Shown here in pieces: positions 1-64,000 of a stretch of 64,000 nucleotides of DNA. The position numbers and the translations under genes were made by a program. The stretch is from Octopus bimaculoides. Its lineage: Eukaryota. The notes below the pieces were generated by a model. The model did no database searches, had not been told where the DNA came from, and was given only the letters and a program-made list of their open reading frames with translations. Within the stretch, counting starts at the first letter, position 1; every line of letters starts with the position of its first letter. The DNA lies in contig NC_068994.1 of the NCBI RefSeq assembly GCF_001194135.2, positions 36,371,767 to 36,435,766 of the forward strand. Reading direction: 5' to 3'.

Positions 1-37
<37 letters not shown>

Positions 38-337
38 TATATATACATACATATGTATATACACACATATATGCATATATATATACATACATATACATAC
101 ATACATACATACCTATATATATATTCATGTAGTGATTATTCTAGAATTAGATTTATAGATAGATATATATTTCTCTTAACCCTCTATTTGATGTTAGCAC
201 TAGTATACATACATATACATGTGTGTGGTGGAGTGTATATAGAACTTAAAAGTGTGTGTCTTGAATATTTAAACTTAGGTGTTTTTACTTAGTTGTGTAT
301 GTGTGTTTGTCTGTGTATACATATATATATATGTATG

Positions 338-376
<39 letters not shown>

Positions 377-1270
377 NNNNNNNNNNNNNNNNNNNNNNNN
401 NNNNNNNNNNNNNNNNNNNNNNNNNNNNNNNNNNNNNNNNNNNNNNNNNNNNNNNNNNNNNNNNNNNNNNNNNNNNNNNNNNNNNNNNNNNNNNNNNNNN
501 NNNNNNNNNNNNNNNNNNNNNNNNNNNNNNNNNNNNNNNNNNNNNNNNNNNNNNNNNNNNNNNNNNNNNNNNNNNNNNNNNNNNNNNNNNNNNNNNNNNN
601 NNNNNNNNNNNNNNNNNNNNNNNNNNNNNNNNNNNNNNNNNNNNNNNNNNNNNNNNNNNNNNNNNNNNNNNNNNNNNNNNNNNNNNNNNNNNNNNNNNNN
701 NNNNNNNNNNNNNNNNNNNNNNNNNNNNNNNNNNNNNNNNNNNNNNNNNNNNNNNNNNNNNNNNNNNNNNNNNNNNNNNNNNNNNNNNNNNNNNNNNNNN
801 NNNNNNNNNNNNNNNNNNNNNNNNNNNNNNNNNNNNNNNNNNNTATATGTAAATTATATTTATATGTACATATCTATATGCATAATTATATATATGTACA
901 TGTGTGTGTGTGCATGCACACACATTTATGTATATTCATATTTATGCATACATATATATATATACATACACACATACGCATATGTAAACATATACACATA
1001 TTCCATATGCATTCACATACATACACACCATATATCTGTCTGTTTATATAAATATATCTATATTTATATCTTTATATATATTTATATATACACATGTGCA
1101 CTTACACACATGCATGCACATGCACTCACACACAGACATGCTCACACACACACTCATATATATATATTGCTTCTTTATATATATCTATATATAAGTATAT
1201 GTATTAATTCTGTGTTTTTGTGTGTTTATGTATATGTCAGTGTGTGTGTGTATGTGTACATGTGTGTCAG
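1..1270. repeat. (TA)n/(TACA)n/(CA)n/(TG)n compound microsatellite spanning an assembly gap
   Basis: Low-complexity dinucleotide and tetranucleotide runs on both sides of the N-run 377-843. The ORFs called here are artefacts. Confidence 0.95.
377..843. other. assembly gap
   Basis: Run of N. Confidence 1.
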
Positions 1271-4200
1271 TACACTTCCAAAAATGTAAAAGTGATTTGC
1301 CAAACAATATGTAATACTGCATCATTTCTGAAATATATTATATGATTTAGCACAATTAATTGTAAGTAAATTCTAAAAATAGATAAAGAACTAATATTGT
1401 TTTTTTTGGTTTTTGTTTATGATTTCCATAACTGAGAACAATACTTAGAAAATGAATATTGAAATGTCTATATTCACACAATGGATTTTGATAGTAATAT
1501 TATAAATTAAAATGAATTAAGCACTTACCAAAGAAGGTAAATAGTCTTCAATGTGTCATTAATTGAGATGTGTATCCTGCTGTAGAGTTATATCTTTACT
1601 GCTGCTGTTGTGTGCAAGCAGAACTGAGTGTCTTTGTATATGAAGTTGTGTAGGTATGAGAGTGAGGTCTGTAATTCTATCAAATATAGTGTGTATGTAA
1701 CGTCTGCGGCAGCCAATGACAGGCTGTTTATGGTTCCCATGGAAGGGAAACGGAAACTCTGCCTCTGATTCCTGCTGTAAAGAAGTAGATTTAATGAAGT
1801 GATGAGTCACATATAATCCTATAAACACTGTATAATACATATATGTATACATATTAAACTTGCTCTTTAATTCATACTAGAAGGTAGTGAAATTTACTTT
1901 AACTGTTTATTGAAAACAAATAAATGAAAGCTAAAAAAAATCAATATTTCTAAAAAAAATTTACCAAAGTTATCTTAGAATGGAAAAAGAAAAATTCTGT
2001 TTATTTAAAGAAGCTAAAAATTCAGTTATTTTAGTCTTTTCTCTCTTGCTTATCTTAGCATAGATTCATACATAGATATTGATTATGAAATATCTCAGTT
2101 AAAATTTCGAGTAGTCAGTATGAGAGTCCGAGAAATACAGATCTATGTCTCAGAATAAAGAATCAATAACATGGGCAGAGGGGATTATTGATTTTCTCAT
2201 TTATAGATAAGACCACTCTTCTATCAGTTTTATTGACAGTATTCTTCTTATGAATATTGTTAAATATTCTTGAAATTTTAATCTAATTATTGTTTTATTT
2301 TAGTGTTCACAAGACATTCAATGATGTATGTTGGAAAAATTTTATCTGTATTAGGTGTCAGTTGACAGTATATTAGAAATGTGCTTACTGAAACATTTTT
2401 AGAATTAGTATGTGGAATAATTAGTGTCTTTATTGATTTCATAAATAAAGGAATATTGTTCAATTGGATTAGTGCCAATCAAGCACCTTTACTTTGGAAG
2501 TATACCTAAGAAGAAAATGAAAGTTCAACATATTACAAGCAATTTCTGAGCAATTTATTTTAATCTTTTACAATGAAATTTTATATCTTATAATAATAGT
2601 GTCAGAAGTAATTTTATTGATATTTTGAGAATCATAACCTTGCTTGGAAGTTGGTAATCTTTCAAGGTGATTTATCCTATCTAAAACTAGAAATTACATA
2701 ATTTCAGGCACGTGAGCATAAGAATAACATTGGGTAGCTGAGCTTGTATGATCCTTTGGGAAGATTTAGTGTCTTCCCACAACTGTTAATGATTAAAAAA
2801 CAAAAACTTTGGCAAACTTATTTTGTTATTGACTTAATGAGTACTATTTTAGCTTTTGTACTTGTAGTCTATTTATAGAAAATTAGCTATTATATATTTG
2901 ATTTTACTACTGGACAAACATATTGATTAAATAACCCAATTAATTTCATTAGTATTGTGAAAGGTTTTGTAATGAATGTATCTGATAAAAATAAATATTG
3001 CTGAATATTTGAACCTTAACCTTACATTAGTAAAGAAAGACTTATTGATTATATTTGATTGTTATAAAAATATCAAAAGTTGTTATTCAAATCTAGTATT
3101 CAACTTGTAATGTCAAAAGGTTACAGATGTGATATTGTTGGTATTGAAAGTTTTTATCTCGACTGACTTAGTCTTGAATGATTTTTTAAATACATATATG
3201 AGTCTGAGGTATTTATGGCCTCATCAAGAGTGCATTGCTCCAATCAGGATGGTTTGGTTACTATGGTGACTATGTTTGTGTTGCAACATAAATAGTCTAA
3301 GTAACCTCACTGCTGTTATCTATTGCTAGCTAAGTTACTGCCATGGACATTAACTTATAACCAGTATTAACTGAATATTACTCTAATCAGCTAATGGTTA
3401 GGTACTATTATTGATAGCATTTTGATATTGTATGGAGACAATATGCAGTCAATAAAAGAGGTACTAAAAATATTTTCAGATTTTAACATATTGTAATGGT
3501 AAAAAAAAAATACTGTTAATACTGAGATTTATAGATAAACAATTCACCAATTTTTTTAAAACATCCTTCAAATATGCCAAAATGTAATGTTAAAATTCCC
3601 ACTACATTTCACAAGTAAACACAGTTTTAATATTTCTTCTATACTTAGCTAGGTTGACTGTTTGTGTGTTGATAAGAGAAGTTTAGAGAGGGAGAGAGAG
3701 AGATTTGTGTGCTGTCTGCAAGTGTGCATGCATTTATCTTTGGCTAATGATTTTTAACCTTTGCTGCATTACTGCAAATTTCAAGAGTTGATAGATTATG
3801 ATCATTTAACAAGAGTCAAAATTTTACCCATAGTGTTTGGGAAATAGATGTCACAGTCTTGCCCTTGAATTGTGTAACATCCAACATTGAATTTGATAAA
3901 TTTAAGACTACTTGACGAAAATCTTGTGAGTATACTAGTTCACTGCCAGACCTCTGTAATGCACTGGAGATCATACAAACATTAGTGAAGTAACTATTAT
4001 TACTGGTAGAAATGGTTGATAATTGGACTAAATGCTTTGCAATATTTAATGTCCAGATATTACCAGGGTTAACTTTCTTTTTCATCATCCTTCTAATGCT
4101 GTTGTTGTTTAGTCCATATCAAAGGTGTGATCAACCTATGATCAAAGAGGTCCCAAGTGTGACCATCTCATCTTGTTTTCAGTCATAGTGTATGTATAAA

Positions 4201-5142
4201 AACTACATTATTGAATATATCTTTTCACTTTTAAGATTGTTAGGTCTCATGCCCTTTCTAGCAGATCTAATGACCATATAGAGGTTTCCTCATTGGCTTG
4301 CATAGAAGCTTCCTTGTTAACTTACCCTTTCATAATTTATGATAGAAATATCTGAAATATACTATTGTTACTTCATGTTATAGCTGTGGGTAACAGATGC
4401 CAGATTTGGGAGAATGCTATAGAAATATTTTGTATTCATTTCTTGCATTTCTGATGTCTATGTCCAGGGACTTAGTCTTTCATTCTTTGGCATTGAGAGT
4501 GTAAAACTTAAGCAGAAACTAATATCAGTTTTATAGACTGTGCACTCCTCAATAATTTGTTGCCTTGCTGCAATGTTACGGTAGAGTTCTGGACTAAAGA
4601 GTTGTGGTATTATCATGTTTTTCTCTCTTCATTAAGATCTGAAACTCTGCTTGAGTCAAATTAAGTATTGATTGAGGTTGAATCAGTTAGCTATATCAAT
4701 TACCTGCACATTTATGACCCCATGTCAATCTAAAAAGAATCATTACAAAGGAATATTGCAGATTCTATAGAACACTACACAAAATGCCTAACAATATTTA
4801 GTTATATCTCTTCATTTTCAGTTCCTGTATTGCTGAAGTCAACTTTGCCCTTTAATCCACAAGGAATTGAGAGAACAAATACCAGTGGCTTACCAGGTTT
4901 GATTTTTATTATTATGCATTTGATTCATTCGCCTCTATGTCTGTGGCTTTGTGATCATATAAGAAATCATCATTAATATTGATTTATTCTGATGACACTG
5001 ATTGCATAAAACTTGTGTGCATAGTTGACAATAAGCAGCATCCATTTTCTTGTTGATGTATTTTGGTTTGACTCTTATGTAGTGGCTGTGTTCCCTTAAT
5101 ATGTATACTAATAATATATAGTGGTATAGTGAAAACACATTG

Positions 5143-5330
5143 CTTTGTAGTTAGGGTGTTGTGTACATGATCATAAGGCTGTGGGTTCAATTCTGGACCG
5201 ATTGGTGTCATGTGTCTCTGAAAATGACACTTCATTTCATGCTGCTTTACTCTATGCTGCTGAAATGAGTACCATGTAAGTGCTGGTGTGGCTCTCTCTT
5301 ATTCCAGCTGTCATGTCATGAATGTTCTGC
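5143..5330 (+). mobile_element. degenerate tRNA-derived SINE
   Basis: B-box GGTTCAATTC at ~5184-5193, followed by GACACTTCATTTCATGCTGC. Related segments occur at ~27075-27235 and ~48410-48560. Confidence 0.6.
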
Positions 5331-5509
5331 TGAGCCAAGTGTTGGGAGGCCAAGAGAATATCTATATCTCCTCTCAACTACATAGGCACCTAAAACAATT
5401 AACAGAACTATAGCACATACTACCAACTAATACTCATTTGTGAGTGATGGTTGTGGTTTTTTTTTGTATATAATACTATGGACGTATTTCATCTAGTTGA
5501 TTAGCTTTA

Positions 5510-6895
5510 TACATTCAAACTAAATCAAATTTGTGAATGGTAGGTTAATAAAGATAATGGTACTTGAGTTACAAAATGCGAGAGTTAATTCCCACCTGTT
5601 TCTTAATGTTACTTGCTTAAGTATGAGAATTATCAAACAATTACTGATACCACATGCAAGTAAAGTATCTTTGATCATCATTCTAGAACATTTGAAACCA
5701 TTCTTCAAACAAGAAATAGCAAAAGAACTGTTTGGTTTTTTAGAAGCAAATGTGGCTCAAGAGATCATTTGCACCATCTCACACAATTTTGGAAAAATCA
5801 AGAGCCTAACAAGCTTTCCTTTACTACACTGACTACAAAAAGACCTCTGACTGAACAAACTATAGCCACATGTAGCACATTATGTCTAATATCAGTGTTC
5901 TGAAACACATCATTAAACTCATCAAGCAGCTTTACATTCAACAAATGTCCTGCCTTTAAGTAAATAATGAGAACACAGAAAAGTCCAAAAATGGGAAAGG
6001 AGTTCATCAGGGTTGTATTTTTCTCCATGTTTGTTCAACATCTACACTAAGTGAAGAATACGAGAAGCAATACAGGAAGAAAATGGCATCAGAATATATG
6101 TCTTGCATATTTCTAATCTAAGGTATGCAGATGTTACTGCTCTACTTAGTAAGAATGAAACTAGAATATAAGAGATGATAAATAGAGTCAATAAGGTATC
6201 AAATATGCATGATCTTTAATCCCAACCATAAGAAAACAAAAGTAGTAGGAGAAGAGTAAGTAAATATTAACATCAAACTGAGCAGTGAGAGGCTTGAACA
6301 AGTTGAAGTGTACAAGTATATTGGAGCCAAAATCTCTGAAACTGCATGTAAATTTAGGACATGGCTGTCCAAGGCAAGAATGTCCATGGAAAAGCGTGAT
6401 AACACCGGACAAGCAAAAGTGTCCCAACTAAGTCATAAACAGGGCTAGAGGTCATTGTGAGTGTTCATTTGGCCAATTGACATTTATGATTGCGAAGCAT
6501 AGACTCTGATTAAATTTAAAGAGAACATAATCAATGTGTTTGAAATGTGGGTCTATAGGAGAATGTTAAGAGTTTCTTACAAGGATCATTAAACAAATGA
6601 ATAGGTGTTACAAGAATTGGGTGAAAGACAACAACACTTGAACTTTGTGAGAAAACAAAAGCTCTCTACCATGACCATATATGAACCAAATGGAGGCTTG
6701 GAAAGCATTATCATGGAAGGAAGAGTGGAGTGCAGTAGATCAAAAGGCAGGCAGAGAATGCAATGAATGGACAATCTCAAGAGCTCGTTGGACAAGAGTG
6801 ACAAGGCAGGTGGAGAACTTGCACTGAATTGGGAAGACTTTCATTGTAGTGTCATCAATGCACTGTAGATGGTGATACATGACAATGATGACTCT
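5510..6895 (+). mobile_element. 5'-truncated RTE-clade LINE, decayed reverse transcriptase and 3' end
   Basis: Translated motifs in the expected order: LIPHASKV (ORF 5533-5832), GKGVHQGCI then a frameshift then SPCLFNIY (~5993-6045), ISNLRYADV (YADD-like, 6124), YKYIG, FEMWVYRRML, IMEGRVE...KGRQR. Ends in a short TGA/GAT-type tail. Stops and frameshifts present. Confidence 0.9.
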
Positions 6896-9800
6896 TTTTT
6901 CATTTCTTACCACTTTTGCTTATTCCTACTATAACTTTTTGTCTTTCTGTCTACCTTTCTGTTCTAACAAACATGCACGTTTATTAAGGATACTAATGAT
7001 TAAATAAAAGATCTGTATTTTATATCCTATCATCAGAATTGCATTGTGTCTGTTATTGAAATAAACTCTCAAAGAACCTACTGTGCCTAGTTATACCATA
7101 ACACCTTCATGTAGAATCAATGTAATGCTGTTGGGAACAGTTGTAAGGCTAATTTTAAAAGTGGGTTTTGTTTAAATTTGCTTGAGTTTGGAGATAATGA
7201 TGCAAGAATAGTGTCAGGATAAAGGAAGTAGAAAAGTGTGACTAAGGTGGCATCAGAAGGACTTCAACAAGTAGCAAAACTTTGTGCAGGAGAAGACTTG
7301 CCTAAACCATTTAAGCAGAGAATAACAGTTGTAAAATTATGATGATTATGACAGGGATTGAGTTTAGGATACATGTTATTTACATTTGGGTTTCTCTCTT
7401 CCGTTGTGTCTCTGTCTATTGCTCCCCTCCCACTGTGTTTGTTACTCTCTAAATGATCATCCTTTACCTCTTTCACACTGGCTATTGAATTTAAAAGTTT
7501 GATTGAATAGTAGTTGTACATGCTTGTGGTTTCTTATTGATGAGAAAATATTCTAATTTTAGTATTTTCAAAGTATATTATTAGTGTTAGTTTAGTGCAA
7601 TGCATTTTGTGTTCTGTTCAAGAATTTTTTTTTTATATGTTCATGTATTCAGTACTGAGGATGCTTTTGATTTTAGCTATAGAAACCATGCCAAAAAAAA
7701 ACGACTATGTGTGAGACATGGTATTTTAGTCCAACAAGGACAGTAACTCCAAAGAAGAAATAATCTGGGCAGTGATAACTGCATGAGTCTGTTCTTATTT
7801 GGAATTGCTGCCCCAATGTATGAATAAATGTATGTGTGTATAAATTTCATTCATATATTTAATAAGCATATATTTAATATTCATGTGAAAATGCAACATG
7901 TGAACAAACCACAAAAGCCTCAGCAACTTAAGAGTGAAGAATTTCCAATTAGTTCTTTGTAGTTTTATATTTTTAATACTCAACAAAGATCACTTACTCC
8001 ACTGCCCAAATACTAAAACAATAAGTAGAATGTATTGACTTATGCAAATAAATTACTACTGGCATTAAAGAAGGCATTTGCACTTGAAGATTTAAAACTA
8101 GATTTTGGCAATATGTTGGCTCCTTTTGCTCTATATCTGGTTGCACTATTTTTGTATTATGGCTTTTGATAGCATCAGACCTGCTTTTCATGCATTTTAA
8201 TGCTGTTTATGTTAAATAACTTGTTGAATTAATTGCCACCAATTAGTTTGAAGAAATGTTTTTCGGCATTGGCTTTTGTGGTATTGTATAGTAGGCTAAT
8301 GTTGCCATTAGTAACACATCAACTACATAGGGATTACAGAGCACCCCTTCCAGAGTGCTTAGCACCAAAACAGCAGTTTAGTACATCATTGTCACCTAGA
8401 AAATACCATCACACATTCAAAGCTCATTTGGAAATCAAGTGACCACTGGTATTTCAAGAGCACCTTCTTAGGTCAGAGGTGTTTAAAAACAGTTCAAAAT
8501 TCTGCAGTTTCTATCTCCAAGAGATGCTTTACATCACCCAAAATTCTACTCCAATTGAAATAAGAACAAACTAATTGTGACTTTCTTAGAATTTCAAATC
8601 AGATTCTACCTGATGTACAACAGAAAATAAATGACTATCAATACAACCTAGAGTTTTACTATTTTCAAACCCACTTATATGCACATTTGACAGACTGATC
8701 AATACTGCAGTTCAGGTTATATGATCCTTGTTTATCTTACATAAACTTATATAAGTATGTATAAAGAGACTTGGAAACTGCTTGCTTTTGCAAGTGCAGT
8801 CTGTTAAAAACTCTGCATCCAAGACTCCAGCAAGTTTCAGAGCTTTCATCAAGAGAGAATGTACAACATCTCAGTGCCTTCCTCTTGACAATTTTCCAAA
8901 ACACTGCTTCTCCCCACACAACAAACGCACACATAACCTCACTTATGTGAGGCTCCACCTACTGGATTGATTGGCTAGTATTCAATCTGAAGTCGATTTT
9001 TGGATCATCCTCACCATTCAATTGTGGAGTCGTATATATAACAGTTTCACTTAGTTCTACATTATTGAAAGTGTCATAGATATAGGACACGTCCAAAGCC
9101 TCTGACGATGTGGATGTGTTGCATACCCACAAAATTCTAAGTAATGTGGAAACTGAGATCATTATCAAATATTTATTACTCCAACTAAATGTGTCAAGTG
9201 CTACTTTCTTTCGTTTGTTCTCTCACTGTTGTGTGTGGATTTGTGGGTGTGTTTTCATATATAAAAATACACAAGCACAAATATAGACAGACCTGATTTC
9301 AGATATGATACATTATGTATTGAAACAGTTATATTCATGTGAGTTAATACCCTTTAATATGTATAATATTTTGAATCCTTCATTAAATCGTTGTCTCCTT
9401 GAATTTCATTTGAGAATTACAGTAAATATACATGGTTTTTAGACTGAGTTTTATTTTTTTTTCTCTTGAGTTTCATGTTACTGCAATCTCCAAGCAAAAT
9501 CTTGCCTGAAAGTCACAATGTTAGGAAACTCATGTAGTGAGATGAAATTCATTTTCACTAAATCATATATTCTGCAACATGTTTTGGGTGTGTGTGTGTG
9601 TGTTTATGAGTGAGTGTGTGTATGTATATATATATGGGCTCACATAATCATATGTATATAAAAAGAAAGATATTTATTTGGACACATACACACACACACA
9701 CACACAGATATATATACACATATGCACACAAACATATATATGTATAATATTGTTTTTGTGAAGAACTTTACTTAAAAAAAATCTGTTATTGATAGTATAC

Positions 9801-12800
9801 TTATGCTCCAGTTTTAACTTTTTATCAAGGAATTTTCATATACTTCTTTATTATTCATCTACATTCTGTTTATAACAATAAAAACTGCAATAACAACTTT
9901 TACTAAAATCATTTCATTCAAGTCTTTTCAATACCTCCCAGTCTTATCTTCTGGATGAAATGATTTCAGTAAAATTTGCTATTGCAGTTTGTATTGTAGG
10001 CGAGAATTATAGGAATGCTATTCTTTTTGTGTCTCATTTGTTATCATATGGAAATATGAAAAACTTTTAATAAAATTCAAAACTAATGCATAGTCATATT
10101 TTCAATAACACCCACCCACATACACATACGTACGCTGATGCACACATGTGCACATATGATCACACATTTCATATGCAAGTATGGAGGATGTAGTACTGCA
10201 AACTAGTTTCAGCATATGTAAAATGATTGTTTTGGTACTGTTGAAAGAGATTAGTGTCATGTTCCTATTGGAGGATGTTTTCAAGATAATTTTCATGGAA
10301 ACTGCAGCTTTTGTTTGATGTATCTTAAAAGCATATGGATAATGCTAGCATGAGGAAAATTAACTTTGGAGTGAAGAGTAGCATTATCTTTCTAGGAGTA
10401 CATGTAGCTAAAAGTGTCTATGAGGGTAATTTTTCTCTTATTTTTTGTCAGGAAGGAAGGAAGGCAATACCTTGACCCTTTACAAGCAAGTACTTTTGAC
10501 CACCTAGACTGGTGGGAGGGAGGTATCCTCTGATGGAAAAATGACCCAAAAGCTTGCAATAGAGTGGCTCTGCTAAAAGAACACCAAGGGCACTAGGTAC
10601 AAGGTTAAACAAGGTGAAGGATTAAGTCTACTATCCAGGGCAGGATTTGAACTCAAACAGACAAAGCTAGCACAAACACTGCAAAGCATATAGTATAGCA
10701 TTCTTATAGTTCTGCAAATCCACAACTTTAAGTTGGTAGTTTTTTATCAACCTCAAAAGAATGAAAGACCTTTGTTAAATTTGAATTCAGAGAACAGAGA
10801 GTTGGAACACATATCATGAGGCATTTCTGCTGATACAGAAAAAGGAGTGGGATACATGGTTGAAATCTTGAATTATATTGAATTTGATAAAAATGAACGG
10901 GAATGTTTCATTATCACACAAAATAGAACGATATGAATGGAAGCTTTCTGTGTAAGAGAATAGTGAAGAATAGCAGCCTATAAGCAGGCAGCTTAGGAGT
11001 TTCTTTTGGGTATATGTTTTACTGTTAAGGACAACATTCCTTCTACTGGAAAAGAAACAACTGTATTGTACTTTAGAATGATAAGTCTCCAGTAGATTTA
11101 GCTCTGAGTAAATTATACTAATATTCACTCAGATGTGATAGACAAAATATCAAAAATTATGAATATTTTCAGTTTTTTTCCTCCATCAGGGGCATATATC
11201 TTGTGTGTCGTTTGTGTTCACTGAACAGCAAATTCATAAATATTTAGCTCACTCAAGGATATAATTATGGCTTATATGAGAAATTAATTTTTTTGCTCTT
11301 TGCTAGGAAATACTGTGGCAGTTGTTCTATTACAATATTTCATAGCATTGCACACCCCACAGCTAACTTTATTATGATATGGCAATGGGCAAATAGGATA
11401 ATGGATGAGTGACAAAAATTAGGACTGAACAGTGAGTGACATTTTGTGTTTTGCTTTTTTTTTTTTTTCAAAGTTGCATGGATGAATTCAGCAAAAATTC
11501 ATCAAGAGAAATTGATTTCCTTTATAATAATTATGCTCTTGTAGTATCGTAATAGAATCTGGTTGTATTTTGTTTTCAAATTTAATAATACCCACTCAGA
11601 ATTAAAGATTAACTTGGGTCAGGGTCTGGTGTTGTTGATGTAACAAATTCAGCTGATATTTGCATTAGTTAATAAGTTTAGCCTGGCAAGTTGTGTGTTG
11701 ATATATTCACTCATTTTAATTATTTTCTTGATTAACCTTTTAGCATTCAGATTATGCTCTCAAATGTAATGCATATTTTTTCACATTGTTTTGAATTAAT
11801 AATGCATTGTCTTGTAGCTTCGAGATTTTGATGACATGATTGTTTATTTTTGCAATGACATTGTAGGGTAGGTGTGAGGGGTTGCATCTGGTTCATTTGA
11901 ACATAAAACAGGTAAAAATTTGGGGCAAATATGGCGAGTTTAAATGCTAAGGAGTTAAGTGGCCTATCAAAACAGCAGAGTGATGCAACTGAACCAAAGA
12001 AGCTCATTTTATAAAGTCATCATTGAACTGTTTAGTTCTCAAAATAAATGAATAATACTGATGTATAAATTAGTTAAATAGGTGAAATTATTTGGTGTTT
12101 TTATTTTCTACTTTATGTCTAAGTAGGTATGAATTTCATATAGTGTATACTATGGATGCAAAAGAAGTGTAATTCATAATGGAAATGCAGTTTATTTATG
12201 CATGACAATGAAGACCGTATGGACCAATATGGGCCATTGGACCCAAAGCTCGCAGAACCTCAAGCATTGGAGGCTCCTTTAACTCAGAGAAGCGTAAAGC
12301 TTGGGGCTAAAAAAATTTTTAAATATTTACAGTAATCAAATAATTTGTATTTCTTTTTACTTGTTTAAATTTGTTTTAATTAAGTAGAATTCTCTTCAAA
12401 TTATCAAGCTTTCTTTCAACTTATTTGACCCTTTAAAAGGCTATTAAATTTAACTTGAGGCTTAAAACAGTTAAAAGAGAATTTGTATGGAGTATAATAT
12501 GTATTTATGGTAGGTGGTAAGCAAAATAGAAAATACATAAATATCATCTAAATTAAGAAAGGCCTAATATTTGGGGATAAGCCTAATTTTAGATGGTAAG
12601 CCTAGTACAGTGATGCTGATTTAATACCACCACCTGGCCATTAAACACCTTTAGTGATGCTTATACTATTGCTAGCTTTCTGTCCTGGCCTCCAGTTTGA
12701 AAACCTTCAAAAATTTAGAACATTTTGTCAGAAGGCACAGCAGAAACATTTCTGAGTAGATTACTGTCACTAGACAGTAGGTAGGTAACATTTTGAAATA

Positions 12801-13325
12801 CATCCCTATCAACTGGGGAATAGTCCTATATCCTCATTTACCACTGTTTGTGACAGAGGGCCCTAGTAAGCATACATACAATTGGGTTACTTGTGAGGAT
12901 CATGATAGAGATTACAAGTAAGCTATATTTTGTGGTTTTCACTTCTCTGACACATCAAAATCACTGTATAAATAATTAAATCAAATTACATAGATGATAA
13001 ATCAGCTAGACATTCCTACCACTTCTTTCCTAACATCTATGCACTTCTGTCCATGAATGTTTGGGAAGATGTTTCTGGTCAGGTAAGTTCAAAAATAATC
13101 CACAATGAGTAATCATGTAAACCAGTACAATCTGTTTCATAGTCAGGCTGACACTGATTAAACTAACACCTCTTTGGGTATATCCCTGGTACGTGTCTAC
13201 TAGATTGAATGAACTCAACAAAGTGCAATGGTTATACACTAAACCTACAGATGGAGCAGTGTCTTATTAAAACTTTTGAGTCAAGTATTGCCAATTCTTT
13301 TTGCAGTTCCTTGCACCTGGTGTCT

Positions 13326-13339
13326 CTCTCTTTTGTCTC

Positions 13340-13420
<81 letters not shown>

Positions 13421-13447
13421 TCACACACACACACACACACACACACA
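13326..13447. repeat. (TC)n(CA)n microsatellite
   Basis: Direct read. Confidence 0.97.
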
Positions 13448-13499
13448 TTAGCCTTGCCTGTTTTTACTGATCCAGGTGGGAGTAGCCTTTGATAAATTT

Positions 13500-16400
13500 G
13501 AGGACTACACATGGGTTGGGATTATCATCTCATTACATCATTAGAAATGGTACATGTCTCCTGTTTATTTCATGGACATTGTTCTAATATTACCATATCA
13601 CAACCTTTTATTCCATGAAAATAAAATATTTTGTAAATCTATGAGACACCAATCCCTTGTTATCTATCTCTAATCAATCTCTACTGTTTGCTGTTCTCGT
13701 CATATTCTATAGTTTAACTTCAATGTATACGTTGAAGTTAAATTCATTCTCCTCACTATTGAACTAATTTACCTGAATTTCAGTTACAAAACTGACAATC
13801 ACTTAGGTTCAGAATTTTTTGTCTTTATTTCTGTAAGTTCATCTGCTATCTCTATCAATATTTAGATTCACCTAACCATCAATAGTATTTTTCTGCTGTC
13901 TCCCATACAATTGTCATTTATTTTAATGTTCATGATTATTGTTTCTCATACTCCCTATACAAATACTACTGATGCTGTAACCAAGTCTTAAACCATTCTT
14001 AACTATCTGTGTCAGTATCATCACCTGCCCATATGAATGAAAAAACACCTTCAACTTCATTTTTGCTTTTAAATCTAGTTTTTAGCCAAACATTATCACA
14101 TCTAAACATATTGAATCATCTGAACATTGACTAATCATACCAGCATACAACAGAATCTCATACTGTGCAATACCACTCATCTCTGAATCCTTTGGTACTT
14201 GAGCTCTGCTAGTTCTGTACTGACTACTGGCAGCAAATATTCCTCACTCTGACTACTATTCCATCTAAACTGTGCACTTGTACATGCATGTGCACATGTT
14301 TCACAACTAGGTAAAGGAAAATGTGCACACACTAGGTTTTCAAGATGAAATAGGATTTTTTTTAATTGAGGAAACTTGAGCAATGGTTATTTATATGGAT
14401 ACACACATTGCAAAGACAAAATTTGCAGACAATGTCAGTTTCTTCATACACCCCAAAAATTAGAGAAAACATTGCTCTTTACTCATCTGAAACAGCACAC
14501 TGGTCAATAGATTCTTACTAGGTACATTACTACACATTTTTGTGCAACCAAAACCCATCACCTAACTTCTAACTGATCACCTTTTTCTGCACTGATGCCT
14601 GCAAGCAACTTCCAGAAAAAGTATAAAAATTGCCTTCTTACAGCACACAGAACAGCCTTCAAGCTTTCCCACCTCTCAGAATGTAACCAAACCTTCTAGC
14701 GTCTTACTAAGAGAGTTTCTATCAACTTTACATAAGTCTCTTCCTACCACTCTGACTTTAATCAAGACGGTATTGTTAACCTCACTCCAACTCAGAAAGC
14801 CTTCACTTTCCTTTTCACTCTACACAAAACTCATTAAACTCTTCCAAACTTTTAATCCATATCATTCTTACCACCAAGTGTAAAATTTGTCTTGTGATAC
14901 AAGACCTCTTGATTTTAAATTAAAATCATTCATCAAATACCAATTTAATATATAGATTAGTTAAAAATGTTAGCTACCTTTATAAAACCCTTCAAATTGT
15001 TAATGATTTCAAATGTAAACAAAGAACAGAAATAGTGTATTTCATTAATAATATAATATAGGGGTTAAACCATTTATTAAGCATGCCACATTCTTTACAC
15101 AAAGTTCATAAACTTGCTCCAAGCAGAACTGCAGTGTTGAAGAACAGGCAAAAACACAACCCACAATACATTGCAAAAAAAAGGAAAAAAAAATCCCCCC
15201 ACCTCCACTACATGGTAGAAAGCATGATACACTTAATCTGTTACCCAATTTAGCACTTGGATGACTTTGGGTCCTCTCCATTGCATTTAAGCCAAGTCTC
15301 TTGTCTGGGCATAATTTTTTGCCTTCTTCCCATTAGCTTCAGTAGCCCTCAAAAAGCTCATGGACACATCCCTTGCTTCTCAGACTTAGCTATAACATTT
15401 TTTCACAACTAATTTCGAGCAAACAAAAGCAAAAACAACACTTCCATTTACTTCAAACATAAATATCTACCAGCCTTTACAATACTTCTTCTAATACAAT
15501 TAAACTGTGTGCCACTTATTCAGCCTCTTATCCACCAAACTCTTTGAACTTTCTATCTCTACAGGTATCTCTCTTGATCTGTGGAAACATGCTACTGTGT
15601 GTCCTAAATTTTCTGACCTTGCCAACTATCAACCCATTAGCCTCCCTTCTGACACCACAAAGGTAGTGGTAATGACTATTACCACTTACCTTCTTCAAAA
15701 CTTCTTTTCTATTTCGTTAGTTGGTGAACACTAGAATAGCATTCATAAATCCAGATCTATTAGTAACCTGAGCACCTATGTCTCTTCCCAGTAGGCTGCC
15801 ATCCTTGAAAACTTGGTTGACAACAATGTTGAACCTGAAATTAGAGACTTTGACGGTGTTTGGCAGGTGAATACAAGGTAGCATCAAGAAGCTCCCAGAC
15901 TACTTCTGTGGCACTCCAACAGATGGCAGCACATGGTTGCATGTGCAGTGAGAGCTAGCAGTGACCTTTGTGAGGCAGTGTGTTGAGTGACAGTGCTGTC
16001 TTTACTTGGCAAGTTGTTAAGTTTGTGCTTTTGTGACCACATGTGTGCTGTAGTCTGCAATTTTGTCATGGACAGGAAATTCGAACAAAGAGCCAATGTG
16101 AAATTTTGCATTGAACTTGCGAAGACTGCTTCAACAAGCTTATAGCGATGAGACAATGGGTTGTATGCAATATTTTGAGTGGCATGGGTGCTTCAAAAGC
16201 AGAAGAATGTCACTGGAAGATGATGAGTGATTTGGAAGAACCACCATGAGTGTCACCCATGGAAATGGAGAGAAAATTCACCAGCTTGTGCATGAGATTG
16301 TTGGAGGACAATCAATGACATTGCTGATGTTGTTGGTCTGTCGTATGGGTCTATGCAGGCAATCCTAACATCTGAATTGAACGTGGCATGACTCTGTCAA

Positions 16401-17460
16401 GTTTATCCCCCACCTGCTGACCACAGAGCAGAAGGAACATCACATCAAAGTCAGTCACGATCTCCATCAGTGTGCTGCTGATGACCCATCCTTCATGTCA
16501 AAGGTCATCAGTGGTGATGAGAGTTGGGTCTACAGGCACACCCTGAGAAGAAGCAGTAGTCGTCACAATGGATGAGGTCTTCATCTCCATGACCAAAGAA
16601 GGCATGGCAGAGCTGCAGCTCAACCAAGAGCATGCTTATCATATATTTCGACATCTGTGGTGTTGTGCACCCACCCTATTCACCAGATTTAGAACCTGTG
16701 GACTTCCATCTCTTCCCCAAGATGAAAATGTAGCTCAAAGGTTGCTGTTTTAACACTGTTGTTGAGATCAAGAGAGAATTGTAGGTTCTTGACACGCTTA
16801 TAGAAAATGACTTCCAGGCCAGATTCCAAGAGTGACAGGAATGCTGGGACTGGTGTATTGCTGCATCAGGTGACTATTTCAAAGGAGATGATGTTAAAAC
16901 TTAGGAAAAAAAGTTATTTTTTATCAAATATAACTAGTCTGGAAACTTTTTGATACCACCTGGTTCAGCTGTCCACCTATGGGCTTCATCTAGTTCCCAT
17001 CTCCTGGATTGAGAGCTTCATATCAGATTGATCTATTTTGATATGTACTAACAAGTTTTTTTTTGACATGTGCACACTATCAAAACTGATGTGCTCCATA
17101 TAGTTTTTCCTGTCTGTTTATGACCTAATTACTGTCATCTCTAAGAATATACAGTCCTATGCAGTTTATATCCCTCATCACTACTTAAACTTTCAGACAC
17201 AAGCTTTATCCATATGCAACCTAGACACCTCATGTATGGAAACCTTGACACAAAGCTACAATCAATGTATATATGAACAGTCTTGTATCATGGTGCTCCT
17301 TCACTTATTGGACAACACACAGCTTATACCCATATGATCTTTCTTGCAACCCTTCAAATGATCACATGGTTGAAACTGTATCTCCAGGATTAAAGCTGCA
17401 GCCATAGACTAGCAGATGTTTAAATTGATGATTAACTGTATCAATCTGACCAGTCATAGA
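13500..17460 (+). mobile_element. decayed CR1/Jockey-group LINE interrupted by a mariner
   Basis: KLFELSISTGISLDLWKHATVCPKFSDLANYQPISL (ORF 15507-15734) matches the pre-RT pattern WK.A.V.P....NY.PISL. DFDGVWQ at ~15846 resembles AFDRVWH. QLSTYGL...WIESFISD resumes at ~16966 and resembles KL.SYG...WI.SFLS. Outer boundaries are approximate. Confidence 0.7.
15874..16963 (+). mobile_element. mariner DNA transposon, internally deleted and defective
   Basis: 29-bp imperfect TIRs (CAAGGTAGCATCAAGAAGCTCCCAGACTA versus reverse complement CCAGGTGGTATCAAAAAGTTTCCAGACTA, 6 mismatches) and a 5' TA. Transposase pieces: MDRKFEQRANVKFCIEL (ATG 16068), VISGDESWVY (~16504-16533), YSPDLEPVDFHLFPKMK (16677 onward). 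Confidence 0.93.
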
Positions 17461-17974
17461 GCATGATAAAATGCAACTATTCCATGATGTAAAACGGTTA
17501 GTGATATGAATGGCATCTAGCTATAAAAGACATGTCATAAGGAAAAAAAGAACATGTTATGCAGCAACAAACCGATAGTTTCCTTTTTAATGTAACTTAA
17601 TATGAAACAAATGTATAATCCTGTTGTTGATGATGATGATAAAAGCTATGTACAATAAGTTTATATCATCGTCATTGTTTTAATGTCTACTTTTTCAAGC
17701 TTGTATCGATCAAACGGGAGTATATTGGAACAGAGTTTTCTGCAGCTGAATACCCTTCCTACTGCCAACTCCACTGATTTTCAAGTGAGGTAATAATCTC
17801 TCATTCTATAGAGAAACAGACAAACCACCCAGACATGTGTATGTGAACTGGAAGAAATGATACTGGATGAACAAGTCTTTTGTTTACAAAGATCACAAAA
17901 CATGTCAATATGATTGAAGGAGCTTTTGTAGTGGACAGAAAGCAAATGATACTGAGTAAAACCGTTATTTAGTC

Positions 17975-18160
17975 AGCTAACAAATACATGTCGACAAAGA
18001 AATACTCACTTTCTCACTTGCCTGCTCGCCCGAATGCCCGCCCTCTCGTAGGACTGAACCCAAAACCATATGGTTGGAAACCAAACTTTTTAATTCTTCC
18101 CCCATGTCTGCACCTGTGTACACATACATACTTACATATGTACATACATATGTGTGTGTG
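17975..18160 (-). mobile_element. partial tRNA-head SINE (family of the 52963 copy)
   Basis: GGACTGAACCCAAAACCATATGGTTGGAAACCAAACTT matches the reverse complement of the head of the 52963 copy. Confidence 0.6.
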
Positions 18161-20349
18161 TGTGAAATTTTTTACATCATGGGGATATCTTAAATTGTAA
18201 TTCAAAGCTCATATCTTTCTATGGATATATGACTTCATATTTATTTTAAAATGACAGAAGCAGAGGCAGGAAACACATTTTGCTTAGTACATTCAACCTA
18301 TTTCCATCACACCTAGTGATGAAGGAAATATAACCTTGACCCTTAAAAAGCAACAATTTTTAAAGAAGTTTAACTCTTGTCTCATAAACCATAATTCTTA
18401 CCATTACAATAATACCAGTACAATAATGTTACAGGTTTTAAAGACACTGGAGTTGCCATAAATTTGAATCAAAATATGTTACAACCAGCCGAAATGTTAT
18501 AAAATCTCAAAATACTTTGGTTGGTCTTTATAAATTCTACTTCTGCACATTCTGCTTCTACAATGCTTGAGTATATAACATCAGCAAACTTATTTTGCAG
18601 ATCTTTCTATGCCTGCATGAGATGGCATAGTGTATGTATAATTCATCTACACATTTTCATTTCAAGCATGGACACATTCATATCCAACAAAATTTATGCA
18701 CAAATTGCTGTGTAGTTAAGTAGCTCATTTTGCAACCATGCATTTTTGGTTTCAGTCTTAGTGCATGGTACCTTGGGCTGTGCATTTTAAATGAATTTGG
18801 TAAGCAGAAAATGTATGATGGTCTGTCGTATACATTCATACATATGCATGTGTTTGTGTGTATGCATGTATGTGTGTGTGTGCACGCGCCCGCACGCTGT
18901 ACTTTATATGAATAAGCATTGATTTACAACTAGTGATGTTTTTTGTTGTTTAGTGTCAATAAATTATCCACTGCTTTTGTGCTTCCAAAGGCCATTCCAG
19001 CTATCAGTGTGCCTACCCCCCATATTTGTTGTTAATATAATGCAACAAGAAGAATTTGTATTGTGGTTTCTTGCCTATAAAGAGTTTAGCTAAGGATCCT
19101 CTTGAACACAGTCCACATCCACTTGTCTCCACTCCAGCATTTCCACATTTTCAGTATCATTATAGCTCAAATTACATAAAACTATAAAGAGAATTTTTTA
19201 TTCTTTGAAACAAATTAGTTTAAACATGCAGTTATTTACAGTATCAGTAATACTGTTAATTATTAATACTGCTATTATTGACTATCTTAATAAAGTCACA
19301 AAAGCAGATGTTACTTAATCTATGAACAATTTAGGAAACACATGTTTTACCTATATTATATCATAGAATGATCATTGCGTTATTAAGAAATACATGTACT
19401 GGTTCCATTTCACTTCTTTCATTGATCAGCAAGTTAAACATTTAACCAATTAACTAATTGATTGCTCAATTTATTGTTCAGCCAATCAATCAATGACATG
19501 CCTTTACTATTCCACGTCTGTCTGTCTCCTAGTTTTCAGATGCTATTGACTTTCTGTAATCGAAGAACAGAAAAAATGATCACTATCAACATTCTAAGTC
19601 ATATTTGACAGAAACACCACATGCAAATTACTGACACTATTATAAAATACTGACTAAAGTTGTTTACTCTAGTAAGTGATATTGTGCATAAGAATCATAC
19701 ATTCTCTAAAATCCTGCATTCAGGTTTTTCAGAAACATGCAACATACTTGCATTTAGTCACTTGGGAATTTGATGTCATCAGGTAACCTCTCTAAAGGGT
19801 CTAATGTTAGTAAAATATGAATGAAGTTATATAAAATGATTACCAGACTAAGTACTGAGGTCGATCTAATTGGCTAAAGCCATCTGAGGTTGTGTTCCAG
19901 CATAGTAGCAGTTCAATGACTGAAATACCTAGATTATTCAGATTCTTGAATGGAGATGACATAGCTTTATATATTTATGGTTTTATAGATATTTGTATAT
20001 CAGTTTATCTTTAAATGTGAATAAATATGTATTTTCATTTGTTGCTGATGCTAGTGGCTTTAATATAAATTAGGCATGCAAGGTTTTAGGATGTCTATGA
20101 ATATATGTATTTGTGTATGTGTATGTGTGTGCATGCGTGCGTCTTTCTGTCGGTCTTTTAACGTTTAATTGTTTCAGTCATTAGACTGTAGTCACGCAGG
20201 GACAGCACCAGTGGCCTGGGAACAAAATTTGCTTAGTGGGTGCAACCTCAGGTCCAAAATATTTTACAAAGCTGATTTTAAAAAAAGATCTTAATATCAA
20301 AACAAACACAGGTATAATAATATTTTTTATTATTATACAAGGAAAAGTA

Positions 20350-21330
20350 ATGCTTCAAATCACTCCAATAATTTTTCTATACTTGCTCATTTTGCTGATG
20401 AAGTTTTCCAAGAGGATGTCTAAAGTCTTTTCATTGCACAAGATTTTATGTACATGCCATTACAGCACAGTGTGTCAGATGATATTACAGCATAATTTTG
20501 AGACCAGCTCAATGTTTTAGCAACAAAAACATCCAGAATAATCTCAGTTAGTATCTCCAAAGTGTGGTCAAGAGAAAATCTTTGTGGACATCCTGGTGTT
20601 CAGAAACATAACAACAATAACTGATTCATGTTCCATGTCAGAGCAATCACATATTATACCAATAAACATGGAATCTTCGAACTTTTTTCTGATCCTATGT
20701 AGGGTGTTATAAGCATATGCCTCTAAGATTTCATTTTGTATGGTATTAGATAGGAATTTAACTTGTCATTTAGGCCACTGACTTACTCTGCACCATATTC
20801 TTTGGCAAGTTCTTCTATGAGGTTTACAAAGTTTCCTGTGATGCATGTTAACTTTCTCTTCAAAGATGGAACTAGAAATTTCTTTTATCTTTTACTGAAG
20901 ATGTTCCTTGATCCTTCAACAATGGAACTGTGAACTGCTATTATTTTTTACTAAGGATTTCCTTAATTCTCTGCTCATGGAAGTGCCAACTGCTATTATT
21001 TTTCATTAAGTGTGTTCTTTAATTTTTCTATGAACTGGTAACTACTAATATCCTTTTGTATTGGGAATAGGGAATAGCAACAGATTTTAGGATTCCAGGT
21101 TACATGTGTAGAAGTTTTTGAGTGTGATTTAGCATTTAGTAGTTGTAAGATGAGTGGTTTGTTATTGGCTGGTATTTTTTGTATGAATTGTGCATCCTGT
21201 CCCAGGAAAATAGGTGAAGCTACAGTCATTGCATATGCACAGTCTCTTGCGTTGAGAATAGTGGCATATTCTAGGGTTTCATGTGTTCATGATTTTACTT
21301 TATTTACAGTTGGCAAATTTATCATGGAGC
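20350..21330 (+). mobile_element. possible decayed Penelope-like element (RT C-terminus and GIY-YIG)
   Basis: IFVDILVFRN (~20578) resembles the PLE motif FLDVLI.R. AGIFCMNCASCPRKIGEAT...LALR (ORF 21150-21353) resembles GIY-YIG G.VY.I.C..C...YIGET...L..R. Highly degenerate. Confidence 0.45.
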
Positions 21331-21989
21331 TGTTAGGTATACATTCAGATTGAAGTGGATTGTGGGGAGCAGGGTGAAAGGAGTGGTTCTTCACTAATTG
21401 GAGTAGTAATAGTGGTAATGGCAGTAGCAGTACAACAGGATGACAATGATGATGATGATGGATCTCTTGTGTTATTCTAAGAAGAATTTGAGTGGCCTGA
21501 CTGAGGAGAAGAGCTAGAGATTGTGTTGTTTAATAGGTCATCAATTGTTCCAGTATTGATGAGTGACTGCCAATGCCGATCATGTTGTTCCTATTGTCTA
21601 GTTGTGGTAAGGGTAATAGCAGTAGAACATAATGACAAGATGATGGAAGAGAAAGTGGATAGCTACATAGGGAAGGACTTTTAATTGTGGAGTCTAATAT
21701 TTCTTTACTTGTGTTAGTATTGAGGAGTGGCCTTGGTTTTTGTTGTTTTGTTGTTATATTGTTGTTATACAATCACACATATATATGTAATTTAATTTCA
21801 TTTTTCAATGTTGAGGATGCTTTAGCTCAGTAATATATCTTTCTAGGGATTTTGGTGGGGGTTTCTTTTCATTTATTCTAGTTCTTTGTTCTTATTTTTT
21901 CTAAGCCTAGGGAAGGTAAGTAGGATGTGCAGTATTGAATTTTGCACCCCAACAAAATTTAGGGGGTGCAAATGCACTCCATCCATCCC

Positions 21990-22350
21990 CTGTTCCCAGG
22001 CCCTTAGGCTTCACCTTGTAGAATTTTGGCTAAATGAATCAACCACAGTATTTCTTTTCTTTTTAAACCTGGTATTTATTCTATCAGTCTTCTGCTGAAC
22101 TGCTAAGTTACAGGACACAAACACATCAACACAAGTTGTCAAACAGTGGTTGGAGACAAACAAAATGACAAAGACATACATACATATATATATATGACAG
22201 GTTTCTCTCAGATTCCATTTACATAATCTTCTCACGTGGCTTTAATTGACTTGAGGCTATAGTAGAAAACACTTGCCCAAAGTGCCATTCAATGTGACTG
22301 TACCCAGAACCATGTGGAGGGAAACCAAACTTCATACCACGCAGCCATAC
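21990..22350 (-). mobile_element. tRNA-head SINE with internal (TA)/(TG) tract
   Basis: Reverse-complement match along its length to the 52963-53318 copy (CACTTGCCCAAAGTGCCA, GCTATAGTAGAA, CTGAACTGCTAAGTTAC). Confidence 0.88.
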
Positions 22351-22375
22351 TAGCACTTATATATATAAATATATA

Positions 22376-22526
22376 CAGTAGTACCTTGGTTTTCAAACAC
22401 TTCAGATCAGGAATAAATCGTGTTTTATCTCCTGTCATTCTCATATTCATTTAATACAGCAGTACCTCAGTTTTCGAACACCTCTGATCAAGAATAAATC
22501 GTGCTTTATATATATAGGTACTACTG
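22376..22526. mobile_element. pogo/Tigger-like MITE
   Basis: Perfect 11-bp TIR CAGTAGTACCT...AGGTACTACTG preceded by TA. A second left-end copy starts at 22457. Confidence 0.7.
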
Positions 22527-22530
22527 TGTG

Positions 22531-22565
<35 letters not shown>

Positions 22566-22903
22566 ATGCATATACACACACATTTATGCATGTTATGTAT
22601 GAAAGTTTATTTACATAATTCTTTATATGTGTACGTGGTTTCAATTAAAATTTTCTCTAGAACTTTGAGATAGCACAGTGCTTACCAAGCAGTAATTTCT
22701 GAGACATTATTTGTGTCTACTCTTCCCAGGATAATGTGGTTGACGTTATGACCAAAGAAAATGTAGGGTTATAAGTTCTTTCTTATTGTGCTCATTGAGG
22801 AATATTTGATTTCACTAGTATTGGCACTCAAGAAAATGCATTCAGTACTGTACTAGTACGCTGGCATTCCACTGAAAATCAATGTTACATTCCTTGGTAC
22901 ACC

Positions 22904-23584
22904 TACACATGTATCCCATCGAATTTCTTTCCTCATAACTTCCAGAAGAATGGATATTTTTTAATGAAATTTTCTACAAATATGTTTAAGATGGTGTAAA
23001 TTGTAATTATATCAAAATATTTTTCCTGGGTGGGTAGAGGGGTCACAGAAAATTCATGCAAATTGCCTTTGTTTCCTTATAACTTTCAGAAAAATGTACG
23101 TTCTCCACAAATACCTTTCAGAGTGTGTAGATCAAGATTACATCAAAATTTCATGTGAAGAAAGAAAAAAAAAATTGGTGGACGTACACATCATACATAT
23201 TGACACATCACATTCATCAACAAAATGAAACTTGAAATTTCAAAAACAATTGTGATGTGTGTCAGTATGTACGTGAGTGTGCTCATCAGTTTCCTTTTCA
23301 TATCAAACTGTGATATAATCGTAATTTACACACTCTGAAAGATACTTGTTAAAAATTTCATTTAAGAATACCCATTTTCTCCGAAATTCATGATGAAACA
23401 AAACTTACTTGTGTGAATTTTCTTAAACTCCTTTCTCTGCCCTTCAGAAAAATGTTTTTCACAACACATTGTGAAACAATCTGAATCTACACCATCTGAA
23501 GCATATTTGTAGAAAATTCATTGAAAAAATACCTAATTTTCTGGAAGTTGTAAGAAAACAAATTTGCTGGGGTATATTTGTGTA
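22904..23584. mobile_element. foldback element (imperfect ~680-bp palindrome)
   Basis: Three nested pairs of inverted arms, for example ATAACTTCCAGAAGAATGGATATT...AGATGGTGTAAATT versus AATCTACACCATCT...TTTTCTGGAAGTTGT. Centred near the perfect palindrome TTGAAATTTCAA (23232-23243). Confidence 0.8.
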
Positions 23585-24154
23585 CATATACCCATTGCTT
23601 TAACATAAGTAATACTAAAATTACACTGCTATTGAGTATCTATATATACGTTTGCTTCATTTCACTAAGCGATATTTGCTTATGTAACTGCATGTAATAT
23701 ATAAACAAACAACGCACTTCTTTTGTTTGGTCTGCATCAAAAGGGTGACAATAATGTGAATGAGATGGGCTCAAGTTTTCACTACATATAAATGTAACTG
23801 GGATAACTGTATTTACAATGATTTTGTGTTTAGTAACAAATACAAACTGTATTAAAAATGCATTGGAGTGTGTGTACATATATAAATTTATTGGCAGTAT
23901 TTAGGTAGTAATTTTTCTTTGCTTTATAAATGCATGTTCTTTTAACATAATTGCACATTTCATCTTATTTAACATTTTCACAACTGACATTTGAGCTTTG
24001 TTCATGTTGCATGTCTTGCCAGCATTCTTCCCACAAACATGCCATATGTGTACTTATGCATTTACACAATAAGTATATATAATACAATGATATCAAATCA
24101 TTGTAAAACATGCTATCTTAAAGATACCATGTTTGCACTAGAGAATATATCATC

Positions 24155-24480
24155 ATCATCCTTTAATGTCTGTTTCCCATGCTGGCATGGGTTGGATGGC
24201 TTGACAGGAACTGGTAAGACCAGGAGCCGTATCAGGTTCCATAGTCTGTTATAGCTTGGTTTCTATGGCTGGGTGCCCTTCCTAACACCAACCATTCTAC
24301 AAGTGTACTGAGTGCTTTTTATGTGGCCCCATCACATGTGCTTTTACCATACTACTTTGGTTTTAAGATCTCAATTCTGTTATGGCAGATGGGTCTTCTA
24401 AAGTACAGAATTATGTTACATATCTTGGTCCTCTGCCATCTCCATTGTAAGGTTCAGCATTTTGAAGGCTGCTCCCAAAA
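24155..24480 (-). mobile_element. SINE with RTE-like (GAT)n 3' end
   Basis: CATCATCATCCTTTAATGTCTGTTTCCCATGCTGGCATGGGTTGGATG...GCCCTTCCTAACACCAACC. Homologues at ~17655, ~38520, 62295, ~63165 (same orientation) and ~26905, ~48150 (opposite orientation). Confidence 0.8.
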
Positions 24481-25714
24481 CAATGAACCTTATGAAGGAG
24501 ATGGGTAAATAGGACCAGGTCAGTGAAGTTTAATGCTTGTTAACTATTTCCATGCATACACTCACACATTTATGTATGTATCAACAGGCAATGACTTAAA
24601 TTAGAATTCATAGATGTAAAATCAGGCCTGATCCTTCAGATGCTTTTGACTGAGTATGAGGGAACCTTCAAGTTCTGAAGAAGGCTGAGATTCATTGGAT
24701 GATATATAAAGTTTGTTCCTATATGTCAGTTTGTGTTGTGTTGAACTCAATATTTGGATATTTGATAGATGATAGTGAAGCATTTTGATGCCTGCTGAAT
24801 ACAAAACATCTCTCATGTAGCAGATAAGAGTAGTCTCCCTTGCTTTCGCTAGAAATTCCTGAAGAATTTTGGTAAAAATTAGGAGACAGTGCTATCAATT
24901 GATGACTTCAAATGAGCTAATAGGAAGATCTGTTGATGTTATCAGCATGAAAGTTTAGTCTTATTAAATAATAAATGGGACTGTTTCAATATGTTTCACT
25001 CAGAGACAAAGATGTTAGTTACCTAAATGTGGTATGTTTCAGTTATGTTGTGCTGGTCATTTTCTTCTTCTTGAAGTCTTAGGATGAAGCAAAGCATGAA
25101 GCAGCATTTTCCCCGTCACTGGATCTGAAGATTTACATATGTTGAATGAACCTAACTCTTGAAATTATTGACTGTAAGTTCTTGTAACTTTGAATGTTGT
25201 TGTGTAATTTTGAATGTTGAGTAAAGTTGGCCTCTCTGAACCTCGAATTTGAAAGAGTGAATTTCTTCAGAGGACATGTTAATTTTGGCGGCAGTAGGTA
25301 GTTGCCTGAGATAGAGGATGTATAAGTGTATGCTTTTTTCTATATTCATATCTGATGTTGAAAGTTACTTTGATTGTTCAGTAATTTTCAGCACAAGATA
25401 AAGAAAAAAAAAAACAACTCATGACATTATTCCAATTGATATTATTCATTATCAACCTTATTTTGGATAGCATGATGAAAATATTTCTGAGTTTTGCTTC
25501 ATAATGCAGATTAAGGTTATTCTGCATATTGAACATGAGTATGTGGTGCAGTGATCATGAGCAAGTTTTGACTGACAAGAGAGGAGTGGATTTTTTCATT
25601 CATTGAACTAAAACAAATAAATACAAATATGATGTTTCATTCTTAAAGGGTTTCATAACTTGTCTCTGCACCCTTGAAGGTGTGTCTCTGAAAAATTTTA
25701 TAAAGTGGGTTCGG

Positions 25715-25768
25715 TTGTGGTTATGCCTGCCATTGTGGTTATGCCTGCCATTGTGGTTATGCCTGCCA
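25715..25768. repeat. 18-bp minisatellite, 3 exact copies
   Basis: TTGTGGTTATGCCTGCCA repeated three times. Confidence 0.95.
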
Positions 25769-26113
25769 TTTGTTAATTTGGACAATTGGTTAAAATGGAC
25801 ACCCCTTCCCCTCATTAATATTGTTAAATGAAAACTCACTGTACTTGCATGTGCATGCATACGCATGTACATGCATACGTTTCTGATGCATAATAAATGA
25901 GAACAGTTGTATAAAGAAGTGGTGATCACTTAATGTGGATGGAGCTTACTGAAGATAGGGGCCCAGGAAAACATGACATGAGACACAGTTGTGAAACTGA
26001 TTTCAAGATCTCGAACCTCATGAAGGTGAAGACAACATCTTTGGGATGACTGGCAAGTTGTGGTTCTTAGTAAGACCTGCCTACTTTGGCAAAACTAAGT
26101 TCTGGTAGCATTC

Positions 26114-26156
<43 letters not shown>

Positions 26157-26904
26157 GCATAACTAGACCCTTAGCCCATTTTTCTCCCTCTTGAAGACAC
26201 TTCCACCACCTATCATCTCTCTAACTGTAGTTTTTTCCTTGATAAGACTAACTATCCAGAATCATTTCATTCGTTATCCATCTTTCAGCCATTAATAGAA
26301 TTCTCTCTACCCACACTCTAATTGGTCACCTACCACCAGCTACCAGATTATCTTTGCTCCATCACCCCCATACACCTCTCCCCACATGCACCACACTTGC
26401 CTCTCTCTTATTCCCCTCACACTTCTGCAACTTACCCATCCACATGTCATCTCTCTCTTGTTTTCTCTATCAATTTTACTATTCTGCTACTTTGCACTAT
26501 CAATCATCTCCTACTCTCCCTATTTCCCCAAACTTATGCATCATTGGTGATCCGCTTTTCACTACATTCACCCTTCAATCTTATCCTTATCTTTACAGTG
26601 GTCAACTACCTCCCTTCCTCCATTCTTTTTCTCTGCCTTCCCAGCTCTCTTGCAACCTCCACCTACCCACAGTTCCGACATCGCTTTCCCATTCATTTCT
26701 GTCCACATTGTAACTTGGGGGTGCACTCTAACACCTCATCATAACAATTTATATTTTTTAGCTCCACCTGATTTCTCCCACTTTCAATTCTAAAAAGTAA
26801 TTTGACTGTAAGAGACCTGTTCTGCTCTGACTCCTTCTTTCATACTTTTACCCCTCACTTCCTAGCATTAAGCAATCTCCTCAGGTTCATAGTCTTGAAA
26901 GCTA

Positions 26905-27075
26905 TATGGCAACCTCACTAGTGCTGGTGACATGAAAAAGCACCCACCACATTTTGTAAAGTGGTTGTTGTTATGAAGGGCATACAGCCATAGAAACTAT
27001 ACCAAAACAGATAATGAAACCTGATGTAGTCTTGTGTCTGTCAGATCCTGTTGAACCATCCAAGTTATGCCAGCA
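26905..27075 (+). mobile_element. SINE with RTE-like 3' end (partial)
   Basis: AAAAAGCACCCACCACATTTTGTAAAGTGG...GAAGGGCATACAGCCATAGAAA...GTTATGCCAGCATGGAA, the reverse complement of the 24155 copy. Confidence 0.7.
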
Positions 27076-27244
27076 TGGAACAAGGACATTCCCAGACTGG
27101 GCTGTGTGTTGTATTCTTGAGCAAGACACTTTATTTCATGTTGCTCCAGTTCACTCAGCTGAAGAAACGAGTTGTGACATCACTGGTGCCAAGCTGTATC
27201 AGCTATTGCCTTTCCCTTGGATAACATTGGTGGCATGGCGACTG

Positions 27245-27541
27245 CTGGTCTTCTATAAAACAACCTTGCCTGGACTTGTGCTTCAGAAGGTAACTGCTTG
27301 TCATCCATCAGTGAGTAAGATCAATATTTTCCTCGGGGGTGGCAGTTGCAGGATAGTCAGACCTTGGGTCATCTTCAAGACTCACCTTTCCCCCCCTAAT
27401 TTCATCTGCCCGCTTTTGCATTGTTGATACAGTTGGAGCATCATCCCCTAATGTGACAGCTCTGTCAGCATCAATGTTATTGGGTACTAAACCATTTTTC
27501 TTCAGGTACTTGATACCACCATGATGTCAAATTTTGTCCAT
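27245..27541 (-). mobile_element. mariner transposase N-terminal relic
   Basis: MDKI*HHGGIKYLKKNGLVPNNIDADRAVTLGDDAPTVSTMQKRADEIRGGKVSLEDDPRSDYPATATPEENID, the mariner HTH region with the LEDDPRSGRP-like motif. ATG at 27541-27539. Confidence 0.88.
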
Positions 27542-27679
27542 TTTCAAGAAGTCACTACTAGTTACTTTTGAAGTTTTCTTTGAATAGTCAGATGTCAATT
27601 TACATGGAAAGAAACAATGCAGTTATTAAAAAGAAATGTTGAAATTAATGCATGCTAGATTTCACAGCTCTAGCATCAC

Positions 27680-28140
27680 TACTTCATTGTCCACCATCAT
27701 GGTCTGTTACATGAAGATCAGAAATATGAGGTGTGTCATATTGCTAAGCAGTGATCCTAAGAGAATTGAAAGGTCAGTAAAGAAAAGTGTGTATGGAACA
27801 CTTGTCTTCACTGACACATAGAAAAAGGTATGAATATGCTATGGAAGAATGAGGTAAATGCCTCAAAGAGAGAGAGAGAGAGAACAACCATAAGTAGTCT
27901 CAACCCAGAGACCTGCTATTGAAGTTGACAGCTGTACAGTCAAAAGTACAATTGAAGATATGAGAACAGGGAAGGCAGCTGGATGATTAGATGGAGTTGC
28001 TAAATTCTGAAAATCTCTGGCAAACTAGAACAGATGCTAGAGGGAAGTGTCATACCTAATGACTAGCATAGCAGTATTGTCAGCATCTGCTACAAGGACA
28101 AAGTAGATAAAAGAAAGTATCAAAGAATCATATTGATGGA
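27680..28140 (+). mobile_element. RTE-like LINE scraps
   Basis: RCVILLSSDPKRIER resembles RGIKLLSH.MK..ER. TVKSTIEDMRTGKAAG resembles AIK.MK.GKAPG. Confidence 0.4.
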
Positions 28141-31100
28141 CTAAGTTATAAAAAGCTACTTAGAGAATTAACCTTGATACGATCTAGCTTGGTTTGTGCC
28201 TTAAAGAGGTACTACTAATACTCTCTTCCTATTTGTGCTGTTTTGTTGTCGTTGGATGTGCAACAATAGCTTCTTGCTTATAGTGATTATTTAACCCAAT
28301 AATCAGCCCTGACTGAAGTTAACCAGAGGTGTTTCATCTGAGACAGTCTTATTGTTCTCTATGTCTGAGACTTCACTATTAAATATGTTCTTCCTTGTAC
28401 TTTTGTTTTAAGATGATAGGGTGTAGTTTAAAACAAAAATTGGCTGCTATCTTCAGCAATTTCAATATCTGAATAGAAACTTCTTTGTTGGCTCCTTGTT
28501 ATAGATGCATGACCATCTAGTGAGAAATATAGCTGCTAGAGTGAATAAATTTAAGATGTTCATGTTTGCATTAGAATTAGTATATGACGTTAGTCATCTG
28601 ACTGAAGATTATTCAGTAGCTTGCAGGCTTGTGGTTTGTAGTGATAATAAGAAGTTTAATATATGTATTTCTGCAATATATTAATAATGCTAATGCAGTA
28701 GTATCTCACATTTGTAATGTTGGGAGTTGAAAGACTTTGAGCAACTGGCAATATTCAAGTAATTAGTAGACAAAAACTCCCTCTAGTTTTGCTTAAAACC
28801 TAAAACCAACTAGTGAGGGAAATAATTCCCAAAAGATCAGCTGACACTATAGACAATGGACACTATAGACAATGTAGATTAGAATGGATTTGGACTTTTA
28901 AGCTAATGGGTGAAAGCAGTGCAGTTTTGCTGAATAGAATATGTTTCACTGATGAGTCTAATAAGATAGAAATATATATGTTGCTTTCACTATTTGGTTT
29001 CAAAGATGAAGATTGGAATAGATCTTGTTTGTTTATATTGTTCAAAGATTTTAGTGAACTGATCTTATCAGAATTATCTCCTTTGTTTCTTTGTAAAGTT
29101 TAAACATCTCAAGTGGGATATTTTATCTACTAATTTCTGTGATAATACTATAGCTGTTTTCAGATTTTCATCTCAAATTTTCATCTATATTATATCATAT
29201 TTATATAGAGCATACAGTATTCCTCTTAGACATTTATTCCTAACAAGTGTCACTTATATTCCCACTATTTCTGTAAATATATTGTAAAAACCCATGTAAT
29301 TTATGCACTTTTTTTTCACAAAAATAAAAATAAACTTTAGTGGGTGAGTAAATTACATGAGCTGATTGTTTCCAGAATTTTTTTGAAATTTTTTTTGTTG
29401 AAAAAAGATGTACAAAATGTAAACATTCGTACTGGAAGTTGACTTATTTAATGTCAGAATAGGTTTTTACAGAACAAAGTAATATCTTAAATATAATGAA
29501 GTTGACTTTTAATTATGCTGGACAGTATAATGCTTACTTTTTCTGTATAAATTTACTAAAACCATTAAATGTTTAATACTTTTTGAAGTCTGACATTCAT
29601 GGTGGTAAACACAGTCCTGGCCATATTTTACATTGCTTAGAGTTTCTACCTATTGCAATAAAGCACCATTGACATACATAGTGATATGGATATTCCTGAC
29701 TGAAAAAAATGTAATGATATGGATAATCTTGATATATATTTTTACTTTGGCCGTTTATTACTAGGCGCAGTTTTAAGTTTGTTGTACTGTTTACACTAAT
29801 TTCGAACATTAGCTTCATTAACATTAAAATGCCTTCTGGCAGCTCTATTACCACGTTCAAATGTATATTCAACATATTTAATTTCTCCTTCGCAGTAAAC
29901 GATTCATAAGTTCTGCCCATACTGACAATAATGGTAATGACAAATTTTTAAGTTTGCTTGACATTTTATAAGTGAGAAAGGGATTAAAATTCCAATACTC
30001 CATATCAAAGGTTCCAACAAGAATAGGCAGAAAAGAATGCTGTTCACATAATCAGTTTGATCGGTCACCTTCCTCTGTCGGTTGAGTAAAGTGTTATCCA
30101 AGCTGATGTTTATTGGTAATTAAACTTAATATGCAACACCTGTGCGCATTTACCAGCATTGCTTTTGTTGATAATTCTTATCAACAGCTTTTCCTGTGAT
30201 CATGATTTAAGAAGACATACAGCAGTATGCTAAAGATCAGACATAATCTCTTGTGGGCAAGAAATGTAAAATAAAGTTTATTAATGACAACACAAACACT
30301 TTGTAATTTAATAGCTTTCAATGTCAGTGTCTGTTAAACAGAAATTATTTTTATTTGATGAAAATTTTATAAAATCTAATCAAAAGTATGTGAAATTAAG
30401 CTAAATACAACTAAATTGAAAGCCTTTTTCACCTGGCTATATCGGCAATTCTGAAAACTTTTGGGTGCAAATTTTACATGAGTATAAGCATTTTTTAACA
30501 AATTTTATCTTGAAAATCACCTTCATAAATTACATAGGTGCACAAATTACATAGGTTTTTACGGTATATATTAGTTACTTTTACATGTGCTGACTATGTA
30601 GAAAATGATTCACTGGGGAGATTTAATTATACTCAATCATGTTGTTTTCACTTGTTAACTTTAAAGATCAGACCCACTTTAGCTTTCATTGTTTATAAGG
30701 TTCGAATATTTGAAATGTCTGATGCTATTGGAATTACCTATCTTGATTGTTACTTTTAGATCTTTCTCATTTGCTTTGTTAAAGATTTTAAACGTCACCA
30801 AAATGGGGTCTTGTCTTTTAACTGCTTGGATTATATCAGTTGATAACAGTTTTCATAACTCACTATATTATATATTCCACATCCTACTGGCCTTGTATTT
30901 AGTGTGTAGAACACCCTTCTGAGGTATTTCCCCTCAGCTATATTGTTAAGCTAGATTATGATTGGCTATGATGCAGGTTGTGTTTTGTTTCATGAAATTT
31001 TTGTTGTTAAACAAATAAATATTGGTTGACTTTTCTTTGGTGTTATGTGTAATGTATAATTTGGTCTGTTAAGTTTTCTATTATCAATTATTGCCTTTTC

Positions 31101-31380
31101 TATTCTATTTAATTTTAATTTGGGCTACTGGTGCTGTGCTGAACAGGAATTTCATAACCAGGGTTTTATATATGTATTGATATTCCTTATATTTATATAT
31201 AGAGAGCTATTTATGAATGATTTTAGTGTATACTGATGTATTCTTCTAAAGAAATATCCTATTCCTACATTTACATCTGGAGTTATTGACACATCTAAAT
31301 CTCTATTTACTTTGTTCTGTTGTTGTTTATCCCACATCAGCCTTGATCCAGTAAACTATAATCAAGTGTTCTCACAGTGA

Positions 31381-31745
31381 CAGTCCTATATTTTCATGAT
31401 TTAAATTATTTACATTTGACAGATATTTGTCCTCATCTTGTTTGTTGTTAATACAACATTTCGGCTGTTGTACCCTCCAGCCTTCATCAGGTGTCTTGAG
31501 GAAATTTCGAATCTGGGTTCTCATTCCTAAGATATTTTTTGATGTTATTATTATTATTTTATTATTATTATTATTCAGGTCACTGCCTGGAATCGAACTC
31601 AGAATTTTGGGGTTAGTAGCCCACGCTCTTAACCACTACGTCATATGCCCGTGGGCACCTTATGAAGGCTGGAGTGTATATCAGCTGAAACAAACAAGAT
31701 GAGGACAAGTGTAAATAATTCCTCATCTCTTAAATATAGAAATGT
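31381..31745 (-). mobile_element. composite element: tRNA-like head, (AAT)n and a Penelope-type terminal repeat with a hammerhead-like core, plus an inverted second terminal repeat
   Basis: Minus-strand tRNA-like head at 31649-31575 (TGACGTAGTGGTT A-box, GAGTTCGATTCC B-box). CTGATGA-A-GGCTG...CAGCC-GAAA at 31490-31459. Inverted degenerate copy on the plus strand at 31656-31745. Confidence 0.7.
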
Positions 31746-33849
31746 AGTCCTATATTTTGTTTCAAACCAAGTGTTTCTAATGTGCCTTTCAAATGTATGA
31801 TTTGAGGTAGGTTTGAATAAACTTGTGTGTCTGATCACAATGAAGATATCATCCACATGCTTAGTGCAAATTGTGGATATGTATTTGGCTATGACGTTAA
31901 GATATATATTGGCCATAGTATAACTGTATTATATTATGAACCTATTGTCTATGCTGGCTACAGTGTGACACTATTGTCCATATTGTCCATACAATGACCT
32001 TATGATATCATTTATGTTTGCAATACAGAATACCAGAAACTTCTTGGTGGAAAATTAAGGGAATGATGTGCAGTAGTTTTCATAAGTGTTTCTTAAGTAT
32101 AGTGGCTGGTTTCAGTTCCTAGTTTTAAAATTTTCCTTCTATATCATAAAATTTAAATTAGTATATTACATTAGTCGTATAACAGAAAAATATTCAATCA
32201 GATAATTAAACATACTGAGTTGTCTTAAGATACTGCTAAGAACTCATCTAATGCAGCATACCTCACCAGTATATACTATTTAATGCTATTTAAATGATTT
32301 TCAAACTAATTTCTTGTTGATTTTATTTAGGAAATTAAGGGATAGAGAGAGCTGTGTCATTTATAGATTTTACAGTTCTATAGACATAAAAGTAGGTTAT
32401 TTATATATTGTCTTTCCCTTTGGTAGTGTGGAATAGTTCCTTGTTGTGTGTTTGCAGCAGTAATTAATTTAAGCTTCATTTTTAATTGCAAAATTTTACT
32501 TATCATAATCTTTATGGATTTTCTGCTACCTTTTAATAGATTGTTAATTTTTGTCATGTTTCCATCTTTGTTCATAATAATGAATAAATTGCTCTTATCG
32601 CTTTTGCATATTAACATTTTATAGTTGTTTTCCAGGTCTTTCAGAACTAGTGAGTTTCAGATTAAGTGCTTTTTTTATGGCTATGTGTATCTGTGTATAA
32701 TGCTTTCAACTTAGAATAAGCTTTTAAGTTTATTATCTATTTTAATTGTTTTTTTCTTTTTGTTTTGTTTTTCTTTTATCTCGGTTGGTAGACTAGTTCA
32801 AGTTGAACTCTCTTTCAATTTTAGTCTATTTCCTTAGTAAGTGAAAGTATCAAAGTTGAGAAAGGAAATTTGATCTTGAATCGGCCTGTCATGTGAAGGG
32901 TTAACAAATTTATCTTCCTACTTGGCAGTACGATTCACATTGTAGAAACTGTTAAACTTTTTCTTTACATTATATGCATCTTATTTTCCATGAAAGGGAT
33001 GTTTGTAAATTATCAATAGCTATGAGAATATTATTAATAAATGTTTATTATTTAGTGATTTGCTGTTGTCTTTCCTTAGATGTATAATTTCCACTTGTGG
33101 TTTTTCTATCTTCTATGCTAAGTTTATTTGGCTTTCAATAATTTGTCTGAATCCTATAGTGCACTGTTGATGTATGTTTTGTCATAACATTTTTTTTTCT
33201 TTTGTGTATAAAGGAATAAGTTTTTAAAAAAAATATATGCTTTTAAAAGCACAGCCAATTCTCACTAATGGGAAAGTCTTGAAACATTGATGGACCAAAG
33301 AAATGTATTGTTCCAGTTAAAACATAAAGCACAAAGAAGGAACAATAAAAAAACCCACTTTAATTAAAAAAGTTAAAACTGGAGCATAGTCATGTTTTCT
33401 GGAACACACACATGTGCATATACACACACACACATGCGCACACACACACGCGCGCGCGCACACACACGCCTGCTTACAATGTCTCATTAACTCTCTCTCT
33501 CTCTCACAAACATGAAGTCTGGTTTCTGTCCAATTAGAACTGAAGAATGCTATTTGTTCCATGATTCATTGATATTCTGCAAGAAGAGAAAATTCCTATT
33601 ATCATTAAAATAGATCATCTTACAAACCACGATTCATTGAAAATGATCTTGAGAAATAAATTGAACGTAAATGTCAAATGAAATAATTAAGGATAGATAA
33701 GATGTTAGAAATTCTGACTGCCTTAGGTGCAGCATTGTCAACTACTATCACGTAAATCAAACTGATATGGTCATCTCCCTCATATAATATGCTGTTATCT
33801 TAAAAAAAAGGGAGGACATGTCAGACAAAGTAGTCCTGGATTCTCTATG

Positions 33850-34290
33850 ATTAGTTTCAGTCATTTGACTGCAGCCATGCTGGGGCACTGCCTGGAAGAG
33901 TTTTAATGAAATAAATTGCTCCTAGTTCTAATTTTTAGTCTGGTACATATTCTATTTGTCTCTTATTCTGAACCATTAAGTCATGAGACCATGAACAAAT
34001 CAACATCAATCATCAAGTGATGGGGAAAGAGGGACAAACACGAAAAACACACACAGACATGCATACATGCATGTGCGTGTGTGCACAACCATACACACAC
34101 ACAAACATACACATTCACACAAATACACATACACACACATCCATGCATGATGTGCTTCTACACAGTTTCTGTCTACCAAATTCACCCTTAAGGCATTGGT
34201 CAGCCTGTACAACATGTTGAGCTACACTTGCCCAACATGCTGAACAGTAGGACTGAACCCAAATTTCCTAACCACAATGCCATGCCAGAA
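33850..34290 (-). mobile_element. tRNA-head SINE (family of the 52963 copy), degenerate
   Basis: TTTCAGTCATTTGACTGCAGCCATGCTGGGGCACTGCC (3' end) through CACTTGCCCAAC...GGACTGAACCC (head), with an internal (CA)n tract. Confidence 0.8.
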
Positions 34291-36334
34291 TATATTTTAA
34301 AAAAAACTAAAAGAAAAAAATTAACATGGTTGTTATTAACATGGTTTGATCATTGGATCTCAGCTAGGGCCAAAACAAAAGCTATGTAATTTAAATAATA
34401 TAAAGAAAGGTAAATTGATTTAGATTTAAGTTAATGGAATTAATATTAAAAGTTGATATAGCAACTCTCTGATTATTTTATAAGCAAAATAAGAGTTGAA
34501 AGATGGATAAAAGACATAGAAACATAAATGAATATTTTCTGAAATATATGTTGCATATACACTAATCAAAAAACATATATTTAAAGACCTTCACACTTTT
34601 TATATCAACCTGCATAAGTCCATTTTTGGTTCTACAATACATCCTCCTGTTTTATTTAACAACCTTCTGTCAAGTCATTTTACAAACATCAGCTTATTAA
34701 TGAAAATTAGTTATTTTTACCAAAACCTCCCCAAATTCTTGACTATTTTCAAATTTAATTGAAAGATATATAGATTGTAATAAGCATTATCAACCACATA
34801 TATTCAATGTACATGCCATATGTACCTGCTGGTAGGCTGTGATTTGGCATGGTGGACAACATGCTCTTAAAGCGTCAGATGCCAAAACACCTGAAAGTCA
34901 TGGACAGACAAGACAACTCACCTCTAATTCCATCAGACAATATGGACATCAGTGTTTCACTATTTTTGTGGCTTATCAAAATCAGATACCCGAACAGGAT
35001 TGGAGATGACTCACATCACCAGTCCACAACTTATATGCATATAGCATGCAAACTATGTGGGAGTATGCATACATTAGAATGAATCCAAATATGAAAGAGA
35101 AACTTCTATTTCATATTTGAATATAGATTGTATTTTAGTAGAAAAAAAATTGTAATGAAATGGTTAAGAATATTTTGACAATGCTTTTGTCTCTTTTGTT
35201 TGGTAAAGTACTGGTTATAATACATTGAATCAGTTATATGGGACTAGAAATTCATGTGGAGTATTACAAAGCAATTTATTATCCAAGTAGAATTAATTCT
35301 GTAAGTAGAGAATAAAGTTGGAAGAACAAGCTCAAACAAAAGGACCTGAATATGTACAATATGAAGTTAATAATATGATTCTTTAAAGGATAAATGAGTA
35401 AAGGAAAAAGCTATTCTCAAAATGCAAGAACGAACATGTGGTATAGACTGAACAGTCTGTCAAAACACATCTGGTTCAGTAGAGAGTCAGTCTGGCAGAT
35501 AGGAAGCTAATGTTCTAATTTAGCTACATGCATGTACTTTGAATATATCAGGATAGGTTAGGAACATGCTGTCCAACCCAAGATAAAACAATAGCAAGTT
35601 TATAGATTTTTTTAGAATGATAATAGTAGTGGTGACAGGAGTAGCAAGGAGGTAGAGGAGAAGGAGGACACTTGTTATGAATTTGAGAATGACTGTTTTG
35701 GTAAAAGAGTACATTGAAATGCTAAGCAAAAATGTATTAAATTTGTGAATGGCTGCAAGAAATGAAAAGAGTATACTCTCCCTTTATGTCTGTGAAATGT
35801 CAGAAGTAGCAGATGACTGAGATGTGAAAGTGAACGAGAAATGGAAACAGATGAAGTCAACAGTAGAAGTGATTTAATTTAAGTTTGTGTGTAAAGAGTG
35901 GCATGCTATATGGTCATCATAGAGTCGACAATCCTAAGGGATATGTGGCTGAGAGAAGTGAAAAATATGGTGGAAAAATATGTTGAGTTGATGGAAGAAT
36001 ACAATGGTGTGGGCAGAGCTGTGGACAGTAAAGACTGCATATAGGACTAACTATTGAGAGGTGAGTTTGGGTTTTGGATATAGTTGAAAGTGGAGACATA
36101 TTTGTGGTGTGTGTTGGATAGTACAGAAGTTGGTAAGAAATATTAGAAAAGATACTTCAGGGGGCATCTCAATGTAATACCTACCAGCAACCAGAGATGC
36201 ACAGTATTTAAATGGCTAAAATATCAATTAGGGCTGGTGATTCACTGATACGTAGCAAGAAACTTCATTTGTTGATATTTTATAAGCTTTTGTATAACAA
36301 AAGAAGCCACAATAATAATAATAATCGATTTTTA

Positions 36335-36975
36335 GGCAGAATCGTTAGCATGCTGGGCAAAATGCTCAGTGGCATTTTGTCCATCTTTATATTCTGAGTT
36401 CAAATTCCTGCGAGGTCGACTTTGCCTTTCATCCTTTCGAGAGCGATAAGTTAAGTACCAGTCAAGTATTGGAGTTGATGTAACTGACTTTCTCCTCCCA
36501 CAAAATTTCAGGCCTTGTGCCTGTAGTAGAAAGGATTATTATTATTATTATGGTGAGCTAGCAGAATCATTAGCACTCCGGGTAAAATGCTTAACAGTAT
36601 TTTGTCTGCTGCTATGTTCTGAGTTCAAATTCTGCCGAGGTTGACTTTACTTTTCATCCTTTCGAGGTCGATCAATTAATTTCCAGTCAATGTGATTGAC
36701 TGCCCCCTCCCCAGAAAAATCCAGGCCTTGTGCCTATAGTAGAAAGTATTATTGTTATAATTGTTATTAGAATGCTAATAGATTGGTAGAATTGAAAGAG
36801 TAGTAAACAAAATGTTTAGCAGTATTTCTTTATAGCTCTTTATATTTCAAGTTCAATAGTTAACTTTGCTTTTCATATTTTTGGGGTAAAAAAAATTCAT
36901 ATACCAGTGAACTACAGGGATTAATATAGTTGATTAACCGCCTCCCTTCAAAATAGTTGACCTTGTATCTAGGAG
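36335..36975 (+). mobile_element. tandem array of three (TTA)-tailed tRNA-derived SINEs
   Basis: Units at ~36335-36535, ~36552-36746, ~36775-36975 with GGCAGAAT (A-box), GAGTTCAAATTC (B-box), GACTTTGCCTTTCATCC core and GGCCTTGTGCCT.TAGTAGAAAG end. The third unit is more decayed. Confidence 0.9.
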
Positions 36976-37859
36976 AAAGCTCCATCAAAAGTTTTATAAT
37001 TTATTTGGTGTTAAGTTATTTTCTTTCAGTTTGTAAGCAAGAGATTTTTGTAACTTTTGCTCATGTACCCTATTAGCTGGGTTAAAAGAAACAGCAGTCT
37101 TGTAGACATATATTATGTCTTTGAAATATTTCTTGGTTTACTCGTTTCCAAGATGCTTTCTTTTTTTCTAAGTAGTTGTAAAAGATGCTACCTTGAATAA
37201 CTAATAAAGAGATGCTGGATTATCTGAACAAACTGAAGTGAGATTTGGAGAGTGATGAGCTGATTGGGAAAATAGGGTCATATTTTGTTTAACACTTAAA
37301 AGACAGACTGCTTGTAAGAAACAAATTAGTAGTCTGCTCATGGTCAAGACAGGACTTGAGCTTAGCTGAACACCAAGAATGCTTTCAGGAGTACTGCAAT
37401 TAAATACTGGGAGAAAAGTTAGTTGATATAAAAGAGTGTCCTGAACTACCCTAAATGGCAGCATCTCATTAGGTTACCCTTATTTGTTAATATTTTATTT
37501 CATATATATTTATTTTGTTTATCTGTATTTACCAATTTGTTGTCGTAATATATTGTGTAATGCTTTTCTCTCAGCCTCTCACTTTTATATAAATTGCGTT
37601 ATCCCTGTATATCTAGTAATCCCATTGTAATACGTTGTAGTATGAATGGACACTGGTGGCAAATAGAATGAAGGTGTTGGATATTATTGAAGGTGTTGGA
37701 TAACATCATCTACTGAGAGCTGGACATACTAAGTTATGTCTTTATATTATAAGTTTAAATGTTGACAAGGTTGATTCAGCTTTTCAACCTTATGAGATCA
37801 ATAAAATAAGTACTTGTCAAGTTAATTTTATTGACTATTTCTCACCTAAATCAGAGAGC

Positions 37860-38285
37860 ATATTATTATTATTGCTGCATTAGATTAGCAGATTGGTTGA
37901 GTGGCACATGAAATACCTTCATCCTTTTAAATTCTGAGTTCACCAACCACTGATGTCAGTTTTGCCTTTCATCCTCCCAGAGTAGATACACTAAGTATCA
38001 TTCAAGTATTTCTGTCAATCTAATCATCTCTTCCTGCCCCAATATCTGTAGCCTCATACTTATATTAAAATCTATTATTGTTAAGGCAGTGGAGTGGAAG
38101 AAGCAACAGGTGCAGCAAACTAAATTTTAAAAAGTATTTAGTTATATCCATTTCATTTCTGAGTTCAAACTTCACCAAAGTGGACTATATCTTTCATTGC
38201 ACTTGGGTTGATAAGAAAAAGTTATCAGTTTAGTACTGTTGTCAGCTACACCATTACCCAAGACATGTGTGACATTGTGCCATGA
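37860..38285 (+). mobile_element. two older copies of the (TTA)-tailed SINE
   Basis: TTCTGAGTTCA...TTTGCCTTTCATCC cores at ~37932 and ~38157. Confidence 0.7.
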
Positions 38286-38519
38286 ACTTTTATTCTTTTA
38301 TACAGTGAAGATGACTGCTGGAAAGTAAAATGTTTTTTCTTTCTCATCAGATCAGATGACAGCAAGTAGAAACTATTTTTAGAATAATGGCTGCTTCAAG
38401 CAATGTAGGAATTCATATGGTGTTGATATTTTTTTGCAAAGGCCATGCTGGCTGTGACTACTTTTGGTGCAATATTTGTGCTTACCTACATGATTGCTTT
38501 AACCTAACTTCTGACTACT

Positions 38520-38880
38520 CATCGTCATCATCATATGCCTGTTTTTCATGCTGGCATGGGTTGGACAATTTGACAGGAGCTGGCAAGGCCAGGATCTGCA
38601 CCAGATTCCATTGTCTGTTTTGGCTTGGCTTCTGTGGCTGGATACCCTTCCTAACACTAACCACTCCACAAGTGTATTGAGTGCTTTTTATGTGGGACCA
38701 TTATTACAGGTGCTTTTAACATGGTACCAACAGAGTGTACTGTAAGCTTTTTACATGGCACTAGCACCAGTGCTTTTTATGTGGAACCAGCATCAGTGTT
38801 TTTTACATGGAACCAGTACCTATGTTTTTTACATGGAACCAGTACCTATGTTTTTTACATGGAACCAGTACCTATGCTTT
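38520..38880 (-). mobile_element. RTE-tail SINE with internal 26-bp minisatellite
   Basis: CATGCTGGCATGGGTTGGACAATTTGACAGG...CCCTTCCTAACACTAACC, followed by TTTTTTACATGGAACCAGTACCTATG three times (38799-38876). Confidence 0.85.
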
Positions 38881-40585
38881 TTGGCCTTAACATCATGTTA
38901 CTGAGAATGTAAAGGGACATAGCCAAATTCCAAAATGCATCGTATTTGGAACTCACTTCTCCCATATCCAAGCAGATAATTGTGTAAAGAAAACCCTATA
39001 AAGAAGAAAAAAAAAAAAAAGATCATCACCAGTGCTTTTTACGTGAGTGGTAGGGCCTTCTTGAGTACAGCAATGCACCATATTTCTTGCTCTTTTTTAA
39101 ATTCATTTGTAAGACTCAGCTTTTAGAGATTGGCCTTCAGTACTTCATTTTGTGTCCCCCTCTTCTACAACTTCCACCCACTTCAAGTGATCAGCTCTTG
39201 TTTATGCCATTATCCTCATCCTAATGCACCACATAACCAAACCAGTGCAGTCTTCTCTCTTGCATGCTGCTCCTAATTCCTCTTGTGTCTAAATTTTCTC
39301 TCAATACACTAGCGCTCAGTCACACATGTACACAGACATCGCACATCCAGCAGAGCATACCAGCTTTGTTCTTCTCAAGTCTTGGCATGTCCTCTACATT
39401 CAGAGCCCACATCTCTCTTAAGCAATATTATGGTCTCCACTTGCATCACTGTTGATTATATAAATTTTTTTGCTTCTTTATTAATGTCTCAGGGTTTTCT
39501 TTGCACAATTATCTGCTTGGATATGGGAGAAGTGAGTGCCAAATACAATGTATTTTGGAATTTGGTTATGTCCCTTTACATTCTCAGTAACATGTTGTTA
39601 AGGTCAACTTCCATCTTTCTATGGGTGATAAAAGACCTGTCAGTAGGTACAGAGGTAGAATTGATTGAAGATACCACCAAAGTAATGTAAGCCTAAGTTA
39701 GAAAATATTATCATACTAATAACAGAGTACTTCTGTTGGAAGCCAGCAAGTTACTACTGTTGAGAAATCCTCAGTAATTAAATTCAAACAACTAGAAAAA
39801 AATGAGAATAAAAATGAGTTGGTTATATGAACGTTTGCTTGGCCATACAGAAAAATACTGGATAGCCAACCAAATATTGTAATAAAAAATAAAGGAAGAA
39901 GTTGAGTAGAATAATTGATATATCATGTACTTTAGAGAAATGTATCTTTAAAAGAAACTGAAAAGTTTTCAAAATATAATAACTTAGACATAGCAAGATT
40001 GTGTGACGTGGATACTGCTTTAGATCCTATAGAAATGGGAATGTACTGAGTAACGATGAATGATATGTAAATATAAAAAAGAAAGTAGATAGCTATCTAG
40101 CATCACATAACTTAAGAATTAGAAAAAAATTGTACTTTTAGGAAGTATTTATATTAAAAAAAAAATCATCTCAAAAGGATGAAAAATAAGCAAAGAAAGC
40201 AACAGCAAGAATAACGAACAATTCTACACAATCAGTGGTTATTGTGCACCAGAATGATACCTGCATATTACTCACACATGCATGCACACATACACGCACA
40301 TGCACACATACACACACACACACACACGCACGCACACACTACCACTGACAGTGACAACAATGACTTTCAAATAGCAAGGATGGGGGAGAACTCCTGCATG
40401 GTTGCTTTTCCAACACACAAGATTTATATACAAAATCCAGTGTGGCATACAAGAAAGAAAATAATAAACAATAATGTCTTTTATTTGTTTCAATAGCAAC
40501 AAAGAGACAACGCTACAATTCAATTCATTTCAGAACAATACAATGTAACTGAGAACAATACAATGCCATAGAAATATATGAATAT

Positions 40586-40756
40586 NNNNNNNNNNNNNNN
40601 NNNNNNNNNNNNNNNNNNNNNNNNNNNNNNNNNNNNNNNNNNNNNNNNNNNNNNNNNNNNNNNNNNNNNNNNNNNNNNNNNNNNNNNNNNNNNNNNNNNN
40701 NNNNNNNNNNNNNNNNNNNNNNNNNNNNNNNNNNNNNNNNNNNNNNNNNNNNNNNN
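40586..40756. other. assembly gap flanked by (TA)/(CA) repeats
   Basis: Run of N. Confidence 1.
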
Positions 40757-40799
40757 TATATATATATATACATATATATGCGCACACACATAATTATTT

Positions 40800-40849
<50 letters not shown>

Positions 40850-41024
40850 GCATATATAATTATGGTTTTAAAGATATGAATAATATAATAAATACATGAA
40901 CTATATTAGTAATAACAATAGCATGAAGAAGAAAAACTTATAACCATGAATCTACTCTACCTTAAAGTTAAGAAATAGCTTCATTAGAGTAGAGGACAAG
41001 ATAATGATAATAATAATAATAATC

Positions 41025-42384
41025 TTGGTGGAGGCAATTAAGTCAATTACATCAACCTCAGTGTGTAACTGGTACTCATTTAATCAACTCCTTAAAGATG
41101 GAAGGCAAAGTCGCCCTCGGTGGAACTTGAACTCAGGACATAGCAGCAGATGAAATACAGCAAAATATTTCGCCTGGCTTGCTAATGATTCTGCCAGCTC
41201 GCTGCCTTAATAATAATAACAATAATATTAATAATAATAATGATGATAATGGAAACTGAGTGAAAGGTGGGGGCTAGAGAGAGGCAAGACATGGTATGAG
41301 CACAACCCACATAGACGAGTAAAATCCTCTGGGATCCCAATCCAAGCAGATCAGGTATTAGAGCATAACAGACCGGACCTAGTGGTGGTGGACAAAGTGC
41401 ACCACATATGTTATATAGTTGATGTTGCATGCCCTTTTGACCCATGAATAGTCGAGAAGGAAGGCAAAAAGATAGATAAATACAACCCTCTTAAGTATGA
41501 AATAGTCTGGTTGTAGAAAACGAAGAAGGTGAAGATAGTGCCAATTATTGTTGGGTCCTTGGGAATAGTACCAGAAGGCATCAAGAGATGGGAAATGGGA
41601 ATAGAGTGCCCAGTAAGAACTATTACAAGAGTTTTGCCTCCTTGGCATGGCCAGAATAATCAGGTAAGTATTAATCAGCTGAACAGAATGAATAGCATGA
41701 TACTGTGGGCTGCAGGTAGTAAAAAAGCCTGTGATAAAGAGAAAATAACAATAATAATAATGATGATCCTTTCTGTTATAAGCACACAGTCTGAAATTTT
41801 GGGGGAGGTGGCTAGTCAATTACATTGACCCTAATACTTGACTGGTACTTAATTTATCGACCCCAAAATAATGAAAGGCAAAGCTGACTTTGCCAAAATT
41901 TGAGCCCAGCATAAAGACGTGAAATACCATAAATGCCATTTTGTCCAGCATGCTAATGATTTTGCCAACTACCACCTTAATACTAATTATGATAATCTTT
42001 TCAACTAAAGGTACAAGGCCAGAAATTTCATGGGAGAGGGTAAGTCAATCACATCGATCCCAATACTTCACTGGTACTTAATTTATTGACCCTGATACTG
42101 TAGGCTGCAGGTAGCAAACCCACTACTCATGCAAGATTCCAGGAGTTAAAATAATAGTAAAATAATAATAATCCTTTCTACTAAAGGTACGAGGCCTGAA
42201 ATTCTGAGGGAGGGGACTAGTTGATTGCAATGACCCCAGTGTTTCGCTGGTACTTAATTTATTGACCTCAAAAGAATGAAAGGCAAAGTCGATCCCAGTG
42301 GAATTCGAACTCAAAACGTGAAGATGGACGAAATTCTGCTAAGCATTTTACCTGGCATGCCAACGATTCTACCAGCTCGCTGCC

Positions 42385-42431
<47 letters not shown>

Positions 42432-42620
42432 CCTTTCTACTATTGGCACATGGCCTGTATTTTGTGGGGAGGGGGATAGTCGATCACATCGATCCCAGTA
42501 CTCAACCGTTACTTAATTTATTGACCCTGAAAGGATGAAAGGCAAAGTTGACTTTGCCAGAATTTGAACTCAGAACGTAGCGATGGGCAAAATAGTGCTA
42601 AGCATTTCGCCTGGTGTGGT
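41025..42620 (-). mobile_element. array of (TTA)-tailed SINEs in minus orientation, interleaved with R4/Dong fragments
   Basis: Units at ~41025-41208, ~41765-41985, ~41995-42095 (partial), ~42170-42385, ~42428-42620. Full units contain GAAAGGCAAAG-like cores and TTTGAACTC-like B-box complements. Confidence 0.9.
41250..41745 (+). mobile_element. R4/Dong-clade non-LTR retrotransposon 3' fragment (restriction-like endonuclease)
   Basis: WYEH...IQADQVLEHNRPDLVVVDK...CYIVDVACPFD...EKE..KIDKY..L...VKIVPIIVGSLG (HNRPD at 41364), the RLE PD-(D/E)xK pattern. Flanked by (TAA)-rich tracts. Confidence 0.88.
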
Positions 42621-43045
42621 TTAGACTGTTAGAGTTGTGAGTGACGACATTGGTATGAAATTTGGAATAGATCAGTGTGCAGTGCAAGTAATAAGGAGAG
42701 AAAAGATATCCATGTCAAAAGGGATTAAATTCCCAGATGAGATATCAAGCAGAGCAATAAATAATGGCGACAGTTACAAGTAACTAGGTGTATTGGAGGC
42801 AGAATTCTCTGTCAAGAAATGAAAGAGAAGGTAAGAAATGAATATCTCAGGAGAGTAGAAAGGTGCTAAGCTGAAAAGTGAATGGAAAGGAAAAGCATCT
42901 CTGCAGTAAACACACAGGCACAGTGTCTCATACAATATCCTGCTGCTCTCCTGAACTGGACTAAAGAAGAACTAGGAGACATGGACTGTTAAACCAGAAG
43001 GACAATTTCCATGTATAAGATGTTATATCCTTGAGATAGTGTCAA
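42620..43045 (+). mobile_element. R4/Dong-clade fragment (RT C-terminus/thumb)
   Basis: TVRVVSDDIGMKFGIDQCA...SYK*LGVLE...EMKEKVRNEYLRR...NWTKEELGDMD..TRR. Confidence 0.85.
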
Positions 43046-43299
43046 TAGGTTATACCTACAATAGAGATAGGGGGAAGACTGGTATTAATAGAAGAATGTG
43101 CAGAGAATGCAGAAGAATAATATAGAAAATACATAAGAATTAATACTGGTTTTAGCTGCCAGAGCAGAGGAGAAAAAAGCTGTGGAAACTGCAGTAGAAT
43201 GGGACTTATTCTATCATCCCACCTCCTCAATAGAATGAAGTGTAAAGTCAACCTTAGCAGCATTTGAACTCAGAATGTAAAGAGCCAGAGTAAATTTTT

Positions 43300-44030
43300 C
43301 GCATGCTTAGAGTAAGTTCATTCACCCTAACCATTTTTAACCACTGTCACCAAACTTTTTACAAAGTCATTGGACAAGAACACTTTCCTTTCCACTTTCA
43401 CTTTCTTTTCCAAGTGGAACTGTAGAAAGTTGATGAAGTTTTGCTCAATCCTTTTATCCTTATCCAAAGCCAATAAACACAGAAACACTGCCTGCCCTGT
43501 GAAATAAAATGTGGATGGTAGGGCAATTCTTATAATAGACTTGGTTGATAGTTGGATTTATCCTACATTTGACAACAATTGTTCAGCATAACTCCACAAG
43601 TCATAATAATAATAATTTTTTTGTCATAAGACCTCAAAGACACTGGTGACAGTACCAAAGCTGGGGTTTTAAGTAGTAAGGATCTACATGAAACTAAATA
43701 AAATTGAATTAAAAAGAACAGATGATTATAAAAATATAATCATGACAAAGGTATCCAATATGGAATAGGAGACAACCACCTAAGATCAATTAAGGAACCT
43801 CACAAGTCTAGGATTACCCTGAGCACCAGGTGCAAGTGACCTTTCCTAGATGTCTCTATAGCCAACAGTCACATGCTGAGAGCAGGCTCACTCACTTGGG
43901 TCATGCTCTTCACTCTCACACATCTTGCAACAAATTTATGGTGAGGGTCAGTACTTTCGACTGCATCGTAAGTGAAGCTTGAAAAAGTTGATGAAGGCTT
44001 GGTATCTGAGGAAAATGCTTTTACAAAAAG
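43300..44030 (-). mobile_element. possible decayed CR1/Jockey-group LINE fragment
   Basis: Minus-strand DKSNYQP (~43565-43545) and a degenerate LD.SKAFD.VW-like segment (~43340-43400). Confidence 0.35.
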
Positions 44031-44049
44031 AAAACTAAAAAAATTATTG

Positions 44050-44410
44050 TAGAGCAGAAAGGATTTATGCCCAATTTCTGCAAGGCAATTGATTCACTTC
44101 TTGCTAACAAGATGCTAGTGGTTGGTGTGAAACTACATAAAAATAATGTCATGTGCTTGGATCAATTACTAGCAAGCCCTTGATTTGGATATTACTTCAC
44201 TAGCCTATCAACATACTTGAAGTACATCAGTTTGATGACACTTTGGCAAATTTCATTAAAAGAAGTGGCAAGCAGTTTCTATAGTAACTAACAATAACTG
44301 TAAACTGAAACCTTATTAGAAATATCTATCAAGATATTCCAAGGTAACAGAGCATCTGGTCTTTATTTCATTCTATGCTTGTTTCCCTTCTGTTGACTCA
44401 TAAAATGAAA
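44050..44410 (+). mobile_element. R4/Dong-clade fragment (RT core)
   Basis: EQKGF.....IDSLLANK (44052), AWINY*QALD (resembles AWIDYKKAFD), IFQGNRASGLYF (resembles GIFQGDSLS.LLF). Confidence 0.75.
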
Positions 44411-45886
44411 CAATTTAGGATATTTCACAGGGAGAGGGGAGGGCCAAGCTTATCCACCATCTTTCCTTCATGAATGATCTAATATTATATACTGCAAATG
44501 GTCCCTAGCTTGGAAGTCATTTTAGTATTATCAAGCAATTTAGTAAGGTCATTAAGATGTCCTTTGAGTTGGAAAAATACAATAAGGTAATCATACAACA
44601 ATGCACAATGTCATGTTAAGCAGATAATTTAGAAAGCCAAAGAGAGGAGATAATATGAGAATAAGAAAGTTCTGCTTATTATAAATAGTTAGGCATAGCT
44701 GAAAGAAAAACTGTGTGTGAAAGCTTTTTGAATGCAAATAAAAATTGAATGAGTGAAAAAGATATAAAACTCAGCTTAATAGTAAGAAAACTATATGTGC
44801 TATTAACACGGCTGTGGTGCTGACCATAATATATGCCTCTGTAGTTTGGGACAGGAAGGTAACAAACCCAGATTAAAATAGATAGTGTTATGAAAAATCT
44901 ATAAAAAATAACCCTCTGTACTGCGCAGTAAGTTTGACTCTTCATCCTAAGAAGAGAAGGCAGTAGACAATGATAAGGACAGAGGCTCAATAGTCTCTTG
45001 GAGTTTTTTCAGAAAGCTGTGTTTAATTTTATCCACTACCTTTCTAACTCGCAATAAGGTTTGTTTCATGCCTGTGTATTTTCTGAAACAATACATCACA
45101 CTGTCTGACACTAGTACTAGAAAATATGTACTTACAGATACATATGTTTGCAAATCCAGTTTTAACTCCTTTGGTGTAAAGTTCTTTGGTTCTTATATGA
45201 ACTTCCACTTGTTTATGAAATTGGCAGGTTATCCACACAATTTATTTATAAACATTGATTATATGTTTTGAAGAAAGAAACACTTTATGTATTTCTCAAA
45301 CCATAAACAATAAAAACAATAATTATAATAGCAAACATTGTCATTATCATTTAAGTAAATAATTACCAAATTGATTTGAGTTGCCATTACAAAGTGTATT
45401 TCTTGGGGTATTTCTTTGAAATCCATTTCCCAAAATAAAAAATTTGTTCTACTTTCAGTTGTTTTAAATTTGGCATTTAGACCTAATTAGATAGGGGGTA
45501 AAACAACTCATCATATTTTCAATAATGATTAATAGTTTTGAAAATAGATATGAGTCTTGCTGTTTTTAGGGCAAAGCAAACGAGAAACTTACATATGTTT
45601 GTATTTTCCCAAAACATCATTAGCAATATACAAAATATCAATGATTTCAATAACAAAACTTTAATTAAAAACTAATCAAGGTTTAATATATGGAAAGATC
45701 ATCAGCAGCAATATTAATATCATCATCAGCAGTAGCAATAATAGTAGTAACAATGAGTAGTTTTACAAATATAGCGTATCCTTCTTCTTTGATGTAATGT
45801 ACTCATTATGTTGGACGTCTTATATATACCCAGACATATACATATCATGTATATGCACACATACAAAAAAAAAATACATACATACA

Positions 45887-45922
<36 letters not shown>

Positions 45923-46155
45923 TATATACACATATGTACATAAACACACATACATATATGTATATGCTAAACTGTCTTGTTTTTATTAGCTTGATGAAAG
46001 GCAAAATAAATTAATATTTTGGTCAGTAAACTCTGGGTAGCTGTGTTTCACAAGGCTCTTCGTGTTTTTATTATAATATCTTTACTCTCTTAACTGAGTG
46101 CTATACTACCCGTTGAAAATCATACCACACAAACACACACACACACACACACACA

Positions 46156-47740
46156 TCTGAGTTGACAGCAGCATTAAAGATAAAGCAATTAAGGATATAA
46201 AGACTTGGAAAGCCCCTGGGCCATTGGGAATTATTGCTTAGATGTTTAAATTATCTGGTGGAGTGGGATATGGCCTAGTGACTTGTATAGTCAGATTGTC
46301 CAGATAGAGGTCTTCCCAACAACTGATGTAACAACATTATAGTCAACTGCTATAAAGAGAAAGATGATTCTTCAGACAGAAGTAATCACAGAAGCATCAT
46401 ATTGCTGGACCAGGTCATGAAAGTTACTGAAAGGGTCATAGCTCAACTAATTGGGATGAGAGTTAGCCTAGATGAGATGCAGTTTGGTTTTGCATCTCAT
46501 GTAGGCTAACTTTCACCACTTCTTTGTCAACTTGGAGAAATCCTTTGACAGGGTCTTGGATTCACTCATCTAATGATTATACAAAATCTAGGGGTAGTTG
46601 AGTGGTTGGTGAGAACAATGTGTCATGGTTGATGAGAGTCATGTACAAGGATGTTGTTAGTAAGGTGAGAGTTAGCAATGAGTATAGCAATGAATTTAGT
46701 GTGCAAGTATGAGTTCACTGAGGACTGGCTTGCAGCCCCCTTTGTTAATCTAAATCCTCTTGGTCACAACAAAGGAATTTAAGTCAGTTTGGAAGTTCCT
46801 CTATGCTGATGACCTTATTTTTATGGTTTGAAACATTACTTGTAGAATTAGAGAAGAAATTTCAGGTATAGATGCAAAAACTAAAATCTCAGAGTTTTAG
46901 AGTTAATGTAGAAAGTTCAATGTACTTGTAAATATGAAAACAGACAAATACTAATCCCTTCAGGGAAATGGCTCTCTTTGATATATAAAAAAGGTGTAGG
47001 TAGGAATTCCATTCGGTATACCCAGTGCAAGTTATGGACACATAAGAGGTGCAGTGGGATCATAGGATAATTAGCAGAGAAAGTGGTCTTTGTGTGTAGT
47101 AGATGTGCTGGTACAGTAAGTACTGAGAATGTGCAGGAAATAGATTTACTCAAATGCCCAGTGGGATGCTTACAGGTAGTAGATAGCTTTTGTTAGCTGG
47201 GTGACCAAATTAGCACTGGTGGAAGTTGCTCTGAAAGCATAGTTGCTAGAAATTCAAAGAGCTTTTACCTCTGCTAGTAAAAGAAGTGGTCACAGAGTGA
47301 AAGGTAGACTGTTTGATACCTGTGTACAGGCAATTGTGCTACATGACAGTGAAACATGGGCTATGACTGCAAAGGACATATGAAGGCCTAAAAGAAATGG
47401 AGCCATCAAGCTCTACTGGATGTGCAATGTCAGTGTGCATGTATGACAAAGAGTAAATATTTTGAGAGAAAAATTGGGTTTAAGAGGCATCAATAGTAGA
47501 GTGCAGGAGAGAAGACTGTGCTAGTATAGTCATGTGAAGTGTATGGATGAGGACAACTGCATAAATATGTGCTGGTCTAAATGTGAAAGGAAGTTGTGGA
47601 AGAGGAAGACCCAAAAAGATGTGAGATGAAGTGGTAAGAAAAGATGTTCAGATGTTGAGCTTTACAGAGGACATGCAAAAGGACTGAAAGAATTGGCAAG
47701 TTACTGTGCTTGAGAAGACCTGCCCAGCTAAGTAAAATCC
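46156..47740 (+). mobile_element. 5'-truncated RTE-clade LINE
   Basis: AIKDIKTWKAPGPLGI, VRVSNEYSNEFSVQV.VH.G...SP, FLYADDL (46802), RRL..Y.HV..M, GRGRPKK. Many stops. Confidence 0.9.
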
Positions 47741-48149
47741 ATGTCCATGCCCCTTCCTCCACAAACCACCCATGCTCACCACTGTTGTGTCTCCCTTCCT
47801 CTTTCTTTCAATCTTTCTCATGCACCTACCTGCACACAATTATGACCCTGTTAAATCTATTCCCCACAACATGTCCTCTTAATACTGTGCTCTCTACTAA
47901 TGCCCACTCATTATATCCCCTTACTTCTAGCTCCCACACTCTTTTTGTAATCTTGTGAATTCAGCCACCCACTCACTCACTTTCTCCAATCCCCAGTCCA
48001 CCTCCCTGTATACACTTCCATGCCACTCAGATGCATGACTCCTGCCCCTTGCCAGTCACATCTTCACCATCTTCTCTACTTCCTCTCCATTCACAGTAGT
48101 CATGTTTTTCTTCTAATGCAAGACACCTTTTCTGTCCCTCAATACTACT

Positions 48150-48365
48150 TTCTTCAGTTGAGAAGTTTCGTTCTGAAAGTTACTTGGTGACCTTGCTGCT
48201 GCTGGAGTCATGTAAAAAGTACCCAATACATTCTGCAAAGTGGCTGGTGTTTGGAAGGGCATCCAGCTGTAGAAAACCAAGCTAAAACAGACAGTAGAGC
48301 TTGGTGCAGTCTTTTAGCTTGTCAGTTGCTGTTAGAATGGAAAACTGATGTTAAATGATGATGAT
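48150..48365 (+). mobile_element. RTE-tail SINE
   Basis: GGAAGGGCATCCAGCTGTAGAAAA...GGAAAACTGATGTTAAATGATGATGAT. Confidence 0.8.
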
Positions 48366-48909
48366 TTATATATACACAAAGACATGTATACATTTATACT
48401 TATAAAGGCACATGCCTAGTAGTTCAATTCATGATTGTAAGGTCATGATTTCAGTTCCTAGATTGAGCAGATTGGGTCCGAGGTAGAGATATTTCATTAC
48501 ATACTGCTCCAGTTCACTTGAATGAAAAGGAATTATTTCTGCTGCAGAGTGGCACTTCACAGATTATTAGACAACAGAATTTTGAAAACACAAAAGCATG
48601 TGTCCATGATGGCTATTGCACAATGGATGATACACAGACGTACACATATACATACTTCATAGTCTTATATTCTGGATGAAGTTGTTATTAGTGGTGTTTG
48701 TTATTGCCACTTTTTTTTTATGTAGTGGGCTGCAAAGATCATGACAATGATGTTTTTACTGATGATATTGTTATAGGTGGATTAAAATTACTTTTGCCAC
48801 ATACTCAAAGTGACCTCCAGCAAATAGTAATTGTTCTTAATTTACTACAGGTTTGCTGTATATGTGTGTTAATTTTTGGTTTGCATTTTGTTATCAATAA
48901 ATCTTCAAT

Positions 48910-49090
48910 TAGTCATATCTAGACACATTACTGGGATATAAATCTTCAGTGCTTGATTGGTACTTTATTTTATCATTTCCAGAAGGTTGAGAGGCAAAGT
49001 TGAACTCATAGGGATTTGAACTCAGAATGTAAAGTACCATAACTGAATACTGCCACTTATTTTTCATGAAGCTGTAATAATTCTGCCTGT
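48910..49090 (-). mobile_element. (TTA)-tailed SINE family copy
   Basis: GAGGCAAAGTTGAACTCATAGGGATTTGAACTCAGAATGTAAAG. Confidence 0.7.
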
Positions 49091-50382
49091 CCACTGTGCA
49101 TGCACACACACACACACAAACACGTGTGTGTATATGTATATACATGCATGTGTTTGTGTGTGTAGAGAGAAAGAGAGAGAGAGAGGTGGGGAAGAAAATG
49201 GTATCTAAGGGTAATGGAGACAAATACTAATGAACCAAAATCATATTGCCTCTATTAAATTTTTTAAATTAAAAAATAGTATAATGATCAGGAAAATATT
49301 TATGAAACTGTAATCCATCAAACCTATTATAAAATAATATTGGTAATGCTACAGTATAATATTGAATGAAAGATTATCAATAGGTAATTAAAATATAAAC
49401 AAAATTTCATAAAAGTTATCAAGTTGTCATTTTCTCAAAATGACATTTAAAATATCCAATTCATTAAAGTTTATATGAAAAACACATGAATGAGAAATTT
49501 AGTGTTTAAGTGTCTTTACAGAACTGTTAAAGGAAGTGTCTCTCGGAAGTCCATTGTTTGTGGAGAACTCTCTTAAATATTTATATTAATATGTATGTAA
49601 CATTGCAATACTCATTGAGTATTTAAACTCAGTTCTATCAAATGTAGAGTTGCCCAGGCTCACCATAGTATCTATTTACAAATAAATGAAATCTAAGTAT
49701 ATCGGTGATAAACTCAGCAGAGTGTTGATAACATCCAAACTGTGAATTCCTCAGCCAGTATGACAACACATCATTGACTTAGTAATCTTAAATTCTACAT
49801 CTTCCAAACACGATTCAATGAATTATTGATTTAAATGTTTGTATAAGAACAAGTAAGCATTTTTTTTTCTTGTTCTTGGTATTCAAATTTTTGTCCATTT
49901 ATATCAAATTTAAAAGTTGGATGCATTCAAACAAAAATTTAGTCAGAAGCCAGAATGGTAGGAATAAAATAGAAATCTTTTAGAACACAGTATCTGATTT
50001 GGGATACACATTCATTGTTACATTGTTGGAATCTTTTGAAAACTGAAATCAAATTACACTCATTACTACAGTAAGAAAAAAAATGATTGGAAAAAGATAG
50101 GAAATTGATAAACATACTTTTATTTAAGCAATAATGCTTAAATAGTTTTTACTGTTTTGGACTAACTTCCTGATAACAAATTTTTATCCCTATATACTTC
50201 TAAACATTGCTAAATTATGTAAGATAATACTTTATTAGAATATTGATCTCATCTTTGGAATATATATTTGTAGTGTTTATATTCACACAATGACTTGATC
50301 AGTTAGATCTCCATCATCATTGAGTATCTTACAAACGTAGTGTCAAACTGAATTTGAGCTAGTACATATCCCAGAATAGGAT

Positions 50383-50469
50383 ATCAAACCATAAGTTAGA
50401 TACAAATGAAGATCAAACCATAAGTTAGATACAAATGAAAATCAAACCATAGGTTAGATACAAATGAAG
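50383..50469. repeat. 29-bp minisatellite, 3 copies
   Basis: ATCAAACCATAAGTTAGATACAAATGAAG three times, with one substitution in each of copies 2 and 3. Confidence 0.95.
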
Positions 50470-51627
50470 GAATGCACTCTGAAAAACTAGAATTTTATTG
50501 ACAAAACTCATCACAGGTGTTTGAACATTTAACTGATGATCTATATATTTGAATCTATACATTAGTTTACAAAATTATATATCAAGAGAAAAGATGAGTC
50601 ATAACTGTAACAAAGATAGGAGAAAATTTTAATTGTAACATTGGAAAATAGATGAATCACAAGACTGAAGCATGAATAGTGAATGTAGTTTCCATTAATA
50701 ATTGAATGCTTCTATTTTGCAAAATTTTCAATTCTGTATACTTTCTGTATATTTTTAATCAAACCATTGAATTTGATGGTGATCATAAAGAATAAAAAAG
50801 CTATTGAAAAGAGTAAGTCAAGGTGAAATGAAGTGATTCCATGTAATCAAATGTGTTTATAGGTATTGCATATTTTTTATAACTGCAATACCATTAAAGA
50901 ACTTAAATGCTTCTCTGAATAATATCAGTTGTTATGGAAAAAATACCTGTGTGTATTAAAGAAGACGATTATTGAATAATGAAGGTATTATTTCCCTTTG
51001 TTCATTTATTAGTATTATTTGTCAATTTCCAAGTAATTAAAAACATTATTTCTATGTGCTAATTCTTATATCTGTACAAAAATGCACTCGAACATCTTTC
51101 CTTTTAAAATAATCTTTGTTGTAAGCCATTTCAAGTATATTTTCATATTGGTTTCTGTTGAACAGGTGCAAAATAACCTTTTATCATTCTATATCCAACT
51201 TTCTTTATGACATTTCTATTTTTTGTTGTTGTTTTTTTTTTGTTTTTATGCCCAAATTCTTTCTTGCTTGATGTCTGTTCTAACATTACTAGCATATGAT
51301 ACAACTTGTAACACATATTTTGCATCCTCTTTTATTTCCTTACGTACACGTTAATCTGACAAATATTCACAAATAAACACCTGTGAAAATTTATAAAACA
51401 TGTAATTCAAGTAAAATTTTTATACACTTCCAAAAGATAACATTCAGCTTGTTCTTCTATACAACATAAAATGCTTGATTTGCTGCTGTAGGGTATTATT
51501 TGGGAGACTATTTTACCATCATCATTAAAGATGAAGAAAAATAAAATGAATTGGAATAAGATGGAATAAAAACGTAGCATAGACGTAAAAATTTTAAAAT
51601 ACATATATACACGCACACAGACGTAAG

Positions 51628-51663
<36 letters not shown>

Positions 51664-51993
51664 CGCACACTCATCCTCAGACACAAGCATAGCTGTATGA
51701 TTAAGAAGACAGCTTCAAAACCAAAGTGGTTTGGGCTTCACTACATGTGAGCATGAAAAAGCGGACATAAAAATGATGATTGATTATGTATGTGCGTGTG
51801 TGTGTGTGTGTGTGTGTGGGGTAAGGCTTCCAAAAGAAGAAAAGCACTCAATCAGCTAAGGAAGTACAGATAATGTTATAACGAAAACCACAAATTTTGT
51901 TTTCAGCTTTAAAACTTGCAAAATAAATTGTTTTGATCAGGAAACCCTGGGTAGCTATATTTAACAAGGTTTGTGGTTATTATTGTAACATCA

Positions 51994-51997
<4 letters not shown>

Positions 51998-52049
<52 letters not shown>
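51998..52049. repeat. (TA)n microsatellite
   Basis: Direct read. Confidence 0.95.
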
Positions 52050-52050
<1 letters not shown>

Positions 52051-52788
52051 TAACAGTTTGACTTTCATATGCCTTAGAGTTTCTTGGGCACATAGGACAT
52101 TCATTCATCTCATCAGATTTTCAGAAGCAGAGTGGAAGGTTTGAAAGAAATTCAAGATGGCTTCAAGGTGTTCAGGTCTCTATCATTCAGCTCAGCTCAT
52201 CTGGTATTTAGGCTATGAAAGCAACACCAGTTACTTTTTAGTCCATGTATGTGGACATGATGGGCTATGGCATAGTGTATTCAGTGACATCAATTTCTTG
52301 TATTGGGTACTGCATATGGTGGGGTAAGATGTCGGTGTAAATCTGTAACTCAGTCATCATTCAGTGGAGTTTAAAGACATTAACAGTAGCAGACCGCCAT
52401 TTGCAACACCAAAGGAACTGATATCACTGGATATAATATGCTAGAACCCACTGTTAAAGTGGCACCACCATCTTGCCACTCTCCTGTCCAATCATGTGGA
52501 CCTAAATTTTAAAAAAAATAACTGGTGTTAGTTTGATAGCATTTGCGCCATGTAACCTGTGTTGATCAATAGAAGCCTAAACACCTAGAAACATCTTCAA
52601 TTTCTTTAAAATCTTCCACTCTGTCTCTGAACATCAATGAAATAGATGCATCCTATATGCCCATGAAAGTTTTAATCCATGTGGAGTTGAGTCAAATTAT
52701 TATTAAATACATGTAACTCCAACCAAATGTGTTGAGTGCTACTTTCTTTTGTTTGTTCACTTACTATATGTATGTATGTATGTACGTA

Positions 52789-52819
<31 letters not shown>

Positions 52820-52962
52820 ATGCGTGTGTGTGTCTGTGGTGGTGGTTGTGGTGTTTGCGTGCATGTATGTATGTATTCAGTTTACCACCCTTCTTTGACA
52901 TTTTGATTATTCAGAATGACACAAACATTGAAAGTGACATCTACTACAAGCCAATGGACTCC

Positions 52963-53318
52963 GTGGCTGTTTAGTAAAAAGCTTGCTTTCCAACCACAGG
53001 ATTCTTGGTTCAGTCTCACCGCATGGCACCTTGGCAAGTGTCTTTTACTATAGCTTCCGGCTGACTAAAGCCTTGTCAGCAGATTTAGTGGATGGAAACT
53101 GAAAAGAAACCTGTTATATGTGTGTGTGTCTTTGTTTGTTCCCCCTCCACTTGACAACTGGTGTTTACATCCTCATAACTTAGTGGTTCAGCAAAAGAGC
53201 CTGATAGAATAAGTGCCAGGCTTAAAAAAACTAAAGTTCATTCAGCTAAAAATTCTTCAAGACAGTGCCCCAGCATGACCACAGTCTAATGGCTGAAACA
53301 AGTGAAAAAGTAAAAGAT
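52963..53318 (+). mobile_element. near-full-length tRNA-head SINE
   Basis: TGGCTGTTTAGTAA (A-box-like), GGTTCAGTC (B-box-like), CACCTTGGCAAGTGTC, internal (TG)n, 3' CAGCATGACCACAGTCTAATGGCTGAAACAAG. At least four other copies in the window. Confidence 0.9.
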
Positions 53319-53914
53319 GCATGTATATGCACACATACATGCAAAGGAATTCTCTTGGTTTCAAATATCTGACTTACAAACAGCCACAATATACTTTACA
53401 TTATACTATAAAGGCAGTGATATTAAAAAAATTTCAGTTACTTGAAATGGTTGGTAGTAATTAATGGGAAGGTTACTTTGCAAAGCACATCAAAATATTG
53501 CAAGTTTTCAGCAATTTGTTGAATCAAAGAAGGAAATTGCTGTGCCATTGCCAGTTTAAGTCAGATCATGTAAACACTGTGTTGTACGTGTTATTGGTGT
53601 TATTTGGTTTAGATTTTTGTTTCTTTTGTTCACCCTCATAGCCATAACTCCAAAGAGTAAATTCAATGCAAGTGAAGGTGATGCATCAAAGGAAAGGAAA
53701 ATGATCACGATTAGTATTAAATTGGAAATATTAGAGTAGTAAGAGAGATGTGAAACAACAATGAACACATACCTACACACATGCAGTCTCACTCACTTCT
53801 CTCTCTTTCAGTTATAAATATTGAACTTATATTTATTATTATAGTTATCATTTTTATTATTAGAAATCATCATCATCAGTAGTAGTAGTGGTGGTGGTGG
53901 TGGTAGTAGTAGTA

Positions 53915-54344
53915 GGGCAGTGGGTTGATAGAATCACGAGAACATTGGAAGATATACATTGCAGTATTTTTCCCTAATGCACTTTGAGTTCAAATTCACC
54001 AAGGTCAAATATACCCCCTCCCCCAAAATTTCAGGCCTTGTACCTGTAGTAGAAAAGATTATTATTATTATTATTATTATTATCATTCTGGCCTTGTGCC
54101 AAACTTTGAAACCATTATTATTATTATTATTATGACAGTGAGCTGGTAGAATTGTTAGCACACCAGGCAAAATGCTTAGCACTATTTTGTCTGCTGCTAT
54201 GTTCTGAGTTCAAATTTTTCCAAGGTTGACTTTGCCTTTCATCCTTTTGGGTTGATAAATTAAGTACCAGTTTAGTATTGGGGTCGATGTAATCAACTTA
54301 CTCCCTCCCTGCAAATTTCAGGCCATGTGGCTATAGTAGAAAGG

Positions 54345-54377
<33 letters not shown>

Positions 54378-55062
54378 GCGAGCTGGCAGAATTGTTAGCA
54401 TGCTAAACAAAATGCTTAGTGGTATTTTACCCATTGCTACATTCCGAGTTCAAATTCTGCTGAGGTCAACTTTGCCTTTCATCCTTTCAGGGTTGATAAA
54501 TTAAGTACCAGTGAAACACTGAGGTCAATGTAATTGACTAGTCCCCTCCCGCCGAAATCGCTGGCCTTGTGGCAAAATTTTAAACCAATATCATTATTAT
54601 TTTTGTTATTATTAAGGATATGAACTGGCAAAATTGTTTGCAAGTTGGGCAAAATGGTAAGTGGCATTGTGGCTGTCTTAATGTCCTGAGTTCAGATTCT
54701 GCCAAGGTTGACTTTGTCTTTCATCCCCTCAAGATTGATAAAATAAGTGCTATTTCAGCACTGGGGGATCTATGAAATCAACTTTCTCCACCCCCAAAAT
54801 TATTGGCTTTGTGCCATAATTTGAAACCATTATTATTATCACTAAGGCAATGAGCTGGCAGAATTGTTAACAAGCTGGGCAAGATGTTTAGCAGTATTTC
54901 ACCCATCTTTACATTCTGATCTCAGATTCCATCAAGGTCAAGTTTGCCTTTCATCATCCTTTTGGAGTCGATGAAATAAGTAACAGTTGAGCAGTAGGTT
55001 TGATGTAATCAGCTAACTTCCTCCCGCAAGGTTTTAGGCTTTCTGCCTGTAGTAGAAAAGAT
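53915..55062 (+). mobile_element. head-to-tail array of (TTA)-tailed SINEs (5 units and a mini fragment)
   Basis: Units at ~53915, ~54134, ~54378, ~54614, ~54843 and a ~28-bp 3'-end fragment at ~54085-54112, separated by (TTA)n. Confidence 0.93.
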
Positions 55063-55242
55063 TATTATTATATAATTGTTCGACATTTGGTAGTTTAAGG
55101 CAAATTTCAACTGCATCACCTGCTACGCCTCCATGTTGCTGGAGCATGTGCGGCATTGTGTGTTGAGTGCGCAAACCCTTCCTGGTATTGTATTGTGTTA
55201 GTTCTTTTTGTTTTTTTGTTATCATCATCACCATCATCATCA

Positions 55243-56152
55243 TCACCCTGTGCACGTAAGTGAAGGCAAGGTATAGTAATCACTTGTCTTAGTCTGCTTG
55301 TCTGTGTATTTGCAAAATTACTAGAAATGGCTGAACAGATTTTCACCAAATTTGGCAGAAATACTCATTGGGTGAGTGGCTCGAAATGATGCCAATTTGG
55401 TTTCATTATCTTCAAAACATACATAAATACATACATAGATATGTAACTTTGTGTGTGTGTACAGTGATAAATTCAAGGGTTTCATTTATTTACGAGTTGA
55501 TTCCTTAATTTCACTGGCATATGAATACTTTATAACGGTGATACTTAAGAAAAATACAAAATTGAACTTACAAGTTTCCCAATAAGCAAGTGATCATATT
55601 ATTTATATCCTGCAATGAACTACAGTAGAGTTGATTCACTTGCCACCATTGAAAGACATTCAAAACACAATTCAAATTCTATGCAATATTTTCTATAAGT
55701 ACTTCATTTTGTTCACTTTTTTTTCATATGAATCAAGCCTCATTTGTGTGTGTATATAGATCATGGTGTATCTATGTGTGTAGACACGTGGGTACATACA
55801 TACCTGCATTCATAAATACATACATAGATATGCGACTGTGTGTGCGTGTGTGTGTGTGTGTGTGCGCACGTGTGTGTGTGTGTGTAAGTGCATATGTGTG
55901 TACAGTGATGGATTTGAGAGTTCCATTTATCTACGAGTTGATTTCTTAATTCAAATGAGTATAAATATCTATAATGGTGATACTTAAAAAAAAATCTATT
56001 TTAAAAATTGAACTTACAAATTTCCTGATAAGCAAGTTTAGTCAAACACTTACAAAGCTTAATTTAGTTCAATTAAAAAGTATAAGTAAGTATAATTTGT
56101 GAGAAATTTCTATTTGCATGCAGGGTATGCATCGCCCCGCTGATGCCTTTGT
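55243..56152 (+). mobile_element. non-autonomous Helentron-type element (HINE/DINE-1-like)
   Basis: 5' ACCCTG (55245), nearby AAGGTAT, GTCT-rich tract, GGCTGAACAGATTTTCACCAAATTTGGC, 3' CAGGGTAT (56121), hairpin GCATC-N8-GATGC (56129-56146), then a T-rich end. Confidence 0.6.
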
Positions 56153-56182
56153 TTCATTATTATTAGCATCATTATTATTATT

Positions 56183-57395
56183 AAGGTAGCAAGCTGGTTG
56201 AGCTATTAGCATGCCAAGTAAAGTGCTTAGCAGCATTTCATGTCTTTACATTCTGAGTTCAAATGCTGCTGATGTCAACTTTGCCTTTCATCCTTTTGGG
56301 GTGGATAAAATAAGTACCAGTATATCACCAGGGTCAATATAATTGATTTACCCACTTCTCTAAAATTGCTGCCAAAATTTGAAACCATCATTATTACTAT
56401 TATTAACAAAATAACATGCTGGCAGAGCCATTAGCATGCCAAGCAAAATCCTTTGTGGCGTTTCACTCATCTTTACATTCTGTGTTCAAATTCTGCCATG
56501 GTTGATTTTGTCTTTTATCCTTTTGGGGTTGGGTTGATAAAATAAGTACCAGTTGGGAATCGACTTACCCACTCCCTCAAAATTGCTGGTCTTGTGCCAA
56601 AAATTGAAATCAGTTATTATTACTATTATTAGAACAATAGATTGACAGAATTGCTAGAGCATCAGAAATGTCTTGTAATATTTCCTCTAACTACTTTACT
56701 TTCTGAGTTCAAATCCCGCTGACGTAAACTTTGCTTTTCACTGTTGCATGGTCAGTGAAATAAAATTCCAGTCAGGTTGTTGGGGTTGATTTGATCAACC
56801 CCCCACTTCTTAAAATTACAGGTTTCATGCCTAAATTAGGAACAATTAACCTCATAATTTTTATTAGCCAATGGATTGGCAGAATCATTAAACAGTTGAA
56901 CAAAATGCCATACAGTATTTCTGCTAGCTCTTTATGTTTTGAGTTCAGATTCTGCTAAGGTCAACTTTGACATTTATCCTTCAGGGTTGATAAAAAAAGT
57001 AGCAGTTTAGTACTGGAGGTCAATGTCATTGACTAGCCCCATCCTCAAATATGCTAGCCTTTTACCTAAATTAGCAACAATATTGTAATGTGATGAGCTT
57101 CAAATCTTGTAGTCAACTTTGCCTTTCATCCTTTCTGTATATAGAAAGTATGAAGTAAGTACTAGGGTCAGTAATCTCAACACACCCCTCCCACCACCTC
57201 TCATAATTACAGGCCTTGCACCTAAAATGGAAACCATTGTGCTGGCAGAATCATTAGCATGCTGGGAAAAACATTTAACAGTATTTTGTCTGGCTTTATG
57301 TTTCAAGTTCAAATTCTGCTGTGGTCGACTGGGGTTGATGTGATCAACAAGCTCCATTCCTCAGAATTACAGGCCTTGTGTCCATAACAGACAGG
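56183..57395 (+). mobile_element. head-to-tail array of ~6 (TTA)-tailed SINEs
   Basis: Units at ~56183, ~56410, ~56632, ~56870, ~57085 (partial), ~57240 (internally deleted). Confidence 0.9.
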
Positions 57396-57419
57396 ATTAT
57401 TATTATTATTATTATTTAT

Positions 57420-57980
57420 TACTATTATTGAGTGAGAGAGAGAGCAATGCAAGCCATCAAAGTGACACTGGGGAACAAATATATGATGCCCATCATGACT
57501 ACCTGTCTGATTAGGGTACACCAGGCACATGCATCACAACCATATGTGCACAACATGGTGACCTTGTATTAACATGTTGACCTTCTAACAACACAGGTGC
57601 AGTCCAGCTAGAATTTTCTCCAGGTTGAGTAGCCCATCCTGCTCAAAAGGTCCCTGAATAAGGGTTGTTTAAGGATGTTGGACGAAACACCCATGTTTCC
57701 AAAGGTGAATTATTCAAACCACAAAGAATTCCTCTCAACACATGGCTATGATGCTCTCCGACTACTTCTGCTCATGATCAAAGATGCACATATTGTCAGT
57801 GCCAAGGGACATGCTCAACTGGTTAAGGTCAAACAGCTGACAAGCAAATCTGTGGTATTGAACAAAATATTTGCTGTAGCCTATCTTTTATACGTTGACA
57901 AAACATGTACATGTTAACATTTTCAATCAGTTAAGATCAGAAGCTATGAGAACCAGTGCCTGGTACTGCATCAGGACATC
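57420..57980. mobile_element. unclassified probable interspersed repeat between microsatellite tracts
   Basis: Relatively GC-rich block bounded by (TTA)n on the left and (CAT)n(TTA)n on the right. No second copy in the window and no recognised peptide. Confidence 0.45.
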
Positions 57981-58009
57981 ATCATCATCATCATCATTAT
58001 TATTATTAT

Positions 58010-58290
58010 TTTAATCTGCATGTTTATTACAATCACTTACCGAGACACACCCAGCATCCTAGGGCGAGTGAACAATAAGAGATGTTACAACTGAAAGCTT
58101 GGAGAGAGGAAGCGGCAGTGGCAGTAGTGAAATATGTTCATGTAGTATGACACATACATTTAAATGGATAGGGTTTTTCTGAGGATGTGGGCAGTATTTG
58201 TCTGCACAATCTTTTGGATTTCTCTCTGACATAGTTCTCCTGGGATATTATCTAGATGTTTCTGACATCCCTTTCTTATAATACCTATTT
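58010..58290 (-). mobile_element. R4/Dong-clade 3' terminal fragment
   Basis: IGIIRKGCQKHLDNIPGELCQREIQKIVQTNTAHILRKTLSI* (stop 58162-58160) matches the typical RLE-element C-terminus EIQK.VL.GTAHILRK. Followed by a 3'UTR and a (TAA)n tail on its own strand. Confidence 0.85.
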
Positions 58291-58291
58291 G

Positions 58292-58301
58292 ATTATTATT
58301 A

Positions 58302-58383
<82 letters not shown>

Positions 58384-58400
58384 CATCATCATTATTATTG
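58292..58400. repeat. (TTA)n microsatellite
   Basis: Direct read. Confidence 0.97.
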
Positions 58401-58404
58401 TTTA

Positions 58405-58622
58405 TGTAGGTGGAAAATGGGCAGAATCATTAGCATGCTGTACAAAATGCTTAGTGGTAATTTGTCTGGCTTTACATTCTGAGTTCAAATTCTGCCAAGG
58501 TTAACTTTGCCTTTCATCCTTCCAGAGACAATAAAATAAGTAGCATATGAGTACAGAAGTCAATGTACTCGACTACCCAGTTCCCTAAAATTCCAGGCCT
58601 TGTGCCTATAGTAGAAAGGATT
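58405..58622 (+). mobile_element. (TTA)-tailed SINE
   Basis: GGCAGAATCATTAGCATGC...GAGTTCAAATTCTGCC...CTTTGCCTTTCATCC...GGCCTTGTGCCTATAGTAGAAAGG. Confidence 0.9.
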
Positions 58623-59296
58623 ATTATTGTTATTTTTGTTCTCATTGTTGTTGTTGCCATTTATGATTTAGATAAAATACGTATAATATACAAAGACAAA
58701 TACTTGACTAAAAGATAATAGATATGAACTATACATAATGGTTCCAACATGCATACAAATTTAACTTAGACAGATGTAAGACTGTCTACGTGAACCTATA
58801 ATATATGTTCATACACACATATTATGTGTATATAGCCATGTTTGTATGTGTGTGTGAAAGCAAGAAATGTTAAAATGACACATACCTTTGAATTTAAGAT
58901 TTTTCTCTCTTTGTCTATATTTTGTCTTTCAGTTGGTTGAGTACAGGAACTTTCAGGTATATCCAATTTTATTGTTTGTTTAGCAGAAGAATTTATATTC
59001 ATTGTCTTACTATTTTGTAATAAGTGTCTTTGAAGATCTGTTATTGAACTATATATATGTTGTGTGTGTTTATGTTTGTGTGCATATATGTATGCATAAG
59101 CATGTATATATGTATATCCTAGGGGAAATAAATATAGAATACTATATTCATTGCTTTGTATTTACTTGTGTTGATCACGTGAAAAATCCATCACTTTAAT
59201 TATGGTAAATATAGAAGTTTGGTTTTTATCAAATTCTCTTGTATTATGATTCAATGAAATTGTACATAAGTATGTTGGGATTTATGATTTTAGAGT

Positions 59297-59302
59297 TTTA
59301 TT
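59297..59302 (-). terminator. candidate polyadenylation signal AATAAA
   Basis: Canonical hexamer about 210 nt after the stop at 59514. The context is AT-rich, so it may be chance. Confidence 0.3.
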
Positions 59303-59513
59303 AAATTCTGTGTTATGGCATCCAAGTGGTTTTATCTTATTGAAAATTCTGGGTGTCATTATTCTCGTTTGATCAACAAACTCTTTCTTGATATTTTTGA
59401 AGCATTATGGTTTGAAAATTAGTTTTCAATAAAGTTGATTGTATGCAAATTCTTCATTTTGAAATATTACAAGAATTCACAAAACATTTCTCCAGGAGTT
59501 GTAATGTAGCACA

Positions 59514-59737
59514 TTATGAAAATGGAACTTTCGGTAGAGGTTTGTTATATGCTGTAAAACTGTTTCTTGTTGGCAAATTCCAAGGAAGAGGTTGGTTAAG
59601 ATTAGCTTTATTGTCTACTTGTGTTGACTTTAAGTTTATAATATTTGTGGTTTTAGAATCCTTAGCTCTGCTGATAGAGTATGGCAAAGACTTATTGCTT
59701 CTAGCATACATTTGTTCTTGGATGTAAGTTTTAAGGC
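59514..59737 (-). CDS. terminal coding exon, protocadherin-like cytoplasmic tail
   Basis: Long polypyrimidine tract ending ...CCTTTCTCTGCTGCAG then GC CTT AAA. The phase-1 start completes the G left by the upstream exon. 73 open codons (LKTYIQEQMYARSNKSLPY...NKPLPKVPFS) then TAA. The ORF track 59514-59711 is the same frame. Confidence 0.82.
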
Positions 59738-60383
59738 CTGCAGCAGAGAAAGGAAAAATAAGAAAGATGAAAAGAAATGTTAGCTATAATTTTTAACTAT
59801 TTTCACTATTTTTATCAGAGAAAATAAATTTGCTATTGAACACGTTATTAGCTGTGAATATTTTCGAAATAGTGCAATATATTTCAGAGAGAGAGAGAGA
59901 GAGAGAAAGGAAGTTGAGATTTGATAAATTGAGAGACATAAACTGATAGATAGAGAATTGTTACTTCTTTTGATAAAGGTATGCTATGATTGTATAGCAT
60001 TACTATAGGCTATAGTTGTACATAAGACAGCAAGGCCTAGGGTGGTATTCCCAATTCATCAGTAGCCAGCGGCTTAAAGTTCATTAATAGGTCATATCCC
60101 TGGTGACGAGAAAAGTTGTCTTGCAGCTGTGTGAGTGTATGCAGTTTCTCACAGAGGTTGAGTTAACAATTACAAACTCTAGATGAATGAGTAGCTAGCA
60201 GTATCCATCAATAGAGAAACTGAACTATCCTTTTGTTGCCACCAGAGCTATGCCCTATTAATGAACCTCTTGCCACTGGTGATAACCTGGAAATATCACC
60301 CTAGGTTTTGGTGGCCCAGGCAGAATTGCAGAATATATACTTCCTGTCGTCTCTAGCGAGATTATTGCCTATCCAGCATACTG

Positions 60384-61045
60384 TGGAGTCGTCCCATAAA
60401 TAATGCGATTTTTTTCACTTGCATGATCTAAAAAACGGAGTGAGGTGGGATAAACTAACTGCATCGACTTACTATAAAAGCTGGTCTTCGTCCATATAGG
60501 GTGTTCTTATCTATTTGGTGGGATATGAAAAGTTTAGTCCATTTTGAACTTTTAAACCCAAACCAAATGATAACAAAGAGATCTACTGTGAGCAGCTTGA
60601 GCAGCTTAAGTTAGTACTAGAAGGAAAATGATCATCTTTGGTTTCAAGACGAAAGGTGTTTTTCCATCAGGATAATGCTTGACCATAAACAGCAAGGATG
60701 ACATTCCAAAGGCTGGAGTAGTTTGAATGAGAAACGATTCCCCAACTACAGTATTTGCCAGACATTAACCCATCTAATTATCATTTATTCTGCAGTTTTC
60801 AAAATCATTTAGACAGAAAAAATAGGAATTCTGTAGACGAGGTCAGAACAGTACTGGAGGAGTATTTTTCATTATAGACAAGTGAATTTTGGAAGAGGGG
60901 CCTTGCAAGTGTACCAGGTAGATGGAAGAGCATTGTACAAAATGAAGGAGAGTATTTTTTTAGATTAAAAAAGAACTTTGTTTATCTTAATTTTGAAAAA
61001 TAAAAGTTGTATAAAAAAAACTGCATTATTTATGGGATGACCCAA
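60384..61045 (+). mobile_element. mariner, 5'-internally deleted, within the intron
   Basis: TIR match GTCGTCCCATAAATAATGC (60388) with GCATTATTTATGGGATGACCCAA-TA (ends 61045). Peptides VFLSIWWDMK (60501), FHQDNA (60662), YLPDINPSNYHLF (60752), RWKSIVQNEGEYF. Confidence 0.92.
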
Positions 61046-62294
61046 TATATATTTTATTGACAATTTTATTCCAGAATAGATACGTAACTGAAATTAAGAA
61101 CCAACTAGATAATTAATCAATAATTAATTAGATGATGATGATTAAGTCAGGTTTGATCACAAGTCACAATTATATATTTAAACTTAATATGAACGCAGAT
61201 AGACAGAACAGAATAAGCAAGGCAAAGGATCAAACATTAGAATAATGTGATAGGCAAGAAATACAAGAACATAGTATCCATGAGGAATATTTAAACTACC
61301 AGATAATTAATGTATATAAAATGAAATAAGATGTTTTCAGATAAATGAGGAGAAAACAAATTATTTGCACCATTGCATGAGCAAAAAGGAAGAAATGAAA
61401 GAAATACTTAATTTCTTGAACATGAATGTATGCACTGTAAAGGTAGTAATGAAAGGAAGATACAAATGTTTTATAGAGAGTATTCTTGATTAGACAAGTG
61501 CCAGTTTCGAAAAACCAATTAAAATTTCATTCAGTAGAACTGTACAATTCATAGATTAAATGTGACAGTGTAGCAGCCTCATTTGTATCCTGCCACCCCA
61601 AGTAACTATTATTCACTTTGTATTGCTATCAATGAGACTCACTTGAATTTGTTTTCTTTGCAATGTATTCTTTTCTTTTATCACTTTATCATTTGGAATT
61701 TGAAATAAGAGTTCTCATAGGTGTTGCAAGGCTCAATTACTGAGGCGTGAAATCACACTTTGTGTTCATTCAATTGCTTTCCTTTGTAACAGTCCAATTA
61801 ATCTCCCATTTAATGCTAAAATTAATCAAGTCATTTAAGGGGAAACTTTCAATTTAATATCTTTTAATAGATTTGCTTCTCTTGGAAGAAGAGATCTAAT
61901 TGCAAATTCCAACTTTTGGTTCTTAAATTAAATACATTAAGAAATGTAAGAAATCAATTTAAATGCATTGATAATGTCCTTGGGAAGTGTATAAAGATTG
62001 TAACATCCCATTTCTCCACTCCTAAAATGCATGAGTTTGGTTTGCTTAAAAAAGAAAAAGAAAAAAAAAAGAAAAGAAATGAAAAACCCAACCAATATTT
62101 TATTTATGTTATGCATAGTCAGTGGTTAAACTGTATCAGAAAGTTGATATCTGCTACCTAAGAAAGATATACTGCAGTTATTTTGTTACCTTCCTTAATC
62201 TCATGGTAGTATTTAATCCCCAAAGCACAAGTTAATGAAGCACTCATCACCTCAACTGTCTCTTTGCTGATAACAGCATTGAACTGCACCCTTC

Positions 62295-62402
62295 ATCATC
62301 ATCATCATCATCGTTTAACGTCTGCTTTCCATGCTAGCATGGGTTGGACGATTTGACTGAGGACTGGTGAAACCGGATGGCAACACCAGGCTCCAGTCTG
62401 AT
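62295..62402 (-). mobile_element. 3' fragment of RTE-tail SINE in the intron
   Basis: CATCATCATCGTTTAACGTCTGCTTTCCATGCTAGCATGGGTTGGACGATTTGACTGAGG. Confidence 0.88.
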
Positions 62403-62534
62403 TGTGCCTATTTATAGCTGAGGTTAGTATTTGTAAAAGGATACAACTCTCCAATTAGTGCATTGAGAATGAAAACATTTTAAACAAAGTCTCTTTTATT
62501 TTTGAAAGCATAAACATATACAAAAATAACTTAC

Positions 62535-62712
62535 CTGGTAATGTTTCATAGTGAGCAGTGCTTGCTTCACTGCAGCCATGTCCACTGTCAGTTACAGAAG
62601 ACATTGTTGACATCTCACTGAAACGGTCAGGAGACATAACCATATGTTGTTGATCTTTGCCGATGAAACGTGTTACTGAGAATTCTTGAGGGTTACCATG
62701 CATCAAGTTACC
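62535..62712 (-). CDS. internal coding exon, protocadherin-like cytoplasmic domain (CM1-like DSGHG motif)
   Basis: Acceptor TTTTGTTCTGATTGACACAG then GGT, donor CCAG then GTAAGT; 178 nt, phase 0 to 1. Peptide GNLMHGNPQEFSVTRFIGKDQQHMVMSPDRFSEMSTMSSVTDSGHGCSEASTAHYETLP-G. SSVTDSGHGCSE resembles the delta-protocadherin CM1 motif (DSGHGDS). Exon status is well supported; the family call is from motif recall only. Confidence 0.8.
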
Positions 62713-63454
62713 CTGTGTCAATCAGAACAAAAGTCGATTTCTTTTGAGAAAAAACAAACTCAATAATCATATAGAAAATACTTTGGATGACTTGGCAAAT
62801 CCCAATATATGTTAACACCCTGCAGGAGTAAAGCTGGATTTAAACTTAGACCATGAAAAGATGTTACTAAATACCCCTAACCCTGTGGGTTTCAACAAAC
62901 ATGAAAATATGAAAACATAAGTCATCAAATATATATCATAAACACTGAAACTGTGTATTAAAACAAAGCCCAAAGGTGTATAAAACATTAAAAAAAAAAA
63001 GAAGCAATTATCAGTGCCTTTTTTTTACTTACTGCTCTCTAAGTTAAAAATCTGTTACATATTTGACTAGTTTTAATACAAGAATAAGAATTACACTTTG
63101 GCCATTGTAGAAATATTAATTCAACTGAACATTATATTTCAGTAAATGAGAAATATCACTGGTTTTATATCTACTCTGTCCCTCTTGGCATGGGTTAGAC
63201 AAGACTTGTTGATGCAATATTCTACAGCCACATGCCTTCCTTTCTTGTTTTACAATTAAGGTATTTATTCCCATGCTTTCCCATACAGAGTGACTCAATG
63301 ACTAGACCTGTTTTAATAGCAAGTGTAAATAATGTCTCTGATTACGTAGTGGTATTGCATTATGCTTTAAGTGCATAAACAATGCCAGGACATAGGAAGA
63401 CATGATCACATGCGGTAGGCTTTAATACAGTTTTCATCTACTAAATTTCATTCA

Positions 63455-63821
63455 TTAAACATTGGTCAACCTGAGGCTATAGTAAATGGCACTTGCCCAT
63501 GGTGCCATGGAGCAGGGATGAACCTGAAACAATATCATTTCAAAGCCACCTGCTTAACCACACAGACATGTCTGCACTTGAAATACCTTAAAAAAATTTC
63601 AACAAACCACTGTTAATTATTCAAATAATCAAACCCAGGACTTATTCTTTGTAAGCCTAGTACTTATTTATTGGTCCCTTTTGCTGAACGGCTAAGTTAT
63701 AAATGCACCAAAATTGGTCGTCAAGCAATAGTGGGGGGACAAAAACTCACACACACACACACACACACACACNNNNNNNNNNACCAAAATTGGTCGTCAA
63801 GCAATAGTGGGGGGACAAAAA

Positions 63822-63883
<62 letters not shown>

Positions 63884-64000
63884 CGACAGGCTTCTTTCAG
63901 TTTCTTTCTACCAAATCTACTCACAAGGCTTTGGTCGGCCCGAGGCGAAAGCAGAAAACACTTGCCCAAGGTGTCATGCAGTGGGACTGAACCCAGAACC
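63455..64000 (-). mobile_element. tRNA-head SINE copies with internal (CA)/(TA) tracts, one across a gap
   Basis: CACTTGCCCAAGGTGTCATGCAGTGGGACTGAACCCAGAACC at the window end and CACTTGCCCATGGTGCC at ~63490. Confidence 0.88.
63773..63782. other. 10-N assembly gap with duplicated flank
   Basis: 63707-63772 is repeated immediately after the gap. Confidence 0.95.

Follow-up and report, generated by a model that had tools for sequence, protein, structure and literature searches.

Two exons in Octopus bimaculoides form the 3′ end of a protocadherin gene that very probably has a cytoplasmic tail of its own

The window analysed here, a 64,000-nucleotide stretch of the Octopus bimaculoides genome (NC_068994.1, positions 36,371,767 to 36,435,766), contains the 3′-terminal portion of a protocadherin gene. 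We consider it very probable that this is a conventional three-exon octopod protocadherin, orthologous to the Octopus vulgaris protein annotated as "protocadherin beta-15-like isoform X1" (P0079, 932 aa) and to P0083 of Argonauta hians, and that its cytoplasmic tail is private to it. As a kind of gene it is ordinary, and such genes have been annotated before. The features of the locus, in window coordinates, are as follows.

59214–59513, minus strand: probable start of the 3′ UTR, from conservation with O. vulgaris.
59514–59737, minus strand: coding portion of the terminal exon (exon 3), 224 nt with the stop, from its acceptor and ORF.
59738–62534, minus strand: intron 2, 2797 nt, GT-AG.
60388–61041, plus strand: degraded, internally deleted mariner transposon within intron 2.
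62535–62712, minus strand: protocadherin exon 2 (178 nt; phase 0 to 1), with canonical acceptor and donor.
62713–64000, minus strand: 3′ portion of intron 1, of which the window covers at least 1288 nt, with its acceptor AG at 62714–62713.

Exon 2 lies between the acceptor ttgacacAG/GGT and the donor CCAG/GTAAGT (slashes mark the exon boundaries), and its product, GNLMHGNPQEFSVTRFIGKDQQHMVMSPDRFSEMSTMSSVTDSGHGCSEASTAHYETLP(G), includes SxxDSGHG and YETLP motifs. Upstream of exon 3 are an extended polypyrimidine tract and ctgcAG; the exon encodes (G)LKTYIQEQ...NIINLKSTQ...PWNLPTRNSFTAYNKPLPKVPFS and closes with a TAA stop at 59516–59514. Joined, the two give an ORF of 133 aa with the C-terminal end NKPLPKVPFS, and every coordinate that the initial annotation had given for this join across a GT-AG intron proved correct. 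The structure is far beyond chance because an annotated protocadherin of O. vulgaris has identical exon lengths, phase and boundaries and a product matching at 132 of 133 residues. Conservation and the gene models of other species point to the same splicing in O. bimaculoides. Some paralogue models in RefSeq style have isoforms with other terminal exons, and exon 3 may therefore be absent from some transcripts. Past the stop, 300 nt are 97% identical to O. vulgaris, whereas the introns are less conserved (63–87%); candidate poly(A) signals are AATAAA at 59302 and ATTAAA at 59200. The window also contains N gaps of variable size.

The joined peptide matches a cadherin, namely the C-terminus of P0079, which upholds the earlier proposal that these exons end a protocadherin gene. 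The P0079 locus (GCA_951406725.2, OX597827.1:4,811,964-4,844,033; exon coordinates are given here in locus L014) encodes a product matched by cadherin families in Pfam. Its exon 1 (L014 10001–12397, 2397 nt, phase 0) codes for a signal peptide, cadherin repeats and a transmembrane segment, closes at the donor CAA/GTAAGC, and is followed by exon 2 (L014 15835–16012, 178 nt) and exon 3 (L014 21847–22070, 224 nt), the lengths and phases of the latter two being identical to those in the window. The P0079 acceptor, TTTTGTTCTGATTGACACAG/GGTAACTTG, is also identical to the window acceptor. Intron 2 differs, with 2797 nt in the window and 5834 nt in the orthologue. Colinearity extends over window positions 52034–63631, which align with L014 31879–14898 at 87–95% identity; within this segment, 62418–63631 matches intron 1 and exon 2 of O. 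vulgaris (L014 16130–14898) at 93.5%. The same plan recurs in P0011, an octopod protocadherin of 957 aa (Pfam Cadherin, E = 1.8e-71) whose tail is matched by the profile at E = 8e-11 and whose gene has an equal three-exon plan with equal phases and a homologous exon 2 of 151 nt. Intron phases are 0 before exon 2 and 1 before exon 3 in the window, as in P0079 and P0011. The A. hians orthologue is 87–88% identical to its Octopus counterpart in the tail and 80% in the ectodomain.

The non-coding DNA of the window is 5–13% diverged from O. vulgaris. Fourteen of the 134 codons differ from the orthologue, 13 synonymously and one non-synonymously; exon 2 accounts for 11 nucleotide differences, one of them non-synonymous, and exon 3 for three, all synonymous. 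The sole amino-acid difference is M4 in the window versus V in O. vulgaris, and dN/dS against the paralogue P0001 is about 0.2. Judged from these substitutions, the coding sequence is under purifying selection. P0001, from an unplaced O. bimaculoides scaffold (L001), was considered as the orthologue and ruled out in favour of a paralogue because its introns cannot be aligned, because dS is 1.8 in exon 3 versus 0.2 in exon 2, and because it has orthologues of its own, P0064 and P0046. In the core of exon 2, the O. bimaculoides paralogue is closer to the window than the O. vulgaris orthologue is.

Intron 2 also carries the mariner remnant, whose terminal inverted repeats of 28 nt (60388–60415 and 61014–61041) are 89% complementary. 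Its translation matches residues 206–344 of the Mos1 transposase (E = 1.4e-21, phmmer against PDB), so that the C-terminal half of the transposase is represented, with stop codons inside; a Pfam scan of the remnant returned no match.

As the initial annotation had stated, no ectodomain is encoded within the window: tblastn of the 64 kb found no cadherin ectodomain coding sequence, and there is no cadherin-like ORF in 62713–64000. Its placement of an ectodomain exon upstream of position 64000 agrees with P0079, in which equal terminal exons have one upstream. In O. vulgaris, exon 1 lies 3.4 kb upstream of exon 2 (intron 1 is 3.4 kb), and its end at L014 12397 is 2.5 kb past the point where the window alignment stops. 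Given colinearity with this locus, exon 1 is therefore expected about 2–2.5 kb beyond position 64000; the orthologue and the colinear flank thus suggest its presence just outside the window.

Whether one or several first exons are joined to this tail is a question raised by comparison with vertebrates. The coleoid protocadherin family was reportedly described as expanded by Albertin et al. in 2015. In the alpha and gamma protocadherin clusters of vertebrates, variable exons are spliced to constant exons. The octopus gene resembles vertebrate clustered protocadherins in having a large first exon, which codes for the ectodomain, the transmembrane segment and a short cytoplasmic stretch, followed by small 3′ exons; in contrast, the 3′ exons are shared by an array in vertebrates and private to one gene in octopus, and the Pfam families of the vertebrate constant regions have no sequence similarity to the octopus tail. 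The closer likeness is to the coleoid family itself, in which one large exon for the ectodomain and transmembrane segment precedes small cytoplasmic exons and no tail is shared between genes. Published accounts of this family describe large first exons and the duplication of entire genes (Albertin et al. 2022, PMC9068888; Wang & Ragsdale 2017; Styfhals et al. 2019).

The initial annotation had suggested that the two exons might be constant exons, with an array of alternative large first exons each spliced to position 62712 in the manner of vertebrate clustered protocadherins. This could be entertained since the region upstream of intron 1 is beyond the view of the window, since the first exons of octopod protocadherins are indeed large and have phase-0 donors, much as in vertebrates, and since the orthologue was inspected to just 10 kb upstream of exon 1. 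Nevertheless, the orthologous O. vulgaris locus has a single cadherin exon, 3.4 kb upstream, rather than an array, and the 10 kb to each side contain no second one. Where O. vulgaris protocadherins form a compact cluster, exons 2 and 3 are present separately in both of two complete genes that adjoin one another. When full-length octopod protocadherins were compared in 193 pairs, each within one species, none had a common tail: the most similar tails are 70.7% identical, and the ectodomains to which they belong are 72.5% identical. Orthologue pairs are 76–89% identical in their tails and 80–89% in their ectodomains; tail divergence follows ectodomain divergence. Albertin et al. 2022 are also explicit that the joining of several first exons to a common set of final exons does not occur in cephalopods (PMC9068888). 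No case of two or more first exons sharing 3′ exons was found in the genomic and annotation data, and the suggestion of shared constant exons was not borne out by the orthologous locus, the cluster genes, the 193 pairs or the literature; we regard it as highly improbable. It is similarly hard to credit that unannotated large first exons further upstream, or the first exons of adjacent genes, are occasionally spliced to 62712, so that the tail would serve more than one ectodomain. If true, this would be a vertebrate-like use of constant exons concealed from present gene models. The convergent evolution of constant exons is the exciting reading of this locus, and it is without support.

An equally slight probability attaches to the view that the window holds an orphan or decaying 3′ fragment, either a tail duplicated without exon 1 or a gene lately inactivated in O. 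bimaculoides. Exon 1 is out of the window, octopod annotations contain many tail-only "uncharacterized protein" models (among them P0001, P0002 and P0021), and Albertin et al. 2022 mention fragmentary protocadherin reading frames that are perhaps pseudogenes (PMC9068888). However, an intact orthologue aligns colinearly with the flanks, up to a point no more than 2.5 kb from its exon 1, and the two window exons are themselves undamaged, with canonical splice sites and a 13:1 ratio of synonymous to non-synonymous codon differences. The tail-only models are, moreover, annotation fragments: two of them begin with an artificial 3-nt "ATG" exon, and the orthologues of P0001 mentioned above are full-length. 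We also considered that this tail subtype might be orphan, with no cadherin exon near it in any annotated genome; there is none within 18 kb at locus L003 or within 35 kb at L004, and the first intron at L005 is 36 kb long. This idea was dropped because a full-length protein of Argonauta, used as query, recovered dozens of full-length protocadherins that end in tails of this kind. Intron 1 varies in length among octopod protocadherins, the extremes being 3.4 kb and about 36 kb. Finally, a non-cadherin gene having merely short motifs in common with protocadherins might be imagined from the lack of a Pfam match (none at E ≤ 10 for the window peptide and 20 related tails) and from an initial word-index search that matched solely the 124-aa P0001, but the tail identity to an annotated protocadherin, the identical exon structure and the colinear locus effectively refute it.

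The tail of what we take to be a conventional protocadherin contains several short motifs. IINLKS, WNLPTRNSF and KPLPKVP in the window correspond to [VI]I[DN]LKS, WNLPxxNSF and KPLPxxP, which are present in most of 37 full-length octopod protocadherins, and a further motif is PWNLPxRNSFT; DSGHG, in turn, is kept in about 8 of the 37. Some of these match known consensus patterns: Y-E-T-L-P fits YxxPhi and SH2-type patterns, KPLPKVP fits the class I SH3 ligand consensus [RK]xxPxxP, and the C-terminal KVPF fits [RK][VI]xF, a pattern of four residues. Searching PDB sequences with a profile of the tail gave a chance hit only. An AlphaFold2 model of the tail, of low confidence (mean pLDDT 57.9, pTM 0.14) and with no secondary structure, was taken purely as an indication of disorder. 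The portions of the published accounts available to us list octopus-specific motifs in EC1, EC5, EC6 and TM and a PP1 pattern only, and YE[ET]LP, [VI]I[DN]LKS, WNLPxxNSF and KPLPxxP are absent from those portions of the surveyed literature on coleoid protocadherins.

The DSG core deserves separate discussion. The initial annotation had drawn on the DSG motif of delta-protocadherins, which it called CM1, and the argument is roughly right in substance, the DSG[KHR]G core being present in PAPC, zebrafish and oyster protocadherins, with the likeness confined to the core. The window sequence S-S-V-T-D-S-G-H-G-C-S agrees with S-x-x-D-S-G-[KHR]-G as a motif-level match only. PAPC, a delta2-protocadherin of Xenopus, has this core in the peptide MGHISTKDSGKGD of a conserved cytoplasmic "DSR" region, which is phosphorylated by GSK3 and then ubiquitinated through beta-TrCP (PMC4291225); a zebrafish protocadherin has SSKDSGHGDS, and an oyster one has DSGRGGS (supplement of PMC6339937). 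Thus, I-S-T-K-D-S-G-K-G-D of PAPC and the window have the core S-x-x-D-S-G-[KH]-G in common, both within protocadherin cytoplasmic domains. The match to the DSR is nevertheless limited to this 8-residue motif, as the D/S-rich run that follows in PAPC is missing in the window: past the DSGHG core the sequence is CSEASTAHYETLP, which is not D/S-rich, while the delta DSR region spans about 25 residues. A published Fuzzpro search did not find CM1-3 in O. vulgaris protocadherins. The octopus S-x-x-D-S-G-H-G resembles the DSR regulated by GSK3 and beta-TrCP in vertebrate delta2-protocadherins, and any corresponding role in octopus is hypothetical. It is conceivable, if rather doubtful, that S-x-x-DSG[HKR]G is an ancient bilaterian protocadherin degron common to octopod, oyster and vertebrate delta-protocadherins; we find this more likely than a hidden use of constant exons.

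In the gene structure that we favour, transcription would start upstream of an exon 1 of about 2.4 kb coding for the signal peptide, cadherin repeats, transmembrane helix and juxtamembrane segment and ending in phase 0, and removal of intron 1 and of the 2.8-kb intron 2 would add the 133 residues of the cytoplasmic tail. This tail would be an intrinsically disordered region whose short linear motifs may link the adhesion receptor to turnover, trafficking or signalling, with motif functions proposed from short consensus patterns. We attribute the diversity of octopod protocadherins to whole-gene duplication.

The value of these results lies mainly in annotation, as an octopod protocadherin gene of known type has its 3′ end placed and the site of its first exon predicted. 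Many of the tail-only "uncharacterized proteins" of octopod annotations consist of exons 2 and 3 detached from their protocadherin genes. The conserved short motifs of the tail form a set that the available portions of the surveyed literature do not describe. If the DSG core were indeed an ancient degron, it would contradict published claims that octopus protocadherins lack vertebrate-like cytoplasmic motifs, and the DSR-like motif offers a testable hypothesis on how protocadherin levels may be controlled in octopus.

The two minus-strand exons were recovered exactly as the initial annotation had joined them, giving a 133-aa ORF across a 2797-nt intron, with NKPLPKVPFS as its C-terminal end.

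Window 62712-62535, minus strand: exon 2, 178 nt, preceded by ...ttgacacAG and followed by the donor CCAG/GTAAGT
Window between 62712-62535 and 59737-59514, minus strand: intron 2, 2797 nt
Window 59737-59514, minus strand: exon 3, coding, 224 nt, ending in TAA, preceded by a long polypyrimidine tract and ctgcAG

The reading frame upstream of 62712 is closed, and exon 2 is therefore internal and entered in phase 0. The C-terminal end of O. vulgaris P0079 (932 aa, "protocadherin beta-15-like isoform X1") corresponds to this peptide, with 132 of 133 residues identical, and its gene lies in the O. vulgaris locus L014 (OX597827.1:4,811,964-4,844,033).

L014 10001-12397: exon 1, 2397 nt, ending in phase 0
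L014 12398-15834: intron 1, 3437 nt
L014 15835-16012: exon 2, 178 nt
L014 16013-21846: intron 2, 5834 nt
L014 21847-22070: exon 3, 224 nt

Exons 2 and 3 have equal lengths in the window and L014, and the acceptor TTTTGTTCTGATTGACACAG/GGTAACTTG is common to both. Furthermore, window 52034 to 63631 aligns colinearly with L014 31879 to 14898 at 87-95% identity, and the window is therefore the locus orthologous to L014 in a related Octopus species. From the last aligned base, it is a further 2.5 kb to the end of L014 exon 1, and the window gene's exon 1 is accordingly expected roughly 2-2.5 kb past 64000. Relative to O. vulgaris, the coding sequence shows 14 nt differences in 402 (13 synonymous codons, one non-synonymous), and in the A. 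hians orthologue P0083, the tail is 87-88% and the ectodomain 80% identical. The assignment to the protocadherin family thus holds, given the P0079 tail, the exon lengths, and the colinear locus; the window gene is of a type already known among octopod protocadherins, and its annotated orthologue has the same structure.

The peptide by itself had no match in Pfam, even at E <= 10, and its single match in a word-index protein search was P0001, a 124-aa O. bimaculoides "uncharacterized protein" encoded on a 19.8-kb unplaced scaffold (L001), with the exon junction ETLPG/LK as in the window. P0001 was rejected as the window gene's orthologue, being a paralogue, with P0064 of O. sinensis and P0046 of A. 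hians as its full-length orthologues. A HMMER profile of the peptide and P0001, searched exhaustively against cluster representatives, gave 18 matches, most of them short tail-only models, and all those with a traced source are octopod. In the O. vulgaris protein P0011 (957 aa), Pfam recognises five cadherin domains (E = 1.8e-71), and the C-terminus matches the tail profile (E = 8e-11); mapping P0011 onto its locus gave three exons.

P0011 gene, exon 1: 2391 nt, from the signal peptide through the juxtamembrane region, with a phase-0 end
P0011 gene, exon 2: 151 nt, phase 0 to 1, donor CCAG/GTAAGT
P0011 gene, exon 3: terminal exon

The window tail belongs to a second subtype (...HYE[TE]LPG / ...[VI]I[DN]LKS...PWNLPxRNSFTxYxKPLPxVP). 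Its first link to an ectodomain was A. hians P0003, in which a complete 803-codon protocadherin first exon with a phase-0 donor is spliced, in the model, to a second-subtype tail 36 kb downstream. A search with the complete Argonauta protein, from first exon to tail, retrieved >4000 protocadherins, with numerous full-length octopod proteins of the window's tail subtype among the best matches; such proteins ruled out the "orphan" tail subtype suggested by the first annotated examples. The O. vulgaris models P0002 and P0021 begin with an artificial 3-nt "ATG/GT" exon (10001-10003 in their loci, L003 and L004), 8 and 25 kb upstream, and no cadherin exon was found within 18-35 kb at these loci. 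Through this artificial exon, an exon that is in reality internal and entered in phase 0 acquires a start codon, and many 60-280-aa octopod proteins annotated as "uncharacterized" or "hypothetical" (P0001, P0002, P0021, and others) are detached protocadherin exons 2 and 3.

The 300 nt 3′ of the stop (window 59214-59513, minus strand) are 97% identical to O. vulgaris, above the 63-87% of the introns, which suggests that they are probably a conserved 3′ UTR. In the O. vulgaris annotation, the next protocadherin model (859 aa, same strand) begins 516 bp past the stop of the P0079 gene, at L014 22586, equivalent to window position 59006 or thereabouts (minus strand). No cadherin-coding exon was found in the 9.5 kb of L014 after 22586 or in the window's remaining 59 kb, and this start may stem from a 5′ exon located far away, from read-through, or from an artefact of the model. 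Several repeats and gaps were also recorded in the window, which has a GC content of 33.7% overall.

Window 60388-61041, plus strand: degraded, internally deleted mariner transposon in intron 2, 654 bp, with 28-nt terminal inverted repeats (89% complementary)
Window 62301-62403, 24149-24331, 26916-27090, 38519-38704, 48200-48397: short interspersed repeat copies, 72-78% identical to L001 copies
Window 377-843, 40586-40756, 63773-63782: assembly gaps of variable size (467, 171, and 10 N)
Window 55837-55901, 58292-58399, 63748-63883: abundant microsatellites, (TG)n, (ATT)36, (CA)n, and (AT)n
Window 2133-2673: 544-bp stretch, 86% identical to L001 18893-19430

The mariner remnant retains a stop-ridden C-terminal half of the transposase, matching Mos1 residues 206-344 (E = 1.4e-21), and most of it also aligns in the orthologous O. 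vulgaris intron, where an extra 2.6 kb adjoins. One short interspersed repeat copy lies in intron 2, adjoining a (GAT)n run, and the L001 copies lie near 380-560 and 3520-3700. Because it is not colinear with the gene, the 544-bp stretch is probably a dispersed repeat. Gaps of variable size and microsatellites are typical of a short-read-scaffolded octopus assembly.

In the encoded protein, exon 1 would carry the recognition module, the TM helix, and about 100 juxtamembrane residues, and exons 2 and 3 would supply the distal 133 cytoplasmic residues. No relatives of the tail were found in Pfam or PDB, and its AlphaFold2 model (20-sequence alignment; mean pLDDT 57.9, pTM 0.14) lacks secondary structure, as would be expected of a disordered region. 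The conserved positions cluster in short motifs. By established consensus patterns, KPLPKVP would be a candidate class I SH3 ligand ([RK]xxPxxP), YETL fits YxxPhi sorting and SH2-type sites, and RNS would be a basophilic-kinase-type site; the C-terminal KVPF fits the PP1 pattern [RK][VI]xF. The latter pattern has been counted in octopus protocadherins (Styfhals et al.). The DSG(H/R)G argument of the initial annotation stands in part: the core S-x-x-D-S-G-[KH]-G of the Xenopus PAPC DSR region is present in SSVTDSGHG too, a resemblance at the motif level only, and the core also occurs in a zebrafish (SSKDSGHGDS) and an oyster protocadherin (DSGRGGS; Styfhals supplement), but DSGHG is kept in only about 8 of 37 octopod paralogues. 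In PAPC, both core serines are phosphorylated by GSK3, followed by beta-TrCP binding, which governs localisation and stability (PMC4291225). Some isoforms in RefSeq-style paralogue models have exon 2 with other short terminal exons, and therefore exon 3 of the window's gene may be alternatively used.

The 3′ two-thirds of exon 2 (window 62535-62643) are 98.2% identical in nucleotide sequence to the L001 paralogue (7137-7245), which is as close here as the O. vulgaris orthologue (L014 15904-16012), or closer. Against the same paralogue, identity drops to about 72% in exon 3 and the introns cannot be aligned, with a dS of 1.8 for exon 3 and 0.2 for exon 2; the Argonauta paralogues P0046 and P0083 have Argonauta-specific residues in common within exon 2. 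This pattern suggests exon 2-confined concerted evolution (gene conversion), which would agree with the homogenisation noted in Albertin et al. 2022 (PMC9068888), or else unusual synonymous constraint. Similarly, the EC6 end and TM segment ...TARMYTAEDTESDNRIHINLMIIIVVAAVIVSVAIVVS... is nearly identical, also across genera, among many paralogues otherwise 50-60% identical (P0039, P0044-P0046, P0053, P0055, P0064, P0079, P0080, and P0083), and is another locally homogenised or strongly constrained block, inside exon 1.

The octopod gene resembles vertebrate clustered protocadherins in its large first exon, but the shared constant exons that define the latter appear to be missing. L014 has one cadherin exon only, with none in the 10 kb upstream of that exon or in the 10 kb past the end of the gene, and no cadherin exon was found in the 59 kb of the window that lie downstream of the window's gene. 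In the compact O. vulgaris cluster, the P0011 gene and its downstream neighbour, both complete, each have a separate pair of exons 2 and 3, and a further set belongs to an incomplete copy upstream. In 193 same-species pairs, drawn from 37 full-length protocadherins of four octopod species, tail identity reached at most 70.7%, in a pair with ectodomains 72.5% identical. Between cross-species orthologues, identity is 76-89% for the tails and 80-89% for the ectodomains, so that tails and ectodomains duplicate and diverge jointly. The single cadherin exon of L014, the separate tails of neighbouring genes, and the maximum of 70.7% thus argue against the earlier suggestion of shared constant exons, as does the statement that cephalopods attained protocadherin diversity through full-gene duplication and not through multiple first exons spliced to shared final exons (Albertin et al. 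2022, PMC9068888).
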